From NCBI GenBank assembly GCA_035583355.1, contig DATEZQ010000001.1, positions 10,566 to 74,565 of the forward strand: a stretch of DNA of 64,000 nucleotides, given 5' to 3'. The DNA comes from Minisyncoccota bacterium (GTDB taxonomy: Bacteria > Patescibacteriota > Minisyncoccia > Phycocordibacterales > UBA6899). A program made the position numbers and the translations under genes. The notes beneath the pieces were generated by a model. The model saw only the letters and a program-made list of their open reading frames with translations. It had not been told where the DNA came from and ran no database searches. Positions 1 through 64,000 of the stretch are shown piece by piece. Within the stretch, counting starts at the first letter, position 1. Each line of letters opens with the position of its first letter.

Positions 1-316
1 GTCATATATCCTCGACAAGACGCTCCCTGATGGTGCGCATACTGCGTATGTTGCGATGGTGGATAATGGAGGACGCATTCTTGCAAAGTCTGCTCCATTG
101 CCATTTATCAAGGAAGCAAGCGCGTTGACCGTTGAAGCAGCTGGCCTCGGTATCGGTGCGCCTGTTCCTAAGGGTCTTTTCAGTGGCCTTACTCCACTCG
201 CTCTGGTCGCACTTGTTGTTGGCGTGCTTGGTCTTGGACTTTCGGTCATTGGTGCGGTCATCGGTATTAGGCATTCAGGTAAGTCCGCAAACGATTCTGG
301 TCTTAGTGCTAACTAA
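1..316 (+). CDS. 3' end of a CDS entering from upstream; hypothetical protein with hydrophobic C-terminal membrane anchor
   Basis: Frame open from base 2 through the ORF 56-316 without a stop. The C-terminal segment LALVALVVGVLGLGLSVIGAVIG is TM-like. No recognisable family. Confidence 0.35.
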   Translation, partial: SYILDKTLPDGAHTAYVAMVDNGGRILAKSAPLPFIKEASALTVEAAGLGIGAPVPKGLFSGLTPLALVALVVGVLGLGLSVIGAVIGIRHSGKSANDSGLSAN

Positions 317-318
317 AT

Positions 319-1695
319 ATGCAATCCCCAAACTCATATATGAAGAGTGGTGTGCAGTTCGTTCGAGATAACCCTCAGCTTCTGTATACACTTTTCTTGC
401 TCGTTATTATTCCAATGGCTTTCGTTATTTCGAGCGAACAGTTTCTTGGAATTGCGCGAACTCAAAATGATAAGGCGGAGCAAGCGCGCGTCGGGCTACT
501 GCACGACGCGTTTGCTGCGTTTTTGCCAACTCAATTCGAGCCTGCGCTGATAGACGAGCATATCCGAAAGATTGCAGAGAAGAATGAGACAATCACCGGT
601 TTTGCAGTGCTCGAGGAATTGGAATCCGCAACAAGTTCCACATATCAAGTTGTTGGGTCGCTCAACAAGCAGGAGATTCCCCTGGGGGAATATCTTCCTG
701 ATCCGACGACTGCAGCACTTATGCGTTTTGCGCTTGCAAATCCAGATCAATCACTTACGTTGGAGTTTACAAAGAGCGCAGTACGGCAATGGAAAACTGC
801 TCGTGTTATTCCACATCCTCATGATGGTGTTGCGCGTGCCTATGTAGTTACTGATGTCTCAATGTCGCAGAGCGATGCAGTATTGCAGGGTAACATTCGC
901 GCTGCATATGCATCACTTGCACTCATTATTGCGCTTATTATTGTTTTGCTTGCGCGGCAGGCTCGCATCGTTGATTACGCGACACTCTATAAGAAACTTG
1001 AAGAAGTGGACAAGATGAAGGATGACTTCGTTTCTATGACTGCTCACGAGTTGCGCTCGCCATTAACGACCATCCGTGGCTATGCAGATCTGCTTAAGGA
1101 GGTACAGCATCTTTCACCCAAGGGTGAGGAGATGTTGTCGAACATCGATAGGTCTGCTCGCGACCTAAACGATCTGATCACAGACATCCTTGATGTCTCC
1201 AAGCTGCAAGAGGGACGAATGTCATTCAAGCTTGCACCACTTGCACCGGTTGCTGAATTGCGTGATGTTGTAGAAGCATTTAGAAAGCCTGCCGAAAGCA
1301 AAGGACTGACAATTGGACTCACTGTAGGAACATTGCCCGATCTCATGGTGGATAAAATGCGATTTCATCAAGTGCTTGTAAATCTAGTGGGAAATGCAGT
1401 GAAGTATACACCGAAGGGAAGCGTGACTCTTTCTGCTCGTTCAATCGATAGTGCGCATATGTGTGAGTTTCGCATTTCTGATACAGGTCTTGGTATCAGT
1501 GCCGAGGCGCAGCAAAAACTCTTTTCAAAATTCTACCGCGTAAAAACGAAAGAAACGGAGATGATTACAGGAACCGGACTTGGATTGTGGATTACCGCTG
1601 AAATCGTCAGGCAAATGCACGGAACCATTGCTGTAGAGTCTATCGAAGGTAAGGGTACTGACTTCATTGTCCGTTTCCCGATTGCGAGTGTATAG
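319..1695 (+). CDS. sensor histidine kinase
   Basis: HisKA motif MTAHELRSPLTTIRGYADLL, an HATPase_c region (GLGLWIT...GKGTDF) and an N-terminal TM segment. Confidence 0.85.
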   Translation: MQSPNSYMKSGVQFVRDNPQLLYTLFLLVIIPMAFVISSEQFLGIARTQNDKAEQARVGLLHDAFAAFLPTQFEPALIDEHIRKIAEKNETITGFAVLEELESATSSTYQVVGSLNKQEIPLGEYLPDPTTAALMRFALANPDQSLTLEFTKSAVRQWKTARVIPHPHDGVARAYVVTDVSMSQSDAVLQGNIRAAYASLALIIALIIVLLARQARIVDYATLYKKLEEVDKMKDDFVSMTAHELRSPLTTIRGYADLLKEVQHLSPKGEEMLSNIDRSARDLNDLITDILDVSKLQEGRMSFKLAPLAPVAELRDVVEAFRKPAESKGLTIGLTVGTLPDLMVDKMRFHQVLVNLVGNAVKYTPKGSVTLSARSIDSAHMCEFRISDTGLGISAEAQQKLFSKFYRVKTKETEMITGTGLGLWITAEIVRQMHGTIAVESIEGKGTDFIVRFPIASV

Positions 1696-1735
1696 TCAAT
1701 AATATTGATGTTTTAAGCCATATTTTGTTCAGTCG

Positions 1736-1760
1736 GGAAGCCACCACTTTGGTGGCTTCC
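1736..1760. other. 10-bp stem hairpin (ggaagccacc/ggtggcttcc) after the kinase gene, followed by a TATAAT -10 box at 1765-1770
   Basis: Perfect inverted repeat read directly. There is no T-run, so it may not be a classical intrinsic terminator. Confidence 0.4.
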
Positions 1761-1830
1761 ATGCTATAATGCCCTTGGGTTTCTAGATACTTGAGCGACA
1801 TTTTAGCAGTAACGTTGTTATCTATACCGT

Positions 1831-2211
1831 ATGTGCGAACTTAAGCTGATTGAGATTACTGAGCACCCAATTACTTCTACATTTGAAATCTATGCTAAAG
1901 GGGAACGTGTAGGTAGGTGTATGCTTCATCACGAAGCACGCAGCGAATCGCATCTCCCTGAGGGATTTTCTGGACATATTTTCTACGAAATATTTGAGCC
2001 TTTTCAGGGCAAGGGATACGCAAAGGCAGCTCTTGAGAAGCTCGTCGTTGCTGCGCGTCATATCGGTCTTCCTCGCGTGTTTGTGGTCGTAAGTGATGAG
2101 AATGTTCCATCACAGAAAGTCATTGAAGGGCGAGGGGCACAGCTCATTGGTGCCACGATGGGAAGTGATGGTCGTTATTATCGTCGCTATGCAATAGATT
2201 GTAATAAATAA
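1831..2211 (+). CDS. GNAT-family N-acetyltransferase-like protein
   Basis: QGKGYAKAALEKLVVAARHIGL resembles the GNAT acetyl-CoA binding motif. Length is 126 aa. Confidence 0.6.
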   Translation: MCELKLIEITEHPITSTFEIYAKGERVGRCMLHHEARSESHLPEGFSGHIFYEIFEPFQGKGYAKAALEKLVVAARHIGLPRVFVVVSDENVPSQKVIEGRGAQLIGATMGSDGRYYRRYAIDCNK

Positions 2212-2235
2212 AACACCACATTGTGGTGTTTTGTT
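2208..2235. terminator. bidirectional intrinsic terminator between convergent genes
   Basis: Hairpin aaaacaccac-att-gtggtgtttt flanked by A-run and T-run. Confidence 0.7.
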
Positions 2236-2237
2236 TA

Positions 2238-3248
2238 TTAGACTGGCGTTGCGACAAAATCCGTTGGTTTCTCAGCGAGATATTTTTCTAGTTGAGGGCG
2301 TGTGAGTAGTCCCTCCTGAGCACCGATATACTGCACGACCGACATCGAATTGATTGGGCCCCAAAGGAGTGCTTCTTCGAGTGGTAGTCCGAGTCCGAGT
2401 GCAACGACGATTGTGGAAGAGCATGCATCTCCAGCACCAGTGCGATCATATGGGGGTTTTGGATCTGGGTATGGTGGCACGAACCAGGTCTTGTCCACAT
2501 CTGCATCATAAGCATAAAGTCCTTTTGGTCCATCGGTGATGACCGCGATGCGCGGGCCGATTGCGGACATCATCTTCGGGAGTTTTGACGGATCCTTCTC
2601 GTTGGTTTTCAGGATGATACGGGCTTCATCAGTATTACAGAAGAAGATAGAGCACGATTGGTACAGTTCCTTGAGTTTCTCGGCTCCAAGCTTGATCTGG
2701 AACGTACCTGGCTGGAAGGCAAACTTTACACCAGGGTGTGCTTTGATATAGTTCAGCACTTCTTCGTGATAGGGGAGTGAGTTTTCACCGAGGGAAGAGA
2801 AGTATATCCATTTTGGTTGTTCGAATGCCGGAAGTTTGTAATCGAAGGTCTCATGTTTGATGAGAATTGTGCGTTCTGCTTTGAACCAGAGCACGTAGTG
2901 ATAGTTTGATGACTTTCCTGGATTAACGCGAACCATATCGGTGTTCACGTGATCGTGTGCAAGTGCAGCGATGATCTCCTTTCCCTGAGCATCCTCGCCA
3001 ACATCAGCGATCAGTGCAGAAGAGAGTCCGAGACGTGCTGCGCAGACCGCAGCATTTGCTGAGTTACCGACTCCCGGTATTACCTTAGCAAATTCATAGG
3101 GAATCTTTGCTCCGTTAATGAAGCAGAGATCTTGCTCTGTCTCACCAGCTTCACCCTCGATAGTGTGCACAGAAGCCTTCTGTATGCGAATAAATGCGTC
3201 AGTGACTGTGTCTCCAATAGCCACGAAATCAAAAGATTTTTGTTCCAT
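2238..3248 (-). CDS. PfkB-family carbohydrate/ribokinase-like kinase
   Basis: The C-terminal DRTGAGDA motif and the N-terminal GxGG region are typical of the ribokinase/PfkB superfamily. Confidence 0.8.
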   Translation of the reverse strand: MEQKSFDFVAIGDTVTDAFIRIQKASVHTIEGEAGETEQDLCFINGAKIPYEFAKVIPGVGNSANAAVCAARLGLSSALIADVGEDAQGKEIIAALAHDHVNTDMVRVNPGKSSNYHYVLWFKAERTILIKHETFDYKLPAFEQPKWIYFSSLGENSLPYHEEVLNYIKAHPGVKFAFQPGTFQIKLGAEKLKELYQSCSIFFCNTDEARIILKTNEKDPSKLPKMMSAIGPRIAVITDGPKGLYAYDADVDKTWFVPPYPDPKPPYDRTGAGDACSSTIVVALGLGLPLEEALLWGPINSMSVVQYIGAQEGLLTRPQLEKYLAEKPTDFVATPV

Positions 3249-3316
3249 CAGGAAATTATAGCATAAATTGCATATGCACTACTTACCACTTTCCACTTTC
3301 TTGCTATAATAAAGGC

Positions 3317-4360
3317 ATGAATATTGTACAGCTTGAATCCGTTGCACGAGCGCTGGTCGCACCAGGAAAGGGAATCCTTGCCGCTGATGAATCAAGTGCA
3401 ACTGCCAATAAGCGTTTTGCCGCAGTCTATGTCACTCAAGATGAAGACCACCGTCGCACGTTCCGCGAGATACTTTTGACGACTCCTGATGCAGTCGGTA
3501 TCGTCTCAGGCGTGATCTTTTATGACGAAACATTCTGGGAGAAGGGTTCTTCGGGTGAGCTTTTTCGGGAATATTGCGCAAAACATGGAATAATCCCCGG
3601 CATAAAGGTGGATGAAGGTCTTACTGATCTCCCGGGTTTCCCTGGAGAGAAAGTCAGTAAAGGTCTCGATACTCTTCCTGAGCGTATACAGAAATATGCT
3701 GAAGCGGGTGCTCAGTTTGCGAAGTGGCGTTCCGTCATTGTCATTGGTGAAAAAATTCCTACTGATGCTTGTATCGCTGCGAACGCGTATGTGCTTGCGC
3801 GTTATGCTCGAATCTGTCAGGAGGCGGGTGTAGTGCCTATCGTTGAGCCTGAAGTGCTCTTTGATGGCAAACATACTTCCGAGCAATGTGAGGCTGTGAC
3901 GAGTCATGTTCTTGAGACACTCTTTGCCGCAATGCGTACCTACCGTGTACATTTCCCTGGTGCGATATTGAAGACAGGTATGGTCCTTCCAGGAAAAGAT
4001 TCTGGTATCCCTGTTGATGAGACTGATGTTGCAGATCGTACGGTGCGCACTTTGCGTACCCATGTGCCTCATGATATTGGGGGTGTGGTATTCCTTTCGG
4101 GTGGTCAGACACCACATCAGGCCTTTGCGAACTTGAATGCGATCGCGCAGCGTGGTCCACATCCTTGGGGATTGACCTTCTCTTATTCACGCGCACTTCA
4201 GGATCCAGTGTTGAAACATTGGGCAGTACATCAAACAGATATCGTCGGAGCGCAGTCGATTTTTGCACATCAGCTCAAGGTTGCACAAGCAGCACGATCG
4301 GGAAGTATGAGTGTGGCGGCGCATAGTGATGATTTCGTTTCCCACTCCCAAGACATGTAG
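3317..4360 (+). CDS. fba: fructose-bisphosphate aldolase, class I
   Basis: N-terminal GKGILAADES signature and overall class I aldolase similarity. Length 347 aa. Confidence 0.85.
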   Translation: MNIVQLESVARALVAPGKGILAADESSATANKRFAAVYVTQDEDHRRTFREILLTTPDAVGIVSGVIFYDETFWEKGSSGELFREYCAKHGIIPGIKVDEGLTDLPGFPGEKVSKGLDTLPERIQKYAEAGAQFAKWRSVIVIGEKIPTDACIAANAYVLARYARICQEAGVVPIVEPEVLFDGKHTSEQCEAVTSHVLETLFAAMRTYRVHFPGAILKTGMVLPGKDSGIPVDETDVADRTVRTLRTHVPHDIGGVVFLSGGQTPHQAFANLNAIAQRGPHPWGLTFSYSRALQDPVLKHWAVHQTDIVGAQSIFAHQLKVAQAARSGSMSVAAHSDDFVSHSQDM

Positions 4361-4569
4361 AAAACCGCATATTTCGGCGCATCTTGCCATGCTTCGGCGT
4401 GCGACTCGCTCACCGTAGAACACCTACGGCTCGCTAGAGTTCGCATACCTCCAGCATAGCAACCTGCATCCGAAATCTGCGTTTTTTTGTTATCTCAAAT
4501 ATATAAATCGAATACTGAAATATTTAAATATTTAAATATGTATTGGATTGCGTAATTAAAAAACCAAGA

Positions 4570-4737
4570 TCAACTGATCTCGGTATCTAGAGTAGGGGTC
4601 GCATCTGGAGCTGCACTGAAGACGCGGATTTGTCCGCAGCCTTTACATTTAATTTCCACCGTCGCCTCGACAAGATTGCCCTTGAAGAGCAATTTTCCGC
4701 AAGAACATTTGTGATTTTTGAGCTCTGTATCTTCCAT
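4570..4737 (-). CDS. small zinc-ribbon protein (Com-like CxxC...CxxC), 55 aa
   Basis: Translated manually as MEDTELKNHKCSCGKLLFKGNLVEATVEIKCKGCGQIRVFSAAPDATPTLDTEIS. It falls below the ORF-track length cutoff. It is divergently arranged with the Cys-rich gene at 4900. Confidence 0.45.
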   Translation of the reverse strand: MEDTELKNHKCSCGKLLFKGNLVEATVEIKCKGCGQIRVFSAAPDATPTLDTEIS

Positions 4738-4899
4738 GTTCATGAGTGTGCTCGCGTGCTAATAATATATACTATACCATCATATAGTAGTAAGACCTAT
4801 GCAGTCTGTGCACAGTTTTTGCACAGTAAGTGAGTGGGGGTCGACAAAAGCCATATTTTGATGTAGATTAAGTCCTCGTTCTTTTCTAAGGAGGTTCTT

Positions 4900-5400
4900 T
4901 TGAACCACGAACCACTCGTTGAAAGTTTTCCTTGTGTCGAACCTGGCTGTGAAGGCCTTGTCGACCCCTGCTCTGAGTTGGCCATTCGGCTCAACCCTGA
5001 GAAGTACGGCACCAAGAAGGGTGTTTGCTGCAATAGCTGCGCTCGCCTGTATGGAACGGATGGAGAGCCTGTGCTCAATATCGAATTCATGAAGGTGTTC
5101 ATTGCTGGCGGTAGACTCGAAGGCAGGGTGCTCACTGCAGTCGAAAAGTGCAATCTGGTCCGTAATGAGATCGGCAAGATGTGCGATGCTGAAACTCATG
5201 AGGAGAAGGAAGCGCATCGTCGTAATATCTTCGCGCTCTGCGGGGGAGAAGAAGCCTTCCTCGATAAGAAGAAGAGCATGGAGGGACATACGGCTGACTG
5301 CGAAGCAATCGAATACCGTGCGCCACACATGTGCAGCTGCGGTGTCACGCACACTCGTAACTGGTTCAGGGATCACGCGGATATGGCTGGAGAAGCCTAG
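4900..5400 (+). CDS. cysteine-rich hypothetical protein (TTG start)
   Basis: Strong SD aaggagg 6 nt upstream of the TTG at 4900. Several CxxC/CxnC clusters. Followed by the terminator at 5407. Confidence 0.55.
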   Translation: MNHEPLVESFPCVEPGCEGLVDPCSELAIRLNPEKYGTKKGVCCNSCARLYGTDGEPVLNIEFMKVFIAGGRLEGRVLTAVEKCNLVRNEIGKMCDAETHEEKEAHRRNIFALCGGEEAFLDKKKSMEGHTADCEAIEYRAPHMCSCGVTHTRNWFRDHADMAGEA

Positions 5401-5406
5401 CATTTT

Positions 5407-5440
5407 ACCACCCCCCAAAAAAATGGGGGGTGGTTTTTCT
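5407..5440 (+). terminator. intrinsic terminator
   Basis: accacccccc-aaaaaaat-ggggggtggt followed by a T-run. Confidence 0.75.
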
Positions 5441-5481
5441 TTTCCTTTTGCCTTATGTCTGTCTTTTGCTATACTGGTCAA

Positions 5482-6726
5482 ATGCGACAATCCCAATTAT
5501 TTACAAAGACGCGCCGAGAGGCGCCAAAGGACGAAGTAGCGAAGAACGCACAGCTTTTGCTGCGCGGTGGCTACATTTACAAGGAGATGGCAGGTGCATA
5601 CTGTTATCTCCCCATGGGATTGCGTGTGCTCAATAAGATCATGAACATCATCCGCGAGGAGATGGATGGTATTGGTGCACAGGAAATTCTTATGACCTCA
5701 TTGCAAGACAAGGCAATCTGGGAAGCAACCGGACGCTGGAGTGATGATGTTGTCGACAATTGGTTTAAGACGAAATTGAAGAGTGGTACTGAGGTTGGTC
5801 TTGCATTTACTTGTGAAGAGCCACTCACGAATCTCATGCGCGAGTATATACACTCACACCGCGATCTCCCAATGGCCGCATATCAGTTACAGACGAAGTT
5901 TCGCAATGAAGCACGTGCAAAGAGTGGTATTATGCGTGGACGCGAGTTTATCATGAAGGACGCCTATACGTTCTGCAAGAATGTTGAGGAGCACAATGTG
6001 GTCTACGAGCAGTATGCGGAGGCCTACATGCGCATCTTCACTCGTCTTGGACTTGGCGAGCTCACCTACAAGACATTTGCATCAGGCGGTTCATTTAGTA
6101 AGTATTCTCACGAATATCAGACAATCACGGAAGCCGGTGAGGATACTATCTTCATTAGTGATGAGAAACATATCGCAATCAATCATGAGGTCATGAATGA
6201 TGAGGTGCTCGCAGATCTCGGCGTGAAGCGTGAGGAGCTTCGTGAAGCTAATGCAGTTGAAGTGGGAAATATTTTCACCCTCGGCACTAAGTTCTCCGAT
6301 GCATATGATCTGAATTATGTGGACGAAGAGGGTCATCCTCAGCGAGTCTTTATGGGTTCGTATGGAATTGGGCCTGGGCGCGTCATGGGAACCATTGTTG
6401 AGGTACTTTCAGATGAGAAGGGTATCATATGGCCAGAATCGGTTGCGCCATTTATGTTCCACCTCATTGCGCTTGGTTATGATGATCCTGCGGTCAAGGA
6501 AGAGGCGGATAAGCTATATCATGCACTCCGCGCTCGTGGCATTGAAGTACTTCTTGATGACCGAGTTGGCCCTTCTGCGGGAGAGAAGTTTAATGATAGT
6601 GATCTTCTTGGTATGCCTAAGCGTGTCGTTGTTTCAAAGAAAACTATTGCCGCAGGAATGTATGAACTCAAGGATCGTAAGACTGGTGAAGTAAGTCAGA
6701 TTTCTCACAGTCAGCTTCTTGCATAA
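5482..6726 (+). CDS. proS: proline--tRNA ligase (short form lacking the editing insertion)
   Basis: MRQSQLFTKTRREAPKDEVAKNAQLLLRGGYI and class II aaRS motifs. I chose the internal ATG at 5482 as the start. Confidence 0.9.
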   Translation: MRQSQLFTKTRREAPKDEVAKNAQLLLRGGYIYKEMAGAYCYLPMGLRVLNKIMNIIREEMDGIGAQEILMTSLQDKAIWEATGRWSDDVVDNWFKTKLKSGTEVGLAFTCEEPLTNLMREYIHSHRDLPMAAYQLQTKFRNEARAKSGIMRGREFIMKDAYTFCKNVEEHNVVYEQYAEAYMRIFTRLGLGELTYKTFASGGSFSKYSHEYQTITEAGEDTIFISDEKHIAINHEVMNDEVLADLGVKREELREANAVEVGNIFTLGTKFSDAYDLNYVDEEGHPQRVFMGSYGIGPGRVMGTIVEVLSDEKGIIWPESVAPFMFHLIALGYDDPAVKEEADKLYHALRARGIEVLLDDRVGPSAGEKFNDSDLLGMPKRVVVSKKTIAAGMYELKDRKTGEVSQISHSQLLA

Positions 6727-6752
6727 TAAAAACCCGAGAGGGTTTTTATTTT
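6727..6752 (+). terminator. intrinsic terminator after proS
   Basis: aaccc-gaga-gggtt followed by tttttatttt. Confidence 0.7.
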
Positions 6753-6920
6753 ATCGACATAAGAAAAATGGCTTGTAAAGAGGTTCACTTAAGGGAGCCA
6801 CAACGGTGGAGTGCGCGTTCTCCTTGCTGCGGTGAGCAAATGGGTAAATTCTATATTTCGCAACACTATTGAGTACACGCAACCCTTGCGGGAGCATGCT
6901 ATTTTCAGTAGACTGCAGTT

Positions 6921-7973
6921 ATGTTAATGGACCGCTTTCTTGGCTTTTCTGGCGCAGATATTGGTATCGATCTTGGTACGGCGAATACACTCGTCTATCT
7001 TCGTGACCACGGCATAATTATTGATGAGCCTTCGGTGGTTGCGGTCAATCAGAAAACGGGACGCGTTGTTGCGGTGGGTAGTGATGCAAAGCAGATGCTC
7101 GGGCGTACGCCAGGGCACATTGTTGCTATTCGTCCACTTGTAGGGGGAGTGATTTCTGACTTCGAGATTACTGAGGAGATGCTTGCACACTTCATCAATA
7201 AGGCGCAGCGACTTTCGAAGAAGCAGGGTCGTCCACGCGTTGTGATCGGTGTTCCAACACTTATCACTAATGTGGAGACGCGAGCGGTTCGTGATGCTGC
7301 GATGAATGCAGGTGCACGAGAGGTCTATATTGTCGAAGAGCCCATGGCTGCAGCGATTGGTATTCGACTTCCTGTCACAGAGCCTGTGGGTTCGATGATC
7401 ATCGATATTGGCGGAGGCACAACTGATATTGCAGTCATCTCTCTTGCTGGAATTGTGAATGCGAAGAACCTTAAAATCGCAGGGGATCGTTTCAATTCAG
7501 ATATTTCTTCATATATTCGGGATGAATTTAAGATTCTTATTGGTGAACGTACGGCAGAGGAGGTAAAGATTAAGATCGGTACTGCTACAAAGCCGAAGGA
7601 GCCTCGTGAGGCGGCAATTCGTGGACGCGATTTGCTCACCGGACTTCCACGTGAGGTAATCGTGACGGATATCGATCTCCGCGAAGCCCTCGCACCATCT
7701 CTTGCTGCGCTCGTTGAGGCGACTAAGGAAGTACTTGAGACGGCCCCACCAGAAATTCTTGCCGATGTGATGCATCGAGGAATCGTTATCGCAGGTGGCG
7801 GTGCACTTATTTATGGGTTGCCGGAACTTCTTGAACTCGCATTACATATTCCCGTCGTTACCGCAGATGAACCACTCACCGCAGTAGCACGTGGAACAGG
7901 TATCATCATTGAAAATTTGGATATGTATCGCGAAGTGCTCATCGAGCATGATAACGAACTTCCATCACGCTAG
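6921..7973 (+). CDS. mreB: rod shape-determining protein MreB
   Basis: Actin-like ATPase motifs (DIGIDLGTANTLVY, IDIGGGTTD) over the full length. Confidence 0.9.
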   Translation: MLMDRFLGFSGADIGIDLGTANTLVYLRDHGIIIDEPSVVAVNQKTGRVVAVGSDAKQMLGRTPGHIVAIRPLVGGVISDFEITEEMLAHFINKAQRLSKKQGRPRVVIGVPTLITNVETRAVRDAAMNAGAREVYIVEEPMAAAIGIRLPVTEPVGSMIIDIGGGTTDIAVISLAGIVNAKNLKIAGDRFNSDISSYIRDEFKILIGERTAEEVKIKIGTATKPKEPREAAIRGRDLLTGLPREVIVTDIDLREALAPSLAALVEATKEVLETAPPEILADVMHRGIVIAGGGALIYGLPELLELALHIPVVTADEPLTAVARGTGIIIENLDMYREVLIEHDNELPSR

Positions 7974-8008
7974 CTCTCCTACATTCTGTTTGATTCGGTC
8001 TATAAACT

Positions 8009-8875
8009 ATGCCAACTAATTTTCGACAGGAAAGGATGGTGAAAGAGCAGCGCCAAAAAATCTATGGCGCGCTTTTTCTCATTCTTGTCATCATCGTCCT
8101 TGGGCGTTCCTCTGTGCTTGGCGCAATTGGGCGATTTGGGCATTTGATAGGTCTTCCACTTTGGCATAGTGCGGATGCCCTCCAAGCTTCAGGAATTGAT
8201 ATCGCAAGCATGACTCGAACAAGAGCCTCACTGATTGAAGAGAATAAGGTGTTGCATGAGCAGGCAGAATTGAGTGACTTACGAGCAAAGACTATTGATG
8301 CACTTGTATCAGAAAATGAACATCTCAAGGAGCTGATGGGGCGCGATACAAAAGAGGATACTGTGCTAGCGCGCGTGCTTTCGAGGCCGCCATTTGAAGT
8401 CTATGATACTTTCATTATCGATGTTGGCATGCATGAAGGGGTGAGTGTTGGTGCGCTTGTGTACGGGAAGGGCTCATTTGTGATTGGTTCAATATCAAGA
8501 GTAATGGATAGGAGCTCAGTGGTAACACTCGCATCTGCCCCCGGTGAAACGCGCAGCGTTATGGTTGCAGAGTCATCTGGTGATGAAAAGCAAGCCTCAA
8601 GTACGACGGACACACTTTCTGAAAAGCATAATCTAGTCTTTGCAGGTATTGGGGGAGGAGGCTTTCGTGCTCAGGTTCCAAAGCAATTACATATCGCACC
8701 CGGGACGATGATGGCACTTCCTACGCTTAATCCTTCTTTCATCGGTATAATCACTACAGAGTATGTTCCCGAGGATGGGTCACTCAAAGAGATATACGGC
8801 ACACTTCCATTTGGAATTAATTCACTTGAGTGGGTGAAAGTTGTCCTTGCTCTGCGTACTCCAGTAACACCATAA
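8009..8875 (+). CDS. mreC: rod shape-determining protein MreC
   Basis: N-terminal TM, coiled-coil region and C-terminal beta-rich domain. Sits immediately downstream of mreB. Confidence 0.7.
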   Translation: MPTNFRQERMVKEQRQKIYGALFLILVIIVLGRSSVLGAIGRFGHLIGLPLWHSADALQASGIDIASMTRTRASLIEENKVLHEQAELSDLRAKTIDALVSENEHLKELMGRDTKEDTVLARVLSRPPFEVYDTFIIDVGMHEGVSVGALVYGKGSFVIGSISRVMDRSSVVTLASAPGETRSVMVAESSGDEKQASSTTDTLSEKHNLVFAGIGGGGFRAQVPKQLHIAPGTMMALPTLNPSFIGIITTEYVPEDGSLKEIYGTLPFGINSLEWVKVVLALRTPVTP

Positions 8876-9156
8876 TGTTCGGCTCAATCGACAAACAGCG
8901 TTTAGTAATTGGTGGCGCACTATTTATTGGTGTGTTTGTTTTGCCATCAATACTTACCCTGATTATTGGTGCATTGCTTGCATTGCGTTACAATAACTAC
9001 TTCGAGTTTCCGGTATTCGCATTACTCATTGATGCAGTTTATCGCACTAATAGCATGTCAACGTTCGGCTTGTTTGGTTTTGCGGTAATCTACGTGCTCG
9101 CTGTTGATTATTTCAGAGTGAGAATTCGTATGCGTGATAATCGTAGGCTTTACTAA
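8875..9156 (+). CDS. MreD-like small membrane protein (putative)
   Basis: Its ATG overlaps the mreC stop (ATAATG). The 93-aa product is hydrophobic and sits at the mreD position of the mreBCD-PBP2 cluster. Confidence 0.4.
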   Translation: MFGSIDKQRLVIGGALFIGVFVLPSILTLIIGALLALRYNNYFEFPVFALLIDAVYRTNSMSTFGLFGFAVIYVLAVDYFRVRIRMRDNRRLY

Positions 9157-10936
9157 CGTGGCTTCATTTTTCAAAAAAAGAACACTCGTCAATGAAGACA
9201 TCGCTCCCGATGAGATTTTTTTGGATGATCGAAATATGCCAGGCTTCGATCAGCAGCAGTTTGAGGGTCGTATTGAGCAACCGATTGCTCGTGCATCAAT
9301 TATTGCTCTTGGAGGTTTATTTGTACTCATCACTGTAGTTTTTTGGGTGAAGCTCGCGGATATGCAGGTTGCTCATGGTTCTGATTATGCAGCACAGTCA
9401 ACGCGCAACCGTATTGACGAAACATATATTTTCCCAGAGCGTGGCGTCATCAGTGATCGTAATGGAGTACCACTCGCTTGGAATCTTCCAAAGGAAGGGG
9501 ATGATGCAGACTTTGCGAAGCGAAAGTATATTGAAAAAGGTGGGTTCGGTCATATTCTTGGCTATCTAGGTTATCCACTCAAGGATAAGAACGGCTTGTA
9601 CTATCAGAAGGCATATACTGCAATCAACGGTATTGAGTCGCAGTATCATGAATTGCTTTCTGGTGCGATTGGTAAACACCTTGTTGAGGTGGATGCGCGT
9701 GGTAATGTTGTTTGGTCAAATACAATTATTCCTCCTGTACCTGGAAAGAATATTACGCTTGCAATCGATGCTGACTTGCAGCATCAAATGTACGAGATTG
9801 TTAGTGGAGTCGCTCGCGCGGGTAACTGGACCGCAGGTGCAGCAGCGATAATGGATATTAATAATGGTGAACTCATTACGCTCACTTCTTTCCCAGAGTT
9901 CAGTTCGAATGTCATGACCGAGCGTGATGATCCGGAAAAAATGGAATCTTATCATAAGGATAAGCGCTCTCCGTTTATTGATCGAGCGGTTTCGGGGCTT
10001 TTTGCGCCAGGATCTATTGTGAAGCCACTTATCGCGGCGGCAGCACTGCAGGAAAAACTGATTACAAAGAATACTATCATTGTATCTGAAGGAAGAATCA
10101 CCATTCCAAACAAGTACTTTCCTGATAAGCCTACCCATTTCAATGACTGGCGTGCACACGGAGCAATGACCGTGAAGGAAGGTATCGCGTATTCATCTGA
10201 CGTATTCTTTTATGAGATCGGAGGAGGCTTTGGTGCACAGAAGGGTTTGGGGATCGAGCGACTTGAGAAATGGTATCGTAGCTTTAGTTATGGCGCTCCA
10301 ACAGGGATCGATCTTGAAGGGGAGGCGAGCGGGACGCTTCCAAATCCTGCATGGAAAGAGAAGACATTTAATGGTGATCCGTGGCGTGTCGGTGATACCT
10401 ATTTCACAAGCATCGGTCAGTATGGAGTGCAATCAACCTTGCTTCAGCCACTAGTTGAAGCTGCTGCGATAGCGAATTATGGAACAGTGCTTACGCCACA
10501 CCTTGTAAAGGATCAGGTATTTCCAACACGAACAATTGCGATTGATAAAAAGAATTTTGATATCGTGCAAGAGGGCATGCGCTTGGCAGCATCTCCTTCA
10601 GGAACAGCGAATACGCTGGTAATGGATGGGGTACACTTCGGTGCAAAGACGGGAACTGCAGAACTCGGCGTTACTAAGAATCATGTGAACTCTTGGGTTA
10701 TCGGTTTCTTCCCATACGAAAAGCCGAAGTACGCTTTTGCCTTGGTGATGGAGCATGGTATGAAGGGTGATACAAAGAATGCTGCATATACAATGCGCAA
10801 GTTCTTTGATTGGCTTGCGGTGGCGCATCCTGAATATCTTGGCATGAAGGCTCCGCTTGCGGCACCTACAGAAGATAGCAATGGTCATGATGGTGAAGCC
10901 GAGGCCCCGATACCAGCTCCGGTCGTTGGTCAGTAG
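9134..10936 (+). CDS. mrdA: penicillin-binding protein 2 (peptidoglycan D,D-transpeptidase)
   Basis: SxxK (GSIVKP), SxN (SSD) and KTGTA motifs. Sits downstream of mreBCD. The exact start is uncertain (9134 or an internal ATG near 9236). Confidence 0.85.
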   Translation: MIIVGFTNVASFFKKRTLVNEDIAPDEIFLDDRNMPGFDQQQFEGRIEQPIARASIIALGGLFVLITVVFWVKLADMQVAHGSDYAAQSTRNRIDETYIFPERGVISDRNGVPLAWNLPKEGDDADFAKRKYIEKGGFGHILGYLGYPLKDKNGLYYQKAYTAINGIESQYHELLSGAIGKHLVEVDARGNVVWSNTIIPPVPGKNITLAIDADLQHQMYEIVSGVARAGNWTAGAAAIMDINNGELITLTSFPEFSSNVMTERDDPEKMESYHKDKRSPFIDRAVSGLFAPGSIVKPLIAAAALQEKLITKNTIIVSEGRITIPNKYFPDKPTHFNDWRAHGAMTVKEGIAYSSDVFFYEIGGGFGAQKGLGIERLEKWYRSFSYGAPTGIDLEGEASGTLPNPAWKEKTFNGDPWRVGDTYFTSIGQYGVQSTLLQPLVEAAAIANYGTVLTPHLVKDQVFPTRTIAIDKKNFDIVQEGMRLAASPSGTANTLVMDGVHFGAKTGTAELGVTKNHVNSWVIGFFPYEKPKYAFALVMEHGMKGDTKNAAYTMRKFFDWLAVAHPEYLGMKAPLAAPTEDSNGHDGEAEAPIPAPVVGQ

Positions 10937-11007
10937 AAAATAGGGAGAGTTTATAGGGCCCTCTTTCGACCTTTCTTTTATGAGAATTTGTGTTATATTA
11001 TGGACTT

Positions 11008-11472
11008 ATGGATACTCCAAAGGAATATTTGAGCAAGGAAAAGCACGGTGAGCTCGTTGCAGAGCTCGACTTCTTAACACGTACGCGTCGTAAAGAGATT
11101 GCAGAAGCACTCGAAGCCGCAAAGGCTCTTGGTGATCTCTCAGAGAATGCAGAATACCATTCTGCGCGTGAGGCTCAGGCCGCACTCGAAGAGCGCATCT
11201 CAATGCTTGAAGAAATTCTTCGCACTGCGATTGTTGTCGGTGAACATGCAAGAAAGGATACCGTTGATATTGGTTCTACCGTCACCATTAAACGCAATGG
11301 CGAGAAGCAAGTCTTTACACTTGTTGGTTCAGAAGAAACTGATGTGCTCTCGGGCAAGATTTCAAACCGCGCTCCACTAGGCGAGGCACTCATGGGTAAG
11401 AAGAAGGGTGATGTCTGTAAGTATAAGACACCAGTCGGAACTGCTGAGTGTACAATTCTCGAAGTCGCTTAA
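11008..11472 (+). CDS. greA: transcription elongation factor GreA
   Basis: GDLSENAEYHSAREAQ signature. I prefer the ATG at 11008 over the GTG at 10990. Confidence 0.85.
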   Translation: MDTPKEYLSKEKHGELVAELDFLTRTRRKEIAEALEAAKALGDLSENAEYHSAREAQAALEERISMLEEILRTAIVVGEHARKDTVDIGSTVTIKRNGEKQVFTLVGSEETDVLSGKISNRAPLGEALMGKKKGDVCKYKTPVGTAECTILEVA

Positions 11473-11541
11473 TACATTCTGCCCGCCGAAAGGCAGGCAG
11501 GATTTATTTTTATTACGTATTATATTTGATATAATTATTCC

Positions 11542-13005
11542 ATGGCATCACTTGAAGAAATTCGCACCGAGCGTCTGCGCAAGCACGCACTCCTCCTTGA
11601 GAAGGGAATGAATCCATATCCTTCGAAAGTCCCTCGTACGCATGCAGTAAGTGCAGTGCGCGCAAATTTTGCAGACCTCGAATCAAAGGCAGCGATCGTT
11701 GCGCTCGCGGGACGTGTCATGGCCATTCGTGGTCAGGGCGCCATTCAGTTCGTTGTGCTCGATGACGGTACGGGTACATTCCAGGCCGTCATGAAGCGTG
11801 ACACGCTCGGAGAGGAGAAGATGGATTTCTTCGGCGCTACTGTAGACATGGGTGATTTTATCTCTGTAACCGGAACCGTATTTACCACGCAGCGTGGTGA
11901 GGCAAGTATCCTTGTGACCGACTGGGTCATGGCAAGCAAGTCATTGCTCCCACTCCCTGATAAGTGGGGTGGACTCCAGGACGAAGAAGAAAAGCTGCGT
12001 AAGCGCTACCTCGATATTCTGACAAATGCAGAATTGAAGGATCTTTTCATCAAGAAGTCAAAGTTCTGGCAGGCAATGCGTTCATTCCTTATCAATGAGG
12101 GTTATCTCGAAGTCGAGACTCCGATTATCGAAGTGACAACGGGAGGAGCGGATGCTCGTCCATTTGCCTCACATCACTGGGCACTTGATATCCCTGTCTT
12201 TAACCGCATTTCTGCCGGTGAGCTGTGGCAGAAGCGCCTCATGGTCGCAGGTTACCCAAAGACCTTCGAGATTGGACGCATCTTCCGTAATGAGGGCATG
12301 AGTCCAGAGCACGCACAGGACTATACACAGATGGAGTGCTATGCAGCTTGGGAGAATTTCGAAGAGGGAATGCAGTTCGTGGAGCGTCTCTACCGCCATG
12401 TTGCGAAGGAGGCATTCGGGACCGAGCAATTCACCATTCGTGGTTTCGATATCGACCTCAGTAAGCCATGGGCACGCTACGACTACACGGAGACTATTCA
12501 TCGTATGACTGGTGTCCATATCGTGACGGCTACCCAGGAAGAACTCGATGCAAAGCTCAAGGAGCTTGGTGTGCGTTTCGACCCCAAGGGCTGGAATCGT
12601 ATGCGTGCGATTGATAATCTTTGGAAGTGGTGCCGCAAGCAGATTGCAGGACCAGGATTCCTTATTAATGCACCTGTGGAGATGGCTCCACTTGCGAAGG
12701 TTGCAAAGGATGGCAAGACCGTTGAGATGTACCAGCCAATCATCGCGGGAAGCGAGGTAGGTCGTGGATACAGTGAGCTCAATGATCCTATTGATCAGCG
12801 ACAACGATTCACGGAGCAGCAAGGTATGCGTGATGCAGGTGATGAGGAGGCACAGATGGCGGACTGGGAGTTCGTCGAAGCGCTAGAGCATGGTATGCCA
12901 CCTACATCAGGTTTCGGCGTCTCGGAGCGTTTGTTCTCATTTTTGGCAGATAAGCCAATTCGCGAAGCCCAGCTTTTCCCACTGGTGAAGCCAAAGATAG
13001 ATTAG
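11542..13005 (+). CDS. lysS: lysine--tRNA ligase (class II)
   Basis: OB-fold N-terminal domain, class II aaRS motifs and the GMPPTSGFGVSERL C-terminal motif. Confidence 0.9.
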   Translation: MASLEEIRTERLRKHALLLEKGMNPYPSKVPRTHAVSAVRANFADLESKAAIVALAGRVMAIRGQGAIQFVVLDDGTGTFQAVMKRDTLGEEKMDFFGATVDMGDFISVTGTVFTTQRGEASILVTDWVMASKSLLPLPDKWGGLQDEEEKLRKRYLDILTNAELKDLFIKKSKFWQAMRSFLINEGYLEVETPIIEVTTGGADARPFASHHWALDIPVFNRISAGELWQKRLMVAGYPKTFEIGRIFRNEGMSPEHAQDYTQMECYAAWENFEEGMQFVERLYRHVAKEAFGTEQFTIRGFDIDLSKPWARYDYTETIHRMTGVHIVTATQEELDAKLKELGVRFDPKGWNRMRAIDNLWKWCRKQIAGPGFLINAPVEMAPLAKVAKDGKTVEMYQPIIAGSEVGRGYSELNDPIDQRQRFTEQQGMRDAGDEEAQMADWEFVEALEHGMPPTSGFGVSERLFSFLADKPIREAQLFPLVKPKID

Positions 13006-13008
13006 AAA

Positions 13009-13040
13009 TAAAACACCGTCTAAAGATGGTGTTTTTCTTT
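13009..13040 (+). terminator. intrinsic terminator after lysS
   Basis: aaacacc-gtctaaaga-tggtgttt followed by a T-run. Confidence 0.7.
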
Positions 13041-13225
13041 CTCGAAGGATTTAATGTGCAATACTTTTGTCAAACTATATAACGGGTGTTTTGTGCAAAA
13101 TGCATGCCCATTCTGTTCGGCCGATGATTATGTGATTGTCGGGGTCATCGAATCAGTATTCCTAGGATTTCTTGACGAAAACAGTAACGACGGTAATGTG
13201 GGTAGAGAAGAACCTTGGAGGTAGT

Positions 13226-14590
13226 ATGTCCATCAATGATCGGCCACGTTGTGGCTTTTGTCTTTCCGATGAAGGGCCGCTTATTCCCGGAAGTGCCGTT
13301 TCTCGTCTTTTTGAAGGCGATGTAGTTCGAGAGATATTGAATGTGCTCGAAGATAACGGAATCTATAATCCCTCTCGAAACATTGCTGATGCAGTCGCGT
13401 ATGTTCATATCTGCCCCAGATGTGTGCTGCGCTATGCAGAGCAAGAGGTAGAGAAGCAGAGGAGTGATGCACGTGAAGATTCGGTTGACTATACACCACA
13501 GACTATTCATGGGTATCTCAACCGTTGGGTCGTAGGTCAAGATCGTGCGAAGAAAACACTCGCAATCGCGATTTACGAACATTACGCGCGAATGCGCATC
13601 AAGGAGATTTCAAGAGTTCCGAGTGATCCGTATCGCGATGTTGAACTCAAGAAGGCGAATGTGCTCCTTATTGGGCCAACGGGTAGTGGTAAAACATTGC
13701 TCATAGAAACGATTGCGCGCTATCTCGATGTTCCATTCGTTGTTGTTGATGCAACGACGATCACGGAAGCGGGCTATGTCGGCAAAGATGCGGATCATTG
13801 CATCAAACGCCTTTTGCTCCTTTCGGATGGTTCTGTGTCTCGCGCGGAACGCGGTATTGTTTATCTCGATGAGATTGATAAGATTGCATGTGCACAGGAT
13901 ACGAGCATCAATCGCGACATTGGAGGTGAGGGAGCGCAGCAGGCGTTACTCAAACTCATTGAAGGGGTCGAGGTTGAAGTGACGACGCGAAGTGATTCGG
14001 GCAGTCCGTCGAAGTCCACAGTGAACACGAGCGGCATACTCTTTATTGCAAGCGGTGCGTTTCCCGGCTTACCCGAGATCATTGGGAAGCGCAAGCATAG
14101 CAGGGGAATGGGTTTCCAGACCTCGCCACAGAAGAAGCAGTGTTCAGAGGATTGCCTCTGTGACGTCACCGTAGAGGATTTGAAGCGCTATGGCCTGATT
14201 CCAGAGTTTCTCGGCCGATTTCCGGTCATTGAGACACTGGAGGCACTCTCTCGTGCTGACCTCATTAGCATCCTCAAGGACCCAAGAAATTCGCTACTCA
14301 ATCAGTATCGCAAGTTGTTCTTATTTGAAGGAATACAACTCACCGTCGACGATGCAGTACTCGAATCTATTGCTGATGATGCTATGGGTAGTGGCACCGG
14401 CGCCAGAGGCTTGCAGAGTGTATTCGAGAAAATCATGAGAGATTTGGTGTACATTATCCCCGGGATGAAAATCGCTGAACCAGACCTGGTCAGTGTTCAG
14501 GTCACGATGAAATATCTCGAGGGCGGAACTGCAACCTTCGGATATAAAGAAAAAGGGCCTGATGGCTCTAGACGACGTGCACGTCGATGA
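13226..14590 (+). CDS. clpX: ATP-dependent Clp protease ATP-binding subunit ClpX
   Basis: N-terminal Cys pairs CGFC...CPRC and Walker A GPTGSGKT. GGAGG lies 4 nt before the ATG at 13226. The N-terminal zinc-binding region carries an extra ~33 aa between the Cys pairs. Confidence 0.85.
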   Translation: MSINDRPRCGFCLSDEGPLIPGSAVSRLFEGDVVREILNVLEDNGIYNPSRNIADAVAYVHICPRCVLRYAEQEVEKQRSDAREDSVDYTPQTIHGYLNRWVVGQDRAKKTLAIAIYEHYARMRIKEISRVPSDPYRDVELKKANVLLIGPTGSGKTLLIETIARYLDVPFVVVDATTITEAGYVGKDADHCIKRLLLLSDGSVSRAERGIVYLDEIDKIACAQDTSINRDIGGEGAQQALLKLIEGVEVEVTTRSDSGSPSKSTVNTSGILFIASGAFPGLPEIIGKRKHSRGMGFQTSPQKKQCSEDCLCDVTVEDLKRYGLIPEFLGRFPVIETLEALSRADLISILKDPRNSLLNQYRKLFLFEGIQLTVDDAVLESIADDAMGSGTGARGLQSVFEKIMRDLVYIIPGMKIAEPDLVSVQVTMKYLEGGTATFGYKEKGPDGSRRRARR

Positions 14591-14593
14591 TCA

Positions 14594-14621
14594 AAAGCGC
14601 TACGATTGTAGCGCTTTTTTA
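14594..14621. terminator. bidirectional terminator between clpX and the convergent minus-strand gene
   Basis: aaaagcgctacgattgtagcgctttttt. Confidence 0.75.
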
Positions 14622-14649
14622 TATGAAAAGGGACCGAAGTCCCTTATGG

Positions 14650-15219
14650 TTACTGCATGCAACATTTTTCCGCGCGCTCGTAAAGGAGCGGGCTTTTATT
14701 GCAGGCGATGTTGATGATCTGGAGGCGCGAATTTGGGAAGTCCCTGTGGTGCAAGAGGATCGCATTACGGATCGCCGCGCACGCATCCTCGAAAGGCTTG
14801 AACAGCGTCGTCTTGTTCGCGTCAAAGCGCGGGATCCCGATGGACACCACACGCATGAGCTCCTTGTCGGCGAGGGTGAGGGCGTTATAGACGATGTCCT
14901 CGATGGAGAGCTTGCCATCATCGACGACGAAGATGACATTGTCGAAACGAACAGGGTACATCTGCGTACGTTCGATCTTGAAAGCACTTCCAGCGGGGAG
15001 CGGGAGCCGCTTTTCGGCTCGGTGGTGGAAGTGATCCCCGACCAGGTGCATGATCGCCTGATCAGTGAACGTCTTTTCGCCGCCACCATCACCAATTGTG
15101 GTGATGATCGCGTCTGCGGCCAGATCGGTGATCGGCCTTTTGTGGATATTGATTGCGGGCACGAGGCCTCCTTTTAGAAAGAACATAATTGACACTACAA
15201 TAAATTTTCTCTTAGTCAA
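14650..15219 (-). CDS. macro-domain-like protein (divergent)
   Basis: By eye it aligns to E. coli YmdB: ITDLAADAIITTIGDGGGEKTFTDQAIMHLVG vs ITKLAVDVIVNAAH..GGGGVDGAIHRAAG, and VSIGIPRFDANKT vs SVAFPAISTGVYG. The overlapping plus-strand ORFs are low-complexity and look antisense. The true start may be internal. Confidence 0.45.
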   Translation of the reverse strand: MTKRKFIVVSIMFFLKGGLVPAINIHKRPITDLAADAIITTIGDGGGEKTFTDQAIMHLVGDHFHHRAEKRLPLPAGSAFKIERTQMYPVRFDNVIFVVDDGKLSIEDIVYNALTLADKELMRVVSIGIPRFDANKTTLFKPFEDACAAIRNAILLHHRDFPNSRLQIINIACNKSPLLYERAEKCCMQ

Positions 15220-15373
15220 GGTGAGTGTGGAGGCTGAACATCACGAGTAATATGCGCGAAATAGTCTGCTCAATAGTGAGCAATTATTCATGAAATATTT
15301 CTTGCAAAATGCTATGCAGGTTTTTTGATGAAATTTTTTTTCACTATCAAAAATATGGCTAACGCTCTGTGTT

Positions 15374-15469
15374 GTGGGGAAAGTGGGACTGTGGATAACT
15401 TTATTGTTGCATAATGGGGGAGAGTGGGATAAAATGGGAACATGTGGGAGAAAGTGGGAAACTTGAGGA
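15374..15469 (+). promoter_or_regulatory. MraZ-box-like direct repeat array upstream of mraZ
   Basis: GTGGGG/GTGGGA/GTGGAT at 15374-15396. Then GTGGGA, ATGGGA, GTGGGA, GTGGGA, TGAGGA at exact 10-bp spacing (15424, 15434, 15444, 15454, 15464). MraZ is known to bind GTGGG-type direct repeats in its own promoter. Confidence 0.6.
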
Positions 15470-15653
15470 ACAAAACATCAGCCACATTCGGGGTCATCAC
15501 CCGAGCAAAAAGATATCGAAGGGCATGTGGGTGCCACTCGGTATCTGCTCGGGGCGATGCCCTGGTGCTGGTGTGTTAGACCTGCTGGTGGGTCTAATGC
15601 ATCAACACTAGGGTAGCGCACAGTTTCATGACGAAACTTAACGTTCAAAATCC

Positions 15654-16088
15654 ATGTTTATAGGCGAATATACAAATACCATAGATGATAAAAAACGACT
15701 TTCTGTGCCCTCAAAATTTCGAAAGGAATTGGGTGAGAAGGCGGTTATCACGTATGGTTTGAATAAAGCGCTTACTCTCTATCCACTCTCAGAATGGGAG
15801 ATCTACGCAGAAAAGCTCGGTAGTCTCTCTGTAGGAAACCCTGAAGAACGTGCATATGCACGTGCAATGCTCTCGGGAGCATTCGAGGTAGAACTCGATA
15901 AGTCAGGACGTATTCTTTTACCGCAGCAGCTCACACAATTTGCAGCTATCGATGGACGTGTGGTGTTCACGGGAATGGCACGCTTCGTTGAGCTCTGGGA
16001 TGAAGCAACATGGAATGCATACCGTACCACCGTTATTCCAAATACTGATGCACTTGCAGAGTCGCTCGGTGCACGAGGTTCAATCTAG
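15654..16088 (+). CDS. mraZ: transcriptional regulator MraZ
   Basis: Two DxxxR-type repeats (TIDDKKRLSVP, LDKSGRILLP). First gene of the dcw cluster. Confidence 0.9.
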   Translation: MFIGEYTNTIDDKKRLSVPSKFRKELGEKAVITYGLNKALTLYPLSEWEIYAEKLGSLSVGNPEERAYARAMLSGAFEVELDKSGRILLPQQLTQFAAIDGRVVFTGMARFVELWDEATWNAYRTTVIPNTDALAESLGARGSI

Positions 16089-16096
16089 AGAGGCGT

Positions 16097-16993
16097 ATGA
16101 AGACACACATAAGCGTATTGTACCAGGAATCACTCGATGCATTGCTGCTCGCCCCGGGAAAGACAATCATTGATGGAACCTTTGGTGCAGGAGGACACAG
16201 TAGGGGTATCGCAGAGAAAATTGGTAAAAAGGGAACACTCATCGCATTCGACCAAGATGGAGAAGTGTTTACAAAACCGATTGTTGACGAAATTCGCTCA
16301 TTCACAAACTTTATTCCAGTTATTGCAAACTTCCGCACGATGGCTCATGAGCTCTCGCAGCAGAAAATTGATCACATTGACGGAGTACTTCTCGATCTTG
16401 GACTATCAAGCACTCAGCTAGAAGTATCAGGCAGAGGATTCAGCTTTCAACGTGATGAACCGCTCGCAATGACGTTCTCGGACAAGCCCGAAGAACAACT
16501 CGTCACTGCAGAAACAGTGGTTAATAATTGGAGTCGCGAAACGATCACCGAGATCCTTAGGGGTTTTGGCGAAGAACAGTTTGCGTGGCGAATTGCGGGA
16601 GCAATCGTTGAAGCACGAACAAAGAGTGCAATAAAAACGACTAATGAACTTGTTGCAATCATCAAGGGGGCAGTCCCTGGATGGTATCAGCACGGTCGCA
16701 CACATTTTGCGACCCGTACGTTTCAGGCTCTTCGTATGGCGGTCAATGACGAGACAGGTAGTGCTGAAGAGGGTATGCGCAGTGCATTCGCACTTCTTGC
16801 GCCGAAAGGGCGCCTTGCCGTCATATCGTTCCATTCGATTGAAGATAGACTAGTGAAACAAACGATGAAGGATCTTGCTGAGCATGCAGGGGGAACCCTT
16901 GTTACAAAGAAACCGATTATTGCAGGCGATGAAGAACTTTCAGAGAATCCACGTAGCCGTAGTGCAAAATTACGCATAATAGAAAAATCATGA
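16097..16993 (+). CDS. rsmH: 16S rRNA (cytosine1402-N4)-methyltransferase RsmH (MraW)
   Basis: HISVL...DGTFGAGGHS SAM-binding motifs. Follows mraZ. Confidence 0.9.
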   Translation: MKTHISVLYQESLDALLLAPGKTIIDGTFGAGGHSRGIAEKIGKKGTLIAFDQDGEVFTKPIVDEIRSFTNFIPVIANFRTMAHELSQQKIDHIDGVLLDLGLSSTQLEVSGRGFSFQRDEPLAMTFSDKPEEQLVTAETVVNNWSRETITEILRGFGEEQFAWRIAGAIVEARTKSAIKTTNELVAIIKGAVPGWYQHGRTHFATRTFQALRMAVNDETGSAEEGMRSAFALLAPKGRLAVISFHSIEDRLVKQTMKDLAEHAGGTLVTKKPIIAGDEELSENPRSRSAKLRIIEKS

Positions 16994-17126
16994 AAATCCC
17001 AATAACAGTACAACATACGATACGACCCGTTATCCGTATTTGGGATAAGACGAATCGACGCGCAAAGCCTCGATCACGCATCATGTCTATTTTCCGAATC
17101 GCCTAATCCATTAACATCAGAAAACC

Positions 17127-17468
17127 ATGCAAACACTCTACGCAAAAGCAAATGTAATGAACTCTTGGTACGCACAGAACGCACGTACTGTTTTCACTGT
17201 GATGCTCGCAATTCTTATTGCTAGCTTTGCTTCGTACATGTTTTTCATGGTTTCTTCATTGTCTTCTGGGGTCGCATATCAGAAGGTGCGTCGTGAGATT
17301 GCAAATACTGAATCACGCATTGCAAACCTTGAGGCTGAGCGTATTGCACGCATGAAAGCAGTTGATCTTGCATTTGCAAAGGATCGTGGCTTTGTTGAGG
17401 TTTCGCCTACTCGATATATTGCTTCTGCGGCAGCAACTGAGAAATTTACAATGCGTGACGCGCGCTAA
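17127..17468 (+). CDS. FtsL-like cell division protein (small bitopic membrane protein with coiled coil)
   Basis: Sits between rsmH and ftsI. Has one TM plus a leucine-zipper-like helix. Confidence 0.5.
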   Translation: MQTLYAKANVMNSWYAQNARTVFTVMLAILIASFASYMFFMVSSLSSGVAYQKVRREIANTESRIANLEAERIARMKAVDLAFAKDRGFVEVSPTRYIASAAATEKFTMRDAR

Positions 17469-17474
17469 TCCTCT

Positions 17475-19307
17475 ATGCGGAATCCACGTCAGTTACGATT
17501 GCGCTTGGCAAGCATACCCGTCCTACTCATAGGGCTGGTTTTTATTGCCCGATTGTATAATTTGCAAGTGCAGCACGGAAAGGAGTACGCCGCAGAGGGT
17601 GAGAAACAATATGTTTCAACCTCAGGCTACACCTATGAGCGAGGCAAGATATTCATGATGAACAAAGACGGGGAACGTCTTGAAGTTGCGAATATCGCAC
17701 AAGGGTGGCTCATGACTATCAATCCGCAGTTGATTACAAATCCGGAGGAAACGCATCAGAAGATTGCAGCATTCTATCCTTCGCTGTCATACACAGAGTT
17801 CATGAGTAAGTCGGCGAATAAGCAGGTGAAGTATGCAGAAGTTGCACACCGTGTTCCCGACGAGATTGGACTTAAGATTAGTGCACAAAAGATTACAGGA
17901 GTGCAGTTGTTTAGGGAAACCTGGCGCACGTACCCTGGTGGAGATATCGGAGGTCAGGTAATCGGCTTTGTGGGACATCAAGGTGACGACTTCACTGGTC
18001 AGTATGGTGTCGAACGCTACTACAACGAGGCGCTCACCAGAAACGAAGATAACATCAGAGTGAATTACTTCGCTGAACTTTTTGGGAGCATAAAAAATGT
18101 TGTCTATGATCGTAAGGAGGAGGAGCGTGGAGATATTGTGCTGACACTCGAGCCAACCGTACAGTCATTGCTTGAGCATACACTTACGAAGGTGCAAAAC
18201 GAATGGAACTCGAAGCAAGTAGGAGGGATTGTGATGGATGCGAAAACTGGTGCAATTTATGCCATGGCAGCAAATCCCACATTTAACCTCAATGAATATG
18301 GAAAAGTGAAAGATATCTCCGTATTTCGTAATCCGCTTGTAGAGGATGTTTTTGAGATGGGCTCCATCATGAAGCCTCTTACGGTTGCTGCGGGAATTGA
18401 TACTGGAGTCATTACTTCGAACTCTGTCTATAATGACGTTGGGGTTATGCGTCTGAATGCAAAGACCTTTAGCAATTACGATGGAAAAGCACGTGGTCCA
18501 AATACTCCCGTGCAGCAGATTCTAAGTCAATCCCTTAATACTGGTGCTGCATATGTTGCACTCAAAGTAGGGAAGGAGCAATTCAAGGACTACTTTTTGA
18601 ATAAGTATCAGCTTGGACAGGAAACTGGTATAGATCTCCCTGGAGAGGCTCATGGTCTTATTTCAAATTTTAATTCGAAGCGTGATATTGAGACGGCTAC
18701 CGCATCCTTCGGTCAGGGCTTTGCTGTGTCACCGATCAATACGATTGTTGCACTCGCTTCACTTGGGAACGGAGGCTATTTGGTTACACCACACGTGATG
18801 TCGGAAATCGTCTACAGTAATGGTACAACGCGTAAGATTGTAGCTCCGACGCCGGTACCGATTTTGAAACCAGGCACATCTGAAGAGATCTCGCGCATGC
18901 TCGTCACCGTCGTTGACAAGGCTCTTCTTGGTGGCAAACTAAAGATTCCCGAGTATACAGTCGCTTCGAAGACGGGAACAGCACAGATTGCACGAGCAGA
19001 TGGAAAGGGCTACGAAAAGGATAAATATTTGCACACGTTCTTCGCCTATGCGCCTGCATATAATCCACGATTCATTATCTTCTTGTTCAATAAGGAGCCG
19101 CAGCATGTGGACTACGCATCACAAACGCTTGGTGCACCCGCCATGGAGCTTGTACGTTTCTTGCTCAACTACTACAATGAAACACCAGATCGCGCCTCAA
19201 GCATTGAGAAGCCTTTATTCCCAAAGCAGGCAGATCCTGAGCCAGTAATCATTCCTACTCCTGCCACTTCCACTACTCCTGCAACCTCAACGCGAACAAC
19301 AACATAG
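17475..19307 (+). CDS. ftsI: penicillin-binding protein (FtsI/PBP3-like transpeptidase) with Pro/Thr-rich C-terminal tail
   Basis: SxxK (GSIMKP), SxN (SQSLN) and KTGTA motifs. The C-terminus is PTPATSTTPATSTRTTT. Confidence 0.8.
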   Translation: MRNPRQLRLRLASIPVLLIGLVFIARLYNLQVQHGKEYAAEGEKQYVSTSGYTYERGKIFMMNKDGERLEVANIAQGWLMTINPQLITNPEETHQKIAAFYPSLSYTEFMSKSANKQVKYAEVAHRVPDEIGLKISAQKITGVQLFRETWRTYPGGDIGGQVIGFVGHQGDDFTGQYGVERYYNEALTRNEDNIRVNYFAELFGSIKNVVYDRKEEERGDIVLTLEPTVQSLLEHTLTKVQNEWNSKQVGGIVMDAKTGAIYAMAANPTFNLNEYGKVKDISVFRNPLVEDVFEMGSIMKPLTVAAGIDTGVITSNSVYNDVGVMRLNAKTFSNYDGKARGPNTPVQQILSQSLNTGAAYVALKVGKEQFKDYFLNKYQLGQETGIDLPGEAHGLISNFNSKRDIETATASFGQGFAVSPINTIVALASLGNGGYLVTPHVMSEIVYSNGTTRKIVAPTPVPILKPGTSEEISRMLVTVVDKALLGGKLKIPEYTVASKTGTAQIARADGKGYEKDKYLHTFFAYAPAYNPRFIIFLFNKEPQHVDYASQTLGAPAMELVRFLLNYYNETPDRASSIEKPLFPKQADPEPVIIPTPATSTTPATSTRTTT

Positions 19308-19308
19308 T

Positions 19309-20631
19309 ATGAAAAACTTTCTTCGAGACATCACTACACGCATTATGTCCGCGCTTGCAGAAAGCGCGCTTTTGCGACATAAACCGTTTATTATCGGAGT
19401 CACAGGTAGCGTGGGGAAGACGACGACAAAAGACGCAATCGCGCACGTGCTCGCAGAACACACGAGCGTGCGCAAGAGTGATAAGAGTTTTAATAGTGAG
19501 ATTGGGCTACCTTTGGCGATTCTTGGGCTTCCGAATGCATGGCTTAGTCCGTGGGGCTGGTTCAAGAATATCGTTGCAGGAATAAAGATTGCATATTTCC
19601 ATAAGGAGTTTCCAAAGGTACTCGTACTTGAAATTGGCGCAGATAAGCCGGGTGATATCGGTCGTGCGATGAAGTGGATTCATCCATTGATTGGTGTGCT
19701 GACTAGGCTGCCCGATAGGCCAGTACATGTCGAGAATTTTCCTACGCCCGAGCTTGTGCGTGAAGAAAAGGCAAAGTTGATTGCAGCACTTCCAGAAAGT
19801 GGCGTATTTGTCGCAAATGCAGATGATGAGCGCGTTATGAAACTTGCCGAAGATGCACACATGAAGGTAATTAGTTATGGTTTCAAGGAAGGCGCAATGG
19901 TTATGGGTAGTAGCGTTGCTATCACATATGCGGATGCCAAGAAGACTATTCCTCGTGGTGTTTCGATGGACGTGACTTACGGTAGGGAGACCGCCGTGGT
20001 ACATATTGATGGCGTGCTTGGTGAGCATATTCTCGCAAGTGCACTTGCCGCAATTGCGGTGGCGCTTGCACGCGATATACGCTTCATGGATGCGGTTAGA
20101 GACGCAAGTGGATGGAAGACTGCACCAGGAAGAATGCGTATCATAAAAGGCAAAAATGGAGCAACCATAATCGATGATAGCTATAATGCTTCACCCGTAG
20201 CGATGAGAGCCGCTCTTGATACACTCAAAACTATTCCTGCTGTTCACCGTATTGCGGTGCTTGGGGACATGCTCGAACTTGGTAAGTACAGCGATGAGGA
20301 ACACAAAGCTGTCGGAGCATACGCAGCATCTTTCGTTTCTGGACTTGTTGTAGTCGGGAAGCGCGCACGACTAATGGCCGAGGCGGCCCTCCTTGCAGGA
20401 CTCCCCGCTAATCGCATTCGCATATTTACCAACTCCGTTGAAGCGGGTGAGGCGCTTGCTCGTGAAATTGGAGAAGGTGATGTGCTCCTCGTGAAAGGTT
20501 CACAAGGAAGTGGTGCAAATATGGTGCGCATGGAACGAGCGACAAAGCAAATGATGGCAGATATTGCCGATGCGAAGAAGCTTCTCGTAAGGCAGGAGAT
20601 GGAATGGGAAAAGCAATATCGAAAGGTATAA
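19309..20631 (+). CDS. murF: UDP-N-acetylmuramoyl-tripeptide--D-alanyl-D-alanine ligase
   Basis: GVTGSVGKTTTKD P-loop, NSEIGLPLAIL, DDSYNASP and Mur ligase C-terminal domain. Confidence 0.8.
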   Translation: MKNFLRDITTRIMSALAESALLRHKPFIIGVTGSVGKTTTKDAIAHVLAEHTSVRKSDKSFNSEIGLPLAILGLPNAWLSPWGWFKNIVAGIKIAYFHKEFPKVLVLEIGADKPGDIGRAMKWIHPLIGVLTRLPDRPVHVENFPTPELVREEKAKLIAALPESGVFVANADDERVMKLAEDAHMKVISYGFKEGAMVMGSSVAITYADAKKTIPRGVSMDVTYGRETAVVHIDGVLGEHILASALAAIAVALARDIRFMDAVRDASGWKTAPGRMRIIKGKNGATIIDDSYNASPVAMRAALDTLKTIPAVHRIAVLGDMLELGKYSDEEHKAVGAYAASFVSGLVVVGKRARLMAEAALLAGLPANRIRIFTNSVEAGEALAREIGEGDVLLVKGSQGSGANMVRMERATKQMMADIADAKKLLVRQEMEWEKQYRKV

Positions 20632-20635
20632 TGTG

Positions 20636-20664
20636 AAATGACCACGAATGTGGTCATTTTTATC
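20636..20664 (+). terminator. intrinsic terminator after murF
   Basis: aaatgaccacgaatgtggtcattttt. Confidence 0.7.
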
Positions 20665-20767
20665 TTGGCTCTCTTCTTCATGGGCGCTTCATGCGCCTGT
20701 GGTATACTGATAGGCCGTCATAATCGCGCCCTAAGGGCCCATTATTCGTCCATGTTATACTTTACCT

Positions 20768-21607
20768 ATGAATCTTACAGCTAGTGTCGTTTCTGCGTTC
20801 ATTTCTTCGCACCTGTTCATGCTAGGGCTTATTGTTGCCGTGCTTGTTTTTGAGCTTATTTTAAGCACCTATCTTCAGCAATTGAAATCATCCTATGAGC
20901 GCAAGCAGGTGGGTCTTTCTGATGAGTCTGAGATTGAGGAACTTTCCATTGAATATTACAGTAGGAAGCAACGTGTTTCGTTACTGCGCGCCGGCACAAT
21001 TACTGTCGCCCTTCTTGTGGGGCTTGTGGTATATGATGTACGTGCAATCACATTTATCGCCCTTGCTGTCGGTGCCAGTGTGCTTGTGTTCAAGGAGAGT
21101 ATTAATTCGATTATTTCCTACTTCCATATTCTTTCGAATTATCATGTTGGTGATGATGTGAGTGTGCTTGGGGTGCGTGGGGAAGTGCTCCATATTCGTC
21201 CCTTGGTGACGACCATCCTCGGAAAGAATGATGATGGTGAGTACAATGGACGCGTGACCGCAATCCCAAACTATCAGTTTACCTGGACACCTGTTGAGCG
21301 CATGCAGATGAAGTCAAACAGCTATATGCTGGTAAAGATGAATATCCCTTTTGAGTCTTCATTGTTTAAACAGACATTTGCTGAATTCGTTAAAGATCTT
21401 CGTGCGCACCTCGATGAGATGCTCCCAAGACGCACTATAAAGAAAGTTGGATATTTCAGATCATATGTCGGCTATCGTTACAAGATAGAATATAGTTATG
21501 ATCTTGATGCGCGCATTATTCTGCATATTACTTTTGTGAGTCAGTCGAAGCGCATCCCTGATCGCAAAGAGCGCATTATCGATTACGTTGAATCGTGCAA
21601 GAAATAA
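20768..21607 (+). CDS. MscS-like mechanosensitive channel family protein
   Basis: TM helices followed by an MscS-like beta domain (VGDDVSVLGVRGEVLHIRPLVTTILGKNDDGEYNGRVTAIPN). Confidence 0.6.
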   Translation: MNLTASVVSAFISSHLFMLGLIVAVLVFELILSTYLQQLKSSYERKQVGLSDESEIEELSIEYYSRKQRVSLLRAGTITVALLVGLVVYDVRAITFIALAVGASVLVFKESINSIISYFHILSNYHVGDDVSVLGVRGEVLHIRPLVTTILGKNDDGEYNGRVTAIPNYQFTWTPVERMQMKSNSYMLVKMNIPFESSLFKQTFAEFVKDLRAHLDEMLPRRTIKKVGYFRSYVGYRYKIEYSYDLDARIILHITFVSQSKRIPDRKERIIDYVESCKK

Positions 21608-21696
21608 CAGCAAAACACGCTGTTTTTCTTTGCATGAAACCTTTATTGCAATTGGTGGTTATATCATTGGACGCACCGCAAACGCAGAGGTCAATC

Positions 21697-22506
21697 ATGA
21701 ATATGTCAAAAAGAGTAATCAGGTGCACTTGTGTTTTGGATTTGTGGAAACACTTGGGGAAGTTTTTACTCATGGAAGCACATGCAGGACTATTTGTTGG
21801 ATTACTCCTTATTGTCTTTGCAATTTCTCGCGAGTACACATTTCTCTTACCCCGTTACGATTTCATTTTTGCTGCAGCACTCCTCATTCAGTCATTACTC
21901 ATCATTTTTAAGTTCGAGACAATGTCTGAGGTACGTGCTATTACGTTCTTTCATATCGTCGGCTTTGTGCTCGAAGTATTCAAGACGCATCCGAGCATCG
22001 GTTCGTGGTCTTATCCTGAGTTTGGATATACAAAAATATTGGGCGTCCCGCTCTATGCGGGATTCATGTATGCCTCTATCGGCAGCTATATGATGCGTGC
22101 ATGGAAGGACTTTGAACTTTCAATCATTCATCCACCGAAGAGATGGCTCGCGGTGCTGCTTGCGTCACTCGTGTACCTCAATTTCTTTACACATCACTAC
22201 ATCTTTGATTTCCGCTATATACTTATCGCACTCATACTCTTTGTGTTTCGTAAGACAACAATTCACTACAGGGCGTTTGGGGGAGTGCGACGCCTGCATT
22301 CAAGTTTGGTATTCTTTTTCTTTGGTATTATGATTTGGATTGCAGAGAATATCGCTACTTACCTTGGTGCATGGCAATATCCCCATCAGTCTTTGGGGTG
22401 GCACATTGTGCATCCCCAGAAGATCATTTCATGGGCACTGCTTGTCATCATTAGCTTCATCATAGTCGCATCTCGTGATAAAGCTTGGAGAGGCCTCGAG
22501 CGGTAA
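21697..22506 (+). CDS. integral membrane protein of unknown function
   Basis: Multiple TM helices. SD agagg 6 nt before the ATG at 21697. A terminator-like hairpin at 21607-21635 separates it from the upstream gene. Confidence 0.55.
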   Translation: MNMSKRVIRCTCVLDLWKHLGKFLLMEAHAGLFVGLLLIVFAISREYTFLLPRYDFIFAAALLIQSLLIIFKFETMSEVRAITFFHIVGFVLEVFKTHPSIGSWSYPEFGYTKILGVPLYAGFMYASIGSYMMRAWKDFELSIIHPPKRWLAVLLASLVYLNFFTHHYIFDFRYILIALILFVFRKTTIHYRAFGGVRRLHSSLVFFFFGIMIWIAENIATYLGAWQYPHQSLGWHIVHPQKIISWALLVIISFIIVASRDKAWRGLER

Positions 22507-22509
22507 TTC

Positions 22510-22537
22510 AAAACCAGGAGCATGCTCCTGGTTTTTT
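22510..22537. terminator. bidirectional terminator
   Basis: aaaaccaggagc-at-gctcctggtttttt. Confidence 0.75.
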
Positions 22538-23114
22538 AATCATTAAAGTGATGACCGAACTTCTTCTTTTTTGTATCGAGATAGTGCTTATTATGAGCAT
22601 TCGCTTCAATGATAAGAGGTATGCGTTCCGCGACATGCACGCCGAGTTCGCGCATAGAAGTAACCTTTTTGGGATTATTCGTAATGAGTTTGATGGTGTC
22701 AATCCCAAGATCGTCCAGAACATTTTTTGCCATTGCATATGTCCTCCCGTCCGCATCGTGGCCAAGGAGAATATTTGCTTCATAGGTATCATGTCCATCT
22801 TCTTGGAGTTTGTACGCTTTGATCTTTTCGAAAAGGCCGATACCACGACCTTCCTGGCGCAGGTAGATGAATACGCCGTTGCCTGATTCTGCAATCATGC
22901 GCAGGGATGCTTCTTTTTGAGGACCACAGTCGCAGCGTAGGCTGCCAAAGGTGTCACCAGTCAGGCATTCGCTATGAATGCGCACGAGCGGGTGCATATG
23001 AGGCGCCAGGCGGGGAGTGGAGAGTACGACGGTTTCTCTACCGAGTTCTTGTTTATAGACGGTGATAGAGAAATTCCCAAAGTCACTTGGAAGCTTTGCA
23101 GAGAGGTGTTCCAT
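22536..23114 (-). CDS. ribA: GTP cyclohydrolase II
   Basis: Zinc-binding CxxC...C signature (IHSECLTGD...CDCG) and a RibA-like C-terminus. I chose the internal ATG (MEHLSAK) as the start. Confidence 0.8.
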   Translation of the reverse strand: MEHLSAKLPSDFGNFSITVYKQELGRETVVLSTPRLAPHMHPLVRIHSECLTGDTFGSLRCDCGPQKEASLRMIAESGNGVFIYLRQEGRGIGLFEKIKAYKLQEDGHDTYEANILLGHDADGRTYAMAKNVLDDLGIDTIKLITNNPKKVTSMRELGVHVAERIPLIIEANAHNKHYLDTKKKKFGHHFND

Positions 23115-23198
23115 AGGGATATTGTAGCATGTGTGTAGAGGACCAGTATAAAAGGAAAGTATGTGCAAAAAACCGAGCACTGCTCGGTTTTTAACTGC

Positions 23199-24611
23199 TT
23201 ATTCACATTCACCATTATAGACCGGAAGACATCCGATTGATGGTTTTGCGTTAGGGTCCGCATTGAGATCATTCACGATATGCGCATCAAGTTTTGCGCG
23301 AAGCTCGTCCTTCTTTGCGATATTCGTCGCAGCGAGATCGGTGAGTTCTTTAGGATCTGAATTTAGGTCATAAAGCTCCTCCTTTCCCGTTTGTAATGTA
23401 CGGATGTATTTCCATCCATCCGCTGTGCGAATACTGCGCATATGAGTGAAGTCGCGGTAGTCCGTCTCGGTGAAGACGTCATAGCCGGGCTTTGCGGGGT
23501 CAGTGATGTACTCAAGAAGATTTGGTCGACCAGATACTTGCTGAGCGAATTGCGCAGAAGGTGTGACGCCTGCGATCTTGAGGATTGCTGCGGCAGTATC
23601 CATCATACTCACTTGATTCTTTACTACACTACCACCTGCAACACCAGGGATCTTGAAGATGAGTGGAACGCGTACGAGTTCATCATAGAGCGCGTGTCCA
23701 TGGTCAAAACCCTTGTGTTCGTAGAATTCCTCACCGTGATCGGAAACGACGACGATTACTGTCTTGTCGAGGAGTCCACGAGTCTTCAATTCGTCGAGGA
23801 ATCCTTGGAGCTTTGCGTCAGCATCATGTATCTTACTGTCATACCATGCAGTCCAGAATGCAGCATCCTCTTTGGTCATAGAGAGAGGGGCGACGAGCTG
23901 ATCCTCACGAAGCTTTGCCTCTTCTTCCATCGTACCTTTGAATGGGCCAGTATAGTTCGTTGGTGCAAACGTACCCTTGTAGTCTTTTCCGATTCCTGCA
24001 AACTGTCCGTGAAGGTCATAGCCGTGGAAGAACATGAAGAACTTTTGATCCTTTCCAAGGCTATCTAGCCACTGCATTGCATGCTGATTGCTATTTTCGA
24101 GGCCGCCAAACGTGACTTCGTCAGTGTATGCGTCGAAACCTTGGTTGTATCCGAACTTTGCGGAAACTCCTGCATCACCGGTGAATCCTCCCGTTGCGTA
24201 TCCTGCTTTTTTGAATTGTTCTGCGAGTGTCTCGATGTTTGGAGAAATTTCTTTAAGGTTCGAGAGTTTCTTTGTTTCTTTGGTAAAGATCCTGAACTTA
24301 TTGATGACCCCATGTACGCCAGGATAACTACCGGTCATAATAGCCATGAAACCAGGCACCGTCCACGGAGCCGCTGAGATCGATTGCTGAAAGATCGTTC
24401 CTTCGCTCGCAAGCGTATCAAGTACCGGGGTAGTTTTGCGTTCGTAGCCCAAGCTGCTTAAGTGGTCGGCGCGTAATGTGTCTACTCCAATAATGATGAC
24501 GTTACAGTCTTTGCAAGATGGATGCTTATCAAAAAGAGGTGATTTGATTATTGTAAATAGAGCAACAATTCCTATGATTCCTAGTAGTGTAATTTTTGTG
24601 TATGTGTGCAT
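23199..24611 (-). CDS. sulfatase-family (alkaline phosphatase superfamily) membrane-anchored hydrolase, paralog 1
   Basis: N-terminal TM then VIIIGVDTLRADHLS, typical of the sulfatase/LTA-synthase fold. No C-x-P-x-R formylglycine motif seen. Confidence 0.7.
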   Translation of the reverse strand: MHTYTKITLLGIIGIVALFTIIKSPLFDKHPSCKDCNVIIIGVDTLRADHLSSLGYERKTTPVLDTLASEGTIFQQSISAAPWTVPGFMAIMTGSYPGVHGVINKFRIFTKETKKLSNLKEISPNIETLAEQFKKAGYATGGFTGDAGVSAKFGYNQGFDAYTDEVTFGGLENSNQHAMQWLDSLGKDQKFFMFFHGYDLHGQFAGIGKDYKGTFAPTNYTGPFKGTMEEEAKLREDQLVAPLSMTKEDAAFWTAWYDSKIHDADAKLQGFLDELKTRGLLDKTVIVVVSDHGEEFYEHKGFDHGHALYDELVRVPLIFKIPGVAGGSVVKNQVSMMDTAAAILKIAGVTPSAQFAQQVSGRPNLLEYITDPAKPGYDVFTETDYRDFTHMRSIRTADGWKYIRTLQTGKEELYDLNSDPKELTDLAATNIAKKDELRAKLDAHIVNDLNADPNAKPSIGCLPVYNGECE

Positions 24612-24671
24612 ATGTTCAATTTATAGCAATATGGTTGGAGGGTAGTGCAATGGGTGGGATGGGGAGTGGTA

Positions 24672-26225
24672 CTAGAAATATGGCTGTATCTCTAGGGTTG
24701 TCTGTGCTGGCAACTTCATCTTGAATTGCTCACGTTCCCATTGCTTGAGTTTTTCTTCGAGGTAAATGATTTCAGGATTTTCGCGTTCTCTAGTGTAGAT
24801 GTTGTTTGTTTCCCTTGGGTCAGTACCAAGGTGATAAAGCTCATATTCTGAATAAGACTGAGGCGAAGCGCGGAAGTTATTGTGCCATGCCCATCTATCA
24901 AGTGCGCGGTGGGCACGTCGATGTATAAGCTTCCAATCATGCGTGCGGATCGCGACATCCGCAAAATGTTCCTGGTCATCAAGGGCAAGAAAACCCTCAA
25001 GACCCTCATAGTAGGACATCACTCTTTCCCACATGGAAGTGCGGGTGATGTAGACTGCCTCTCGAGGGTTATTTGCGCGCCCCATGATGTACGGAGAGAG
25101 ATCATAACCCTCCGTTTCAATTTGAGGGAATGTAAGGAGTGCGAGGAGTGTGGGGATGATATCGACTCCCGATACAAGGCCGTCTATTCGCCCGGGGTTC
25201 AACATTGGTGACTTGATGATGAGGGGTGTGTGTGTCTGCTCATCAAAAATATCATAGTGAAGAACGTATCCACGTTCATTCAGTCCCTCGCCATGTTCTG
25301 ACTCGAGAATAACAATGGTATTCTTATCGATTCCTGATTCCTTAAGGAAGCTGAAAAGTTGTCCAATTCTCCTGTCGGTCATTAGGATACCATCATCGTA
25401 CCTGCCGACGATGAAATCAAAATCATTTTTTCCGAGCTGTGCTATAGGCTCAAATTTTGCCTGTGGCCCGCGGCGAGCAAAGACTGTATTTTCAAAGAGA
25501 TGATCGACAAGCTTCCATGTGTTCTTCGATGCGGTTTTGAAGTACCCATCATATGTTGAGCTACTGAAGTGGTGCGGCTCTGATTGTCCGTAGGGCCAGT
25601 GCACTGATCCAATTGGTAGCCAGAGGAAGAATGGGCTACTGCTTGCACTTACTACGCTTATCCAATCAATCGAATCACCGATTAGATTTTTGTCACGTCC
25701 ATTGAATTCACTTGCTGTAGCCTCTGAGAATACGTAGCGGTCAAATCCTCGGCTCAAGCTATGGCCAGCATTATATCCTTTGAATTCTGGTGAAGTACCA
25801 AAGGCCGCAGTCTGATATCCATGGTCTTTAAGTAATCGAGCAAGATTCGGTGTCGAGGTAGGGAGTGTCTCTTGGAAATTTACAACACCTGTTGTGAAAG
25901 GGTATTTTCCAGTATGAACACTTACTTCACTGATTGGAGTTAGGTGGCTCGTGGAAAAATAATTATTGAACACAACCGCCTCCTTTGACCATTTGTCGAT
26001 ATGAGGAGTTGTGTCACGGGAATAACCATAGATTCCCATGTGGTCTGCTCGGAGACTGTCGATTGAGATGAGGATGACATTGAGTGGCTTTGCAGGTTTC
26101 GTAGGAAGGAGATATGAAATGCAAAGATACCCTGCGAAGAGGACGAGGGGGATGAGAAGGAGGGCGATGCGGAAGTGGTGGTGGATGCGGCGGGCGTGGT
26201 GTTTGATGCGGGGGTGAAGGTGCAT
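24672..26225 (-). CDS. sulfatase-family membrane-anchored hydrolase, paralog 2 (His-rich N-terminus)
   Basis: VILISIDSLRADHMG motif. In tandem with paralog 1. Confidence 0.7.
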   Translation of the reverse strand: MHLHPRIKHHARRIHHHFRIALLLIPLVLFAGYLCISYLLPTKPAKPLNVILISIDSLRADHMGIYGYSRDTTPHIDKWSKEAVVFNNYFSTSHLTPISEVSVHTGKYPFTTGVVNFQETLPTSTPNLARLLKDHGYQTAAFGTSPEFKGYNAGHSLSRGFDRYVFSEATASEFNGRDKNLIGDSIDWISVVSASSSPFFLWLPIGSVHWPYGQSEPHHFSSSTYDGYFKTASKNTWKLVDHLFENTVFARRGPQAKFEPIAQLGKNDFDFIVGRYDDGILMTDRRIGQLFSFLKESGIDKNTIVILESEHGEGLNERGYVLHYDIFDEQTHTPLIIKSPMLNPGRIDGLVSGVDIIPTLLALLTFPQIETEGYDLSPYIMGRANNPREAVYITRTSMWERVMSYYEGLEGFLALDDQEHFADVAIRTHDWKLIHRRAHRALDRWAWHNNFRASPQSYSEYELYHLGTDPRETNNIYTRERENPEIIYLEEKLKQWEREQFKMKLPAQTTLEIQPYF

Positions 26226-26329
26226 AAAAAGAAGATAAGACTTAGGCTTTGCTTAAGTATAATGCATGATAGGCGCGAGGGGGAGGGGATAGCAATACAA
26301 AAAACGAGGCTGCTATGCCTCGTTTCACT

Positions 26330-27540
26330 TTACTCATAGCGTAGCGCTTCGGCAGGTTCCATGCGTGAGGCCTGTCGTGCAGGAAGAAGTCCTGAGATTA
26401 CTCCGACGACAAAGGTGAGGAAGAGTATGACGAATAGCCCAAAGAAGTCTAACGATGCAAAAGAGAAGAGTCCACGAATTCCATTACTCTCACCGTATTT
26501 TCCAATAAGGAAGGCGAGTAGGATTCCAAAGGTGATACCCAGTATTCCTCCAACAAGTCCGATGATTCCTGACTCCAAGAGAAAAAGCGTGAGTACGTTG
26601 TCGTTTGTCGCACCGATTGCCTTCATGATTCCGATTTGTTTCGTTCGTTCAAATACAGAGGTATACATGGTATTCATAACCCCCACGGCTCCGACAATGA
26701 GCGAGATAAGCGCAATGATGACCAAGACAAGCTCGATGATGGTAAGGACATTGCCTGCAAGTCGTTCTGTTTTTGCAGGTGTTAGTACAGAGAAGTCTCT
26801 TACTTGGTCTTGCTTTCCCAACTCAAACTTGATCTGTTTTGCGATGAGGTTTACATTTGCGTCAGGATAGAGTTTTATATCAGCATTCATTGCCACGCCA
26901 CGAACACCCGTTAGGTTGCGGAATGTCCCAATAGACATGAGTATGATATTATCTGCCATTTGTTCACCGATAGAGGAGAGTACTCCTGCAACTTTCATTT
27001 TCTTCCCGCGAATGATGATCTCATCACCTACTTTTGGATGTCCTTTGAACAAAGCGTTCGCCACTTTATTTCCGATGATGATATCTGTTGAATCTATATC
27101 TGTAGGCCAATGGCCAGACTCGATTTTAATACCTTCGGATTCTTCCATGAGCTCCTTTGCAAGTCCCCATTGTATGCCATTGACGAGCGTGGATTTCTTT
27201 TCACCCATGAACTCTATGTTCATTGATGCAATGTCCTCAATCGCGACGAATTTGATTCCCTCGATTCTTTCAAGGGCGAAGAGGTCTTTTTCCTTGAATC
27301 GATCTCCACCAAAAAGGCTCGCAAGGGGATTACTCTCCTTGCCAGGAAAGACTACGATGAGATCAGAGCCGAACATTTGTAATGTGCTCTTGATTGAGTT
27401 CTGTATTCCATCTCCGAGCGCAAGAATGACCACGACGAGCATGATGCCGATGACAATACCCAAAATAGTCAACCAACTGCGCATCGGGCGATAGCGTATT
27501 CCTTTGAGGATTAAGACTAGGAATTTATTCAACATGATAT
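26330..27540 (-). CDS. ABC transporter permease (MacB/FtsX-like)
   Basis: MacB periplasmic core plus a C-terminal FtsX-like 3-TM domain. The start ATG lies 2 nt after the ATPase stop. Confidence 0.8.
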
Positions 27541-28394
27541 TAGCGTAGTTTTTCATGCACCGTACCATTACGCACCAAACGACCGTCTTTGAAGCTGATC
27601 ACTTGATCGGCCTTTTTTGCGATATTCAGATCATGGGTGACGATGAGCAATGTCTTCTTGTGCACCTTGTGCAGGTCAATGAGGATCTCCAGGATCTTTC
27701 CTCCAGTGACTGAGTCCAGATTTCCTGTGGGTTCATCGCCAAGAAGTATTGCGGGGTCATTTGCGAGGGCGCGCAAAAGGGCGATGCGCTGTTGTTCTCC
27801 GCCAGAAAGTTCCGTGGGTCGATGTTCCATACGATCCTTGAGTACCATCTCTCCAAAAAAGTGAGCGAGCATCTTTTCGTTCGGGGGAGTTGTGGAGAAT
27901 ACGAGTGGAAGGAGGGCATTTTCCTCAGCGGTGAGCCAGGGAATGAGATTGTACTGTTGAAACACGAAACCAAAAGTAAGCGAGCGCAACTGCGCGCGCT
28001 TGTCATCATCAAGATCGGTGATATCTTTTCCTTTAAGAAATATGCGTCCACTCGTTGGTCTGTCGAGTAGCCCCACCATGTTCAGCGTTGTACTTTTCCC
28101 GGAACCCGATGGTCCTACAATGACAGTAAAGTCTCCTTCCCAGATATGGAGGTGTAGCCCCTTTAGTACTTCAGTACGAATCGTTCCTGTGTCGAAGATT
28201 TTCCATACGTCATGCAGTCTCATCAAGGGCTCCTGTTCGTAGCGTGCTGGATCCTTCTTGTATCGTTGAACGCAAAATTTGCCACAGAAGTAGCGTTTTT
28301 GTTTACCACGTCCAAGTGAGGGGGAGTCAGAAAATTCTGCAATGTTCATTCCACAGACGGGGTCGATGATGAGTTTTGTTCCTTCATTGTCCAT
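27540..28394 (-). CDS. ABC transporter ATP-binding protein with N-terminal YHS/TRASH metal-binding domain
   Basis: N-terminal DPVCGM...YFCGKFCVQRYKKDPARY (YHS/TRASH signature). Then Walker A GPSGSGKST, LSGGEQQRIA and Walker B LLGDEPTGNLD. Confidence 0.85.
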   Translation of the reverse strand: MDNEGTKLIIDPVCGMNIAEFSDSPSLGRGKQKRYFCGKFCVQRYKKDPARYEQEPLMRLHDVWKIFDTGTIRTEVLKGLHLHIWEGDFTVIVGPSGSGKSTTLNMVGLLDRPTSGRIFLKGKDITDLDDDKRAQLRSLTFGFVFQQYNLIPWLTAEENALLPLVFSTTPPNEKMLAHFFGEMVLKDRMEHRPTELSGGEQQRIALLRALANDPAILLGDEPTGNLDSVTGGKILEILIDLHKVHKKTLLIVTHDLNIAKKADQVISFKDGRLVRNGTVHEKLR

Positions 28395-28400
28395 AGTGTA

Positions 28401-29867
28401 TCAATCAGCGGGAACAACAATGGTTTGTCCTTCGCTAAGACCATTCATGACTTCGATGGATTCTCCATCAGAGATACCGGTTTCTATTGGGTGTTCCACT
28501 TGCTTGCCATTCTCTATAGTGAACACAAAGCTTTTTCCTTCTTTGCTTATTACTGCAAGAAGTGGGATTTTGAGTACACTATCTTTTGTAGAGACGAATA
28601 TTGAGAGGTCAGCACTCATTCCCGAGCGCAATGGGAGCGCATTTGGCTCGATAAAGACATTAGTGCGATAATATTTGTCACCATCCTTCACTATCTCCTT
28701 TGGCTCGATGGAGAATACTTTTCCGTTTACTGTCGTGTTGGGGAATGCGTCGAATCTGATAAGCACAGTATTTCCGACTGCCTCATTAATCTTTACAATC
28801 TCAAGCTCAGAGATATCCGATTGAATCTTAAAGCTTGTGGTTCCTAATGTGATTGCAGTTACCTCAGGGAGCGCGAGTTCGCTTTTTTCAAGCCAAACTT
28901 TCGTAATTCTTGTGTCCATTGGTGCATATAGTGTCGACTTACGTATCTTCTCTTCTGTGATTGCTATCTGCGAACGATAGCTATTGATCTCCGCTTCGGC
29001 CTGGAGTACTTTCGCGCTCGCTATGGAGGTTTCTCCCTCCTCGGTTGCGAGTTCAGCACGTGCATCTTCAATTGCTTGGCTTTGTTCTTTTAGGGCTTGT
29101 TGATAGGCATTCTGATCATTCGAGTATGCAGCACTCTTTGTGTTTGGTATGTTCAGAATCCACGTTTTATCGACGTAATTTGAGAGGTCCTCTGGGAAAT
29201 CGACAAAGAGCCCTAGTGTTCCAAGTGGGGTAGGGCCAGTTTTGCTGATGAGTATAGGCCCGACTTTTTCAAGTCCAAAGACATGGAGGACGTAGTCCTT
29301 GATGGCGATGTTCTTTTGAGAAGTGGTGAATCTGTAGATTCCTTGTTCTCCTGCATAACGTCCTGTGATGCGAGGAGGAGTGATGTTGTAATTGATCTCA
29401 CTTGGTTCAGCGGTGAGATTATTTGAGAGCAGAGTACTGTATGCATTGTGCACAAGAGTCTCTTGTTTTTCAACGACCGTCGAAAGTCTTGATTCTGTAT
29501 TTCCTGCCTCTGCTTTTCTGATGGATAGATTTGCCTCTGCTTGTTTTTCATCATTGCGGAGCTTTCGGAGCTCGAGCTCAAGATCTTTTGTTTCAAGTTT
29601 CATTAGTGGCTCACCCTGCTTCACTTGCTGTCCTTCTTTGACGAAGATCTTTTCGACGATACCAGAAGCAGGGAAGTGAAGGTCAAAGTCTTTTTCAGTG
29701 ACGATATCTCCGCGCGCACGGACAGTTTCATTGACAGTACCGCGCGTTGCGGTGAAGTAGAGTAGCGGTGGAGTTTCCGATTTGAAATACTTCCCGTAGA
29801 TCCAGAAAGAGACTAGGGAAATTCCGATAAGAGAAATGATAAAGACGATAAAGGAAGTGCGTCTCAT
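28401..29867 (-). CDS. HlyD-family membrane fusion protein (efflux adaptor)
   Basis: N-terminal TM, biotinyl/lipoyl-like hairpin, long coiled coil and beta-barrel. First gene of the MFP-ABC-permease operon. Confidence 0.8.
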   Translation of the reverse strand: MRRTSFIVFIISLIGISLVSFWIYGKYFKSETPPLLYFTATRGTVNETVRARGDIVTEKDFDLHFPASGIVEKIFVKEGQQVKQGEPLMKLETKDLELELRKLRNDEKQAEANLSIRKAEAGNTESRLSTVVEKQETLVHNAYSTLLSNNLTAEPSEINYNITPPRITGRYAGEQGIYRFTTSQKNIAIKDYVLHVFGLEKVGPILISKTGPTPLGTLGLFVDFPEDLSNYVDKTWILNIPNTKSAAYSNDQNAYQQALKEQSQAIEDARAELATEEGETSIASAKVLQAEAEINSYRSQIAITEEKIRKSTLYAPMDTRITKVWLEKSELALPEVTAITLGTTSFKIQSDISELEIVKINEAVGNTVLIRFDAFPNTTVNGKVFSIEPKEIVKDGDKYYRTNVFIEPNALPLRSGMSADLSIFVSTKDSVLKIPLLAVISKEGKSFVFTIENGKQVEHPIETGISDGESIEVMNGLSEGQTIVVPAD

Positions 29868-29920
29868 ACACTATAGTATAGCATAGGTGGAGAAGGATAG
29901 TGGGAGAGGGGGATTCAAGG

Positions 29921-30217
29921 AAGATGCTAGAGAGTGATACGCAGAGATATCTCACGAGCTTTGCTCGCGCACCCTAAAGGGGCCCGCACGGCCAGGCTCC
30001 TCGATTTCATTACATGAACGGTACACCTTTTGGACCTTTTGTATCGAAGACTCACAAAAGTCCTCAAAAGGTCTTGCTCTCTCGCTCCCATAAGAATGGG
30101 ACCCATGAGCAAGAGCTCACCCACGGTTCTCGACGGAACCTCTTCGAGGTTCCTGCTTTCCTCCACGGGAGAGGTGTCCCTCTCCCGACCCCTTCTCCGT
30201 TCGATTCTCTGTAGGGA
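29921..30217. ncRNA. candidate structured RNA/repeat element R1, paired with R2 at 52722-52884; strand not determinable
   Basis: Aligns to the reverse complement of 52722-52884 with conserved blocks and compensatory changes: GGAACCTC-TTCG-GAGGTTCC here vs GGAG-cctacaaga-CTCC there. Other shared helices are cgggagagg-tgtc-cctctcccg and the GCTTTGC helix, here carrying a ~170-nt insertion. The termini CAGAGA...TCTCTGTAGGGA copy the T-stem and acceptor of the adjacent tRNA-Glu. Confidence 0.4.
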
Positions 30218-30269
30218 TTCACAAAATAGAAAAACCTCCCAAGCTTTGCTTGAGAGGTTTTTCATTTTG
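30218..30269. terminator. bidirectional terminator at the centre of a ~45-bp-arm inverted repeat that includes the tRNA-Glu 3' end
   Basis: aaaaacctcccaagc-tttg-cttgagaggttttt. The arms extend outward to gttcgattctctgtaggg on both sides. Confidence 0.65.
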
Positions 30270-30341
30270 TGACCCTACAGAGAATCGAACTCTGATTTAA
30301 GGCTTGAGAAGCCTCCGTCCTAACCGTTAGACGATAGGGCC
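30270..30341 (-). tRNA. tRNA-Glu (anticodon CUC)
   Basis: Manual cloverleaf of GGCCCTATCGTCTAACGGTTAGGACGGAGGCTTCTCAAGCCTTAAATCAGAGTTCGATTCTCTGTAGGGTCA. 7-bp acceptor, D and T arms, anticodon loop TTCTCAA. CCA is not encoded. Confidence 0.8.
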
Positions 30342-30614
30342 AGTCGCTGCGCGAACCAGGCTGGCCATTTTGCTAGAGGAATCGGCCACCGCCGATACAT
30401 TTCCTCGCGCCTTTCTCGCAAAACCTCGTAAGGCTGTCGCAATAGGGCCAATGACATTTCTGAGTTCTTGCTAGTCTGTTTCCTTTCTCACAGAGCCCCG
30501 AAGGGCTTTGCAATAAGGGTTACGGGCAACCACAATTCAGCAGAAAAGTGATCAGCTCGTTCGAATATCATAGCAGATTATTCAAGTTTGTAAAGTGCTA
30601 AAAGGGGTGTAGTA

Positions 30615-31235
30615 TTGGGAGATATGGAGAACAGCATGGATCAAACGACTGCAACCTATAAAGAGCATTTTCGTAAGTTTATTGAGGGTACGCGGGGGCT
30701 TGATGTGCCTAACGCAGATATAAAGAAATGGATTGATTCCTTTTTACATCATATTCAGAAGGGTGGCACCATAATCGAAATGGGTTCAGCGTTTGGACGC
30801 GATGCGGATTATATGAAGTCGCATGGGTACAAAGTAGTCTGTACAGATATTGCAGAGCCCGCACTCGAGAAATTACTGACCAAGGGTTACGAGACGCATA
30901 TGTATGATGTACGTGATGCAGTTCCCGAGGAATGGCGTAGGCGTTTCGATGGTTACTTTGCAAACGCGGTCCTGCTGCATCTTACTGATGATGCTTTTCG
31001 GGATGCGCTCACGAATGCATACGATATGCTGAAGCACGGCGGTGTTGCTGCTTTCTCTCTTAAGATCGGCATGGGCGATGAAGTGACTTCGAGGAAGATG
31101 GATGCACCGCGCTATTTCCGCTACTACTATAAGCCGGAAGTGGAGGCAATCATCGGCGAGCTTCCATTCGATATTATCTCTATCGAATATACCGCTGATG
31201 AGAAATGGATCGTTGCGATCTTGCGTAAGCGCTAA
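30615..31235 (+). CDS. class I SAM-dependent methyltransferase
   Basis: Motif I-like IIEMGSAFGRDA and post-I acidic residue. 206 aa. Confidence 0.65.
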   Translation: MGDMENSMDQTTATYKEHFRKFIEGTRGLDVPNADIKKWIDSFLHHIQKGGTIIEMGSAFGRDADYMKSHGYKVVCTDIAEPALEKLLTKGYETHMYDVRDAVPEEWRRRFDGYFANAVLLHLTDDAFRDALTNAYDMLKHGGVAAFSLKIGMGDEVTSRKMDAPRYFRYYYKPEVEAIIGELPFDIISIEYTADEKWIVAILRKR

Positions 31236-31270
31236 CTCGACGGTCTTTTGCTTTATGTTATGCTCTCTGT

Positions 31271-31552
31271 GTGAGCAAGGGGAATAAATATATCTTTGTG
31301 CCCGATGAGATTCTTGATCTGCATGGTCTTACAGGCAGAGAAGCAGCCGAGGAGGTTGCCGATTTGCGTTCTCGCTATGAACGTGGCACACACCTACGCA
31401 TCATTATCGGAAAAGGGACGCATAGCCGCGATTACCCGGTGATTCCGCATGTGGTACGTAATGCGCTAATGTCTCAGAACATTCCATGGAATTACGCAAA
31501 ACAGCGAGACGGAGGGGAGGGCGCGATAGACTGTGTCATCAAGTATAAATAA
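31271..31552 (+). CDS. Smr-domain protein
   Basis: LDLHGLTGREA...IIIGKGTHS matches the Smr (small MutS-related) signature. Probable GTG start. Confidence 0.6.
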   Translation: MSKGNKYIFVPDEILDLHGLTGREAAEEVADLRSRYERGTHLRIIIGKGTHSRDYPVIPHVVRNALMSQNIPWNYAKQRDGGEGAIDCVIKYK

Positions 31553-31580
31553 AAAGACGCAATGTGTCTTTTTATTTTTA
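31553..31580. terminator. bidirectional terminator
   Basis: aaaagacgcaatgtgtcttttt. Confidence 0.7.
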
Positions 31581-31934
31581 ATGTGAACTTAAATTCTGCT
31601 GACTTAAGCCAAGGAATATCATCGTTCCTGCATGGATGCCGGCGAGGATAATAATGCCGAGGATGATATAAGTAGCGAACATGAGTTTCTTTGATACGAG
31701 TGGGTGAGGACCCTTTACGCCATTTACTGTATGCACGATGAGCAGATAGGTGAATATCAGGTAAATTCCATAGCCAACGAAGCTGTACACAAATGCACGC
31801 ATATCATTCTGTCCAAAGAGAGGTGCAACCATGATCGGAAGTGCGATCTCAATCCACACGAAGAATACTGGAGCTAGGAAGAGAAGGTTTTTATGTGCGC
31901 TAAGCCCCAACTTGTGTGTATGTGATTCAGACAT
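31578..31934 (-). CDS. small integral membrane protein (hypothetical)
   Basis: Three predicted TM helices. No family recognised. Confidence 0.4.
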   Translation of the reverse strand: MSESHTHKLGLSAHKNLLFLAPVFFVWIEIALPIMVAPLFGQNDMRAFVYSFVGYGIYLIFTYLLIVHTVNGVKGPHPLVSKKLMFATYIILGIIILAGIHAGTMIFLGLSQQNLSSH

Positions 31935-31944
31935 ACATTAAGTA

Positions 31945-31981
31945 TACCAGAAAAACAACCACACAATGTGTGGTTGTTTTC
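31945..31981 (-). terminator. terminator after pyk
   Basis: aaaacaaccacacaatgtgtggttgtttt. Confidence 0.65.
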
Positions 31982-33409
31982 TTAGACGGTCTGTATAATT
32001 GTAAGATTCGTTCCGCCTATGGTTCCGAATGGAACACCGACGCAGAGCACGAATTTATCACCTTTCTTTGCAATCTTCTGCTCGAGCAGTGTCTTGCGAG
32101 CGACGAGGATGGCGGTCTCAACCGAGTTCACTTTCTCTTCGTGAACGACCGGTGAGGTGCCGAAAGAAATAGCGAGCTGGCGCGCAACCTCTGCAAAAGG
32201 CGTAATTGCAATAAGTGGAAGGTGTGGCTTGTGGCGAGCGAGCATGCGTGCAGTGAAGCCCGACTGTGTAAGTGCGACAATTGCCTCTGCTCCAACCTGG
32301 TGCGCTGCATGTGTTGCGTGGAGTGTAACTGCATCGACTGCAGAAGGGAGCTCTTGTGCGCGACGATCTTCCATCGCCTCAACGAAGAATTCACTTTCTT
32401 CTGCACGCTTTGCAATCGTTGCCATTGTATGGACGACATTTACGGGGTCATTACCAACAGCAGACTCTTGTGAGAGCATGACTGCATCGGTTCCATCGAA
32501 GACGGCATTCGCAACATCTGCGACTTCTGCGCGTGTTGGTACTGGTGCGTCCGTCATGGAGTCGAGCATCTGTGTTGCGGTGATAACGGGCTTTCCTGCA
32601 GCACGACACATACGGATGATCATCTTCTGGAGCAGAGGCACATCTTCCTTTGGTACCTCGACTGCGAGATCACCGCGAGCAACCATGATGCCATCAGCAA
32701 CAGCGAGAATGCTTGCGATGTTGTCGATTGCAGCCTGTGTTTCGATTTTTGCAAAAATAAGTGCATTACTCTTTGCCTTCTTCATCATCGCGCGAAGGTT
32801 CGTTATATCCTTTGCAGTCTGGACGAATGAAAGTGCGACGATGTCGACATTCTTTGTAACCCCGAATGCGAAGTCTTTCTTGTCCTTTGGTGTGATAGCA
32901 CCGATCGAGAGCATAGCCCCAGGAACATTTACTCCTCGGCGTGAGCGAATATTTCCTCCGGCAATGACCTTTGTATGGATGTCTTCGCCAGTAACTGAAA
33001 GTACCTGGAGGATATACTTTCCATCCTCGAGCATGATCTGCATACCCGCCTTCACCTCCTTAGGTAGCATGGCGTAGTTCACTGAGACCTCCTTCACAGA
33101 GCCTTCTACCTTACGTGTAGTGATGGTGAACTTCGCGCCGTTTTTGAGCTCGATACTTCCTGAAGGGAAGTCACCAATACGGATCTTTGGTCCGCAAAGG
33201 TCTTGAAGGATTGCAATTGGTTGACCTAACATTGCCGATGCTTTGCGTGCGTTGTCGATACGCTCGCCATGCTCTGCATGATCACCGTGAGAGAAATTGA
33301 TGCGCGCGACATTCATGCCGTTCTTGATCATTTCTGCAATCACGAGTGGGTCATTGGATGCAGGTCCTAATGTTGCTACAATTTTGGTTTGCTTTTGGAG
33401 TACTTTCAT
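31982..33409 (-). CDS. pyk: pyruvate kinase
   Basis: MKVLQKQTKIVATLGPAS...NFSHGDH and a full-length PK fold. I chose the start at the internal ATG. Confidence 0.9.
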   Translation of the reverse strand: MKVLQKQTKIVATLGPASNDPLVIAEMIKNGMNVARINFSHGDHAEHGERIDNARKASAMLGQPIAILQDLCGPKIRIGDFPSGSIELKNGAKFTITTRKVEGSVKEVSVNYAMLPKEVKAGMQIMLEDGKYILQVLSVTGEDIHTKVIAGGNIRSRRGVNVPGAMLSIGAITPKDKKDFAFGVTKNVDIVALSFVQTAKDITNLRAMMKKAKSNALIFAKIETQAAIDNIASILAVADGIMVARGDLAVEVPKEDVPLLQKMIIRMCRAAGKPVITATQMLDSMTDAPVPTRAEVADVANAVFDGTDAVMLSQESAVGNDPVNVVHTMATIAKRAEESEFFVEAMEDRRAQELPSAVDAVTLHATHAAHQVGAEAIVALTQSGFTARMLARHKPHLPLIAITPFAEVARQLAISFGTSPVVHEEKVNSVETAILVARKTLLEQKIAKKGDKFVLCVGVPFGTIGGTNLTIIQTV

Positions 33410-33544
33410 TTGAATAGTATTAGGAATAGAGCAGTCAGTGTACCACAAAATATGCATTTAGGAAAGATGAATTGTGAAATCTACACTATAAAAGGTGCAA
33501 GTTTTGTGTCTTTTCCTTTTCACTTTTCGTGTTATCATCAGCAC

Positions 33545-34009
33545 ATGATAGGTATCGCACTGACGAATGAGCAACTCGCGACGCTCTTAAAGATGGTATA
33601 TGTCGCAAATACGGTTGCGAATGGGCCTTTTGGGGATCGTGTTTCTCGTAAGGATTTTGATGACATGGAACAGTATGTATTCTCTCGCGCGAAGGATGTT
33701 TTTCCAATGGCAGTGTATCAACACAAGGCAGATGAAGGGGATGAGCATCATCACCCTTCAGTCATCTTCGAAAGTGATCCTGATGTGAATGCTCTCTTCG
33801 ATCAATATGAGGAATATGTCGCACGTATGGTAATGGCAGAAAAGCTCGCGGAGCGTGATGTGGAGCGCGAATTTGGTGCGCATGCGAAGGACCAGATGAA
33901 TGCGGCCCAATTTGAGGAGCTCGTAGCGGAGCGTTCAACTGAATACGAAGAACTCCTTGAGGAGCATGGTTTGAAGATTCTGGACATGCCACCGCAGTTC
34001 AAAAAATAA
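33545..34009 (+). CDS. hypothetical acidic protein
   Basis: The ORF begins at MIGIALTNEQ. No family recognised. Confidence 0.4.
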   Translation: MIGIALTNEQLATLLKMVYVANTVANGPFGDRVSRKDFDDMEQYVFSRAKDVFPMAVYQHKADEGDEHHHPSVIFESDPDVNALFDQYEEYVARMVMAEKLAERDVEREFGAHAKDQMNAAQFEELVAERSTEYEELLEEHGLKILDMPPQFKK

Positions 34010-34010
34010 C

Positions 34011-34583
34011 ATGGTTATTTTCCTTGATTGTGATTGGACCATTTTCGATGCGCAACGCTTTATTGACTACATGAATGCGCATGAAAATGATATTACTGCT
34101 CTTTTGGAGAAAGATCCTCAGGCGCCACTCGCCTCATGGCTTTATGCTGATGTTGTTGATTTTTGCATTGCAGCACGGGGGAAGGGGTACAAGATAGTCA
34201 TTCTTTCAATGGCGAGGAATATTGAGGGGCAGATCGCAAAAATTCGAGCGACGGGCATTGCGGCATATGTTGACGACATTGTTGTAGTACCCGGGGAGAA
34301 AAGTACTGCTGCGGGGGATTGGCTAAAGGAACACAATGAGCGACCCAATGGTCACTACTTTATTGACGATGCACCGCTTTTCCTTAACGATATGAAGCGT
34401 ACGCACCCAGGCATCTGGTGTATTCGCATGGAGCGCACTGCGCTACTTCCGTCCCAAGAATCCATCGCCGCCGTCGATCTCTCTGATCGAACCATAACGA
34501 GCCTCGATGAGCTAAGGGGAATCTTGGGACTAGAAGTCTACGAGGAAGAAACTGCAGAGCATCAAAGTCCTCCGCTTGCGTAG
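34011..34583 (+). CDS. HAD-superfamily hydrolase-like protein
   Basis: N-terminal DCDWT (DxDxT motif I) and a Rossmannoid pattern. Confidence 0.5.
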   Translation: MVIFLDCDWTIFDAQRFIDYMNAHENDITALLEKDPQAPLASWLYADVVDFCIAARGKGYKIVILSMARNIEGQIAKIRATGIAAYVDDIVVVPGEKSTAAGDWLKEHNERPNGHYFIDDAPLFLNDMKRTHPGIWCIRMERTALLPSQESIAAVDLSDRTITSLDELRGILGLEVYEEETAEHQSPPLA

Positions 34584-34706
34584 CAAGCTGTCACGCGCTA
34601 CACATAAATTTAGGTTGATATAATCCACCTCGTTTACATTACCCATAGTGGGGGCGACGGAATTCTCTCCGTCGCCAACTAACGCCGTGAGGCGGACTTG
34701 TGGTTG

Positions 34707-34766
34707 CTTTTCACTACTTTAAAAATACCCAAGCTTTGCTTGGGTATTTTTAAAGTAGTGAAAAGC
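34707..34766. repeat. 60-nt perfect hairpin (28-bp stem, TTTG loop) inside a hairpin-rich ~350-nt intergenic region
   Basis: cttttcactactttaaaaatacccaagc-tttg-cttgggtatttttaaagtagtgaaaag. Further stems at ~34780-34800, 34828-34852 and 34903-34927. Confidence 0.9.
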
Positions 34767-34993
34767 CCGTGCTTGCGGACACGGACTTCTCGGTAAGCCG
34801 TCAAGCATTAAGCGCGCATCGTTTCATAAGGACCGTGAAGAACCTTATGGCGTATGTGTGCTCGCAGCCACGAGCGGTCTATGCTTATAATATAGCATAT
34901 TTTAAAGAAAAGTGGAGTGCCTGAGCACTCCACTGTGGATAACTGATTTAGTCAACTTTTAGGGCCAAAAACTTTCCGTCTCATCTCATGGCG

Positions 34994-35437
34994 CTACACG
35001 TGCCGTTTGCGACCCAGTCCTTGAGCCTTGCGTAGCTCGCGAAAGTGCTTGCACGCACGGTTGTAGGCGGTCGTCATGATGCGTCCATCGACCTCGACTT
35101 CCTTCGGTTTCGGAGTCTCTCCGACCCAGCGCACATTCTGAAGAACGGTACGATGACCCTTCGGCATGAAGGCCACCTCGGTATTCTTGTTGATGGTGAA
35201 GATGATGCCGAGCGGATGTGCACGTACGAGCTGGATAGGGTCGCGGAGTCTCTGCTGTTCGATCCGCATGTGACTGAGCGCAGAACCGACTTTGCTTTTG
35301 AGTTCATGCTCGTCGATGCCCACAGGGACCTCGAGCTCTTTGATCACCAGTGCGAACGCCTCGTGAAAGCCGAACTGATGGAGGAGCGCACTGGTTCCGT
35401 CCACATACTTCTTGAGCACTTCTTCGGTGATGGGCAT
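34994..35437 (-). CDS. hypothetical protein (147 aa), second gene of a two-gene module
   Basis: Coding-like composition. No family recognised. Basic C-terminus. Confidence 0.45.
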   Translation of the reverse strand: MPITEEVLKKYVDGTSALLHQFGFHEAFALVIKELEVPVGIDEHELKSKVGSALSHMRIEQQRLRDPIQLVRAHPLGIIFTINKNTEVAFMPKGHRTVLQNVRWVGETPKPKEVEVDGRIMTTAYNRACKHFRELRKAQGLGRKRHV

Positions 35438-35446
35438 GTGCCCTCC

Positions 35447-35638
35447 TTATTGATCAGGTGAAGGTTGCTTGCGCATCGGAATGCGAGAGCGTACGAGAGA
35501 GAGCAGGGAAGCCCGCTGCTGAGTACTGAGCCAATAGTCTGCGATTGCTACTTCAAATGCTTCTTCGAACGAAACACTATTTGCGCGCATGTTCGCACTT
35601 ACCAGTAACACAATCTCAGAAATGAATAATTCATCCAT
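35447..35638 (-). CDS. small hypothetical protein (63 aa) upstream partner
   Basis: Lies 9 nt upstream of the 147-aa gene on the same strand. Confidence 0.35.
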   Translation of the reverse strand: MDELFISEIVLLVSANMRANSVSFEEAFEVAIADYWLSTQQRASLLSLVRSRIPMRKQPSPDQ

Positions 35639-35754
35639 TGATGCCTCTTTGATTTTCCGACATATTTATAACATAAAATATGAACTTTAGCAAGTGCAGT
35701 ATGTGTTTTCTAAGCATTAGACTTTGTGTGTAATTGACCTATAATGCAATTATC

Positions 35755-36210
35755 ATGTCCATACAAGCAAATGTAAAAGAGGAGATTAAGAATGCGATGC
35801 GAGCAAAGGATCAAACGCGCCTTCTTGTTCTTCGTGGTATGTCTACCGCATTTACCAATGAGCTCGTTAGTCAGCGCAAGACGCCACAAGACGAGCTTGA
35901 TGATGCTGCTGCACTTAATGTTATAAAGCGTCTCGCGAAGCAGCGTAAGGATTCTATTGATCAATTCACTAAGGGTGGGCGCAGTGATCTTGCAGAGCAT
36001 GAGCAGGCGGAGCTTGCAATCATTGAGACATTCCTCCCAAAGATGCTTACACGTGATGAGATCAGGCCTGTTGCAGTTGCTAAGATCGCTGAGCTTGGTG
36101 TCTCGGATAAGTCTGGCCTGGGTAAACTCACTGGTGCTGTCATGAAGGAGCTTGGTGCAAACGTTGACGGAAATGACGTTCGTGCAGTACTCGACGAATT
36201 GCTTTCGTAG
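35755..36210 (+). CDS. GatB/YqeY-domain protein
   Basis: KEEIKNAMRAKDQTRLLVLR...TGAVMKELGANVDG matches the YqeY family. Confidence 0.75.
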   Translation: MSIQANVKEEIKNAMRAKDQTRLLVLRGMSTAFTNELVSQRKTPQDELDDAAALNVIKRLAKQRKDSIDQFTKGGRSDLAEHEQAELAIIETFLPKMLTRDEIRPVAVAKIAELGVSDKSGLGKLTGAVMKELGANVDGNDVRAVLDELLS

Positions 36211-36288
36211 TTGTATTTCAAAAAAGCGCGTTGTGCGCTTTTTGCTTTTCTGCTTATCCACTTGTCTGAATAGGCTAATGGGGTACCA

Positions 36289-37092
36289 TTGAAACAGCGG
36301 TCAGATACTATGGAAACGCACATGCAGAATGGAGGAATAATACCGCCTACACCACACCTTGCGCGCGAACGAGAGTCGGCGCAGCTGAAACGATTACAAG
36401 AGGCATATGAACAGGCAATAAGTTGCCAAATGGCTCTTGAACAGAAGATTTCAGACTTGAACGAAACGATTGAGCGATCGGAGCGTAATTTTAGCATTCT
36501 GCAGGTTCAGCTTGATAGCGCACGAAAGAAGATTGCGCGTCAAAATCGATTGCGTGAGGAAGCTGAGGCGCGCTCACTTCGTCATCAATTCATCGATATA
36601 TATAACCTTGAAGGTTTTCGTCATGAGTATAATCGTTTTGTGCGTGAACTTGCGCGTGGAATGTGGCGCTCTGGTACAATCGTCTATTTTGATCTCGATG
36701 GTTTCAAGCTTGTGAATGATCTTCTTAGTCACGATGTGGGTAATGAAATCCTTATTGCCTTTGGGAAATGTCTTACTGATGCGAGCCGACCTGAAGATGT
36801 CGCAGCATGTTTGCATGGTGATGAGTTTGCACTCATACTTCCAAATGCTGAACGTAAGGATGCAGAAGCCGTTATGGATCGTATCCATCGTGCAGCGGCG
36901 AATATCAACGCAGGGGAGCTTGATTACAAGCATATCTTTGCGGAACTTGGTAGAGATCAACTCGTTGCATTTTCATCCGGATATTACACTATTCAGCGGG
37001 AAGATCCCGTGCTCTCTCCAGAAGAAGTGCTTGCACAGGCAGAATCAATGATTCCAAAGTTTTTTGAAAAGCGTACGGCGAGAATACGATAA
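36289..37092 (+). CDS. GGDEF-domain protein with degenerate HGDEF motif, N-terminal coiled coil; paralog A
   Basis: FDLDGFKLVNDLLSHDVGNEIL and CLHGDEFALIL. It is 80-90% nt-identical in blocks to the gene at 37274. Confidence 0.7.
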   Translation: MKQRSDTMETHMQNGGIIPPTPHLARERESAQLKRLQEAYEQAISCQMALEQKISDLNETIERSERNFSILQVQLDSARKKIARQNRLREEAEARSLRHQFIDIYNLEGFRHEYNRFVRELARGMWRSGTIVYFDLDGFKLVNDLLSHDVGNEILIAFGKCLTDASRPEDVAACLHGDEFALILPNAERKDAEAVMDRIHRAAANINAGELDYKHIFAELGRDQLVAFSSGYYTIQREDPVLSPEEVLAQAESMIPKFFEKRTARIR

Positions 37093-37273
37093 AGCGACCT
37101 TCGGCCGCTTTTTTGTTATAAGAAACAGAGTAGTTTAGTCCTAGAATCAATTGTTATGAGTTGAGTTATTTGTGCGCAATATCTATAATTGTTATCCACT
37201 TGCGCTCGTGTTACGATACAGTACTATAGGGTGAGGAATTTCAGCGACGAAGGTTATTTTCGATATTCAAATT

Positions 37274-38056
37274 ATGGCCACGAAGCTACGCATCACACCA
37301 GACGAGAAAACTGCTTTACGGCGTGCTCTCGAAGAGGAGGCCGCTGCGCACAAAGAGACACAAGCAGCGCATGAGCGATCAATCGAACGTCAAATGGCGC
37401 TTGAGCGACAGCTCGCAGATCTACGCGAAACGTTTATGGAGACGGAGCGCAGTTTTAGTATTATGCAGATTCAGCTTGATAGTGCCAAGAAGAAGATTGC
37501 TCGTCTTAGTAAATTACGCAGAGAGGCAGAAGCACGTTCCTTGAGGCATCAATTCATAGATATATACAACCTTGAAGGTTTTCGTCATGAATATAATCGT
37601 TTTGTGCGTGAACTTGCGCGTGGTATTTGGAACTCCGGTACTATAGTCTATTTCGACCTCGATGGATTTAAGCTAGTGAATGATCTTTTGAGTCACGATG
37701 TGGGTAATGAGATTCTCATTGCATTTGGAGAGTGTCTGCATAATGAAAGTCGACCCGAAGATATATCTGCCTGTCTGCATGGGGATGAGTTTGCATTGAT
37801 TCTCCCTGACGCAGATCGCAAGGATGCCGAATCCATCATGGCGCGCATTCATAAGGCTGCTGCGGGTATTAATGCCGGTGATATGGACTACAAACATATC
37901 TTTGCCGAGCTCGGGAGGACTCAGCTTGTCGAGTTCTCTTCGGGATATTTTACGATGCAGCGTGGTGACCCTATCCTCTCTGCAGAGGAAGCACTAATGA
38001 AAGCTGAGGCTACGATTCCTAAGTTTTTCAATCGCCGAAAGCCGAGAAATAAGTAG
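37274..38056 (+). CDS. GGDEF-domain protein with degenerate HGDEF motif; paralog B
   Basis: Same motifs as paralog A. Tandem duplicate. Confidence 0.7.
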   Translation: MATKLRITPDEKTALRRALEEEAAAHKETQAAHERSIERQMALERQLADLRETFMETERSFSIMQIQLDSAKKKIARLSKLRREAEARSLRHQFIDIYNLEGFRHEYNRFVRELARGIWNSGTIVYFDLDGFKLVNDLLSHDVGNEILIAFGECLHNESRPEDISACLHGDEFALILPDADRKDAESIMARIHKAAAGINAGDMDYKHIFAELGRTQLVEFSSGYFTMQRGDPILSAEEALMKAEATIPKFFNRRKPRNK

Positions 38057-38115
38057 AAAAAGTAGCCCATTTAGGGCTACTTTTTTGAATTTTTGGGATG
38101 GTATAATAAATACAT

Positions 38116-40815
38116 ATGTCACCGAATTCGAAAGAATATTACAGGCTTGCAATAGCGGACCTTGAGAAGATGCTTGCGACCGATGTAGTGCACGGTCTTT
38201 CTCGTGAGCAGGCGGCAGAACGTCTACAAAAAGATGGGCCAAATGCTTTTGGAAAAGAAGAGAAGATAAGTCCACTTGATCGAATTGTCGATGAGCTTCG
38301 TTCGCCGCTTACTTTTACACTGCTTGTTGCGGGTATTGTGACGACTCTCCTTGCAGAATATGTTGATGCGACGGTGATATTTCTCGCGCTCGTGGTGAAT
38401 GTGCTCATTAATCTCTATCAGGAGGGTCGTGCGTCAAAAGCATTTGCTGCACTTAAAGCAGGTGAAGCTGCTTTTTGCACCGTTATTCGGGGCGGTGAAC
38501 CAAAATTAATTCCTGTTACCGAAGTGGTTGTGGGCGATGTGCTCTTACTCCAGTCAGGCGCAACCGTTCCCGCGGATGCTCGTATTATTGATGCTCATGG
38601 TGCACAACTTAACGAATCAGTGCTTACAGGCGAATGGGCTCCAGTAGTAAAACATGCAGAAGATGTGCCACACCTATTGCCGCTCACTGAACAGAAAAAT
38701 ATGTTGTTCATGGGAACCCTTGTTGCTTCAGGTGTAATCAAGGCTGTTGTAGTGCTCACGGGAGAGCACACTGCATTTGGTGGCATTGCAGCAAGTTTGC
38801 GTACAGTGAAAGCTGCACCGACGCCAATGCAAAAAAATATCGCTGCAATTGCGCGTATGCTTACAGTAATTATTATTGTGGCACTCGTAATTGTATTTTT
38901 GCTTGGAATATATCGAGGAGTCTCACTCACTGAGACATTGTTGATCGCAATTGCAATCGCAGTGGCCGCAATTCCTGAAGGGATGCCAGCTGCAGTATCG
39001 GTTATGCTTGCAATGAGTATGCAGCGTATCCTTGGAAAAGGTGGCCTTGTGCGCAGCTTGCTTGCTGCCGAGACATTAGGTAGTGCAACAGTGATTATTA
39101 CCGATAAGACCGGAACATTGACTGAGGGTCAGATGACACTTGAGCGTGTTGTTTGCTACCACGCACTCACTAGCAGTGAAGCCGGTTTCAAGGAGAAGCG
39201 TTTGCATGAGGAGCACGGTGATGAGCATGATGCGCTCTCGTTTGCATATCTCTCGAGCAATGTCATCATTGAAAATGAGCATGATCAATTTAGGCATCCC
39301 GAATTTCATGGACGTCCCGTTGAAGTTGCGATTGCACGTGCGGCGCATCTTTCTGGCGTTGATATGCGCGAGTTAGAGCGAGACTATCAGCGCATCGATG
39401 CGTCACCGTTCATTTCATCATTACGCATGTCCCTTGCGCTGACCGGTATTCGTGGGATGAAGCACAATCGCCTCATAGGGCTCGGCGCCGCAGAGGAAAT
39501 GCTCGCGCGGGCGCGCGCATACTATGCAGATGGAAAGGCACATCCTATGCATGAGGATGAGCGCAAGAAATTCGAAGAAGCACTTCGTGATGCTACACGT
39601 GAGGGGGTGCGTGTTGTGGCGGTTGGATACGTAGATTCACAGTTAGAAAAACTTCCAACCATACCAGAGGAGATTGAGGAGTTGTTTAGCGGAGAGGGGA
39701 CATTCGTTCTTTGCGGACTACTCTACCTTGCAGATCCGTTACGCAGCGATGTGCGTGCAGCAATCACGACCGCGCGTAATGCGGGAATTCGTGTCATTAT
39801 GGCGACCGGGGATAATCCTGAGACAGCGCGCGCTATTGCTATCGGTGCAGGTATTGTGGCGCATCCTCAAGCACCAGTACTCTTGGGTGCCGAGTTTGAC
39901 GATATGACGGATACGCAACTGCTCGAGCAATTGCGTACGGTAAATGTTTGTGCGCGAATGCTTCCGACACACAAACAACGCATGGCACAGCTTTTGACGG
40001 AATCTGGTGAAGTTGTCGCAATGACGGGCGATGGAGTGAATGACGCACCCGCACTCCGTACTGCAGCAATCGGTATAGCACTTGGAAGTGGTACTGATGT
40101 TGCCAAGGAAGCGTCTGGTCTCGTCCTAACTAATAATAGTTTTGGAATTATCGTGAGTGCGATAGAAGAGGGGCGACGCGCTGTAGATAACATCCGTAAG
40201 AATGTCGCGTACCTTATTTCAACATCGTTTTCTGAGATTATGTTGGTGGTGATGGCACTTGCGCTGGCACTTCCTATTCCACTTTTGCCTACGCAGATCT
40301 TATGGACGAACATGCTCACTGAAGGTTTGATGAATTTCGCATTCGCTTTTGAACAGTCAGAGAAGGGGATTATGACGCGAAGTCCGCGAGTGCACGGTGC
40401 CAGCTCAATGCTTTCCCGTAGGTTTATGGTGTTCATCATTACTATAGGAGTTGTGACAGGTATCATACTTATCGGACTTTATGCGATACTTCATGCACAG
40501 CAGGTGAGTGAATCTGCATCGCGTACCGTGCTCTTCGTGGCACTCACGCTTCTTGCAACGTTTGTTTCATTCTCACTGCGTGACTTGCATACACCACTTT
40601 GGCACATTAAGCCATGGACAAATCCATATCTCCTTGTAGCACTTGTGATTACCTTGCTGGGTCTTGCGGTCGCATTGTTTGTACCACATGTTGCACGTCT
40701 GTTACAACTCGATCCTGCTGGCTTCAATGGATATTTTGGACACGTAGCTGTCGCACTCGCGCTTATGTTTGTCGGGGTCGAGTCAGCAAAGTATTTTATT
40801 CTTCGTAAGAGCTAA
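38116..40815 (+). CDS. P-type cation-transporting ATPase (type II, Ca2+/Mg2+-like)
   Basis: DKTGTLT, TGDNPETA, GDGVNDAPAL and 10 TM helices. 899 aa. Confidence 0.9.
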   Translation: MSPNSKEYYRLAIADLEKMLATDVVHGLSREQAAERLQKDGPNAFGKEEKISPLDRIVDELRSPLTFTLLVAGIVTTLLAEYVDATVIFLALVVNVLINLYQEGRASKAFAALKAGEAAFCTVIRGGEPKLIPVTEVVVGDVLLLQSGATVPADARIIDAHGAQLNESVLTGEWAPVVKHAEDVPHLLPLTEQKNMLFMGTLVASGVIKAVVVLTGEHTAFGGIAASLRTVKAAPTPMQKNIAAIARMLTVIIIVALVIVFLLGIYRGVSLTETLLIAIAIAVAAIPEGMPAAVSVMLAMSMQRILGKGGLVRSLLAAETLGSATVIITDKTGTLTEGQMTLERVVCYHALTSSEAGFKEKRLHEEHGDEHDALSFAYLSSNVIIENEHDQFRHPEFHGRPVEVAIARAAHLSGVDMRELERDYQRIDASPFISSLRMSLALTGIRGMKHNRLIGLGAAEEMLARARAYYADGKAHPMHEDERKKFEEALRDATREGVRVVAVGYVDSQLEKLPTIPEEIEELFSGEGTFVLCGLLYLADPLRSDVRAAITTARNAGIRVIMATGDNPETARAIAIGAGIVAHPQAPVLLGAEFDDMTDTQLLEQLRTVNVCARMLPTHKQRMAQLLTESGEVVAMTGDGVNDAPALRTAAIGIALGSGTDVAKEASGLVLTNNSFGIIVSAIEEGRRAVDNIRKNVAYLISTSFSEIMLVVMALALALPIPLLPTQILWTNMLTEGLMNFAFAFEQSEKGIMTRSPRVHGASSMLSRRFMVFIITIGVVTGIILIGLYAILHAQQVSESASRTVLFVALTLLATFVSFSLRDLHTPLWHIKPWTNPYLLVALVITLLGLAVALFVPHVARLLQLDPAGFNGYFGHVAVALALMFVGVESAKYFILRKS

Positions 40816-40820
40816 TATTC

Positions 40821-41942
40821 ATGGAACAATTACCATTTACAATTCTACTCCTTGCACTCATTCTTGCAGTGGTCGTTATTCTACGAAAGCTCGATAAGAG
40901 GAGCGGAGTTTCAGAAGAGATGAAGAACTTCGCACAAGTGCGCGAGGCAGACCGTGCGGCACTTTCAATGTTGCAGCAGCAATTAGGAGAGCTCACGAGG
41001 CAGATTGATTCACGACTTACTGAGTCTCGCAGAGATGTTTCTGAAGCAGTGCACCGTCAGTTTAGCGAGTCGCAAAAATTGCTTTCTGATATCAATACAC
41101 AAATGACCGATAGGTTGGTTGCCGTAGCGAAAGAGCAAATGCGCGCCAATGAAGCCGTGGAACACTTCGCGCAGATTGGTGATCAGCTTGCAAACCTTGA
41201 GCGCACATTGACTCATCAGAAACAGCGCGGTAATTGGGGAGAAGCATCGCTTGCGCTCATTCTGCAAAATATCCTTCCTCCTGATGCATATAAGATGCAG
41301 TATCCACTTACTGATAAGGATATCGTTGACGCAGTGATTATTACCAAGGATGGCATGATTCCGATCGATGCGAAGTTCTCGCTTGATAACTATCAACGGG
41401 TTACACTCGAAGAAGATGAGACGCGTCGCGAAGAGCTCGAGAAAGAGTTTCGTAATGACCTTAAGAAGCGTATCGATGAAACTGCAAAGTATGTGAACGA
41501 GAAAGCAGGAACGCTCTCATTTGCTTTTATGTATATTCCCGCAGAGGCAATCTACTATGACTTGCTTGTGAACGAGGTGGGTAAAATCAAGAGTAATACC
41601 CGTAGTCTCCTCGATTATGCGTATCACGAGAAGAAAGTAATTATCGTATCACCTACAACATTCTCTGCATATCTGCAGGCAGTCTTGTTTGGCTACAATG
41701 CATTCAAGATTGAGAAGGATGCAGTAGAAATCATCAAACGTGTCGAAGAGCTTGGTCGTCATATCAAGGCATATGAAGAGTTCTATAAGAAGCTCGGAGG
41801 ATCACTCTCGACAACTGTCAGCCATTATAATTCCGCTTATAAAGAATTGGGAAAGATCGATAAGGATGTGAAGCGCATTGCAGGTAGTGCGCCGGGCATT
41901 GAAGCAACACTCCTAGATAAGCCGGTCATGGAAGAAGAATAG
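40821..41942 (+). CDS. rmuC: DNA recombination protein RmuC
   Basis: N-terminal TM, long coiled coil, and the C-terminal RmuC block LSFAFMYIPAEAIYYDLL. Confidence 0.75.
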   Translation: MEQLPFTILLLALILAVVVILRKLDKRSGVSEEMKNFAQVREADRAALSMLQQQLGELTRQIDSRLTESRRDVSEAVHRQFSESQKLLSDINTQMTDRLVAVAKEQMRANEAVEHFAQIGDQLANLERTLTHQKQRGNWGEASLALILQNILPPDAYKMQYPLTDKDIVDAVIITKDGMIPIDAKFSLDNYQRVTLEEDETRREELEKEFRNDLKKRIDETAKYVNEKAGTLSFAFMYIPAEAIYYDLLVNEVGKIKSNTRSLLDYAYHEKKVIIVSPTTFSAYLQAVLFGYNAFKIEKDAVEIIKRVEELGRHIKAYEEFYKKLGGSLSTTVSHYNSAYKELGKIDKDVKRIAGSAPGIEATLLDKPVMEEE

Positions 41943-41944
41943 AA

Positions 41945-41975
41945 AAAGCCGCCCAAGTGGGCGGCTTTGTTATTT
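41945..41975. terminator. bidirectional terminator
   Basis: aaaaagccgcccaagtgggcggctttgtt. Confidence 0.75.
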
Positions 41976-42302
41976 CTTAAGGAGCTGGATAGCAAGGTTC
42001 GTGATCGCCATTGCGGACTCGAGCCCTGAAAGGTTTTCGTATTCGGTGCCGAGTGTAGCGATGAGCTGCTTGGCCTTGTCGAAAGCATTGATGAGGCGCT
42101 CGTGGAGGTCGTGCTCCATGTATTTCTCGGAGCTGCCGATCGTCGGCATGAGCATGCTCGCACAGACGAGTTCGCCTGCATAGTCGGGGCTAAGCTTCGC
42201 CATGACCATCTTCTGCGGCAGGGGAAGCGCTTCACGCACAGCCTTTATGGCAATGCAAAGCTGATCTTCCTTGTTGAGGTAGGCGTCGAGCTTGGTCATC
42301 AA
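41970..42302 (-). CDS. hypothetical protein (110 aa)
   Basis: Overlaps the upstream gene by 4 nt (operon). No family recognised. Confidence 0.35.
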   Translation of the reverse strand: MMTKLDAYLNKEDQLCIAIKAVREALPLPQKMVMAKLSPDYAGELVCASMLMPTIGSSEKYMEHDLHERLINAFDKAKQLIATLGTEYENLSGLESAMAITNLAIQLLKK

Positions 42303-42667
42303 GCTTCTCCTTCTTTCTTCTTTTTGAAAAGATGCCGCTTGGACGGAGGACGCATCAGCAGCACATTGCAGGCGAGCCGCGCCAGACAGATCGTCGTCTG
42401 CGGCATGTCTTCGGGGGAAACAGTCTGGAGATTCATGACTTCGCGCTCGTAGATGACCTTCGCGGTCGTGAGCGCATCGCGGATCGCGTCATTCATCTCG
42501 TCCGGAGGCACCTTAATGAGGCCCTCCATGATGATTGCTGCGCAGTGTGCCTCGTTTGTGAGGTCGTGCTTCTTCTCTTCGATGAAACTGGGGAAGCTGA
42601 TCTTCACCTGCTTCAAGACGAACGGGTAGAGCCAGTCCGGAAGAACGGGAGTCCTACGCTTAAACAT
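42299..42667 (-). CDS. hypothetical protein (122 aa)
   Basis: I preferred the internal ATG (MFKRRTPVL) so that it does not overlap recR. Confidence 0.35.
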   Translation of the reverse strand: MFKRRTPVLPDWLYPFVLKQVKISFPSFIEEKKHDLTNEAHCAAIIMEGLIKVPPDEMNDAIRDALTTAKVIYEREVMNLQTVSPEDMPQTTICLARLACNVLLMRPPSKRHLFKKKKEGEA

Positions 42668-42775
42668 GGGATATCCTTTCGTTTTTGTATTCGGTACAGT
42701 CTGGCACAAGATTACTGCATTTTGACGATTCCGCAAGGGTTTGCGGAGTAGTCTTAGCCGCGGTATGATAGCCCA

Positions 42776-43387
42776 ATGGACCCCATTCATCGATTAGAAT
42801 ACTTCTTCACTCAATTTCCAGGAGTGGGTGCTCGTCAGTCTCGTCGTTTTGTTTATTACCTCCTGAAGCAGCAACCGCAACATTTGAATGAACTTTCTCG
42901 ACTGATAGCGCAGCTTCCCGATCTAGTACTTGAATGTGCAGACTGTCATCGCTTCTTTCCAAGGCAAGGGGTGCATCAGGATCGCTGCCGCGTTTGTCTC
43001 GATGTGCAGCGTGATGCGTCGCAGCTACTTATCGTAGAGAAGGACGCGGACCTTGAGGCGATAGAACGTGCGCACGCATTCAATGGATATTATTTTGTTC
43101 TTGGAGGCACGCTTGGCATTCTTGAGAAGAATCCGGAGCGCGTTATTCGCATGAACGAATTACGTAAGCTCATTGCGCGCAGGCCAACACTCAAGGAAGT
43201 GATTGTCGCAACCGCTGTGACTCCGGAGAGTGAACATACGGGAGACTATATTCATGAAGCATTGCGCGAGAATGCAACTGAACGTGGCTACCGCGTGACG
43301 ACCCTGGGAAGGGGAATATCGACGGGAAGTGAAATTGAATATGCAGACGCAGATACATTGCGAAATGCAATTATCGGAAGGAAGTAA
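42776..43387 (+). CDS. recR: recombination protein RecR
   Basis: HhH (FPGVGARQSRR), C4 zinc finger (CADCHRFF...CRVC) and a Toprim domain. Confidence 0.85.
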   Translation: MDPIHRLEYFFTQFPGVGARQSRRFVYYLLKQQPQHLNELSRLIAQLPDLVLECADCHRFFPRQGVHQDRCRVCLDVQRDASQLLIVEKDADLEAIERAHAFNGYYFVLGGTLGILEKNPERVIRMNELRKLIARRPTLKEVIVATAVTPESEHTGDYIHEALRENATERGYRVTTLGRGISTGSEIEYADADTLRNAIIGRK

Positions 43388-43434
43388 AAACACCATAACG
43401 GTGTTTTTTAATATTTCAGAGTATATATTGTATA

Positions 43435-44493
43435 GTGTATAATGGATGGATGGAATTTGTCATGCAGGGCATCAGGGAATATATCAAGCGATTTGGTGTG
43501 CTTTTACTACTGCTTGTTGTGCTTTCCGCATCGATTATTTTTGCATATCCGAAATTATTCCTAGCTGTTCCACCCGCCCCGCTAACGCATATTAGATTAA
43601 ATCAACCCAGCTGGCCCGGCTTTATGATTGCACCGCTCGCTGAGGAGCTTGGGTATATGAGAGAAGAGGGTATCAAGATCGGATATAAGGAGTATCCGGA
43701 TAAAAGCGTCCTTAATGAAGTAGATATCGAGCCGTATGACGTCCGTGGCATGCTTGCTGTTGACCTTGTCGAAGAAGCAAGGAGAATCAGGCCTTTGGGC
43801 AAAATAGTAATCATCACCGATCGATCAATCGGAGGTGACGCACTGCTTGTATATCCAGGAGCTCCATCGATACAATCAAGTGAAAAGAAGACGATTACCG
43901 GTGATGACTCGTATCCGTTTTTCTTTCCGTATGTAATTGATCTCTTGAAGGGTGACATGAATTCATTCGTAAGTGATGTATCGATAACACAAGAGGAGGT
44001 CGTAGATAAGATAACAACAGGAAAGGTGAATTATGCGATGACGTATGAGCCGTACCTTTCATTGGCGATCAGTAAGGGTGCAGTGAAGGTATTTTCGAGC
44101 AAAGACGCCTCGGGAGTAGTGACCGATACGCTGATATTCAGTAATCACATCATTGAGCAGCATCCTCAGCTTGTCCAAGGATTCGCAAGGGCATACATGC
44201 GCGCATATAATTACTGGAAAGCAAATCCAAAAGAGGCATATCGTATGGTGCGCAAAGTGTTCAATCGTAGCCCTGAAGAGTTTGCTGCGCAAATGAAGGA
44301 GGTTGAAATGCTTGGCCTGAGTGAGAACAACGCAAGTATGTTTTCGGGAATTGGCTTACGTTCGATTTATGGAAATATCCGTGCTGTCCAAGTATATGAG
44401 AATCGAAAAGGGCCTGTAATAGACGTGAATGTTGATGCACTTGTATATCCTGATCCTATCCGCACTCTATTTCAAAGATTGTCGGAAATTTAA
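43435..44493 (+). CDS. ABC transporter substrate-binding protein (NMT1/SsuA-like)
   Basis: N-terminal TM/signal, then a periplasmic-binding-protein type 2 pattern. Confidence 0.45.
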   Translation: MYNGWMEFVMQGIREYIKRFGVLLLLLVVLSASIIFAYPKLFLAVPPAPLTHIRLNQPSWPGFMIAPLAEELGYMREEGIKIGYKEYPDKSVLNEVDIEPYDVRGMLAVDLVEEARRIRPLGKIVIITDRSIGGDALLVYPGAPSIQSSEKKTITGDDSYPFFFPYVIDLLKGDMNSFVSDVSITQEEVVDKITTGKVNYAMTYEPYLSLAISKGAVKVFSSKDASGVVTDTLIFSNHIIEQHPQLVQGFARAYMRAYNYWKANPKEAYRMVRKVFNRSPEEFAAQMKEVEMLGLSENNASMFSGIGLRSIYGNIRAVQVYENRKGPVIDVNVDALVYPDPIRTLFQRLSEI

Positions 44494-44521
44494 AAGACCA
44501 TACTTTCGTATGGTCTTTTTA
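44493..44521. terminator. bidirectional terminator
   Basis: aaaagaccatactttcgtatggtcttttt. Confidence 0.75.
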
Positions 44522-45970
44522 TTAAAATGCTGCGAATGCATCGTCGCTGTCGCCACCACCATATCCTGCGTGCATTGTGTCGATTTCGCGGAAGCTTGTG
44601 TGCTTTCCGTCGAAGTGTAACTCGACAACTCCAGTGGCACCATTACGGTGCTTCTCGATAAGGATTTCAGCAGTTTCACTGCGCTCACCATTCTCATTCT
44701 GTTCACGGTGAATGAACATGACAACGTCAGCGTCTTGCTCGATAGAACCTGAGTCGCGAAGGTCAGAAAGCCTTGGCTTTCCTCCACGCTGCTCCACGTT
44801 ACGAGAGAGCTGTGAGAGGGCAATAACAGGCACTTTAAGGTCCTTTGCGAGGCCCTTGAGTGAGCGAGAGATTTCCGTCACAATCTGCACCTGTGAGTCA
44901 GATTGGCGCATAGGGCTCATGAGTTGGAGATAGTCAACAACAATGAGCTTTACTCCGTATTCACTCACCATGCGGCGCGCGGTCGAGCGCATATTCATGA
45001 TGTTGATGCCCGCCTGATCATTGATATAGATTGGAGCCTTAGACAAGCGATCGATACCTTCGCGGAGATACTCAAATTCATTGTCTCTCGAGAGTTTACC
45101 GGTGCGAAGCTTCCATGCATCAATGCGTGATTCTGCCGAGACCATACGATCGATGATTTGCTGTGCGGACATTTCGAGCGAGAAGACGCCGACGGGGATC
45201 CCATGCTTGATCGCAGATCCGCGTACCATGTCGAGTGCGAACGAGGTCTTACCCATCGATGGACGTGCAGCAAGAATGATGAGGTCCGAAGGCTGGAAGC
45301 CCGCGAGCATCTTGTCGAGTGAAGGGAACCCAGTTGGAATACCACGGAGACCATCACCTGCTTCAGAAAGTTTTTCAAATCGCTCCCATGCTTGAGTTGC
45401 ACCATCTTTCATGCCAAGGATGGTTTGTCCTGGCGTCATCTGGGTAACCTTAAACACCGTAGCTTCCGCTTCATCAAGAATTTCCTCGAGCCCACGGTCT
45501 TCCTGAAAACCAAGTTCGGAGATTTGCTCTGCACCAGTGATGAGCTGACGGAGGACGTGTTTGCGGTGAATAATGTCTGCGTAGTGCCGAGCGTTGGCAG
45601 AAGAGGGGACTGCGTTGGTGAGTTCGGTCAGATAGGTGTGACCACCGATCTGTTCGAACTGTCCACGCTCAGAAAGTTTTGCTGACATCGTGAGGAGGTC
45701 GATAGGTTCACGACGGTTGTGGAGGTCGAGCATTGCCTGATAGATGATGCGATGCTTCTCCGCATAGAATGCCTCGGGGAGAATGAGGTCTGATACTTCG
45801 TAGAGTGTGTCCGCACGGATCATGAGTGCACCCAAGAGTGCGCGCTCAGAATCGAGATGTTGAGGAGGGATACGAATAGAGCTGAGGACGGGTGTGCGCT
45901 GTTCATTACTTCCGTAACTGCGCTTGTTGTATGGCTTCTTCTCGTACTGCGTGCTGGGAACGTTTTGCAT
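44522..45970 (-). CDS. dnaB: replicative DNA helicase DnaB
   Basis: DnaB N-terminal domain and RecA-like core (GARPSMGKTSFAL, Walker B VVDYLQLM). Confidence 0.9.
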   Translation of the reverse strand: MQNVPSTQYEKKPYNKRSYGSNEQRTPVLSSIRIPPQHLDSERALLGALMIRADTLYEVSDLILPEAFYAEKHRIIYQAMLDLHNRREPIDLLTMSAKLSERGQFEQIGGHTYLTELTNAVPSSANARHYADIIHRKHVLRQLITGAEQISELGFQEDRGLEEILDEAEATVFKVTQMTPGQTILGMKDGATQAWERFEKLSEAGDGLRGIPTGFPSLDKMLAGFQPSDLIILAARPSMGKTSFALDMVRGSAIKHGIPVGVFSLEMSAQQIIDRMVSAESRIDAWKLRTGKLSRDNEFEYLREGIDRLSKAPIYINDQAGINIMNMRSTARRMVSEYGVKLIVVDYLQLMSPMRQSDSQVQIVTEISRSLKGLAKDLKVPVIALSQLSRNVEQRGGKPRLSDLRDSGSIEQDADVVMFIHREQNENGERSETAEILIEKHRNGATGVVELHFDGKHTSFREIDTMHAGYGGGDSDDAFAAF

Positions 45971-46003
45971 GTATGCATTCTGCCCGAATACTCCACTTCT
46001 GCA

Positions 46004-46039
46004 ACTGTGGATAACGCGCGTTGTCCACAATGTGGTTAA
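46004..46039. promoter_or_regulatory. cluster of three DnaA-box-like 9-mers upstream of dnaB
   Basis: TGTGGATAA (perfect complement of TTATCCACA) at 46006-46014, TTGTCCACA at 46021-46029 and TGTGGTTAA at 46031-46039. Confidence 0.5.
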
Positions 46040-46182
46040 GCCATTAAATCATGTTTGCGCACCTATTGACTGGCATCAAAAAATAGGCGGTCTTGCCTCC
46101 CTCAGATTTATGTTGCCCGCATTGTCATGGTACAGAAATATATAGTGAATAGAACACTATTTTGCATGGTACAATCCTTTTC

Positions 46183-47070
46183 ATGACGATGAAAACGATC
46201 CTTGTAGCAAAGACGGGAAAGACGACTTACCTTGCCCTCGGTAATACAGAAGAGCAGATAAAAAAGGTTGGGCGCAAGCTTGTGGCACCACATATTTTGC
46301 GTGAAAAGATAAAAGCATTTGATGTGAAGGAGGGAAAGCTCACTGATGATGAATGGTTTGCACTTCCGGTGATTGGAGAAGATGAGAGTCTGATTACTCC
46401 ATACATCGAAGCAGCGATGGCTCCGCTCGATGACAAACGCATCGAGGAGCTGGACCTTGGACAAGTGCGCGCGCTTGCGCTCGTTACTACTGATGGGGTT
46501 CCTCGCGAGAGTACGATCATTGTGAGTAAGGTGACCAAGGCGAATATCTTTGATCGCAAGACATTGCTCGAGTTCGGCGTGCATGGTGTTGCTGTAGAAG
46601 AACGTACGCGTGGTATCGAACTTCCTGATGAGGTGCATGCATATTACAAAGATGGAAAACTATTCTTCAAGAGTTTTGCATTCTTCGCTGCACTTTTTCC
46701 AAATGGAGATAAGTTCTATCGCGAAGCAACAGACGAAGAGGTGAATAAATTCTGTAGTCTTGAGATGTTCCTTCTTGGTGAAGAGTTCGATGCTAACACC
46801 ATCGGACGCAGGCAGCGCAAGCAGATCGCACTCTCATTGCCGCTTATGCCCGACTTCAGTGATGATGAGGTACGTAAAGATCTTGCGAACTATGCGCGTG
46901 AGTACCTTATGCCCGAAGATATCGAACGCATGGTCCATGGTGATCGTTTCTCGATTGATACGCTCAAAGATTTGGGTTTCGTTTTCCATCTCGTATTCGG
47001 CGACTACTATACGCATGGACTGACGGGAGACAAAATGATTGCGCGCCGTAGCGAGAAGCTGATTGGTTAA
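46183..47070 (+). CDS. hypothetical protein (~295 aa)
   Basis: Coding-like. No family confidently recognised. Confidence 0.4.
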   Translation: MTMKTILVAKTGKTTYLALGNTEEQIKKVGRKLVAPHILREKIKAFDVKEGKLTDDEWFALPVIGEDESLITPYIEAAMAPLDDKRIEELDLGQVRALALVTTDGVPRESTIIVSKVTKANIFDRKTLLEFGVHGVAVEERTRGIELPDEVHAYYKDGKLFFKSFAFFAALFPNGDKFYREATDEEVNKFCSLEMFLLGEEFDANTIGRRQRKQIALSLPLMPDFSDDEVRKDLANYAREYLMPEDIERMVHGDRFSIDTLKDLGFVFHLVFGDYYTHGLTGDKMIARRSEKLIG

Positions 47071-47144
47071 TGAGGAGTATGTTTGACAGACCTCGTTCTT
47101 GATAGTAGTTTGCGGTTTAGAAGTATGACCTCATGGAGGTGTAC

Positions 47145-47381
47145 ATGAAATCCATCACGATTACGTTGCCGACTTTGTCTCGGCCGGCCATGATTATCCT
47201 CAGCTTCGCACTTGCGAGCCTAATTTGCTTCATTATCGGCTGGTGGCGCGGCAGGGACTTTAAGATCACGGGATACCCGATTCCTCTTCCGAATCACTTC
47301 AAAGGGTGCGGATCCTACTTGCTCGGTTGGGTCCTTGCAATCATCGCCGTGGCCCTTGCGCTCGGTAGACTCATGAAATAG
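47145..47381 (+). CDS. small membrane protein (hypothetical)
   Basis: GGAGG 5 nt upstream of the ATG. Two TM helices. Confidence 0.35.
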   Translation: MKSITITLPTLSRPAMIILSFALASLICFIIGWWRGRDFKITGYPIPLPNHFKGCGSYLLGWVLAIIAVALALGRLMK

Positions 47382-47401
47382 CCCCTCGGGGCTATTTTCT
47401 T
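47380..47401 (+). terminator. intrinsic terminator
   Basis: tagcccctcggggctatttt. Confidence 0.65.
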
Positions 47402-47461
47402 TTGGAATCGATCTTGTCTGGGATTCCTAGAAATTGCCTAATTTATGGTATTTTGAAGCAA

Positions 47462-47501
47462 TATTCCCTTATTCCCTCATTCCCTTATTCCCTCATACCC
47501 C
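47462..47501. repeat. tandem ATTCCCTY 8-mer repeats (x4 plus a degenerate copy) upstream of the rplU promoter
   Basis: attccctt attccctc attccctt attccctc ataccc. Confidence 0.8.
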
Positions 47502-47567
47502 TGTATTTTGTATTTCCCCTATATATCCCTTGCGTTTTTTGGAAATCTGGTGTATATTATCCCCACT

Positions 47568-47876
47568 ATGGCATTCGCAGTAATCGCAACAGGCGGCAAG
47601 CAATATAAGGTAGCAGTCGGAGACACTGTCTCGATTGAGAAGCTTGATACGCTCGAAAATACAGTTACCTTCAACGATGTTCTCCTTGTTGACGATGGTT
47701 CTTCAACAAAGATTGGTGCTCCGTATATCGCGGGTGCATCAGTCACTGCAGAAGTCGTCGAGCAGGGTAAGGGTCCAAAGATTTATGTCGTGAAGTATCA
47801 CGCCAAGAGTCGTTACTATAAGAAGAACGGACACCGCCAGCCTTTTACGCTCGTAAAGATCACCGCAATCAAGTAA
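47568..47876 (+). CDS. rplU: 50S ribosomal protein L21
   Basis: MAFAVIATGGKQYKV...KKNGHRQPFT is characteristic of L21. Confidence 0.9.
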   Translation: MAFAVIATGGKQYKVAVGDTVSIEKLDTLENTVTFNDVLLVDDGSSTKIGAPYIAGASVTAEVVEQGKGPKIYVVKYHAKSRYYKKNGHRQPFTLVKITAIK

Positions 47877-47883
47877 TTGCAAT

Positions 47884-47913
47884 AACAAAACCCCACTCGG
47901 GGTTTTGTTTTTT
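47884..47913 (+). terminator. intrinsic terminator after rplU
   Basis: aaaacccc-actc-ggggtttt plus a T-run. Confidence 0.75.
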
Positions 47914-47966
47914 GACGACATATATTTTGAACTGATGTCTATCGGTCAACAAAACATCAAAATTCC

Positions 47967-48010
47967 ATCCACAGACTTAAGTAGACGGCCGTCTACTTAA
48001 GTCTGTGGAT
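47967..48010. repeat. 44-nt perfect palindrome (22-bp arms)
   Basis: atccacagacttaagtagacgg|ccgtctacttaagtctgtggat. Confidence 0.9.
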
Positions 48011-48113
48011 TCCTTTTCACTTGGTTGTGGTGGTCGTGGTGGTCGTGGTGTTTGATGCAGAGTAAATAGAATTGTTGTATCTCTGTGGCAATACGATACA
48101 ATAGGAGGACTGT

Positions 48114-49331
48114 ATGCAAAAATATCTCAACGACCGTTTCGGTATCACGTTTCCTGTGTTCATTCTCTCTGTGGTGAGTTTTTTGAATGACGTCGCAACG
48201 GATATGATCTATCCAATCATTCCAATCTTCCTTACTCAAGTCATTGGTGCCCCAGTACAAGTACTCGGACTTATCGAAGGAGTTGCAGAGTCTACCGCAA
48301 GCTTTCTCAAGGTAGCCGCAGGTGTCATTTCTGATAAGCTTGAGCGACGCAAGCCATTTGTAGTCCTTGGTTATGTCCTCTCTGCTACCGCAAAGCTCTT
48401 CTTTGGATTCGCATACTCTTGGCATGCTGTTCTCGGTGGAAAATTCGCAGATAGGCTGGGGAAGGGAACGCGTACTTCGGCGCGTGATGCATTTATCGCG
48501 GAGAATTCAGCACCCAAGGATAGAGGAGTGGTCTTTGGTTTTCATCGTGGTATGGATACACTCGGAGCGGTCTTTGGTCCACTTATTGGAATCGTGTTAC
48601 TCTCGTATTTTCCAAATAACTTCCGTGAGATATTCCTCTTCTCGCTCATTCCAACCGTTTTCGCAATTGCACTCCTTATTATTTTCATCAAGGAGAAAGA
48701 GAAGGCTCCTGATACGATTCGTGTGACGATTCCTCTCCGCATCATGGTGAAGAATCTTTCGTATCCATTTTTTGCATTTCTTTTGGTGAGTGCGATGTTC
48801 GCGATCGGTAATAGCTCTGACGCATTTCTGATTTTGAAAGCGAATAATCTCGGCTATTCTCTGGTCATGGTGGTTGCACTCTTTGCCACATTCAATTTCA
48901 CGTATGCACTACTCTCGGTGCCTGCAGGTATTGTGGCGGACAAGGTGGGGCCAAGAAATATCATGATTGTCGGCTTTCTGGTGTTTGGCATCATTTACCT
49001 TCTTTTTGGCTATGTACAAACGCCAGCACTGCTCTGGGTACTCTTTCCACTCTATGGGGTCTATATGGCCTTTACAGATGGCGTAGGGAAGGCCTACATA
49101 TCGAATATTATCCCGCATGAGCAGTTGGGTACCGCATATGGTATCCATCAGACGGTTGTCGGCTTCTGCGCATTCTTCGCTTCGATTATCGCCGGTTTCC
49201 TCTGGGCGAATGTGAGTTCATCCGCACCATTCATCTTTGGTGGATCGCTCGCAATTGCCGCAGCAGTACTCTTTCTCTTCGTGGGCCCAAAGGGGAAAGT
49301 CGTTATTGAGGCTCATCATCACGCATCATAA
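48114..49331 (+). CDS. MFS transporter
   Basis: 12 predicted TM helices and an MFS-like GxLaDrxGrR loop (GGKFADRLGKGTR). Confidence 0.85.
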   Translation: MQKYLNDRFGITFPVFILSVVSFLNDVATDMIYPIIPIFLTQVIGAPVQVLGLIEGVAESTASFLKVAAGVISDKLERRKPFVVLGYVLSATAKLFFGFAYSWHAVLGGKFADRLGKGTRTSARDAFIAENSAPKDRGVVFGFHRGMDTLGAVFGPLIGIVLLSYFPNNFREIFLFSLIPTVFAIALLIIFIKEKEKAPDTIRVTIPLRIMVKNLSYPFFAFLLVSAMFAIGNSSDAFLILKANNLGYSLVMVVALFATFNFTYALLSVPAGIVADKVGPRNIMIVGFLVFGIIYLLFGYVQTPALLWVLFPLYGVYMAFTDGVGKAYISNIIPHEQLGTAYGIHQTVVGFCAFFASIIAGFLWANVSSSAPFIFGGSLAIAAAVLFLFVGPKGKVVIEAHHHAS

Positions 49332-49336
49332 ATACC

Positions 49337-49777
49337 ATGAAATACACCGAATATCTCCAGTCGCTTGATCATGATAAGTGCCCGTTCTGTGATCCGGGGC
49401 AGCGTGTCTATCGCAAGAATGATGCTGCATATCTCACGTACGCGCTTGCGCCGTATCATCGCCATCATCTACTCATCATACCGAATCGCCACGTGCTCTC
49501 TCTGCTCGAAATGAGTGACGAGGAGAGTGCGCAGCTCTGGCACCTCATTAAGGAGGGTATGCAAACGATGCGTAGTCTTGGATATGAGAATCTCTCAGTG
49601 CTCGTACGCGAGGGGGAGGTGGGTGCGATTAAGTCTGTTGCGCATCTGCATTACCACATCATCCCGAATCATCGTATTGGTGACCTCGACATCAATGGCG
49701 AGGCGCGCAAGATATTAACTGAAGAGGAAGTGGAGGCGATAAGCAATGAGTTGCTTGCCGTCATGCCACAAGATTAA
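49337..49777 (+). CDS. HIT-family (histidine triad) protein
   Basis: HLHYHII histidine triad. Confidence 0.8.
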   Translation: MKYTEYLQSLDHDKCPFCDPGQRVYRKNDAAYLTYALAPYHRHHLLIIPNRHVLSLLEMSDEESAQLWHLIKEGMQTMRSLGYENLSVLVREGEVGAIKSVAHLHYHIIPNHRIGDLDINGEARKILTEEEVEAISNELLAVMPQD

Positions 49778-49814
49778 AAATAGCCACAAGGCTGTTTTTT
49801 GTTATACTGGACAT

Positions 49815-50579
49815 ATGAAAAAGCGAGCAGTTATCGTGACAGGCGGAGGTCGGGGTTTGGGGCGTATTATCGCGGAGCGCCTCGTTGAGAGCCTTAACGT
49901 CTTCATCGTCGGCCGTACGGAATCCGATCTAAGAGACACCTGCTCAGCTCTAAAGGCAAAAGGCCATGAAGCAGCATATTTTGTCGGGGATGTTTCTCTG
50001 CCTACTACTGCAGACAATGCTATTGCAGCACTCGAGGAACTCGGTTGGGATATTGCTGCGCTTGTCTGTAATGCAGGTATAGGGAAGAGCAGGCCGACCC
50101 ATGAGCTAGAGAATGCAGAGTGGCAACATATTCTTGATGTAAATCTCAACGGAAGTTTCTATTTCAGTAAAGCAGTATTGCCACTGATGAAAGAGCAGAA
50201 GTCGGGAGTACTCTGTTTCATCAGTAGTATCGCAGGAGTGCGAGGATATGCATATGAGGCTGCGTATGCCGCAAGCAAGCATGCAGTTGTTGGCTTAGCA
50301 AAAAGTATTGCAGCAGAGTATGGCAAGCATGGTATTGTGTCCGTTGCGCTCTGTCCGAATTTCATTGACGGTGAGATGACGGAGCGCACGATAAATGGAC
50401 TCGCGCAGCGACGTGGCATAACTGCACAGGAAGCGAGGGAAGTCATCGAGCAAGCGAATCCACAGAAGCGCATCATTCCACCGGAGGAAGTTGCGGAAAT
50501 GGTCGCCAATATTTGTACGAATAAAGTTCCATTGCTAAGTGGCACTGCGATAGTTATGGGAGGTGGAGGAGAACTATGA
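49815..50579 (+). CDS. SDR-family oxidoreductase
   Basis: TGGGRGLG cofactor motif and YxxxK (YAASK). Confidence 0.85.
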   Translation: MKKRAVIVTGGGRGLGRIIAERLVESLNVFIVGRTESDLRDTCSALKAKGHEAAYFVGDVSLPTTADNAIAALEELGWDIAALVCNAGIGKSRPTHELENAEWQHILDVNLNGSFYFSKAVLPLMKEQKSGVLCFISSIAGVRGYAYEAAYAASKHAVVGLAKSIAAEYGKHGIVSVALCPNFIDGEMTERTINGLAQRRGITAQEAREVIEQANPQKRIIPPEEVAEMVANICTNKVPLLSGTAIVMGGGGEL

Positions 50580-51241
50580 ACAAACAAAAAACAATTGACA
50601 CCCTGATTGCGTGGCTCGCAGAAAAAATTCCCGCAGGTGGCGGGATTCTTGTGCCAGTGAGCGGAGGCTCTGATAGCGCACTGAGTTTTTGGTTGAGCGC
50701 TCAGAAGTTAAAGGCACAGACGAAGGCAGTGTATATTGGCGAGAACCTGCGAAATAAAGAATGGTTTGATATGCTCGGAGCTGTCTCACTCGATACTGTT
50801 GATTTTGGGAAGAATAATCCTGAGGTGGGGAGATGGGCATATTTCCTCACACTCTGCCTCGAAGAGAATCGCGTGCTCGTCGGCTCTCGTAATCGCACCG
50901 AGATGTACTTGGGGACCTTTAGCAATGCGAGCCGCGTTTCCGCGCTGCTTCCACTTGCGGGTCTGTGGAAGAGCGAAGTGATGGAGCTCTGCAAATATGT
51001 TGGTGTGCCTGAAGATATTATTATATCGAGCAACCGTGCAGATCCTGAATGTGGACGCCCTGAAACGATGGCGGATATTTCACATGATGTCGTGGACCGA
51101 TTCTTGCAGACAAAACTCGGGCTTCCTGTGGGTGAGGGACTCTGTGAACCTACCGAAGCACAGCGCGCATATCTTGAGACGGTATATATGCAGAATCGAC
51201 ATAAGGCGCAGCTTCCATTCATAGGTCCCGAGGCAATATAG
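50576..51241 (+). CDS. nadE: NAD+ synthetase-like PP-loop ATPase
   Basis: PP-loop SGGSDS and GSRNRTEMYLGTFS resemble the NadE nucleotide-binding blocks. Confidence 0.65.
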   Translation: MNKQKTIDTLIAWLAEKIPAGGGILVPVSGGSDSALSFWLSAQKLKAQTKAVYIGENLRNKEWFDMLGAVSLDTVDFGKNNPEVGRWAYFLTLCLEENRVLVGSRNRTEMYLGTFSNASRVSALLPLAGLWKSEVMELCKYVGVPEDIIISSNRADPECGRPETMADISHDVVDRFLQTKLGLPVGEGLCEPTEAQRAYLETVYMQNRHKAQLPFIGPEAI

Positions 51242-51261
51242 TGCTTGAGCGAGTTGAAATC

Positions 51262-51286
51262 AAAAACAGCCAAGAGGCTGTTTTTG
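51262..51286. terminator. terminator hairpin aaaacagccaagaggctgttttt (a member of a related hairpin family)
   Basis: Near-identical copies at 51821-51844 and 49778-49801. Confidence 0.65.
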
Positions 51287-51288
51287 AT

Positions 51289-51771
51289 TTAGAATACGCA
51301 ATATGCGCGGGCGACACCTGCAGGCGTCGGAGTACGATAGGTGAGGTGTGGGTATATCGTAGTTTCTGTCGAAAAATAGATGGTATAGAGCGATGTCGTC
51401 GAGCAACCCGCATTTGCGTCAACCGGTGTCGGATCATAGGCATAGTAGAACGAGCCAGTGTTGATCGGATCAATCGGCAATTTGGGGATGTAGCTCTTGA
51501 GCTCATTCTCAAGAATATTCCACCCTAGTGTTGGTTCATGACTGCGCACTCGGTTGCTGCCGTCTGCGGTTGTGGTCGTTGGATACTTTGCGTTGGTGTC
51601 GAAGTAGAGTTCAAGCGCTCTTTGGAACTGGTTTATATCGCTGATACGTCGTGCGTCTCTCGACTTTGCACGTGCAGTAGATAGCGAGGCAAGTACAACG
51701 CTCGAGAGGAGAGCAATGATTGCAATAACCACAAGAAGTTCGATGAGGGTGAAGCCTTTCTGCTGTTTCAT
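51289..51771 (-). CDS. type IV pilin / pseudopilin (prepilin-type N-terminal methylation domain)
   Basis: KGFTLIELLVVIAIIALL prepilin signature after a short leader. Confidence 0.8.
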   Translation of the reverse strand: MKQQKGFTLIELLVVIAIIALLSSVVLASLSTARAKSRDARRISDINQFQRALELYFDTNAKYPTTTTADGSNRVRSHEPTLGWNILENELKSYIPKLPIDPINTGSFYYAYDPTPVDANAGCSTTSLYTIYFSTETTIYPHLTYRTPTPAGVARAYCVF

Positions 51772-51842
51772 GTATAAAGTATAGCATGGAGAAGAGTGCA
51801 TCTGGAAAGAAGATGGGGAAAGAAAAACAGCCGAGAGGCTGT

Positions 51843-52274
51843 TTATTTATTGAAACGATAGATAATGAATATACCCGTAAAGACGACTGCAGCTCCGATA
51901 AGCGTTGGGAGATTCACTTTGCTCTTAAAGAAAAGATAGCTAAATAGTGCAATGAAGATGGGGTAGGAGATTTCGATCAGGCCTGCGAGTGTTGCGCTCT
52001 TTGCAGTGATGGAATAACCAATGAAGAGTTCGGCGATAAGGAGGGAAATGATGCCTCCTGCAACATAGCCTAATAGCTGACGAGAAGAGGCAATTTGCTT
52101 TATATCCTCGACAAAATTGCCCGAGGAGAGCGATAAGATGGTTGTGATTGCAAAGACTACAAAAGAGGCGAGTGCGAGTGAGGTGAGCACCGAGATCTTC
52201 TTGTAAGCCTGCTCATTGAATACATACGTAATACCCCAGAAAGTCGATGCGCCCAGCGCGTAATATAGCCACAT
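51843..52274 (-). CDS. small DMT/EamA-like membrane protein
   Basis: Four TM helices, 143 aa. Confidence 0.4.
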   Translation of the reverse strand: MWLYYALGASTFWGITYVFNEQAYKKISVLTSLALASFVVFAITTILSLSSGNFVEDIKQIASSRQLLGYVAGGIISLLIAELFIGYSITAKSATLAGLIEISYPIFIALFSYLFFKSKVNLPTLIGAAVVFTGIFIIYRFNK

Positions 52275-52413
52275 AAGTATATTCTAACATGGGGAAGAAA
52301 GTCGAAAGTAAAAAATGAATAATTATACAAGAGTCTAGTAATCTTATTATATTTGTGATATAACAGGACAGTTCAAATAGAATTTAAAGGCAGGAACTGC
52401 TTAGATAATTGAA

Positions 52414-52596
52414 TATTACGGGATCGTCTAAAGGTAAGAATAGCCCTATGGGCACCAGGTATTCTTGCCCGATAGAGAGTCGCCACCGCGACCCTGATCA
52501 ACTCACGCCTTCGCAGGCTCAGTCGTTCACGGGTAGGAAAGAGGCCGGCCTCCGTCCGGCTCTCCGTAAGTATTGAATTGTTTTTAAATATAGTAT
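52414..52596 (+). repeat. partial duplication of the tRNA-Gln 5' region followed by a ~155-nt structured pseudo-tRNA-like segment
   Basis: tattacgggatcgtctaaaggta at 52414-52436 is identical to 52594-52616, the start of the true tRNA. The downstream part contains a T-arm-like GCCGG-CCTCCGT-CCGGC and CTCCGTA. Confidence 0.55.
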
Positions 52597-52667
52597 TACG
52601 GGATCGTCTAAAGGTAGGACAGAGGCCTTTGAAGCCTTTAATCTTGGTTCGATTCCAAGTCCCGTAG
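52597..52667 (+). tRNA. tRNA-Gln (anticodon UUG)
   Basis: Manual cloverleaf of TACGGGATCGTCTAAAGGTAGGACAGAGGCCTTTGAAGCCTTTAATCTTGGTTCGATTCCAAGTCCCGTAG. Anticodon loop CTTTGAA. CCA is not encoded. Confidence 0.8.
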
Positions 52668-52721
52668 CAATGGCCAAAAAGAACGCGAAAGCGTTCTTTT
52701 TGTTTGCCATTGCTAACGGGA
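52668..52721. terminator. bidirectional terminator at the centre of a ~43-bp-arm inverted repeat that includes the tRNA-Gln 3' end
   Basis: aaaaagaacgc-gaaa-gcgttcttttt. The arms extend through agcaatggcc/gccattgct to ttcgattccaagtcccgt on both sides. Confidence 0.65.
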
Positions 52722-52884
52722 CTTGGAATCGAACGGAGAGGGGTCGGGAGAGGAATACCTCTCCTGTGCAGGAAAGCAGGAGTCTTGTAGGCTCCGTCGA
52801 GAACCGTGGGTTCTTGAAGAGCTTTGCTGTGCGAGGCTCCTCTGGAGTGCGCACGCAAAGCGAGTGAGATATCCAAGCCCCATA
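52722..52884. ncRNA. candidate structured RNA/repeat element R2, paralog of 29921-30217
   Basis: Conserved blocks with R1 (see R1). Terminal helix GGGGCTTGG/CCAAGTCCC, or GGGACTTGG/CCAAGCCCC on the other strand. The termini copy the tRNA-Gln T-stem and acceptor. Confidence 0.4.
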
Positions 52885-53005
52885 GCAGTTTGAAGAAATT
52901 TCTGTTTCGGAACACGGCACATCAATGTAACACATTGATTAGTACAATTTTTACACTATGTGATACTATATGTGTATTTATGTAACTAATAATGAATTAA
53001 GTAAT

Positions 53006-54772
53006 ATGCAGCAAAAACAAGAATTCGCTTTGCGTAAACTAGAGGAAGAAATTTCCGCTAAGATCCTATCCGTTTCGCAGCAAGTCCGAACCGCAAGAAC
53101 AGCTGAACAGTTTTTTGATTTGACATGCGAGCTCTATGCAGTGGTTGAAAAGATGAAAAATGAGAATCTGCTCTGGGTCGGTAATAAAACAAATTACCCA
53201 GTTCTGTTTTTGAGTGCGGTATTGAGAAATGAGACGATTCAGAGAGAGTTGATAAGGGTTACTGAGGAGGAAGAAGGAATATATGATCAAGCCATCATCT
53301 CAAATACAAATCTTGAGTCCAAGCTATTAATACGAACATCATTACTGTTAGCATTCATGCCAATAGCAGTTGGGTTAGAATCTCTAGAGGAGGTGAATAT
53401 AGTTTTCTATAGAAAGGTTATAAATGATGCACTTAAGGAGGCCATCAGAAATTCGCAATCAAATATTTCTATAATTAGCGTCTGCTTTAAGATTGAAGGT
53501 ATTATAAAGACAAAAGATTATTTTCATGGAACATCTTCATTACTAATAGATGTTGGCGCTTTGTTCGAAGTATTAAAACTGTCAAGAATTTTATGTGGGA
53601 TATCGTCCGCGGCAATGCCAGTTACGCAAATATTGGCAGCACAGTTTTCCAAGTCAAATGAAAAAATTCTGTCATTTGAACTAAATTTGTCCGAAATCCT
53701 TTCAAGTGTTTATAGTTCAATTTTCAAAGTTAGTCGCAGTATTGAATATTATATAAACACTCCTGTTGACGAAAGCTCAATTCGTGAAGTTGGAAGGTAT
53801 AGTGATTTGTATCAAACTTCAAACGAAAAAAACCTAATTTTCTTTCTGGAAAAGATCTCTTCAGATTTTAACTTCCAAGAGGGTAGGAGATTTTATGAAG
53901 TAATGATCTCAAAAATTAGTTCAGCCGATTCTCTTCGACTTGAGTTGGTGGATTTTGCAACAAAACACCTTAGCGGATTCCGCGGTGATATAAGCGAGGA
54001 TCATGGTGAGTGGTCGAATAAGGTATTTATTACTTCCCTTAGACTTCTATCAGTTCTGTCTGTGATAAATTTAGCAAAAGATTCGAGATGGAAAGTGTCT
54101 ACGTCGGTTAGGGAGTATGTAAGATGGCTTGAGGAAGTTCATGGAATAATTAACAAATATTCTCTTGAGGATGACTGGTCTGCTATTTCTGATTTTGTTG
54201 ATGATGAAACGTCTGAGATTGAATGGAAGTCAACATTTTTTACACCAACAGAGCAAATGTATTCTTCTAAAGAATCAGATTCTTTAGTTAGTAGAAGTAT
54301 ATTTGGCAAAATATCAAAAACAGTATTGGGGATGATGAATACTTCAGGCGGAACTATTCTCGTTGGACTTGTAGAAAACCCGAAATTAATCATACGAGCT
54401 GATATTTCCGAGAAGTTAATATGCAAAAATGGAAAAACATTTTATGATGTCGGTTATGAACTAAGTCAGATTGGTAGGTCTCTTGATAGTGTTAGGCTTC
54501 AAATGCTTGAAAATTTGAAGAATATGACGGATGAGTCATCGGAAAAATTTAATGATCTTTTCACATTTATTCCTTTGCAAATTAAGTCGGGAGGCGCTTC
54601 GGTTACAATTGTAAAAATTCAGATTAAAAAAGGGGCTAGAAAGTTCTATTCAGTTAAAAAAGAAAATAATTCAGTTTGGATTTCTCTAGCAATGCGTGCT
54701 ATGGGGCAGACGATAGATGTAGATGTCAGGGATTACCTTCCTGAAGGAGATATAGAAAAGGCTCAGGATTAA
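53006..54772 (+). CDS. large hypothetical protein with Schlafen/AlbA_2-like domain, in an AT-rich island
   Basis: EIEWKSTFF...VLGMMNTSGGTILVGLVEN resembles the AlbA_2 (PF04326) signature. About 400 aa of N-terminal sequence has no known domain. Local GC is visibly lower than the flanks. ATG at 53006 is preferred over 52970. Confidence 0.55.
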   Translation: MQQKQEFALRKLEEEISAKILSVSQQVRTARTAEQFFDLTCELYAVVEKMKNENLLWVGNKTNYPVLFLSAVLRNETIQRELIRVTEEEEGIYDQAIISNTNLESKLLIRTSLLLAFMPIAVGLESLEEVNIVFYRKVINDALKEAIRNSQSNISIISVCFKIEGIIKTKDYFHGTSSLLIDVGALFEVLKLSRILCGISSAAMPVTQILAAQFSKSNEKILSFELNLSEILSSVYSSIFKVSRSIEYYINTPVDESSIREVGRYSDLYQTSNEKNLIFFLEKISSDFNFQEGRRFYEVMISKISSADSLRLELVDFATKHLSGFRGDISEDHGEWSNKVFITSLRLLSVLSVINLAKDSRWKVSTSVREYVRWLEEVHGIINKYSLEDDWSAISDFVDDETSEIEWKSTFFTPTEQMYSSKESDSLVSRSIFGKISKTVLGMMNTSGGTILVGLVENPKLIIRADISEKLICKNGKTFYDVGYELSQIGRSLDSVRLQMLENLKNMTDESSEKFNDLFTFIPLQIKSGGASVTIVKIQIKKGARKFYSVKKENNSVWISLAMRAMGQTIDVDVRDYLPEGDIEKAQD

Positions 54773-54807
54773 ATATTTATTATATTCGTGTTACAATTCG
54801 AAGCAAT

Positions 54808-55122
54808 ATGGCGATGATAAAATGCACAGAATGCGGAAGGGATATTTCAGACCAGGCGTCTACTTGTCCAGCTTGCGGCATACAACTAAAGGAGATCGCA
54901 GTAGAGACGACTAAACCTGTGACAATAGAGTTGACTAGTAAGAAGTGGAAGGTGATAAAGCTTTTTGCATGGCCAGCAGTGATTCTTGGTTTCCTTTGGT
55001 ATATATCAGGAATGCAACAACCTGTACCCCCAACTTCTTCAGGGGTTGGTGCAATGTTCCTCTTTTTTGGAATAATCGGATTAATAGTTGCAAAGCTTGG
55101 AGCTTGGTGGACAAATAAATAA
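54808..55122 (+). CDS. zinc-ribbon membrane protein (104 aa)
   Basis: CTECG...CPACG ribbon followed by two TM helices. Confidence 0.45.
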   Translation: MAMIKCTECGRDISDQASTCPACGIQLKEIAVETTKPVTIELTSKKWKVIKLFAWPAVILGFLWYISGMQQPVPPTSSGVGAMFLFFGIIGLIVAKLGAWWTNK

Positions 55123-55128
55123 TTTCTT

Positions 55129-55389
55129 ATGAAAACCCGCATTACCCTCATCTCCGCATTACTCCTCCTTCCAATGATTGCCTCAGCATTCACGCTTTCC
55201 GACGTGCAGAACTCTGACTTCTGGCCGGGATTCTGGCAGGGACTTACCTTACCATTCCGTCTCTTCTTGCGCTTCTTCATGCATGATCTCGTTATCTTCG
55301 AGCCCGCACGCGCTATCTGGTGGTACCACGTCGGATTCCTCGTAGGAGTCTTCGCAATCTTCACCGGAGGACATCATTCAGCAAAATAA
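55129..55389 (+). CDS. small secreted/membrane protein (86 aa)
   Basis: Signal peptide plus a TM helix. Confidence 0.4.
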   Translation: MKTRITLISALLLLPMIASAFTLSDVQNSDFWPGFWQGLTLPFRLFLRFFMHDLVIFEPARAIWWYHVGFLVGVFAIFTGGHHSAK

Positions 55390-55420
55390 AACATCGGCCA
55401 CTAGTGGCCGATGTGTTTTG
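55386..55420. terminator. bidirectional terminator
   Basis: aaaacatcggccactagtggccgatgtgtttt. Confidence 0.75.
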
Positions 55421-56074
55421 TTATTGCCGTGAGCTCACGGCCGCCGCGCATTCGTAGATGCGCATTTCATGCGGGGAAAGAGCGAAATCGTCGAGTGTGA
55501 GGCCAAGGTGTCCGAGCATTCTTGCTGTCTCTTTCTTGAGACCTCGTCCGAGATTTTCTTTCACGTAATGTTCGATGATGGAAGGCTGGATGGGGAGGAC
55601 TCCGAGGTTGGTAAATGCGTGAACCTCGGATTCCTCGATTCTGTTGCGGGACACGTGTCTTTCGAGGATATACTGCGCTTCTTCCTTGGTGAGTTCACGT
55701 CCGAGGTGGGCAGCATAGAGTTGTGCGTAGCGCAGTGACCCTGTCCCCACGGCCCAGACGAGGAGTTCTTTGTGGAAGCAGCGAGCTTCATTCCCAGAGT
55801 AGCGCTCAGCGAGGGTAATTATGCTCGCCCAATGCTTCCTCATGGAATCCTTGATGATCGTTCTTGCGATCTGCTCCATCTGTTGGGCAGGAAGTTTCAA
55901 CTCGAAGATGCGCTTGATCGCGAATTCGAAATTAAGCTTTGCGAGTCCAAGCATGAACATCGTCAGTATCGTGGTGAACACGAGATTCTCCTTGTGGTTA
56001 TCGTCTGGTCTCTTTATACAATATTCAAATATGATTGTCAAATATACTTTTTCGAGCCCACAAATATAAAACAC
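55421..56074 (-). CDS. hypothetical alpha-helical protein, downstream partner of the SLOG-like gene
   Basis: Coding-like. No family recognised. The start may be internal. Confidence 0.4.
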   Translation of the reverse strand: MFYICGLEKVYLTIIFEYCIKRPDDNHKENLVFTTILTMFMLGLAKLNFEFAIKRIFELKLPAQQMEQIARTIIKDSMRKHWASIITLAERYSGNEARCFHKELLVWAVGTGSLRYAQLYAAHLGRELTKEEAQYILERHVSRNRIEESEVHAFTNLGVLPIQPSIIEHYVKENLGRGLKKETARMLGHLGLTLDDFALSPHEMRIYECAAAVSSRQ

Positions 56075-56090
56075 CCCTCAGGGTGTTTTA

Positions 56091-56621
56091 TTATTCCGCG
56101 ATTGTATATTGCTTATGTAGCGTAATCGGTAATCCCGCAGCCTTTGCTTTATCAATCGTGTCTTGTGTTCCTGAACTCGCATTCACCTGGAATGCATAGA
56201 CTTCATCGGCAACCTTCACTTCACCGTCATGGCGAAGGTTATAGTGCTCCTGTGTAATTTCTCCATCCTCAGGGAGTGCATGCACATGCTCGGGCTTTGC
56301 GCGACGCAAAAGCTTGAGGCAAGTGGCAAGTTCATCAATTGATTCTTGTGTCACTGGCGCATGGCACCAATTCTCGCGATAGTCACGAATGTAGTTCTTG
56401 AGATTCGTGGGCAAGAATACTTGTAGCCTTTCGCCTGAAGGATCATACTCCATCGCTTCCGTCATGGCGAAATAATCAACACCCGTTGCTCCGCCAGTGA
56501 TGATGCCATCACCGCGTTCGAGTACTTCTTTGGCTGCATTACGAACATCCTCCTCAACCTGCTTATTGGTAAGTCTCCAAGTTCCCGTAAATAGTATCCA
56601 ATGCATATATTCAATATACAT
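56091..56621 (-). CDS. SLOG/DprA/LOG-like Rossmann-fold protein
   Basis: IITGGATGVDYFAMTEA resembles the GxAxGxDxxA motif of DprA/Smf/SLOG nucleotide-binding domains. I chose the internal ATG (MYIEYM) as the start. Confidence 0.4.
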   Translation of the reverse strand: MYIEYMHWILFTGTWRLTNKQVEEDVRNAAKEVLERGDGIITGGATGVDYFAMTEAMEYDPSGERLQVFLPTNLKNYIRDYRENWCHAPVTQESIDELATCLKLLRRAKPEHVHALPEDGEITQEHYNLRHDGEVKVADEVYAFQVNASSGTQDTIDKAKAAGLPITLHKQYTIAE

Positions 56622-56687
56622 GGTATGAGATAAAGCGCAAAATACAATTTTGTTGTATGAGTTGCAAAACTGTGCGATGATTGTCCT

Positions 56688-57011
56688 ATGTTTACTATCG
56701 AATTCCTGCGTCATTACCGTGTGCTTGGTTACGCCGTATTTGACCTCACCGTGTCATTCCTCGGTATGGCGCTCCTCGCACCCTTACTTTCGCGTATTAT
56801 GCGCAAGCTTGGCTTTATCGTTCCTATGGTGAACTGGGTCTGGATGACGCTGCCGATTGGCATCCTTACGCATCTCATTGTTGGCAGGATGACCCCGATG
56901 ACCGTACAATTTTTGAATCCAAATGGTGACTACGTGCTCAAAGCGATTGTCTTTGTTATGTTTGTCCTTGGGCTTGTGGGTATCAGGCGCGCAAAGCCTG
57001 TGATGCGATAA
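56688..57011 (+). CDS. small membrane protein (107 aa, hypothetical)
   Basis: Three TM helices. Confidence 0.4.
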   Translation: MFTIEFLRHYRVLGYAVFDLTVSFLGMALLAPLLSRIMRKLGFIVPMVNWVWMTLPIGILTHLIVGRMTPMTVQFLNPNGDYVLKAIVFVMFVLGLVGIRRAKPVMR

Positions 57012-57043
57012 AAGTGCGGTATTGTGCGTACTACATATACAAC

Positions 57044-57625
57044 ATGACCACTCCAATAGATTGCACACTGAACTCTGACGAGGAGCTCGTCACACTTGCA
57101 CTCCAGAACTCGGATTGGTTTTTCTGTCTCGCAAAGCGCTATGAGGAAAAGCTTGCGCGTTATATTGCGCGCATTTCAGGTGGTCACAAAGAAGATGTCG
57201 AAGACACACTGCAAGATGTTTTTGTGAAAACATATCAAAACTTGAACAGTTTTGATACACGACTCAAATTCTCTTCATGGATCTATCGCATTGCGCACAA
57301 TGAATCAATAAGCGCAATGCGCAAGCGTTCCGTGCGTCCCGTGGTGCACCTCGAGGATGAAGACATGCAGAAGTTCGCTGGAACACTCGATATTGAGAAG
57401 GATATCAATAATATCTTCGATAGAGAGATCATCAACAGCATCTTGGCACTTATGGATCAGAAGTATGCTGAAGTACTCACACTTCGTTATCTCGAAGAGA
57501 AGGATTACATCGAGATAGCCGATATTCTCCAGAAGCCGATAAGTACGGTGGGGAATCTCATTAGCCGCGGAAAGAAGTTGTTTAAGGTCGAATATGAAAA
57601 TATAACTAACGAAAAACATGGATAA
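57044..57625 (+). CDS. ECF-type RNA polymerase sigma factor
   Basis: Region 2 (FSSWIYRIAHNESISAMRKR) and region 4 HTH (DYIEIADILQKPISTVGNLISRG). Confidence 0.8.
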   Translation: MTTPIDCTLNSDEELVTLALQNSDWFFCLAKRYEEKLARYIARISGGHKEDVEDTLQDVFVKTYQNLNSFDTRLKFSSWIYRIAHNESISAMRKRSVRPVVHLEDEDMQKFAGTLDIEKDINNIFDREIINSILALMDQKYAEVLTLRYLEEKDYIEIADILQKPISTVGNLISRGKKLFKVEYENITNEKHG

Positions 57626-58382
57626 GGATATTGCAAAGAGCGCAATGGAGCGCATAAAGAAACTCGGCATCACTCCTGAGTCAAAGGCCACGGTTATGCT
57701 CCGCAGACTCAAGTTTTGGGCACCGACAATGATTGCAGGAGCTCTTGCTGCGGTTGCAATAGCTGCAATCTATTTTAATTTAGATGGGAATGATTGGGAT
57801 CTTTTTCCAAGGCTTGGCTTCGGATTCATACTGCACTCAGTGCCATATTTCTGGATTGTAGCCTTCGTTATCCTGGTAGTGCTTGGCGACTTCTACTACG
57901 GGAAGACCGAGGTTGGCTATCGTTACAGTTTCGTACGTATTGCGGGGATATTCATACTCGTCACGATGCTCTTCGGTAGCCTCCTCATGTATATGGGTGC
58001 GGGCCGTATTTTCCAACGCTCTATTCGTGGAGGAGGTGGAGTGCTCCAGAATATGATGTTCCAGCAGACTGAAGTCTGGTCACATCCTGAGCAGGGGTTA
58101 CTCGCAGGGACGATACGTTCTGTTGCTGCAACAAGTTTTGAACTTACAGATTTTGAAAATAAAGTTTGGGCTATTGATATGACTAATGCGTTGGTGCGCA
58201 GTAGGGTACAGCTTGTGCCGGGGACATTGGTAAAGATTATTGGGCAAGCGGCTGGTGATCAATTTATAGCCAGTGAAGTCCGTCCGTGGATGGGTCAGGG
58301 AATGATGAATGGTAGCGGGGTTCACGGAGGTATGTTTGGTGGTGCAGTAGGTGGCGCAGGGAGGAAGGGGATGATGCGATAA
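57618..58382 (+). CDS. membrane protein co-transcribed with the ECF sigma (putative anti-sigma-like), Gly/Met-rich C-terminus
   Basis: Overlaps the sigma stop. Four TM helices. The C-terminus is GQGMMNGSGVHGGMFGGAVGGAGRKGMM. Confidence 0.45.
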   Translation: MDKDIAKSAMERIKKLGITPESKATVMLRRLKFWAPTMIAGALAAVAIAAIYFNLDGNDWDLFPRLGFGFILHSVPYFWIVAFVILVVLGDFYYGKTEVGYRYSFVRIAGIFILVTMLFGSLLMYMGAGRIFQRSIRGGGGVLQNMMFQQTEVWSHPEQGLLAGTIRSVAATSFELTDFENKVWAIDMTNALVRSRVQLVPGTLVKIIGQAAGDQFIASEVRPWMGQGMMNGSGVHGGMFGGAVGGAGRKGMMR

Positions 58383-58440
58383 ATTTGTTTTTGATGCGTA
58401 TTAATAGGTGAAGGCCTTAATTAATATAACTTCAATTACA

Positions 58441-58815
58441 ATGAACAAGAAGATCATTACTGCAGGAGTTGCCACGCTTATCTTGGCAGCAGCTGCATCA
58501 ACTGCATTTGCTTATCAGGGTGACGCTACAAAGCGTGGTCCTAATTACTCGCCAGAGCGCCACACTGCAATGACCGCAGCAATCACAAGCGGTAATTACG
58601 ACGCTTGGAAGCAGCTCCATACTGCAGGTACTCGCGTATCAACAGTTATTACCAAGGACAACTTCCCAAAGTTCGTAGAGATGTGGAAGCTTGAGCAGGC
58701 AGGAAAGACTGCAGAGGCTAAGGTCATCAGGCAGCAGCTCGGTCTTGGTATGGGCGCAGGCATGGCAAATGGCCGTGGTCAAGGAATGGGTCGCGGAATG
58801 CATCGTGGTTTCTAG
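58441..58815 (+). CDS. secreted protein with Gly/Met-rich C-terminus
   Basis: Signal peptide MNKKIITAGVATLILAAAASTAFA. The C-terminus is GLGMGAGMANGRGQGMGRGMHRGF. Confidence 0.5.
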   Translation: MNKKIITAGVATLILAAAASTAFAYQGDATKRGPNYSPERHTAMTAAITSGNYDAWKQLHTAGTRVSTVITKDNFPKFVEMWKLEQAGKTAEAKVIRQQLGLGMGAGMANGRGQGMGRGMHRGF

Positions 58816-58835
58816 GCAAATTAACACCCCATAAA

Positions 58836-58866
58836 GAACATACATAACGTATGTTCTTTGTTGTTT
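58836..58866 (+). terminator. intrinsic terminator
   Basis: aagaacatac-ataa-cgtatgttctt plus a T-run. Confidence 0.7.
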
Positions 58867-58889
58867 ACAGATTTAGTTCTTTGGTGTAT

Positions 58890-58911
58890 CATTCAAATGT
58901 ACATTTGAATG
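58890..58911. promoter_or_regulatory. 22-nt perfect palindrome (operator-like) upstream of the rhodanese gene
   Basis: cattcaaatgt|acatttgaatg. Confidence 0.5.
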
Positions 58912-58954
58912 TAATTTGCACGGTAATGGCAAATATTCAGGCAGTTATTAATAT

Positions 58955-59383
58955 TTGAGCTATATGGCAAAGAAAGAGACCAAAGACACAAAGTTCTATG
59001 TGGGGATTGGTATAACCCTTCTACTTCTTATTGCATTGTTCGTGTTTTTCCCAACACAGCGAATGCAATTGTCGGGCAGTGAATTCATGCAGACGTTTAG
59101 TAAGACAAGCGATGCGGTCTTGCTTGATGTGCGCACGCCGACTGAGTTCGCTGCAGGACACATTGATCAAGCGATCAACGTCGACTACGAGGATGCAACA
59201 TTTGAGTCCGAGATCAAGAAACTTGATCCCTCGAAGACATATTTTGTTTACTGTCGCTCTGGTAACAGGTCGGGAAAGTCCATCACTATTATGAGAGCAA
59301 ATGGATTTCAGCATATTTACGAACTTGCAGGAGGAGTCGTAAGTAGTAAAGATTCGATAAAATTGATTCCTTTGAGTATTTAA
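58955..59383 (+). CDS. rhodanese-domain protein (membrane-anchored)
   Basis: LLDVRTPTEFAAGHI and the active-site CRSGNRS. Confidence 0.8.
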   Translation: MSYMAKKETKDTKFYVGIGITLLLLIALFVFFPTQRMQLSGSEFMQTFSKTSDAVLLDVRTPTEFAAGHIDQAINVDYEDATFESEIKKLDPSKTYFVYCRSGNRSGKSITIMRANGFQHIYELAGGVVSSKDSIKLIPLSI

Positions 59384-59415
59384 GGTTAGTTATTAAGAAA
59401 AATACAAACAACAAT

Positions 59416-59763
59416 ATGTTATATACAAACTTGCATCATATTACGAGCGTTGCGGAGTACCAGAAGGTATTGAGCGAGAACGAGAACGTTATGATTATCT
59501 GTGGACGCATGGGTCCTATGTGTATTCCTGTCTATGGCATCGCCGAGGAGCTCGAGCAGCAGTTCACTCATGTGAAATTCTGTGACTTCGAATTCGATAC
59601 TCCCGCAGCGGATGTTATTCGTGATCTTCCTGAGGTGCAGGGCTTCATGGGTATTCCATTCACGATCTATTACAAGAATGGCAAGGTGGTTAAGGCAACT
59701 TCAAGCATCCAGACGAAGGGTCAGGTAACCGCAATCCTCGAAAAGGAGTTCGGCACAAAGTAG
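59416..59763 (+). CDS. thioredoxin-fold protein with atypical CGRMGPMC active-site region
   Basis: Trx-like length and pattern. Not the canonical WCGPC. Confidence 0.55.
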   Translation: MLYTNLHHITSVAEYQKVLSENENVMIICGRMGPMCIPVYGIAEELEQQFTHVKFCDFEFDTPAADVIRDLPEVQGFMGIPFTIYYKNGKVVKATSSIQTKGQVTAILEKEFGTK

Positions 59764-59768
59764 TACTT

Positions 59769-60704
59769 GTGAAGACTATGGAAAATCATTATGACACTAT
59801 AATTTTGGGAGGCGGACCTGCGGGGCTTACTGCAGGAATCTATCTCTCAAGGGCAAAGCTAAAGACGCTCATTATTAATGAGGGTACTATTGGTGGGCAA
59901 ATGATTTTGACGCATGAAATCGCAAACTATCCCGGAGTGGAAAAGACGAGCGGATATCTGCTTGCCCGGACAATGCAGAAGCAGGCGGAATCATTCGGCA
60001 GCACAATACTTTCGAACAAAACTGTTCGAAGTTTTGTGCTTGATGGTGCACTAAAAGAAGTAATGCTTGATGACGGTATGCGATATACCGCACAAAGTAT
60101 TATCTTTGCGCAAGGCGGGAGATCGCGAACTCTTGGAGTTCCAGGCGAAGAAGAATTGAAGGGTAAGGGAATATCATACTGCGCTACATGTGATGGCGAT
60201 TTCTTTACCGGCAAAGAAATCATTGTGGTCGGCGGAGGGAATTCAGCGCTCGAGGAAGCGGTCTCATTGACGAAGTATGCCAAGAAGGTGACCATTGTGC
60301 ATAAGCTCGGACAGTTCGATGCACACAAGCATGCGATAGAGGAGGCAGAACAGCATCCAAAGGTTGATTTTCTCATGAAGTCTGCAGTAGTCGCCTTTCA
60401 TGGGGCAGAGAAGCTTGAAAGTGTTGATATAAAAAATTTGGAAACGAATGAGGTGGTCAATAGAAAAACTGATGGAGTATTCATATTCATCGGCTATATA
60501 CCAAATACTGAGACACTCATGGGTGTGCTTGATTTGAACCAGGCAGGTGAGATAATGGTTGGAGCGGAGATGGAGACAAGTTTGCCCGGAGTGTTTGCAG
60601 CAGGAGATAGTACACAAAAGCGCTATCGCCAGATTACTACAGCAGTCGCTGATGGTACGATTGCTGCACTTGCTGCTGCTGACTATGTCGAACGCATCAA
60701 ATAA
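59769..60704 (+). CDS. trxB: thioredoxin-disulfide reductase
   Basis: FAD GGGPAGLTAG, redox-active CATCDG and NADPH GGGNSALEEA. Confidence 0.9.
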   Translation: MKTMENHYDTIILGGGPAGLTAGIYLSRAKLKTLIINEGTIGGQMILTHEIANYPGVEKTSGYLLARTMQKQAESFGSTILSNKTVRSFVLDGALKEVMLDDGMRYTAQSIIFAQGGRSRTLGVPGEEELKGKGISYCATCDGDFFTGKEIIVVGGGNSALEEAVSLTKYAKKVTIVHKLGQFDAHKHAIEEAEQHPKVDFLMKSAVVAFHGAEKLESVDIKNLETNEVVNRKTDGVFIFIGYIPNTETLMGVLDLNQAGEIMVGAEMETSLPGVFAAGDSTQKRYRQITTAVADGTIAALAAADYVERIK

Positions 60705-60725
60705 TTATTCGATAACATTGTTATC

Positions 60726-61628
60726 ATGAATTTCTCAAAAAATGTCGGAAAGTGGGATAAGAAAGTGCGCATCGTACTTGCAGTAGTATTTGGCTTAGTT
60801 GCTTTTTACTGGGTCTCTGGGGCATTCGCAGTGCTCTTTTGGGCTCTTGCAGCAGTAATGCTCATTACCGCTATTACAGGCTTTTGTGGGCTCTATAAGC
60901 TCATTGGAGTGAGTACGTTTGTACCAGAGGAAAAATGTCCTGCAGTCCCTGTACGCATTGCATTTGTAGTCTTTGTGCTTGCGCTGCTCACGGTGGGCGG
61001 CTACTATAGCAATTTCTTTACGAAGAAGTTCTATCTTGAGGATTTCAATCGTATGAATAATTTCTACAAGCAGACGCTTTTCTTTACGGGGCAAGAGAAA
61101 CGCGCTGAGGCGGTAGAGAATTACCAGAAGCTGATAATGGCATACGCACCTTTCAGCGCGAAATATCAGTCGTACCATCCTTATGCATTGCGTGGTGATG
61201 GACAGCTCAATAGTGACCTCATTAGGGTGGGGCAAATCATTGCGTCGGTGAACGATAAGGTGAATACTGGTGATCTTAAGGCAGCACATACTGATCTGGA
61301 GCAAGTGCGTCCAGTATTCCAAGAAATCTTTAAGCGCAATAACTTCTCTATGCTTGCAGTAACGCTTGTGGATTTCCATGATGCGATGGAGAAGATACTG
61401 ACTCCTGCGACGGAAAAGAATATAGAGGGTACGCTTGCGGTCTACGGGGAGGTAAGCGAAAAACTCAAAGCCGTTGAGGCTGAAGCGAATGATACAGAGA
61501 TTCAATCGATTCGCCTAAGACTCGATGAGCTCTATCTTCTTGCACAGAAGGGAGAAGCAGCAAAGCTTCCTGAAAAGGGCAATGAGCTTAAGTCAGCATT
61601 TGTAAAAGTGTATCTCGTGCGTGGATAG
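60726..61628 (+). CDS. membrane protein with N-terminal DUF2892-like (YgaP-type) domain
   Basis: NVGKWDKKVRIVLAVVFG...ITGFCGLYKLIGVST matches DUF2892, a domain often linked to rhodanese. Confidence 0.5.
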   Translation: MNFSKNVGKWDKKVRIVLAVVFGLVAFYWVSGAFAVLFWALAAVMLITAITGFCGLYKLIGVSTFVPEEKCPAVPVRIAFVVFVLALLTVGGYYSNFFTKKFYLEDFNRMNNFYKQTLFFTGQEKRAEAVENYQKLIMAYAPFSAKYQSYHPYALRGDGQLNSDLIRVGQIIASVNDKVNTGDLKAAHTDLEQVRPVFQEIFKRNNFSMLAVTLVDFHDAMEKILTPATEKNIEGTLAVYGEVSEKLKAVEAEANDTEIQSIRLRLDELYLLAQKGEAAKLPEKGNELKSAFVKVYLVRG

Positions 61629-61701
61629 TGCTAAAGGAAAACACCCGAGTGTGGTATCGCGGGTGTTTTTTGTTGTCTCGTGCTCGTGTTATGCTTTATT
61701 A

Positions 61702-62343
61702 ATGAGTTTAGGTACGATCCTTATTCTTATTGTGCTTGCTGGCTACGTCAGTAACTGGCTGAACTGGCGCTATCTTAATTACCGCCTCACGCACTACCTC
61801 TATTATATTGGGGCTTTTGTGCATGAGTCATCACATGCACTTTTGTGCTTGTTAACCTTTGCAAAAATCGAAGAGTTCGTTGTGTTCTCTGAGCAGCCCC
61901 ACGTTGCGTATCATAAATCAAAGATTCCGTTCATTGGGAATATGCTCATTTCCTCAGCACCGGTCTTTGGTGGATTACTTTTCCTCTTTTTGCTCAATCA
62001 TTTTGTTTTTGGAAGTTTTTTCACGCCGGTCGTTCCTGACGCAGACACTCGCAGCATATTGATGGCACCACTCTCGCTTTTGCTACAACTCGACGTCTTC
62101 CACTGGCAGAGCTATGCCATGTTGCTCCTGTTGTTAAACGTTGGTGCTATGATCGGTCCATCTATTCAGGACATGAAGAATATGTGGTTCTTGCTTATTC
62201 TACTCTTTTTTGTCGAGATTCCTGAGTTTATGACCTTTGGGCTTGTTGCCCTCGGTCTCATTCTTGCAAATATTCTGCTGCAGATTTTACTTATCTTCAC
62301 TATTTGGTTTGGAGGGAGATGTATCGCACGTATCAGGGGCTAG
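61702..62343 (+). CDS. polytopic membrane protein with HExxH motif (putative metallopeptidase-like)
   Basis: VHESSHALL within or next to a TM helix. I chose the start after the terminator hairpin at 61641-61672. Confidence 0.4.
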   Translation: MSLGTILILIVLAGYVSNWLNWRYLNYRLTHYLYYIGAFVHESSHALLCLLTFAKIEEFVVFSEQPHVAYHKSKIPFIGNMLISSAPVFGGLLFLFLLNHFVFGSFFTPVVPDADTRSILMAPLSLLLQLDVFHWQSYAMLLLLLNVGAMIGPSIQDMKNMWFLLILLFFVEIPEFMTFGLVALGLILANILLQILLIFTIWFGGRCIARIRG

Positions 62344-62365
62344 TGTTATAATCACTCTATACGCT

Positions 62366-62785
62366 ATGAAAAAGCCAATTCCTGCACGTTATTTGCTCGT
62401 TGTGCGTCTCTTCATTGGACTACTTTTGGGTATCCTCGCATATCTTGCGCTTATTCTTGCTGCGCAGTACCACTATATCGCGCGCGAACAAATGGTGCAT
62501 GGCAAGCGGATGCAGATATCGAATTTCCGCAGACAGCACGCTCTTACTGTTGAGGATATTTCACTTATTGAGCCTTGGATGACATTTGATTACATTGCTA
62601 CGGTATTTCGAATTCCGTCTAGTTATATCAAGACGACACTCAATATCGCCGATCCAAGATTTCCTCGAATCACGCTTCATAGATATGCAAAGATCAACAG
62701 GCTCAGCGAGCGTGAGTTTACGCTTGCTGTTATCGATACTGTAGGGAAGTATTTTGTGGAAACGAGTACGGAAGCTAAGGAATAG
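62366..62785 (+). CDS. hypothetical membrane-anchored protein (139 aa)
   Basis: One TM helix. Internal ATG (MKKPIP) chosen as start. Confidence 0.4.
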   Translation: MKKPIPARYLLVVRLFIGLLLGILAYLALILAAQYHYIAREQMVHGKRMQISNFRRQHALTVEDISLIEPWMTFDYIATVFRIPSSYIKTTLNIADPRFPRITLHRYAKINRLSEREFTLAVIDTVGKYFVETSTEAKE

Positions 62786-62790
62786 AAACA

Positions 62791-63369
62791 ATGGATTACG
62801 TACTCTCCATACTACTTTCTTACCTGCTGCTTTACAAATATGTGACGTTATTCATCGTCATGTATGTTGCAGGTTTGCTTATCCCATTTCCTATTAACAC
62901 GCTGGTATTTGCGGCCGGCGTATTTGCAAGCCAAGGATTTTTGAATCTTTGGGCTTCCTTTGGGGTTGCAATATTGGGTAATGTACTTGGGGATTACACT
63001 GGTTATATGCTTACTGCGATATGGAAGCACCGCTACATCAAGCGCAGTCATCTCGAAAAGATCCCTTATCTCCCAAAGCTTGAGGCCTATCTCCGGGAGT
63101 ATGCGGGGCTCACGGTCTTTTTCTCGCGCTTCCTTGGTATTGCAGGGTGTACGGTGAACTTCCTCTCGGGGCTTGCAGGTGTCCCTATGAAGCGTTTTCT
63201 TACGTTCGATATACTCGGCAATGCATTTTCCGCAGGTATCTTCCTCTTTGGAGGTTATATACTCGGAACATTCACTGAGACATTCTCCGATAGCATGAGT
63301 CTCATTGGTCTCATGATTTCGCTCACATTTATTATCATTGTTGTGCTTAAATCAATACAGAGGAAGTAA
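62791..63369 (+). CDS. DedA/VTT-family membrane protein
   Basis: GNVLGDYTGYML and the overall DedA pattern. Confidence 0.75.
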   Translation: MDYVLSILLSYLLLYKYVTLFIVMYVAGLLIPFPINTLVFAAGVFASQGFLNLWASFGVAILGNVLGDYTGYMLTAIWKHRYIKRSHLEKIPYLPKLEAYLREYAGLTVFFSRFLGIAGCTVNFLSGLAGVPMKRFLTFDILGNAFSAGIFLFGGYILGTFTETFSDSMSLIGLMISLTFIIIVVLKSIQRK

Positions 63370-63446
63370 TTAATTACAAGTCAGTAGTGAAATAGGGTAT
63401 AATTACAGAATAATCATTAAGGCTCATTCGAGTGCCTAAAAATAAT

Positions 63447-64000
63447 ATGATGATGAATAGACGTGCGGTATATGTATCTCTCATAGTGCTTGTGCTTGGA
63501 ATCCTCATTTTCTCTTGGTACAAAAATACAAATAACGTGGAGGAGACATTACCGCCTCCTGTTGTTGATGCTGGGACAAATGTTAACCTTGGCCTAGACA
63601 TACGAAATGGTACGTATGTTTTTGATGGAAGGCCAGTGAAACTTGTACAGGGTACGATGAGTGAGCAAGTTGCTCCAGGTTCAGCATCTTTCATTACGAC
63701 GAAGTTTTTTGGCAATGAAACTTATGCCGACTTGAACAATGATGGAAAACAAGATGCTGTATTTTTCCTTACACAAGAACAAGGGGGATCGGGAACATTC
63801 TACTATGTTGCGGTAGCACTTGCGGCAAGAGATGGCCTGAGAGGTTCAGAAGCGTACTTCGTTGGTGATCGTATCGCTCCACAGTCTATTACAGTAAATG
63901 AACGTGGGATTATCCTCGTGAATTACGCAGATCGAGGCAAGGGGCAGTCATTTGCTGAGGCTCCAACGGAAGGAAAGACTCTTCGCCTCAAACTTGATAT
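63447..64000 (+). CDS. 5' portion of a CDS running off the window; membrane-anchored/secreted hypothetical protein
   Basis: Manual translation MMMNRRAVYVSLIVLVLGILIF..., with no stop up to base 64000. It is absent from the ORF track because it is truncated. Confidence 0.5.
   Translation, partial: MMMNRRAVYVSLIVLVLGILIFSWYKNTNNVEETLPPPVVDAGTNVNLGLDIRNGTYVFDGRPVKLVQGTMSEQVAPGSASFITTKFFGNETYADLNNDGKQDAVFFLTQEQGGSGTFYYVAVALAARDGLRGSEAYFVGDRIAPQSITVNERGIILVNYADRGKGQSFAEAPTEGKTLRLKLD

Follow-up and report, generated by a model that had tools for sequence, protein, structure and literature searches.

Transfer RNA genes are targets of integrative elements, among them tyrosine-integrase prophages, satellites and islands, whose attP brings a replacement for the tRNA 3′ end. 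Other recombination sites act as folded single strands, as in integron attC and in the CTX-phage attP hairpin used by XerCD. Small RNAs are known from dicistronic units processed by tRNA enzymes, such as the plant tRNA-snoRNA genes, MALAT1-mascRNA and the E. coli 3′ETS-leuZ, and bacterial genomes contain structured MITE-like repeats, including the Correia, ERIC and RPE elements. The reduced genomes of CPR/Patescibacteria are thought to be poor in spare non-coding DNA. Group I introns have been described in Patescibacteria tRNA genes, at 35/36 or other anticodon-loop sites, from which they are spliced (PMC13011429).

We analyzed a 64,000-nucleotide stretch of a Minisyncoccota bacterium genome (GCA_035583355.1; hereafter the window), in which the 3′ ends of two tRNA genes are part of long palindromes. 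The sequence comparisons support well the presence, next to these palindromes, of a previously undescribed RNA element of ~140 nt with four hairpins, here called X, which adjoins several different tRNA genes on their 3′ side in one Paceibacterota group.

Results

Palindromes at the 3′ Ends of tRNA-Glu and tRNA-Gln

The gene for tRNA-Glu (anticodon CTC) is located at 30269–30341 on the minus strand and was identified by ARAGORN and Rfam (RF00005, 62 bits); the gene for tRNA-Gln (anticodon TTG), found by the same two methods and also with 62 bits, is located at 52597–52668 on the plus strand. In the window sequence, neither gene encodes CCA. Self-BLAST placed a palindrome over each 3′ end, P(Glu) at 30199–30290 (88.4% over 95 columns, E = 4.5e-24) and P(Gln) at 52647–52734 (87% over 92, E = 6.7e-22), and a repeat search recovered the outer arms, matching in 18/18 nt for Glu (30199–30216 and 30273–30290) and in 22/24 nt for Gln (52642–52665 and 52716–52739). 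P(Glu) runs from the tRNA 3′ part (starting at G53) through the trailer to the terminator and then back through inverted copies of the trailer and of the 3′ part. The right arm of P(Glu) and the left arm of P(Gln) consist of the T-loop, the T-stem 3′ strand and the acceptor 3′ strand of the respective tRNA, and the loops read TTTG and GAAA. The first-pass annotation had described ~90-nt palindromes of just this composition with a terminator at the center, and the description is borne out by the self-BLAST, the repeat search and independent assemblies, the palindrome of the Gln locus being 100% identical in two Logan contigs (L012 and L013).

The central terminator of tRNA-Glu (30229–30263, minus strand) has a 16-bp stem, the loop AAA and the tail TATTTTGTGA, and it is terminator-like on the plus strand, too; a wobble in its stem is U·G on the tRNA-sense strand and A·C on the other. 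At tRNA-Gln, the terminator core (52676–52706, plus strand; AAAAA-GAACGC-GAAA-GCGTTC-TTTTTGTTTG) was read by eye, as the consensus scanner counted its T tract into the stem and left it unflagged. The GC stem-loop followed by a U tract was also found at the related loci L014 (15-bp stem) and L001 (14-bp stem), described below. The antisense trailer and antisense arm then follow: at the Glu locus, they are the complement of the trailer and of tRNA-Glu positions 53–73 (30199–30228, minus strand) and end in ...CAGAGAATCGAAC, with X immediately after; at the Gln locus, they are the complement of the tRNA-Gln 3′ part (52702–52734, plus strand) and end in ...CTTGGAATCGAAC. The outer part of the palindrome comprises 28–33 nt per arm (trailer and 19–21 nt of tRNA). 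Its sequence differs from tRNA to tRNA, with the 40–45-bp pairing retained, and each inverted copy matches its own tRNA only, as the annotation had noted, rather than being one dispersed repeat.

In a uniform test, the inverted-tail alignment score was 19 and 20 at the window's two tRNAs, against shuffled maxima of 11. The inverted arm was found at all five tRNAs associated with X or with a sister insert, Y (see below), four of them scoring 18–20 against shuffled maxima of 10–11; the degenerate P2 arm of L001 scored 12, against 14 in shuffled sequence. The structure is specific to tRNA loci, as claimed from the start, and 0 of 7 control tRNAs in X-free relatives show it; these have short plain terminators or none. 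Apart from the copies described here, the window holds no further copy of either tRNA's 3′ part, and we thus rejected a genomic island, extending rightward from tRNA-Gln or leftward from tRNA-Glu, with a distal att repeat at its end.

The palindrome could be a mere bidirectional intrinsic terminator shared by convergent transcription units: its inner ~35 nt form a canonical terminator when read with the tRNA and resemble one when read the opposite way, and A and T tracts on both sides are typical of such signals. The outer arms, however, far exceed the needs of termination, the control tRNAs manage without them, and X is structured on the tRNA strand and not on the convergent strand, making this reading very unlikely. 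Less probable still, to the point of being nearly negligible, is the proposal of the first-pass annotation that the inverted arm is a primer-binding site, to which a mature tRNA 3′ end would bind and prime reverse transcription of an adjacent retroelement. The arm can indeed pair with the terminal ~20 nt of the tRNA, starting in the T-loop, and so resembles a retroviral primer-binding site in its span, but no TGG, the complement of CCA, stands beside it, and the genes themselves have no encoded CCA. The complementarity also runs on through the 10- to 12-nt trailer into the terminator, which, together with the missing CCA complement, indicates that the arm was copied from the gene or its precursor and not from the mature tRNA. 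We found no reverse transcriptase, LTR or polypurine tract nearby, and Patescibacteria have been reported to be without group II introns (PMC13011429), which counts against the proposal as well.

A Structured Element Beyond the Inverted Arms

Directly beyond both inverted copies lies a conserved core of ~90 nt (30119–30207 and 52811–52726; self-BLAST, 86.5% over 89, E = 2e-21), which relates the Glu and Gln loci by a common element. The conclusion of the first-pass annotation that the duplications arose locally and not by the spread of one repeat does not survive this comparison, as the same X is fused to the inverted arm at G53 at both window loci and, elsewhere, at tRNA-Arg, tRNA-Pro and tRNA-Glu. 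Five copies of X are known, three of them complete, and a covariance model (R1) matched exactly these copies and nothing else in the ~330 kb searched. The Gln copy (52735–52863, plus strand; R1 136.5 bits, E = 3.5e-35) is complete, and covariation and folding place its hairpins H3-H2-H1-H0 on the tRNA-sense strand. The Glu copy (29957–30198, minus strand; R1 72.3 bits at 30100–30197 and 19.8 bits at 29956–30042) is intact in its proximal half, containing the junction, H3, H2 and half of H1, while the distal half has an insertion or rearrangement of ~115 nt (about 30005–30118) and an altered H0.

The junction of X with the arm invariably reads ...TCGAAC|G..., at tRNA position G53. In every complete copy, a closing stem around X is formed by the T-loop/T-stem segment of the antisense arm and a far arm on the opposite side. 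At the Gln locus, the T-loop-like GAGTGAGATA and the far arm TCCAAGCCCCATAG (52862–52885, plus strand) are the sole such match in the window; GAGTGAGATA pairs with AATCGAAC through tandem G·A, the closing stem is part of the minimum free energy fold, and the far arm (52872–52885) repeats the 3′ part of tRNA-Gln in the sense orientation, with two substitutions. At the Glu locus (29935–29956, minus strand), the T-loop-like GTGAGATA is accompanied by a far arm in which the sense copy of the 3′ part of tRNA-Glu has decayed, reading TCTCTGCGTATCAC (29935–29948) in comparison with TCTCTGTAGGGTCAC in the tRNA. Folds of the whole units are extreme, with z scores of –11.9 and –13.7.

In the alignment of the X copies, 98.8% of the cells are paired, compared with 31–54% when the partners are slid, and 15 of the 43 pairs show double (compensatory) changes, a level reached by none of 500 shuffles. 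The non–Watson–Crick cells are G·U on the tRNA strand and A·C on the convergent strand, with G·U in eight cells on the former and at most one candidate on the latter. On the evidence of these wobbles, we rejected a transcription of X convergent with the tRNA, considered by analogy with the palindrome at 34.7 kb. The junctions of X are single-stranded and conserved. No family of Rfam 15 matched either strand of X, be it at the gathering threshold or at E ≤ 10; only tRNA passed, and the sub-threshold hits were generic hairpin/miRNA models falling on P.

Several known classes of RNA were considered and rejected for X. A group I intron is contradicted by the tRNA being complete without splicing, by the lack of an Intron_gpI hit even at E ≤ 10 and by the different site, size and context. 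A T-box-like leader of an aminoacyl-tRNA synthetase gene does not agree with the downstream ORFs, which encode HlyD and an SLFN/AlbA_2 protein, and no T-box hit was obtained. As the neighboring ORFs contain no TnpB, IscB or IS110 recombinase domains, the omega/reRNA of IS200/IS605 and the IS110 bridge RNA were also dismissed. The window neighbors are HlyD/ABC efflux genes, a methyltransferase, the SLFN/AlbA_2 protein and small unknown ORFs, with no RVT domain; no recombinase, reverse transcriptase or defense gene was found beside X, and the only hits, to DNA_processg_A, PsyrA and JetB, were weak and below threshold. As a lead only, X resembles guide-plus-scaffold RNAs in placing a scaffold beside ~20 nt of locus-specific sequence. 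Spurious ORFs, "genes" of 138 and 74 amino acids, have been called over X.

The 5′ sides of the two tRNA genes contain duplications of their own. The promoter of tRNA-Glu (TTTACA-16-TGcTATGAT, 30594–30567) and a ~215-nt leader cover 30342–30594 on the minus strand; the promoter is kept in L014, and within the leader, at 30440–30451, the 5′ end of the tRNA is repeated over 12 nt. A leader segment of ~107 nt, flanked by a 10- to 11-nt direct repeat, is missing in L028, which thereby provides an empty site for this segment. At the Gln locus, a direct copy of 11 nt of upstream flank and the first 22 nt of the tRNA (52407–52439, plus strand; 96% over 26) lies 180 nt upstream of the gene, within its leader, with promoter-like sites upstream of the copy. 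By eye, the 5′ leaders and the Y insert of L001 had given the impression of pseudo-tRNAs; this was discarded, as no tRNA model hit them at E ≤ 10.

The Layout in Related Genomes

To find homologs, we searched with a 19-mer from X free of tRNA sequence and obtained nine hits. Two of them were real X homologs in other assemblies, L001 at tRNA-Arg and L006 at tRNA-Pro, each next to an inverted repeat of the 3′ end of the tRNA at that locus. In all, at least four genomes show the layout, at tRNA-Glu, -Gln, -Arg or -Pro and with X always joined to the same position of the tRNA, and a sense copy, sometimes decayed, is found beyond X at all loci where the far side is covered (that of the Pro copy is not).

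In the syntenic relative L014, X is located at tRNA-Glu with a copy of the palindrome on each side, the two being direct repeats of ~96% identity (P_a-X-P_b). P_a (4306–4385) is an intact equivalent of the far arm with its own trailer and terminator, and the distal palindrome has an inverted arm, too. In the predicted fold, the 5′ acceptor strand of the tRNA pairs with the far arm, as if P and X had been inserted into the T-loop. The antisense trailer and arm of the Glu locus are identical between the window and L014, compared with only 70–73% identity in the flanking genes, and compensatory changes separate the two in the terminator stem and trailer. Between the window and L014, the orientation of the tRNA-Glu/X block is inverted relative to the flanking genes. 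At the tRNA-Glu locus, the HlyD gene is 67% identical to that of the window in L014, where X is present, 73% in L019 and 61% in L028. L019 retains the distal end of X upstream of HlyD and was rejected as an empty site, its first 25 nt being the reverse complement of that end; L028 retains only tRNA-Glu and part of P, the contig breaking inside P. No empty site for X was found in close relatives; L016, L020, L022 and L024 lack synteny and are too far removed for this comparison. In L010, L011, L015, L019 and L028, the short-read contigs break off within X or P, and the DNA just past the far arm is lineage specific at three loci.

The tRNA-Arg locus of L001 contains a tandem stack, P0-X-P1-Y-P2-tRNA, with three sense copies of the 3′ part (139–159, 366–386 and 602–622). 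The sense arm of P1, the palindrome attached to X (90% over 82 nt), is merely a tRNA fragment; the unit thus persists detached from a working tRNA, as would a displaced older insertion. The sister insert Y is unlike X in sequence and yet shows the same arm-closed multi-hairpin fold (z = –7.7).

The order of the 3′ part, sense-antisense-sense, is the DUP-TRP/INV-DUP pattern that neutral template switching in replication would create: the nascent strand would turn at the terminator hairpin, copy the trailer and the tRNA 3′ end backward, switch at T-loop microhomology and resume, while quasipalindrome correction would keep the arms perfect and X would be the sequence that happened to be at the second junction or to be copied there. 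The T-loop, the only sequence common to all tRNAs, offers a natural microhomology, and the perfect antisense arm beside a decaying far arm, the local duplication of tRNA 5′ ends and further perfect palindromes of unusual length that surround terminators outside tRNA loci in this genome (34706–34766 and 47967–48010) all agree with it. Template switching does not explain, however, why the same covarying 140-nt structure stands at the second junction of four tRNAs in different genomes, nor why the seven X-free tRNAs with ordinary terminators are armless, and it does not predict that the distal palindrome of L014 has an inverted arm. We consider such an origin improbable.

Origin and Possible Role of the Units

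We tentatively explain the units by a ~0.2-kb non-coding cassette that inserted at the tRNA T-loop and brought a replacement 3′ end and terminator, a model that we regard as plausible rather than probable. The palindrome would be the proximal end of the cassette, joined to the tRNA gene at T-loop position 53/54, and the order in the tRNA sense would read: tRNA body (1–52); 3′ part from G53, trailer and terminator; inverted trailer and 3′ part; X; far arm. Entry may have been by recombination in the universally conserved T-loop, as with tRNA-targeting integrative elements; the replacement 3′ end and terminator would have displaced the original 3′ end, now the far arm, and the inverted arm would be part of the attachment region of the cassette. 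Correction within the palindrome, or selection, could then hold the inverted arm identical to the tRNA while the far arm decays. Because no promoter of its own was found for X, its RNA would be made by read-through from the strong tRNA promoter, and in such transcripts the antisense arm is expected to zip onto the tRNA 3′ half, from the trailer outward, into a 40- to 45-bp hairpin.

The occurrence of inverted arms solely where X or Y occurs supports the cassette model, as do the recurrence of X at tRNAs of other identities with an invariant junction, the detached unit of L001, the fold of L014, the short-read contigs broken within X or P, the block inversion and the lineage-specific DNA past the far arm. 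Against it, a canonical terminator separates the tRNA from X, and the read-through of X is an assumption. The arms of one tRNA entering another would create a hybrid tRNA, leaving the re-matching of the arms unaccounted for, and in L014 the distal palindrome has an inverted arm that would not be expected from one simple integration event. None of the X copies has a gene for an integrase, a transposase or a reverse transcriptase beside it, searches with two conserved motifs and blastn found no X in viral contigs, phage records or plasmid records, and close relatives offered no empty site. The presence of X at the orthologous tRNA-Glu locus in the window and L014, with parts of the unit in L019 and L028, fits long vertical residence and speaks against the model, too. 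All pairs of X copies are 73–88% identical, orthologs and paralogs equally so, and the copy relationships are therefore uninformative about recent spread versus vertical descent; the equal similarity gives the impression of a useful RNA under constraint rather than of a recent spread.

This similarity, together with X being more conserved than the flanking genes, is among the arguments for X being a host-beneficial small RNA coupled to the tRNA in a dicistronic unit and not a mobile cassette. X would be expressed from the tRNA promoter, its two ends, the antisense arm and the far sense arm, would form a helix with a genuine tRNA T-stem/acceptor 3′ end and the same trailer as its 3′ strand, and the RNA would be cut out and stabilized by RNase P, 3′ trimming and CCA addition; the palindrome would arise as a side effect, X requiring, right after the terminator, a 5′ strand that can pair with a tRNA 3′ end. 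The strong covariation with strand-specific G·U, the conserved single-stranded junctions, as in functional RNAs, and the closing stem of all complete copies agree with such a role, as do the strong and conserved tRNA promoter next to a promoterless X and the far arm of L014, where its own trailer and terminator would give a tRNA-like 3′ end. In the window, however, the acceptor-like part of the far arm is decayed in both copies and no terminator follows it, and the two substitutions of the Gln far arm produce A·C rather than G·U pairs in the RNA. The rearrangement of H1/H0 in the Glu copy makes X dispensable there, a good terminator precedes X, and the occurrence at four different tRNAs with re-tailored arms and the stacking in L001 are left unexplained. 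We regard the small RNA as possible, if on the unlikely side. Of the functions suggested by the first-pass annotation, a recombination site lives on, in modified form, in the cassette model, and a processing or regulatory structure in the small-RNA one.

More generally, the tRNA genes of this Paceibacterota clade might be landing pads for protein-less, RNA-structured mini-cassettes (X, Y and perhaps others). These would insert into the T-loop through a folded hairpin attachment site mimicking the duplex 3′ end of the target, in analogy to integron attC or the CTX attP hairpin though directed at tRNAs, bring a replacement 3′ end and terminator so that the host gene survives and carry as cargo a structured RNA, transcribed by read-through from the tRNA and closed off with a tRNA-like helix. 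We consider this generalization unlikely.

Discussion

The bracketed architecture, an RNA domain between inverted and direct copies of a tRNA 3′ end and joined at G53, has no counterpart in the databases and literature searched, and X is a structured RNA without an Rfam family from CPR/Patescibacteria. If the cassette model is correct, the repertoire of tRNA-targeted mobile DNA reaches down to protein-less units of ~0.2 kb and raises the question of which enzyme recognizes the T-loop hairpin; if X is a host small RNA, bacteria would offer an example of an RNA matured with the help of borrowed tRNA ends. In practical terms, X units break short-read assemblies, draw spurious ORF calls and accompany local inversions and duplications of tRNA loci.

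With bidirectional Rho-independent terminators, the palindromes share a central GC stem between A and T tracts that is called as a terminator, but their arms are ~30 nt longer and reach across the trailer into the tRNA, of which they take in the last 20 nt. The group I introns of tRNA genes come from the same phylum and similarly combine a structured RNA with a tRNA gene, the unit folding like a tRNA with an insertion; X differs by standing outside a complete tRNA, at the 53/54 boundary, by its length of ~140 nt and by the mutated T-loop (GTGAGAT) of the distal "exon."

As in the dicistronic tRNA-small-RNA units, a structured RNA without its own promoter and with tRNA-like ends lies directly 3′ of the tRNA on the same strand. 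Here, in contrast, a terminator separates the RNA from the tRNA, inverted and direct copies of the tRNA 3′ end enclose the RNA, and its processing is putative. The MITE-like repeats are similarly small, non-coding, hairpin-rich, low in copy number, assembly-breaking and associated with rearrangement (here, the block inversion). Unlike them, X has no element-encoded terminal inverted repeats or fixed target duplication: the sequences flanking X are target-derived and specific to the tRNA of each locus, the duplicated lengths vary, and the target is strictly the tRNA T-loop.

The likeness to attC and the CTX attP is one of geometry and of a conserved fold. Two inverted half-sites a few tens of nucleotides apart could fold single-stranded into a duplex mimicking the double-stranded target, and after integration, both halves would be at one end of the insert beside a hybrid site, as seen here; an imperfect palindrome stands at the boundary of the putative cassette, and it is the fold, with its strand-specific wobbles, rather than the sequence that is conserved. 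Unlike in those systems, the target would be a tRNA T-loop, the center of the hairpin is a terminator, and no IntI, no XerCD with dif or other Xer context and no phage genes were present in the sequence examined.

The tRNA-targeting integrative elements differ from the ~0.2-kb units by their genes, as neither the units nor the adjacent ORFs contain an integrase or recombinase and the units hold no other gene; an enzyme encoded elsewhere in the genome may act on them in trans. The inverted copy of the 3′ end by the junction also sets the units apart, as does a cargo consisting of one structured RNA, the same at four tRNAs with matching arms. The likenesses to these elements are a junction in the T-loop, variable DNA beyond the insert and tandem stacking at a single tRNA, as in L001. 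As with them, direct repeats of the tRNA 3′ part flank the insert in L014, in L001 and, with decayed far arms, in the window; the functional gene is completed by the proximal, element-side 3′ end, and the displaced sense copy lies on the far side.

Palindromes at the two tRNA genes

The window holds exactly two tRNA genes, tRNA-Glu(CTC) (30269–30341, minus strand) and tRNA-Gln(TTG) (52597–52668, plus strand), and the palindromes that the first-pass annotation had reported at both are real. Inverted self-matches overlap tRNA-Glu at 30199–30290 (88% over 95 columns, E=4.5e-24) and tRNA-Gln at 52647–52734 (87% over 92, E=6.7e-22), and the outer arms match at 18/18 and 22/24 nt, respectively. One arm of each palindrome is tRNA sequence, running from the T-loop through the 3′ strands of T-stem and acceptor to the discriminator and on into ~10 nt of trailer, and the centre is a hairpin of A-tract, GC-stem and T-tract. 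At the Glu locus, a terminator scan identified this centre as an intrinsic terminator with a 16-bp stem in the tRNA direction; an ordinary terminator accounts for the inner third of the palindrome only. As two independent Logan assemblies carry the Gln locus without a single difference, the palindrome is no assembly artefact. The earlier suggestion of a retroelement primer-binding site fails on the CCA test and on the complementarity extending into the trailer.

The trailers, 10–15 nt past the discriminator, are alike across differing tRNAs and genomes (window 30255–30269, CACAAAATGAAAAAC for Glu; 586–601 of contig L001, CACAAAATGACAAAATC for Arg; 160–175 of contig L006). This likeness may reflect either the clade's usual terminator style or a trailer and terminator moving with an insert.

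A conserved element beyond the inverted copies

The first-pass annotation overlooked a conserved sequence, here called X, lying directly past both inverted copies and oriented alike with respect to the tRNA (30119–30207 versus 52811–52726, 86.5% over 89 nt). X meets the inverted (antisense) arm opposite tRNA position G53, at its complementary base; read in the tRNA sense, AATCGAAC leads up to the junction and GGAGA follows it. On its other side stands the T-loop-like GTGAGATA, followed by a sense copy of the same tRNA's T-stem and acceptor 3′ strand. This far arm carries two substitutions at the Gln locus (TCCAAGCCCCATAG, 52872–52885) and is more decayed at the Glu locus (TCTCTGCGTATCAC, 29935–29948). 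The Glu copy of X is itself damaged, with the proximal half intact and a ~115-nt insertion or rearrangement in its hairpins H1/H0. In public annotations, "proteins" of 138 and 74 aa overlie tRNA-Gln, the palindrome and X (window 52519–52935, minus strand; 2550–2966 and 3–227 of contigs L012 and L013), almost certainly spurious ORFs.

The source MAG is a Candidatus Paceibacterota by the name attached to an identical HlyD protein. We searched for further copies with a 19-mer identical in both window copies of X and free of tRNA sequence. It matched four times in the species-representative genome collection and five times in metagenomes, close to chance expectation by our own estimate; two matches were real homologs and the remaining seven agreed at the 19-mer only. 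X adjoins tRNA-Arg(GCG) sequences in L001 (MAG SKS1.bin43) and tRNA-Pro(TGG) in the metagenome contig L006, and an intact copy was found through a HlyD ortholog (67% amino-acid identity) in L014, a contig syntenic with the window for pyruvate kinase, methyltransferase, tRNA-Glu and HlyD. In total, five copies are known, three of them complete, but the nucleotide scans of large collections used one exact 19-mer, so that both copy number and host range are minimum values. X was absent from the viral, phage and plasmid collections searched.

Every copy abuts the inverted 3′ part of its own neighbouring tRNA at a constant position. In L014, X is flanked by two direct copies of the whole palindrome, ~96% identical (P_a, 4306–4385; P_b, 4534–4618). 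The order in L001 is P0, X, P1, Y, P2 and tRNA-Arg, three palindromes alternating with two inserts; P1, attached to X, matches at 90% over 82 nt, and its sense arm is a 19-nt tRNA fragment only. The second insert, Y (L001 387–535), occupies the X-equivalent position between antisense and sense tRNA-Arg arms, which close its fold of several hairpins (z=–7.7). It is not X by sequence or covariance model and may represent a second family sharing the architecture.

Structure and covariation

We aligned the five copies of X with four hairpins, H3, H2, H1 and H0 in the tRNA-sense direction. Paired bases filled 98.8% of the alignment cells, against 31–54% once partners were slid by one to three columns; 15 of the 43 pairs had changed on both sides, and none of 500 shuffles matched the observed values. 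The covariation rests on few sequences, with clean controls. RNAalifold returned the same helices on either strand. The non-Watson–Crick cells are G·U on the tRNA strand, one of them, in the apical stem of H0, being invariant, and A·C on the convergent strand, which points to a single-stranded nucleic acid with the polarity of the tRNA. This signature is most simply read as RNA, although a folded DNA strand would give the same.

Nearly invariant are the junctions GGGGUCGG and AGGARAGCAGGA, the H1 hairpin and the H0 loop GAGGCUCCUCYGGAGUGC. In minimum-free-energy folds of the complete copies, the four hairpins form a multiloop whose closing stem pairs the antisense arm (a T-stem-like 5 bp and AAUCGAAC) with the distal GUGAGAUA and sense arm, tandem G·A included. 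Rfam gave no match for X even at E<=10. A covariance model made without the arms retrieved exactly the known copies (72–151 bits) and nothing more in the sequence examined.

Comparison with control tRNAs

For a uniform test, the reverse complement of the last 24 nt of each tRNA was aligned locally within 220 nt downstream and the best alignment kept. All five tRNAs associated with X or Y had an inverted copy 44–70 nt downstream; four scored 18–20 versus shuffled maxima of 10–11, and the degenerate P2 arm of L001 scored 12, less than the 14 reached by its shuffles. Seven tRNAs of X-free Paceibacterota relatives (L020, L022, L024) gave background scores only (7–10), and the covariance model found no X at these loci. 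Inverted arms thus go with X-type inserts and are not a general trait of tRNA genes or terminators.

One X-free locus, tRNA-Gln(CTG) of L022, is followed by three direct T-loop/3′-end-like fragments resembling att scars (9005–9170), with a large serine recombinase and a KAP NTPase a few kilobases away (12723–14042). The region looks like a conventional integration hotspot.

Possible read-through transcription

A conserved promoter of the extended –10 type (TTTACA-16-TGcTATGAT) lies ~215 nt upstream of tRNA-Glu, and no copy shows a promoter-like site between terminator and X; if X is expressed, we infer read-through from the tRNA promoter as the likeliest route. The predicted folds of complete read-through units are much better than those of shuffled sequences (z=–11.9 for Gln, z=–13.7 for L014). 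Each unit has the tRNA 3′ half captured by the antisense arm in a 40- to 45-bp hairpin; in L014, the far arm pairs with the tRNA 5′ acceptor strand, such that the transcript resembles a tRNA with palindrome and X inserted at the T-loop. The main rival to the cassette reading set out below is that X could be a host sRNA tied to tRNA transcription, the arm-closed helix borrowing the tRNA ends for processing; we consider this rather unlikely as the primary explanation, though the two readings are compatible.

The leaders carry direct partial copies of the tRNAs' own 5′ ends, 33 nt for Gln (52407–52439) and 12 nt for Glu (30440–30451; compare L014 4767–4778 and 70–100 of contig L028). L028 lacks a ~107-nt segment of the Glu leader bounded by a 10- to 11-nt repeat; the segment is thus an insertion, or what remains of a tandem duplication, at the tRNA 5′ end.

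Evolution and rearrangement of the loci

The genes flanking tRNA-Glu in the window and L014 are 70–73% identical in nucleotides and in opposite orientation, whereas the block of proximal X, palindrome, tRNA and leader (30149–30596) is 81–89% identical and co-oriented; the block is thus inverted relative to its neighbours. The inverted unit, relative to HlyD and the methyltransferase, includes the promoter (30149–30596 versus L014 4483–4853), with L028 oriented as L014 and contig L019 as the window. The window and L014 have identical antisense arms, with compensatory differences in the terminator stem and between the paired trailer and antisense trailer. Far-arm decay is seen in the window and L019. 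Ortholog and paralog pairs of X are equally similar (73–88%), and five short-read contigs break off within X or a palindrome (L010, L011, L015, L019, L028).

Lineage-specific DNA lies just past the far arm at three loci: an AT-rich ORF in L019, ORF161 in L014 and, at the window Gln locus, a low-GC segment (52900–56700; 0.40–0.43). The last is probably acquired DNA; it codes for a zinc-ribbon protein and a 600-aa protein whose C terminus holds a SLFN/AlbA_2 domain, and several further ORFs in it match no family. No recombinase, transposase or reverse transcriptase adjoins any copy of X.

The palindromes could be pure by-products of template switching, which would explain the sense–antisense–sense pattern and this genome's habit of long palindromes but leave the recurrent, covarying X unexplained; we regard this as improbable.

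Other features of the window

A gene-free region of ~410 nt (34584–34994) contains a near-perfect 61-nt palindrome (34706–34766) with the same centre as the tRNA-Glu terminator, CCAAGCTTTGCTTGG. Both flanks resemble promoter-bearing convergent non-coding units sharing ~15 nt past the terminator; Rfam gave no match in the region, which may hold two unannotated sRNA genes. A perfect 44-nt palindrome (47967–48010) with a GGCC centre and without loop or T tract, upstream of ORF 48114–49331, suggests an operator or recognition site rather than a terminator. Adjacent ORFs at 36427–37064 (267 aa) and 37391–38028 (260 aa) share 74% DNA identity over 638 nt, indicating a tandem gene duplication.

A proposed tRNA-targeted cassette

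Our preferred explanation, held tentatively and at somewhat less than even confidence, is that of a short non-coding cassette attached to tRNA genes at their T-loop, like tRNA-targeting integrative elements. The cassette would supply the tRNA with a replacement 3′ end and terminator, an inverted copy of that 3′ end would belong to its attachment region, X would be the cargo, and the displaced original 3′ end would remain as the far arm. Such a cassette would explain why the junction is invariably at 53/54, why direct repeats and tandem stacking occur, why P1 and X persist in L001 apart from a live tRNA, and why a second insert family, Y, has a like arm-closed multi-hairpin fold, along with the local rearrangements. 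The reading is weakened in that the comparisons turned up neither a mobilising enzyme beside X nor an empty site among the relatives, and in that it does not explain how arms are re-matched to a new tRNA; the seemingly long, vertical residence of X at the Glu locus and an extra inverted arm on the distal palindrome of L014 also count against it.

Among the papers searched, none described the X/tRNA-arm architecture. The nearest one deals with group I introns that Patescibacteria tRNAs carry at position 35/36 (PMC13011429), a different element from X.

Follow-up and report, generated by a model that had tools for sequence, protein, structure and literature searches.

A probable unannotated small structured RNA gene between two convergent genes of a Minisyncoccota bacterium

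In the 64-kb stretch of DNA analysed here (64,000 nucleotides, referred to as the window), a HAD-like gene on the plus strand and an orphan gene for a 147-aa protein on the minus strand converge on a gap that contains the features listed in Table 1. The HAD-like protein carries the source name of a Candidatus Paceibacterota (CPR) MAG. VJ579_00205 and VJ579_00210, the locus tags that NCBI gives to the flanking genes, are one numbering step apart, and we therefore read the gap as lacking any NCBI annotation. A 266-nt stretch of the gap scored far above shuffled sequences in folding on both strands (z = -9.5 and -9.8). The original prediction had described the gap as dense in hairpins, and all of the stems it named were present: the 28-bp stem with a TTTG loop is the same structure as the 29-nt arms with a 3-nt loop of terminator T, CATAAGG/CCTTATG is hairpin H4, TATGCT/AGCATA is palindrome H2, AGTGGAGTGC-CTGA-GCACTCCACT is the hairpin of H1, and the perfect ACTGTGGATAAC box is the DnaA-box-like site. 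The CCGTG/CACGG stem was found as well, but as part of the longer 13-bp stem H5. Farther along the window lie two tandem paralogous GGDEF-domain genes (36289-37092 and 37274-38056) that are ~72% identical over 300 nt; the relatives carry one or two copies of this gene.

Table 1. Features of the gap between the HAD-like gene and the 147-aa gene, in window coordinates.
Feature	Position	Strand	Description
HAD-like gene	34011-34583	+	
Extended -10-like motif	34616-34624	+	TGATATAAT; 33 nt past the HAD stop codon
Variable GC-hairpin module	34626-34700	+	GGCGACGGA/TCCGTCGCC and CGCC-GTGA-GGCG
Terminator T (putative)	34706-34766	both	perfect 29-bp palindrome: A-tract, GC core ACCCAAGC/GCTTGGGT, T-tract
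Proposed small RNA	34720-34882	-	~163 nt; predicted start near A34882 or A34880, predicted end at the U-tract of T; contains P1, H3, H4 and H5
Ultra-conserved block	34757-34957	-	~200 nt; holds the RNA body, promoter region, H1, DnaA-box-like site and TTGAC; alignments A1, A2 and A6
H5	34760-34791	-	13-bp stem GAGAAGUCCGUGU/GCACGGGCUUUUC, loop CCGCAA
H4	34825-34849	-	7-bp stem CAUAAGG/CCUUAUG (plus-strand notation), invariant 11-nt loop
H3	34860-34875	-	candidate hairpin GCUCG-UGGCUG-CGAGC, seen in the sequence only; invariant
H2	34880-34899	-	palindrome TATGCT-N8-AGCATA, encloses the -10 motif
Extended -10 promoter motif	34889-34897	-	TGCTATATT (TGnTATATT); invariant in 7/7 lineages
H1	34904-34934	-	10-bp GC-rich hairpin (34911-34934) and UUUUCUUU; from a terminator scan
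DnaA-box-like operator (putative)	34932-34943	-	GTTATCCACAGT (perfect TTATCCACA), also given as ACTGTGGATAAC
Orphan 147-aa gene	34994-35437	-	C-terminus basic; directly upstream of the RNA in every lineage, same strand

Syntenic contigs from six other lineages (L015, L016/L017, L018, L019/L020, L028, and L034) allowed the RNA block to be compared across seven distinct sequences, six of which are nearly identical. The identity of the block to the window at the nucleotide level was 98, 98, 98, 97, and 94% in the five closer lineages and 80% in L028. In contrast, the neighbouring coding sequences of the five closer lineages reached 58-85% DNA identity, and those of L028 40-71%, with values of 76-83 and 71% for pyruvate kinase (PK), 76-83 and 66% for YqeY, 58-76 and 40% for the 147-aa gene, and, in the five closer lineages, 64-72% for the HAD-like gene. 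At the protein level the flanking genes of the same genomes were 48-84% identical, and L034 combines a 147-aa protein of only 48% identity with an essentially unchanged block. The tRNA-Glu gene served as a yardstick (73/73 positions identical in L018 and L019, 53/73 in L028), and by this measure the block is constrained like a tRNA. Across ~57 nt of the 5' half of the RNA, a single change was found in L028. The order of the 147-aa gene followed by the RNA was kept in 7/7 lineages. A lack of homolog conservation, which the original prediction had named as an outcome that would speak against it, was thus not what we observed, as the block is conserved in six other lineages. No reading frame is conserved in the block: the ORFs of 41-51 aa are broken by indels in L028, where other ORFs arise. 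A small protein-coding gene was rejected on these grounds, the small ORFs not being kept across the relatives.

The substitutions that do occur across the lineages keep four stems paired, and the G·U wobbles they create arise only when the block is read from the minus strand. For H5, the minus sense pairs 91/91 alignment cells, including 21 as G·U, compared to 70/91 for the plus sense, and the changes of this stem across lineages include GC to AU, UA to UG, and UG to UA. One pair of H4 varies from AU to UA to GC. The changes in H1 (UA to AU, AU to GU, and CG to UG) are all paired in the minus sense, two of them being broken in the plus sense. H2 carries two changes in L028 with pairing retained as G·U in the minus sense; its role is ambiguous, since both of these changes also sit at unconstrained promoter positions. 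Read from the minus strand, every pair of H1 and of H2 is intact (100%); the plus-strand reading gives A·C mismatches in both. Over alignment A6 as a whole, 95.7% of the cells are paired and seven pairs changed on both sides, a level that none of 500 shuffles attained, while slid controls gave 37-50% pairing. Substitutions that yield G·U in one reading and A·C in the opposite one therefore point to an RNA rather than a DNA site, with the RNA and the 147-aa gene sharing one orientation. Thus, at the level of sequence comparison, the covarying pairs and the strand-specific wobble show a structured RNA read from the minus strand. Two counter-examples were noted: the plus sense gives the better pairing for another possible central stem, GCGCGCAUCG/CGUAUGUGUGC, and it is the only sense in which terminator T of L016 is intact. 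An RNA from the plus strand was rejected, with no fitting promoter or terminator and with A·C mismatches in H1, H2, and H5. The central junction (P1, H3, and a long irregular stem) is a candidate fold only, because six of the seven sequences are nearly identical.

The two most conspicuous hairpins of the gap, T and H1, each lie downstream of a convergent gene. The arms of T (34706-34734 and 34738-34766) are 100% complementary around their 3-nt loop and form the largest inverted repeat in the window, with the GC core flanked by A5 and T5. A hairpin occupies this position in L015, L016, L018, L019, and L028, with stems of 15-29 bp (the L034 contig ends inside it); those of L019 and L028 differ in sequence and are shorter (15-16 bp), whereas the arms of L015, L016, and L018 covary through compensatory changes. 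The structure is hence kept over the sequence, as in an intrinsic terminator, and T is best read as a predicted two-way terminator that would serve both the HAD-like gene on the plus strand and the RNA on the minus strand. T resembles known bidirectional intrinsic terminators between convergent genes in having an A-tract, a GC-rich stem, a T-tract, and a covarying stem between converging units; it differs from them in that its stem is a perfect 29 bp in four lineages and that the extension is an inverted copy of the conserved 3' tail of the RNA. The loop of T was also seen to flip, being TTT in the window and L018 and AAA in L015 and L016, while the arms stay a perfect palindrome, and in L015 both arms carry one extra base at matching places. 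From the sequences, the loop flip looks like inversion of the hairpin apex or homogenisation of the arms, not like independent point changes. As for H1, the terminator scan reported 6/10 GC pairs followed by TTTTCTTT on the minus strand, and H1 is best read as the putative intrinsic terminator of the 147-aa gene; the sequence of H1 is itself conserved, which is atypical for an intrinsic terminator. The proposal that the locus encodes a structured non-coding RNA, rather than plain terminators, is consequently borne out for 34757-34957 by conservation, covariation, and strand-specific G·U pairs, but it does not extend to these two hairpins.

The start and the 3' end of the RNA were inferred from motifs, namely the extended -10 and the terminator, and are to be taken as predicted positions. 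The motif TGNTATAWT occurs 10 times in the window compared to 4.15 expected, with five copies 7-61 nt upstream of ORF starts, four of these five being of the leaderless type. In the copies of TGnTATAAT at 3255-3263, 3302-3310, 11527-11535, and 38099-38107, the last base is 7-9 nt away from the start codon of the ORF that follows, a spacing that suggests that leaderless mRNAs may be common in this organism. Upstream of the proposed promoter, the core TTATCCACAGT of the DnaA-box-like site is kept in 7/7 lineages and the full 12-mer is exact in six, L028 having C at the first position. The window has only two further copies of the 12-mer GTTATCCACAGT, one preceding mraZ (15387-15398) and the other preceding dnaB (46004-46015), where it belongs to a cluster of three boxes; like the copy at the RNA locus, both are on the minus strand and fall between long ORFs. 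The ACTGTGGATAAC box is thus a recurring, putative DnaA-box-like operator, and we infer that the RNA would be under the control of this site. The arrangement is similar to that of DnaA-regulated promoters in that a perfect conserved TTATCCACA is placed ~40 bp upstream of the proposed -10 and that the same 12-mers precede dnaB and mraZ; unlike in those systems, this putative site is single and does not mark an origin. Two other observations concern these regions. Next to the mraZ copy, at 15300-15385, (T)CCCAC repeats spaced ~10 nt apart look like candidate MraZ operator repeats. Past the L21 gene, a perfect 44-bp palindrome at 47967-48010 (ATCCACAGACTTAAGTAGACGG/CCGTCTACTTAAGTCTGTGGAT) carries at its ends the ATCCACAG core of the DnaA-box-like motif.

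Taken together in the minus sense, the features suggest the following order. The 147-aa gene ends and the conserved DnaA-box-like site GTTATCCACAGT comes next; H1 with its U-tract would terminate the 147-aa mRNA; the extended -10 TGCTATATT would then start the ~163-nt RNA, the body of which would fold into P1, H3, H4, and H5; and the long hairpin T would stop this RNA as well as the converging HAD-like mRNA. We consider it probable, with a likelihood of roughly 0.6, that the gap holds an unannotated, lineage-restricted gene for a small structured RNA on the minus strand, set between two ordinary intrinsic terminators.

The portion of the gap to the left of T behaves differently from the block. 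Its GC-hairpin module, which includes the GGCGACGGA/TCCGTCGCC hairpin at 34653-34676 (the GGCGACGG hairpin of 34620-34700), is present once in the window and in L016, twice in L015, and not at all in L018 or L019, the count covering the window and these four lineages. No second copy of the module was detected in the window. L016 and L018 share with the window the block TAAATTTAGnTTGATAT at the plus-strand -10-like motif, and TGATATAAT could conceivably drive a short plus-strand RNA consisting of the variable GC-hairpin module and T.

The original prediction had emphasised an apex common to T and the tRNA-Glu terminator, and this apex is real: the exact 15-nt sequence CCCAAGCTTTGCTTG occurs at 30238-30252 and 34728-34742. 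By itself the match is not significant, because shuffled 64-kb sequences already hold ~4 repeated 15-mers (and ~16 repeated 14-mers), so that the chance explanation foreseen at the outset holds for the shared 15-mer. It does not hold for the shorter motif AGCTTTGCT, with exact copies at 17223, 29957, 30242, 34732, and 52820 on the plus strand and 61559 on the minus strand; these six copies compare to 0.77 expected, and none of 100 shuffles reached six. The recurrence reported for this motif was thereby confirmed, although the positions first assigned to it were ~2 nt off and the one at 26259 is inexact (GGCTTTGCT, the apex of another terminator hairpin). The copies at 17223 and 61559 lie inside long ORFs that we read as genes. 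AGCTTTGCT recurs mainly by way of small GC-WWW-GC hairpin apexes in terminators and of a separate element linked to tRNA genes.

The tRNA loci in question are those of tRNA-Glu (minus strand, 29870-30294) and tRNA-Gln (plus strand, 52642-52970), each comprising the tRNA gene and then a terminator. After each terminator comes an inverted copy of the tRNA 3' end (18-24 nt, 92-100% complementary), creating palindromes of ~92-98 nt. T and both tRNA terminators thus share one design, in which the 3' tail of a stable RNA, a terminator core, and the inverted tail make up one long palindrome. Past both tRNA palindromes lies a shared non-coding element of ~250-350 nt (GGGGTCGGGAGAGG...CCGTCGAGAACCGTGGGT...) with no Rfam match; it is conserved beside tRNA-Glu in L018 (690-968) and L019 (1980-2330), with another copy of the terminator palindrome flanking the element in L019. 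Upstream of tRNA-Glu, the 178 bp of 30343-30520 are missing from L001, a contig of a different sample that is 100% identical elsewhere, and this segment holds repeats resembling the tRNA 5' end (GCAATAGGGCC). The 5' part of tRNA-Gln with the 10 nt upstream of it is duplicated 180 nt upstream (52407-52439 and 52587-52619; 33 nt, 88%).

These comparisons bear on the suggestion that the gap holds one copy of a dispersed family of hairpins or miniature inverted repeats with the apex of the tRNA-Glu terminator, a reading that we find extremely improbable. The apex shared with the tRNA-Glu terminator (31 nt at 77% when extended), the over-representation of AGCTTTGCT, and the varying copy number of the left GC-hairpin module among the relatives would all fit such a family. 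Yet the shared 15-mer is expected by chance, the two terminators of L019 are unrelated in sequence, the position is strictly syntenic in seven lineages, and no second copy of the block, the module, or the long stem, nor of any other part, was found across the 64 kb of the window and ~330 kb of contigs from relatives. Still harder to sustain is the view that the gap contains only ordinary terminators and spacer and that the conservation is a sampling artefact of close relatives. Two of the hairpins are indeed terminators by our reading, but the flanking genes of the same genomes, at 58-85% DNA and 48-84% protein identity against 94-98% for the block, already contradict it. A DNA-level element, such as an origin, a dif or partition site, or a dense set of protein-binding sites, is also very improbable. 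The perfect conserved DnaA box, the AT-rich palindrome adjoining it, and the presence of the 12-mer at two other regulatory regions speak for an element of this type, whereas there is one box only, the GC skew is positive across the whole window without a switch, and dnaA is not adjacent, the nearby replication gene being dnaB at a distance of 10 kb; an oriC or dif site was rejected for these reasons. Moreover, G·U pairs on one strand with A·C on the other are a signature of RNA, not of duplex DNA.

A different possibility, that the block is a structured 3' UTR of the 147-aa mRNA or an RNA processed from it, with H1 as internal structure or an attenuator, appears unlikely to us. It would account for the short distance of 2-50 nt that separates the block from the end of the 147-aa reading frame in each lineage, for the polarity that the block shares with this gene, and for H1, the TTATCCACAG site, and TTGAC being as invariant as the RNA body. 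Indeed, conservation as strong as that of the body extends over H1 and the stretch preceding the proposed promoter, which is unexpected for a plain terminator and therefore fits a longer transcript or a 3'-UTR origin. On the other hand, H1 consists of a strong GC hairpin and, after it, UUUUCUUU, the invariant extended -10 lies just downstream of it and belongs to a motif class that marks ORF starts elsewhere in the window, and the RNA is 94-98% identical where the protein gene is 58-76%.

The preferred reading, a separate small RNA gene, raises the matter of which RNA this might be. In the whole window only tRNAs passed the gathering thresholds of Rfam 15, and a search at E ≤ 10 of the locus in the window and in L028 returned only generic hairpin and miRNA-type matches far below threshold; the Rfam scan proposed for the locus thus gave no family match, in line with an unannotated RNA. 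RNase P RNA, minimal or permuted, was rejected: a P4-like hairpin, ACGGCUU-ACCGAG-AAGUCCGU, is broken by the L028 changes, which compensate the competing stem H5 instead, and compared to a P4 of AAGUCCGG/CCGGCUU with a bulged U in a core of 300-400 nt, the RNA is far too short and has no Rfam match. 6S RNA was rejected, with no RF00013 match at E ≤ 10 and a predicted fold of multiple hairpins rather than a ~180-nt rod with a central bubble. A tmRNA was likewise set aside, ARAGORN and the tmRNA models of Rfam having reported none and the 147-aa neighbour not being SmpB by Pfam or NCBIfam. For SRP RNA, we found neither an Rfam match nor the domain IV motif. The RNA is, as predicted from the sequences, a new and unannotated family of a familiar kind that is notable for its degree of conservation. 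Like trans-encoded sRNAs it is ~160 nt long and intergenic, with promoter-like and terminator signals, several stem-loops, and conservation within a clade; unlike them this predicted RNA is conserved as a tRNA is, above all neighbouring genes, a degree seldom seen in regulatory sRNAs. With the housekeeping RNAs (6S, SRP, RNase P, and tmRNA) it shares tRNA-grade constraint and a length in the range of 6S and small SRP RNAs, and, as ssrA follows smpB, it directly follows a gene for a small basic protein; it differs from them in lacking the rod-like shape of 6S, the SRP domain IV motif, and a tRNA-like end.

The neighbouring 147-aa protein gave no match in Pfam or NCBIfam, SmpB and RnpA included, and only four matches among 1.84 billion representative proteins; its AlphaFold2 model was confident and produced no fold match. 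This basic protein is a candidate partner of the RNA, with the qualification that the synteny that links the two is shared by the whole neighbourhood. Our best guess for this lineage-restricted RNA is a housekeeping or regulatory role, perhaps with the orphan 147-aa protein as its partner. Tentatively, it may work as an RNP in such a role, bound to a macromolecular partner that is itself conserved; we propose this because ~57 nt of the 5' half differ only once in L028, and we think that such a role is more likely than that of a simple antisense regulator. A broader proposal, which we offer as doubtful, is that the RNA would form a housekeeping-grade RNP with the 147-aa protein and that the lineage embeds the 3' ends of its stable RNAs (this RNA, tRNA-Glu, and tRNA-Gln) in long terminator palindromes, which may allow a common mechanism to process or protect these ends, such as cleavage of read-through transcripts by RNase III.

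Within the searches as run, the RNA is known from a narrow clade only. No copy was present within ~20 kb in L029-L033, in which PK identity is 69-77% and synteny is lost. A scan of a genome collection with PK gave a best match of 51% identity (Saccharibacteria), with no close genome among those in the collection. Exact-word scans for homologs of the RNA, using a 19-mer in metagenome contigs and a 17-mer and a 19-mer in viral contigs, returned nothing or chance matches in coding regions, and blastn of the locus against phage and plasmid collections gave no match.

The CPR bacteria (Patescibacteria) have tiny genomes with little spare DNA, and to our knowledge almost nothing is known of their non-coding RNAs. 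The finding is modest for now, as it is confined to a narrow clade and the role of the RNA is a guess. Nevertheless, an RNA that evolves as slowly as a tRNA amid diverging neighbours is very likely to be important to the cell. Missing from both Rfam and the NCBI annotation, it now stands as a concrete candidate for CPR genomes, in which "hairpin-dense" spacers can hide genes.

Follow-up and report, generated by a model that had tools for sequence, protein, structure and literature searches.

Why would a tRNA gene be preceded by a copy of its own beginning, and what is the DNA that lies between the two? In the window, the whole 64,000-nt stretch of DNA that was analysed, TATTACGGGATCGTCTAAAGGTA occurs twice on the plus strand as an exact 23-nt repeat, at 52414-52436 and again at 52594-52616, where it forms the start of the genuine tRNA-Gln and spans tRNA positions -3 to +20. 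That a 5' segment of tRNA-Gln is duplicated here had been noticed in a sequence-only reading of the same DNA, and the duplication is real: 100 shuffles gave zero matches even with up to 3 mismatches tolerated, so that none is expected by chance, and with its flanks the repeat amounts to 33 nt at 88% identity. The tRNA part of the first copy comprises the acceptor 5' strand, the 5' strand of the D-stem and the D-loop, and the sequence beyond it diverges from the tRNA. Between the direct repeats lie 157 nt of non-coding DNA that hold no integrase. We call the non-coding ~130 nt at 52414-52545, directly upstream of tRNA-Gln, U; its origin is likely a partial duplication of tRNA-Gln that broke off in the D-loop, after position 20. 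Whether U is more than the trace of that event is the question that the locus raises, and the features that bear on it are collected in Table 1.

Table 1. Features of the tRNA-Gln and tRNA-Glu loci, in coordinates of the window
Feature	Position	Strand	Remarks
Upstream box TGATATAACAGGACAGTTCAAA	52356-52377	+	21/22 positions identical in L002, surroundings unalignable
Copy 1 of the repeat	52414-52436	+	3 nt of upstream flank, then tRNA-Gln positions 1-20
Hairpin AAGAATA/TATTCTT around GCCC-TAT-GGGC	52436-52466		Compensatory change in L002
Remainder of the conserved core	52467-52545		Includes GTCGC-CACC-GCGAC and CACGGGTAGGAAAGAGG
Non-conserved spacer	52546-52593	+	Unalignable with L002; holds T-arm-like GCCGG-CCTCCGT-CCGGC and TCTCCGTA (52561-68)
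Genuine tRNA-Gln(UUG)	52597-52668	+	ARAGORN and Rfam, 62 bits
Bidirectional intrinsic-terminator palindrome	52669-52715		Inverted repeats I2, I5; A-run before and T-run after the stem
Y element, tRNA-Gln copy	52716-52881		Inverted repeat I1, fold z, covariance model 102 bits, covarying helices
Second Y element	29940-30217		After tRNA-Glu and terminator; covariance model 83 bits
Copy of the first 8-10 nt of tRNA-Glu, GGCCCTATTG	30440-30449	-	108 nt upstream of tRNA-Glu

U is rare within the sequence collections searched, since a scan for the 19-mer ACGGGATCGTCTAAAGGTA over representative genomes of 185,579 species, one for each, turned up just one further genome, the MAG 'bacterium SKS1.bin43' (hereafter L002), and a metagenome scan with a looser D-arm pattern found the U core at none of 120 tRNA-Gln loci from many lineages. 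These related tRNA-Gln loci came mostly from groundwater metagenomes, and one Logan contig (L001) is identical to the window. In L002 the 19-mer matches twice, 193 nt apart, and the layout is that of the window, with U followed by tRNA-Gln. Because the duplication is also present in this relative, both copies of the repeat are ancestral to the two genomes, and the trivial tandem copy, missing from relatives, that the sequence-only reading had allowed for is not what we see.

The comparison with L002 is a demanding one. The genuine tRNA-Gln is 100% identical in the two genomes, and the core of U (52417-52544) is 90.6% identical over 128 columns (by BLAST, U as a whole aligns at 88% over 142 nt), whereas four-fold degenerate sites in 8 orthologous genes are 38% identical (n=397). 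In the same genes identity is 42% at third and 85% at second codon positions, and 48-86% for the proteins; neutral sites between the two genomes are effectively saturated. Substitutions and indels are concentrated in the 3' spacer and spare the core; the 48-60 nt between core and tRNA-Gln are unalignable, as is the DNA on both sides of the core. With 90.6% identity against 38% at four-fold sites, and with unalignable flanks, the core of U is under purifying selection. A protein is not what is being conserved: in the sole frame open in both genomes every substitution is non-synonymous and none falls at a third position, this shared frame is broken by an indel, and the remaining frames have stops. 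Concatenated six-frame translations of U and Y (an element downstream of the tRNA, described below), used to look for spurious ORFs over homologues, scored nothing among the 8,000 candidates, a list that was probably flooded, drawn from a database of 5.8 billion proteins.

If U is read as a folded nucleic acid, the comparison gives one helix with covariation and several that are less telling. The helices named in the sequence-only reading, AAGAATA/TATTCTT, GTCGC/GCGAC, AGAGGCCGG/CCGGCTCT and the pairing of TCTCCGTA, can all be found in the window. AAGAATA (52436-42) pairs with TATTCTT (52460-66), and this is the only helix of U with a compensatory change, an A:T pair in the window becoming G:C in L002 (pair 29-47); its loop goes from TAT to TAC. 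GTCGC (52479-83) and GCGAC (52488-92) form a hairpin around CACC in the window, in which a G to A change within GCGAC in L002 leaves a C.A mismatch on the plus strand and a U:G pair on the minus strand. AGAGGCCGG (52540-48) pairs with CCGGCTCT (52556-63) in the window, and a short terminal hairpin survives with another loop (window GAGG-CCGG-CCTC, L002 AGAGG-TAAA-CCTCT). TCTCCGTA is able to pair with TACGG-GA, but the T-arm-like GCCGG...CCGGC and the closure by TCTCCGTA, which had been taken as parts of the element, are not conserved and cannot be aligned with L002. A complement of the 5' strand stands 28 nt before the real tRNA in the window (CCGTA) and 23 nt before it in L002 (CTTCGTA), and the pairing of CTTCGTA with TACGGG in L002 includes two G:U pairs and is possible on the plus strand only. 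Measured against shuffles, the fold z of 52414-52575 is -1.6 on the plus strand and -2.1 on the minus strand, and that of the conserved core alone about -0.8 and -1.3; the folding of U as a whole is unremarkable. Judged as a structured RNA by generic standards, U thus combines conservation above neutral with one compensatory pair from two sequences and weak z-scores.

Upstream of U lies a second conserved segment, a box of 22 nt, TGATATAACAG[G/T]ACAGTTCAAA. Between it and the tRNA-like copy lie 36 nt that only the window has, against 2 nt in L002, where the start of the box, TATGATAT, matches the -10 region of a promoter-like site upstream of tRNA-Glu. By this likeness the box is possibly a -10 region together with a transcript start. 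The tRNA-Glu gene (30269-30341, minus strand) offers a parallel in other respects. An echo of the tRNA-Glu 5' end had been reported at this locus, and the sequence is indeed there, although the coordinates given were ~9 nt off, the true position being 30449-30440 on the minus strand. The 10-mer GGCCCTATYG is found only at this place and at the start of tRNA-Glu, with 0.11 occurrences expected in the whole window. The promoter-like site, a strong one with TATGATAT as its -10 region, lies ~220 nt upstream of tRNA-Glu, which together with the copy of the tRNA 5' end suggests that tRNA-Gln and tRNA-Glu may both be made with long leaders.

These comparisons show a conserved non-coding element that is headed by tRNA-Gln positions 1-20 and matches no described RNA family. 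We consider it quite possible, if somewhat short of probable, that 52414-52545 and the box at 52356-52377, as a functional element kept by selection, belong to a plus-strand leader or small RNA. Transcription would run in the direction of tRNA-Gln from a start near the box, and U would either head the tRNA-Gln precursor as its long 5' leader or be set free as a small RNA by RNase P at the 5' end of the tRNA. Its acceptor 5' strand and D-arm would act as a tRNA-Gln look-alike handle, used either for closing the fold of U or for recognition by proteins that bind tRNA-Gln. Speaking for a leader are the exactness of the repeat, the arrangement kept in L002, the conserved core and the non-coding character of U; the compensatory change from A:T to G:C in the main hairpin, and a closure in L002 that pairs on the plus strand only; the -10 likeness of the box and the leader of tRNA-Glu, which likewise carries a copy of its own tRNA's 5' end; and partial 5' copies of tRNA-Gln that stand upstream of the gene in other lineages. 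Weighing against it, the comparison comprises two independent sequences with one compensatory pair, the fold z of the core on the plus strand is -0.7 to -0.8, the change in GTCGC/GCGAC and the RNAalifold result suit the minus strand better, the spacing of the box differs between the window and L002, and no canonical promoter or terminator is conserved between the two on either strand of U.

Some of these observations fit a small RNA from the minus strand, divergent from tRNA-Gln, which would act by pairing, its last 20-23 nt being a perfect antisense match to the beginning of tRNA-Gln or of the tRNA-Gln precursor. We regard this as unlikely, though far from negligible. The minus strand folds slightly better (z of -2.1, -1.3 and -2.2, against -1.6, -0.8 and -0.7 on the plus strand), RNAalifold gives the two-sequence alignment of window and L002 -42.9 kcal/mol on it and -35.0 kcal/mol on the plus strand, and all 8 one-sided changes keep their pairing there through G:U. 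With two sequences, however, about half of the transitions are wobble-compatible by chance, and RNAalifold favours such structures. The hairpin GGGTCGC-GGTG-GCGACTC tolerates the L002 change on the minus strand only, whereas the G:U closure by CTTCGTA in L002 can form on the plus strand only. A minus-strand RNA would read toward the next gene, which is co-oriented with it in both genomes (EamA in the window, a 163-aa gene in L002), but no promoter was found in the unconserved spacer at 52546-52593 and no conserved terminator after 52414.

What lies on the other side of the tRNAs widens the picture. At tRNA-Gln, Y opens with an inverted copy of tRNA positions 54-72 (52716-52734), continues as a GC-rich structured core and ends in CCAAGCCCC, which pairs with its start; its fold z is -5.9 and -6.5, far better than shuffles. 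The second Y opens with an inverted copy of the 3' end of tRNA-Glu, is 86.5% identical to the first over 89 nt, and carries at its far end CTCTG, a T-stem match to tRNA-Glu and not to tRNA-Gln. Further copies are found in L124, closely related to the window, where no more than a remnant of the tRNA precedes Y; in L136-138, which are related to L002 and have Y upstream of a homologous 163-aa gene, at the very place that the reverse-complemented tRNA-Gln and U occupy in L002; and in L016 and L078, of another lineage, where the ends of Y are tRNA-Gln acceptor strands. An alignment of six Y sequences has three covarying hairpins, with 86% of cells paired and 9 pairs changed on both sides; the percentage of paired cells, the counts of double changes and the covariation score were each reached by at most 1/500 shuffles and clearly exceeded the slid controls, although for further pair types the count did not exceed that of the shuffles. 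G:U pairs had seemed to place Y on the tRNA-sense strand, which was not upheld, 8 G:U cells standing against 7 A.C cells. Y matched nothing in Rfam or in phage, plasmid and viral collections. U is not a diverged Y: the Y covariance model R1, built on hairpins A, C and D and the GTGSAGGAARGCAG linker, scores U at only 6.9 bits (E=4.1, filters off), and for this reason U and Y are best seen as separate elements that share a design principle, the borrowed tRNA end.

The tRNA-Gln locus had also been called a recombination hotspot, and the comparisons bear this out. The cassette of U and tRNA-Gln is inverted relative to the flanking genes between the window and L002, and the divergent gene next to U is EamA in one and the 163-aa gene in the other. 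In L124 EamA is 94% identical to that of the window and a different gene adjoins it. Downstream is a low-GC island, and the 600-aa gene after Y has 36% GC, compared with ~46% for the window, and a weak Schlafen/AlbA_2 match. EamA adjacency is not conserved, because none of eight EamA homologue loci (P0001, P0002, P0004, P0007-P0010, P0012) has U or tRNA-Gln alongside; one EamA homologue, sharing 54% identity, carries the name Candidatus Liptonbacteria, which together with the groundwater origin of most related tRNA-Gln loci makes it probable that the organism belongs to the Patescibacteria/CPR. Searching through the 163-aa neighbour gene of L002 led to the Y copies of L136-138 and to no further U. 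Elsewhere, L016 and L078 have a full tRNA-Gln and, 48 nt further on, positions 21-72 once more in direct orientation, a duplication that mirrors that of the window with an identical D-loop breakpoint. Partial 5' copies of tRNA-Gln stand upstream of the real gene in four unrelated metagenome contigs (L039, L116, L092, L030), that of L039 enclosing an unrelated hairpin within a perfect acceptor stem of 7 bp and that of L092 retaining positions 1-27 and 44-58, and L045 has two tRNA-Gln genes 329 nt apart.

A locus so often rearranged invites an explanation at the level of DNA, in which U is either a site of recombination or a piece, whether remnant or end, of a small non-autonomous element with the D-loop of tRNA-Gln as its insertion point; the copy of the tRNA 5' end would restore the gene, and U would have been kept through travel with the tRNA cassette. 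We think this quite unlikely. The direct repeat does bracket a discrete insert of 157-170 nt, L016 and L078 share the break between positions 20 and 21, the cassette lies in opposite orientations to its neighbouring genes in the window and L002, Y elements at both tRNAs also have copies of tRNA ends, and tRNA gene fragments left by integration are common and widespread (PMC9897764). Against this, there is no recombinase in the insert, and the ORFs neighbouring U have no recombinase domains. BLAST against phage and plasmid collections matched the tRNA alone and neither U nor Y, and among viral contigs the tRNA 5' string and the Y pattern had no match and a 17-mer of U one chance match in a coding region (L123). 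Integrating elements reportedly duplicate, as a rule, the 3' portion of a tRNA, from the anticodon loop, the T-loop or the 3' end onward, and here it is the 5' part. The attachment-site scar suggested by the sequence-only reading shares with such sites a direct repeat identical to a tRNA segment (23 nt, exact), but three of the four marks of an attachment scar are absent from U, namely a copied 3' portion, a recombinase nearby and a fragment that is neutral or polymorphic; what stands between the repeats is 157 nt of non-coding DNA with a conserved core, and a passive scar would not remain 90% identical when four-fold sites have fallen to 38%.

It is improbable that U is a regulatory region in DNA, a promoter, operator or upstream-activating region serving tRNA-Gln, the divergent gene or both. 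Its place between divergent genes in both genomes and directly upstream of a tRNA gene would suit such a role, as would the absence of a strong RNA structure signal, and tRNA genes are often strongly regulated. But ~130 nt of continuous 90% conservation goes far beyond the typical length of a protein-binding site, the divergent gene differs between the window and L002, and the compensatory change in the hairpin suggests a folded nucleic acid.

Very unlikely, and largely refuted, is the sequence-only reading's view of U as a non-functional leftover, whether a tandem copy of tRNA-Gln in decay or an attachment-site scar that evolves neutrally. U does share its 5' end with the tRNA, and decaying tandem copies exist elsewhere (L092, L045), yet in U no similarity to the tRNA remains past position 23, substitutions and indels accumulate only in the 3' spacer, and the conservation of the core is far above neutral.

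A 5' piece of tRNA-Gln upstream and an inverted 3' piece downstream might hint at an intron-containing, split or permuted tRNA gene to which U belongs, but this is barely credible: a complete tRNA-Gln is present, U has no anticodon arm, and on 52414-52596 ARAGORN made no call in default, intron-aware (introns up to 300 nt), lowered-threshold, tmRNA or mitochondrial modes, so that it is not a second tRNA gene either, normal or with an intron. The calls that relaxed ARAGORN made elsewhere lie on tRNA-derived pieces of Y and are cloverleaves whose acceptor and T stems contain mismatches. The tRNA genes of Patescibacteria often contain group I introns (PMC13011429). At this locus the repeat makes both junction bases identical, so the splice-site pair that such an intron requires, a uridine at the end of the exon and a G (omega-G) at the end of the intron, cannot be formed, and Rfam 15 gave no match on 52414-52596 at E<=10, with tRNA, group I, tmRNA, YrlA and T-box all included. 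Resemblances to RNase P, SRP, 6S and tmRNA seen by eye (AGGAAAG, for example) found no support in Rfam. A T-box-like specifier was rejected as well: the anticodon loop of tRNA-Gln has a complement in TTCAAA (52372-77) and that of tRNA-Glu in TGAGAA (30490-85), but at chance level, with a shuffle p of ~0.2 for each hexamer and 28 of 111 other tRNA-Gln loci equal or better.

How does U, in the leader or small-RNA reading that we prefer, stand beside systems already described? Attachment fragments (attL/attR) likewise have a repeat identical to part of a tRNA beside the intact gene, in a variable locus that bears an island; U differs from them in copying the 5' part, in its 157-nt non-coding insert, in having no integrase and in being under purifying selection. 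The tRNA-like domain of tmRNA, the YrlA Y RNA and the yjdF aptamer are, as U would be, RNAs other than tRNAs with tRNA-derived or tRNA-shaped parts. Unlike them, U mimics the acceptor 5' strand and D-arm only, with no conserved T-arm and no Rfam match, and it adjoins the very tRNA that it copies. Long 5' leaders of tRNA precursors, or external transcribed spacers, are similar in lying directly upstream on the strand of the tRNA, with release by RNase P possible, but U begins with a copy of the 5' end of its own tRNA, and its transcription is only predicted; we know of no pre-tRNA leader that starts in this way. T-box leaders are RNA leaders tied to one specific tRNA, whereas U lies upstream of a tRNA gene and not of an aminoacyl-tRNA synthetase gene, has no Rfam T-box match, and has an anticodon-complementary hexamer no better than chance. 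The Y elements come close, since they flank the same tRNAs, have a copy of a tRNA end at one end and ends that can pair, and stand in intergenic DNA upstream of an ORF; the copy in Y is of the 3' end and inverted, that in U of the 5' end and direct. In concept, U resembles tRNA mimics and pre-tRNA leaders, and it belongs to no described family.

A broader idea, which we offer as speculation and hold to be improbable, is that U and Y make up an undescribed class of Patescibacteria-like RNAs that would use borrowed ends of tRNA-Glu and tRNA-Gln to hijack the machinery that recognises tRNAs, either for their own processing or for tuning the supply of Gln-tRNA(Gln) and Glu-tRNA. Candidates for that machinery are RNase P, the CCA-adding enzyme, a non-discriminating GluRS and GatCAB. 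The borrowed parts are, in U, the acceptor 5' strand and D-arm and, in Y, the acceptor strand, T-stem and T-loop. GatCAB recognises tRNA-Gln by its identity elements, the U1-A72 pair and the D-loop; the copy in the U of the window can form the U1-A72 pair and keeps the D-loop of tRNA-Gln.

For annotation, the locus carries two lessons: in public gene calls the U and Y elements are covered by spurious ORFs of 138-180 aa, and partial tRNA copies like U should not automatically be annotated as integration scars. If U is a functional RNA, it would be a tRNA mimic immediately beside the tRNA that it copies, in a poorly known, Patescibacteria-like lineage that is probably ultra-small and has few protein regulators. 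Together with the covarying Y family at both tRNA-Glx loci, this would, if true, suggest that RNA-based control or processing is tied to tRNA-Gln and tRNA-Glu, the pair that is served by one synthetase and an amidotransferase pathway.

Both window copies of the structured family Y, which has three covarying hairpins, lie after a tRNA gene (tRNA-Gln or tRNA-Glu) and that tRNA's terminator. Each copy starts with an inverted copy of its own tRNA, running from the T-loop to the 3' end, and at its far end a short stretch base-pairs with this inverted copy. Near-perfect palindromes occur at both tRNA genes, each with a bidirectional terminator between the 3' half of the tRNA and an inverted copy of that half. 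The sole Rfam hits to these palindromes, to microRNA precursors, are spurious, and Rfam has no match for the Y family. The strand count, 8 G:U against 7 A.C cells, assigns no strand to Y. Open reading frames of 180, 138 and 112 aa extend over tRNAs and over the U and Y elements (U being the conserved non-coding core upstream of tRNA-Gln), and the 138-aa frame is a gene call in the public Logan assembly; frame shifts from one Y copy to another show that none of the three codes for protein.

In two distant genomes, a close relative of the window (L124) and a relative of SKS1.bin43 (L136), the tRNA itself is gone and a conserved ~24-nt string, GTTCCAACTTCATCCCAT[G/A].CC, stands ahead of the terminator and Y unit. 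The string resembles the 3' end of tRNA-Gln in reshaped form, but its conservation is too strong for a random remnant.

Upstream of tRNA-Glu lie a copy of that gene's 5' end and a strong promoter-like site (TTTACA-16-TATGAT, with TG ahead). Together, these imply a long leader at tRNA-Glu, parallel to the situation at tRNA-Gln.

Partial copies of tRNA-Gln also occur in other lineages. In the lineage of L016 and L078, a direct copy of positions 21-72 begins 48 nt after the full gene; its D-loop breakpoint is that of the window's 5' copy, and the islands beyond it differ between the two contigs. Four metagenome contigs from unrelated lineages carry partial 5' copies that lie upstream of the real gene by 50-130 nt, with a different insert behind each; the copy in L039 still has a perfect 7-bp acceptor stem, which encloses an unrelated hairpin of ~13 bp.

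Coordinates of the features (window unless a contig is named)
Feature	Coordinates	Strand	Remark
Y copies	52716-52881; 29940-30217; L124:865-1040; L136:3775-3960		likewise L137, L138
Y copies	L016:1440-1320	-	
Y copy	L078:655-770		
Palindromes	52642-52739; 30199-30290		~90-100 nt; one per tRNA gene (Gln, Glu)
ORFs	52373-52915; 52519-52935; 29927-30265	-	180, 138, 112 aa
Conserved string	L124:799-822; L136:3709-3735		
tRNA-Glu 5' copy	30440-30449	-	first 8-10 nt; 108 nt upstream
Promoter-like site	30567-30594	-	extended -10; ~220 nt upstream
tRNA-Gln, then partial copy	L016:2372-2190	-	
tRNA-Gln, then partial copy	L078:1-180		
Partial 5' copies	L039:1687-1770; L030:4420-4445		- strand view
Partial 5' copies	L116:866-960; L092:1067-1135		
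Inversion, window	52412-52670 vs 55129-59265		
Inversion, L002	50-5923 and 7230-7501		reverse complement
Low-GC segment (36%)	52970-55100		directly after tRNA-Gln/Y
Recombinase, ParB_N	L134:932-3090		

Measured against a ~4 kb block of genes that both genomes share, the cassette of U and tRNA-Gln is inverted between the window and its distant relative SKS1.bin43 (L002), and two genes show an additional local reshuffle. Nothing in the 8 kb of L002 seen corresponds to the low-GC segment, whose 600-aa reading frame matches Schlafen/AlbA_2 below threshold (24 bits, where the cut-off is 25.3). In one relative (L134), a large serine recombinase with Resolvase and Recombinase domains and a ParB_N protein adjoin the homologue of EamA, the gene neighboring U in the window, which points to mobile DNA at the EamA neighborhood in this clade.

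Follow-up and report, generated by a model that had tools for sequence, protein, structure and literature searches.

The window, i.e., the whole 64,000-nucleotide stretch of DNA analysed here, carries close to a tRNA-Gln a gene that probably encodes a single-polypeptide immune nuclease of the prokaryotic Schlafen (pSlfn) type. In its product, a C-terminal AlbA_2/Schlafen domain is fused to an N-terminal helical module, and the gene is part of a 2.26-kb segment that is absent from sister genomes. Coordinates are given in Table 1.

The ORF listing of the window reports the reading frame at 52970-54772 (+) with 600 aa. Starting instead from the ATG at 53006 yields a 588-aa version, such that the ATG at 52970 is an alternative start. 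The product is identical to HXK37501.1 (VJ579_00320) from a Candidatus Paceibacterota MAG, which is labelled "hypothetical protein" at NCBI and uses the 588-aa start. The initial annotation had thus named the 588-aa ORF correctly, and both peptides it quoted (EIEWKSTFF and SKTVLGMMNTSGGTILVGLVEN) are found in the translation. Its promoter (TTTACA...TATATG) does not hold up, since the spacer has only 11 nt and a sigma-70 scan missed it; TTTACA-17 nt-TGTATT is a weak alternative. The PADLOC check it had proposed was run and matched no known defence system: within PADLOC-DB v2 there was no significant match, and the sole hit (JetB, E 0.008 over 49 residues) is spurious. An NCBIfam scan of the protein returned nothing informative.

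Table 1. Features in and around the Schlafen gene (positions refer to the window; aa, amino acids).
Feature	Position	Strand	Evidence
tRNA-Gln (anticodon UUG)	52597..52668	+	ARAGORN; Rfam tRNA, 62 bits; 95% identical in L024
Palindrome of ~97 nt: tRNA 3' arm (52642-52665) and its inverted copy (52716-52739) around a terminator-like hairpin	52642..52739	+	inverted-repeat search
GC-rich structured spacer, part of the "tRNA-trailer unit"	52718..52870	+	blastn vs. L024 (76% over 157 nt) and vs. window 30207-29946
Window-specific inserted or replaced segment, 2.26 kb	52871..55128	.	blastn and tblastx of L024 and L026 vs. window; junction alignments
Att-like degenerate direct copy of the tRNA-Gln 3' end, TCCAAGCCCCATAGCA vs. 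TCCAAGTCCCGTAGCA (14/16)	52872..52887	+	mismatch scan; L024 alignment
pSlfn-family gene, 588 aa plus stop codon	53006..54772	+	
All-alpha N-terminal module (residues 1 to ~398), putative sensor or regulator; EWSNK motif, invariant K339	53006..54199	+	
C-terminal AlbA_2/Schlafen nuclease domain, putative (residues ~399-588)	54200..54769	+	
Codons of the predicted catalytic motif E401-T-S-E-I-E406-W-K408 (Ex4ExK)	54206..54229	+	77-relative alignment
Codons of N445-T-S-G-G-T-I-L-V-G-L-V-E457, Schlafen "NTxGG...G-[LV]-x-[ED]" motif	54338..54376	+	alignment; SLFN12, SLFN14
Co-inserted small gene, 104 aa, N-terminal zinc ribbon and hydrophobic C-terminal half	54808..55122	+	Pfam Zn_Ribbon_1, E 1.4e-5

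First, we consider the C-terminal domain. The protein itself matches PF04326 with 24.0 bits (E 5.8e-5), i.e., 1.3 bits under the gathering threshold of 25.3 bits. Among its relatives, 10/11 match the same family at E<=0.01 (best 7.3e-7), and precomputed PF04326 matches exist on two relatives. Beyond the family, an exhaustive HMM search based on its profile yields distant matches, which are limited to profile positions ~380-550; all six of those tested contain PF04326, five with 30.7-52 bits and one with exactly 25.3 bits. When the profile is trimmed to the C-terminal domain and compared to PDB sequences, SLFN12 (E 1e-4) and SLFN14 (E 6e-3) are found. This trimming is needed, as the full-length profile reaches SLFN12 at E 0.11 only. 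The AlbA_2/Schlafen-like domain proposed by the initial annotation is therefore supported, and the profile comparisons make the assignment solid at the level of the family.

An AlphaFold2 model computed from 77 relatives is of very high confidence (pLDDT 94, pTM 0.86) and shows the AlbA_2/Schlafen fold in its C-terminal domain. A Foldseek search of the full-length model against the PDB gives no match at E<=0.001, where the helical domain swamps the ranking; the probability values alone pointed to SLFN13 and SLFN14. The Schlafen lobe contains an insert of ~50 aa (residues ~459-510) that is specific to the family.

The residues expected for catalysis are nearly invariant. E401 and K408 are found in 77/77 relatives and E406 in 76/77. 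The second motif shows the same pattern, i.e., N445 is present in all 77 and E457 in 76 of them, while G448, G449 and G454 show no variation apart from W-for-G mistranslations. D494, which lies in the insert and is invariant, and R564 are conserved among the 77 relatives as well. Aligning the pattern NTxGG-x4-G-[LV]-x-[ED] with SLFN12 and SLFN14 suggests that E457 takes the position of the third Schlafen carboxylate. The cleavage of tRNA by SLFN11 depends on the Ex4ExK motif, and in sSLFN11 none of E204, E209 and K211 is dispensable (PMC10359600). The bacterial CbCash uses the triad E17/D22/K24, which has Mg2+ bound and is needed for tRNA cleavage (PMC13462974), and 5,930 prokaryotic Schlafens share Ex4(E/D)xK as their signature (PMC13056530).

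Residues 1 to ~398 form a distinct all-helical domain in the model, that is, the Schlafen domain is fused to a separate putative sensor domain. K339 is conserved among the 77 relatives in this part. The first ~400 aa had been described as matching nothing known, which still stands, and the helical module as modelled has no structural relative. Neither a helicase nor a P-loop match was found in the protein, which consists of a single AlbA_2 lobe and is helical otherwise.

The module is not tied to one effector. In four cluster representatives (P0087, P0090, P0095, P0101), the match to the family profile is confined to positions 8-399 (E 1e-25 to 1e-39), and the EWSNK and W...W motifs are retained. 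Their Schlafen domain is replaced by a sequence with I-F-V-E-G-x-S-D ... G-I-Y-D-F-D, i.e., by a Toprim domain of the OLD/GajA/AriB defence type.

Given this architecture, the following mode of action can be proposed. The C-terminal domain would act as a metal-dependent endoribonuclease, most likely on tRNA, with E401/E406/K408 as its motif and E457 close by. This nuclease may be kept off until the N-terminal ~400-aa helical module senses a signal of phage or mobile-element invasion. It would probably be switched on by homo-oligomerisation, as the protein has a single AlbA_2 lobe and the RNA clamp of Schlafens requires two. Depletion of tRNA would then arrest translation and reduce phage production.

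Next, we turn to the distribution of the family and its genomic neighbourhoods. The 560-630-aa architecture recurs in about 90 clusters (at 50% identity), and the family carries no annotation beyond "hypothetical". Where a host is named, it belongs to the Paceibacterota, other Patescibacteria, Saccharibacteria or Parachlamydiales, with one uncultured Gammaproteobacterium in addition. In 7-8 members, W occurs at otherwise invariant glycines, which points to hosts that read UGA as Gly (genetic code 25, Gracilibacteria/Absconditabacteria). All family members come from MAGs, and no homologue was found in viral contigs, annotated phages or plasmids. Duplicate contigs aside, no neighbouring gene is shared between the ~15 loci, which suggests that the gene works alone.

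Defence genes are located within ~2 kb of the family gene at 5 of ~14 distinct loci. These are a complete DUF4297-HerA system (locus L003; PADLOC E 1e-36 and 2e-242), a type I restriction-modification (RM) S subunit together with a MazF toxin (L004), a type II methyltransferase (L005), and complete type II RM pairs at both L017 and L022. In the window, the Schlafen gene is surrounded by the zinc-ribbon gene, small membrane genes and unknowns, with no defence genes among them. The zinc-ribbon gene lies inside the window-specific segment; we rejected it as a functional partner since no homologue is found beside the family gene at other loci. The initial annotation had called the gene a defence candidate, which gains support from the neighbours at the five loci as well as from bacterial Schlafen nucleases, established as anti-phage tRNases only in 2026 (PMC13056530, PMC13462974).

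The same data can be read differently. A Schlafen-type RNase might serve a non-immune role, either by cleaving tRNA or rRNA under stress or starvation or as the toxin of an addiction module that retains the islet. An intact catalytic motif and a solitary gene without conserved partner would fit this, 9 of the ~14 loci have no recognisable defence neighbour, and at one locus (L002) the gene follows dnaK-dnaJ at a distance of 23 bp. Furthermore, some pSlfn genes without defence neighbours are possibly non-immune (PMC13056530). On the other hand, the patchy distribution and the absence from sister genomes argue against a housekeeping function, the N-terminal module is also paired with the OLD/GajA/AriB-type Toprim, and RM and DUF4297-HerA genes are among the neighbours at the five loci. 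The addiction variant is further at odds with the lack of any conserved antitoxin-like small gene alongside the family gene. We thus regard a non-immune RNase as a possible but rather unlikely alternative to the immune nuclease.

The protein could also be a non-catalytic nucleic-acid binder, e.g., a regulator or chromatin-like factor whose AlbA_2 domain only binds DNA or RNA. This we judge very improbable. The lysine of Ex4ExK, which is missing from RNase-inactive Schlafens (PMC10359600), is here retained by every relative, a Pfam scan of the protein finds no HTH or other DNA-binding domain, and the Toprim nuclease that is swapped in among relatives implies a nuclease at the C-terminal position.

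A shade less probable again is a symbiosis or host-interaction factor, by which episymbiotic or intracellular bacteria (CPR, Parachlamydiales) would act on a host cell or on competitors. The identified hosts agree with it to the extent that Patescibacteria and Parachlamydiales are symbiotic, next to the one uncultured Gammaproteobacterium, and so do the code 25 hosts suggested by the W-for-G columns. However, no signal peptide or transmembrane segment is seen in the protein (N-terminus MQQKQEFALRKLEEE..., by inspection and from the all-helical model), no secretion-system genes are adjacent to the gene, and the RM and HerA neighbours point to an intracellular conflict over nucleic acids. An immune nuclease thus stays our preferred reading.

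We then compared the base composition of the gene with that of its surroundings. The GC content of the ORF is 35.8%, compared to 46.9 +- 1.7% in windows of the same length elsewhere (z -6.5), and the drop has sharp edges at ~52,900 and ~54,800. No other of the 52 ORF proxies in the window is as low in GC3 (0.307) or in GC1 (0.423) (z -2.9 each); GC2 deviates mildly (z -1.3), and the synonymous-codon divergence of the ORF ranks 4th of 52. The composition drop seen by the initial annotation is therefore real. It is also not restricted to this locus: at 18/20 other sampled loci (four duplicate contig pairs counted in), the family gene is AT-richer than its flanks.

Two related genomes allow the segment to be delimited. 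The closer one, L024, is a 131-kb groundwater contig with a 92%-identical homologue of a flanking protein. It is collinear with the window at ~80% nucleotide identity over 48627-49803, 51259-51787, the tRNA-Gln, the spacer at 52718-52870, an 86-aa gene from ~55128 and 56063-63369. L024 has no counterpart of 52871-55128 and carries HAD-hydrolase and TrmO genes there instead. The more distant relative L026 lacks the gene, too, and its flanks are collinear. Horizontal acquisition, as suggested by the initial annotation, is thus well supported: the gene is neither conserved nor syntenic, is absent from two relatives with collinear flanks, and deviates in composition. All three outcomes that the initial annotation had named as refuting its reading were checked, and none was observed. 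An ordinary, vertically inherited gene with a low GC content due to its amino-acid composition, and no island, would agree with the mild GC2 deviation and with the lack of both an integrase in neighbouring ORFs and a right-hand att repeat within 50,001-60,000, but it conflicts with the lowest GC3 of 52 ORFs, the different genes at the exact place in the sister genome and the missing synteny across family loci, and is effectively excluded by the comparison with L024 and L026.

To the left of the segment lie the tRNA-Gln(UUG), which is on the same strand as the Schlafen gene, and the DNA 3' of it. L024 keeps this tRNA although it lacks the Schlafen gene; the tRNA-Gln is a resident housekeeping tRNA that marks a hotspot. 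A perfect 12-bp hairpin (52675-52702) follows the tRNA, and the palindrome region has an RNA fold z of -12.5. The initial annotation had placed the gene directly downstream of tRNA and terminator. While the hairpin is indeed present, "directly downstream" is not correct, as a 300-bp GC-rich (~0.5) and strongly structured spacer lies in between. An 86%-identical copy of the spacer is found in the same window 3' of a tRNA-Glu (30207-30119). Rfam has no family for the spacer, with only hairpin-like miRNA noise matches. The arrangement as a whole, termed tRNA-trailer unit, comprises the tRNA 3' arm, the hairpin, the inverted arm copy, the structured spacer that the units share and a tRNA 3'-end copy in direct orientation.

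Homology to L024 ends at 52870, and the window-specific DNA begins with the degenerate tRNA copy TCCAAGCCCCATAGCA. A right-hand copy of the tRNA 3' end was not found at >=14/20 within 50,001-60,000, and there is no integrase or recombinase gene in the 2.26-kb segment or among ten neighbouring ORFs; it is for this part of the window that the initial annotation's statement of a missing integrase holds. We discounted a direct repeat of 20 nt (52344 and 54777; 17/20), as an estimated 2-3 such pairs occur by chance in this AT-rich stretch.

In L024, the 3' end of the tRNA-Gln is the exact insertion site of a ~6-kb element that encodes a Rep and a large serine recombinase and has a displaced, degenerate tRNA 3' end at its far side. 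The tRNA-Gln is thus a working integration site in this lineage. At loci L003 and L008, the family gene is found 40-330 bp 3' of a tRNA-Gln and on the same strand. In L003, two copies of a 168-nt unit, 98.8% identical to each other and beginning within the tRNA 3' end, bracket a 6-kb segment with the family gene and DUF4297-HerA. The three tRNA-Gln-linked members (including L003 and L008) belong to one subclade of the tree. We therefore dropped the idea of three independent hits and explain the linkage by a single event or two, or by a preference of this clade. Taken together, the gene was probably transferred horizontally into this genome, with the distal end of the tRNA-Gln trailer as the recombination hotspot that received it.

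The segment resembles tRNA-linked islands in its proximity to a tRNA, its atypical composition, its absence from sister genomes and the degenerate tRNA 3' copy at its left junction, with a serine-recombinase element at the same tRNA-Gln in L024. It differs from them by its size of only 2.26 kb, by the absence of a nearby integrase and of a detected right-hand repeat, and by the position of its cargo, which adjoins the distal end of the structured trailer unit instead of the tRNA itself.

The family is of interest for several reasons. With regard to the sensors of bacterial Schlafen nucleases, it offers a compact, confidently modelled and sensor-like module without structural relative. The use of one module with either a Schlafen or a Toprim nuclease constitutes a natural effector swap. 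To our knowledge, the immune repertoires of CPR and chlamydial bacteria are barely charted; their genomes are tiny and keep few accessory genes. In addition, the clean sister-genome comparison presents the tRNA-Gln trailer as a hotspot for the exchange of cargo in Paceibacterota. One could go further and take the ~400-aa module as a new class of infection sensor that drives Schlafen or OLD/AriB-type Toprim effectors in ultra-small symbionts, and at the same time the tRNA-trailer units as cassette-exchange recombination sites that move defence genes of Paceibacterota; that both should hold jointly we consider unlikely.

Finally, we compared the protein with known systems. Among the anti-phage pSlfn proteins (e.g., RorSlfn5; Perez Taboada et al., Nat Microbiol 2026; PMC13056530), 17% have fused domains of no Pfam or ECOD homology, and 558 clusters with unannotated domains are reported among prokaryotic Schlafens (PMC13056530). 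The present protein belongs to this class. As for RorSlfn5-type pSlfns, a single gene combines an AlbA_2/Schlafen domain with Ex4(E/D)xK and a fused, presumably phage-sensing domain; pSlfn genes are often found near other defence genes, the present family at 5 of ~14 loci. In contrast, the Schlafen domain is C-terminal here, and the partner is the N-terminal ~400-aa all-helical module rather than an Ig-like, HisKinase, HTH, DUF5929 or DUF262 domain. The survey was also based on RefSeq complete genomes (PMC13056530), whereas the present family occurs only in MAGs of uncultured lineages.

The CRISPR-associated Schlafen Cash (Weickert et al., Nat Commun 2026; PMC13462974) cleaves tRNA in the T-loop and anticodon-loop and is activated via oligomerisation. 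Like the present protein, it is bacterial and has one Schlafen lobe with an E-x4-[DE]-x-K triad. In Cash, however, the nuclease is N-terminal and followed by a C-terminal Csx15 cA4 sensor, and the gene is found in type III CRISPR loci, while the present protein has neither a Rossmann-like sensor nor a CRISPR association. The same work lists seven defence-linked Schlafen clusters (PMC13462974), none of which, as described in its section 11, matches the present architecture.

Mammalian Schlafens (SLFN11/12/13/14) and the AlbA_2 domain of SAMD9 show a sequence identity of only 10-15% to the protein. Mammalian Schlafens fuse two AlbA_2-like lobes, followed by a linker (SWADL) and, in some, a helicase domain; the present protein has a single C-terminal lobe with the ~50-aa family-specific insert and no helicase. 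With respect to the Toprim nucleases of OLD, Gabija (GajA), PARIS (AriB) and retron Eco2, the protein of the window itself has no Toprim domain, and the partner ATPases of OLD, GajA and AriA are absent. Prokaryotic Schlafens with a variety of fused sensors are already known; what appears to be new is the reversed domain order, the helical module without structural relative, and the sharing of this module with Toprim effectors.

Coordinates of the features discussed here are collected in the following table.

Features around the islet and at tRNA loci of related contigs
Feature	Sequence	Position	tRNA
tRNA-trailer unit	window	52642-52887	tRNA-Gln
tRNA-trailer unit	window	29946-30290	tRNA-Glu
tRNA-trailer unit	L003	1825-2034	
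tRNA-trailer unit	L003	7494-7793	
Further indels vs. L024	window	49804-51258, 51790-52590	
Partial 5'-half copy	window	52417-52440	tRNA-Gln
Copy plus GC-rich stretch	window	52417-52586	tRNA-Gln
Block shared with L026	window	52412-52670	tRNA-Gln
GC-rich palindrome	window	55383-55422	
Segment without L024 counterpart	window	55394-56062	
217-aa ORF	window	55421-56074 (-)	
Integrated element	L024	about 12,440-18,480	tRNA-Gln
Region with duplicated unit	L003	7494-13819	tRNA-Gln(CUG)
Split family gene, two ORFs	L015	391-1269, 1311-2180 (overall 391-2180)	

Because the SDR, NAD-synthase-like and EamA transporter genes, at the further indels of the table, have no counterpart in L024, the collinear contig of a sister genome, the ~7-kb stretch around the islet (the AT-rich, window-specific segment with the pSlfn-family gene) is a mosaic of lineage-specific segments. 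The 217-aa ORF is a second indel adjoining the islet, of different composition, since it too is missing from L024, where window 55394-56062 is without counterpart. The ORF itself has a high GC content (about 0.53) and no match in Pfam, and it ranks second in the window for synonymous-codon divergence.

The 86-aa and 217-aa genes converge on a GC-rich palindrome with perfect pairing over 10 bp (ACATCGGCCACTAGTGGCCGATGT); it has T-runs on either strand and looks like a bidirectional terminator.

On the upstream side of tRNA-Gln, we observe a partial direct copy of its 5' half (22/24), separated from the intact gene by a 146-nt GC-rich stretch. The block including tRNA-Gln, taken as a whole, shows 83% identity in the distant relative L026 but has no counterpart in L024, although the latter is closer.

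Downstream, a 'tRNA-trailer unit' recurs in two Paceibacterota genomes, i.e., that of the window and that of L003, a contig with a family member. Each unit comprises the tRNA 3' arm, a terminator-like hairpin, an inverted 3'-arm copy, a GC-rich spacer and, in direct orientation, a degenerate copy of the tRNA 3' end. Each inverted arm copies the 3' arm of its own tRNA (tRNA-Glu 18/18, tRNA-Gln 92%). The palindrome arms co-vary with their tRNA; the spacer is common to different tRNAs within one genome (Gln vs. Glu 86% identity over 89 nt). The RNA fold is extremely stable (z -12.5); Rfam holds no family for the unit.

The orthologous tRNA-Gln 3' end in L024 is the site of an integrated ~6-kb element, which codes for a Rep of the rolling-circle type (REP_ORF2-G2P/RepSA) and for a large serine recombinase of 488 aa and has a degenerate, displaced tRNA 3' end on its far side. 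In L003, a 168-nt unit starting within the tRNA-Gln(CUG) 3' end is present twice (98.8% identity); the copies enclose a ~6-kb defence segment, in which the pSlfn-family gene lies together with an M23 peptidase gene and a complete DUF4297-HerA system.

Another family gene, on metagenome contig L015, appears split in two ORFs, perhaps because a frameshift has made it a pseudogene or because the assembly is faulty there. Finally, 7-8 members of the family alignment show W in the otherwise invariant glycine columns of the Schlafen motif (G448, G449, G454), e.g., NTNWW or IIIW. This is the signature of UGA=Gly genes (genetic code 25) read with UGA=Trp and points to a family range that includes the code 25 lineages Gracilibacteria/Absconditabacteria.
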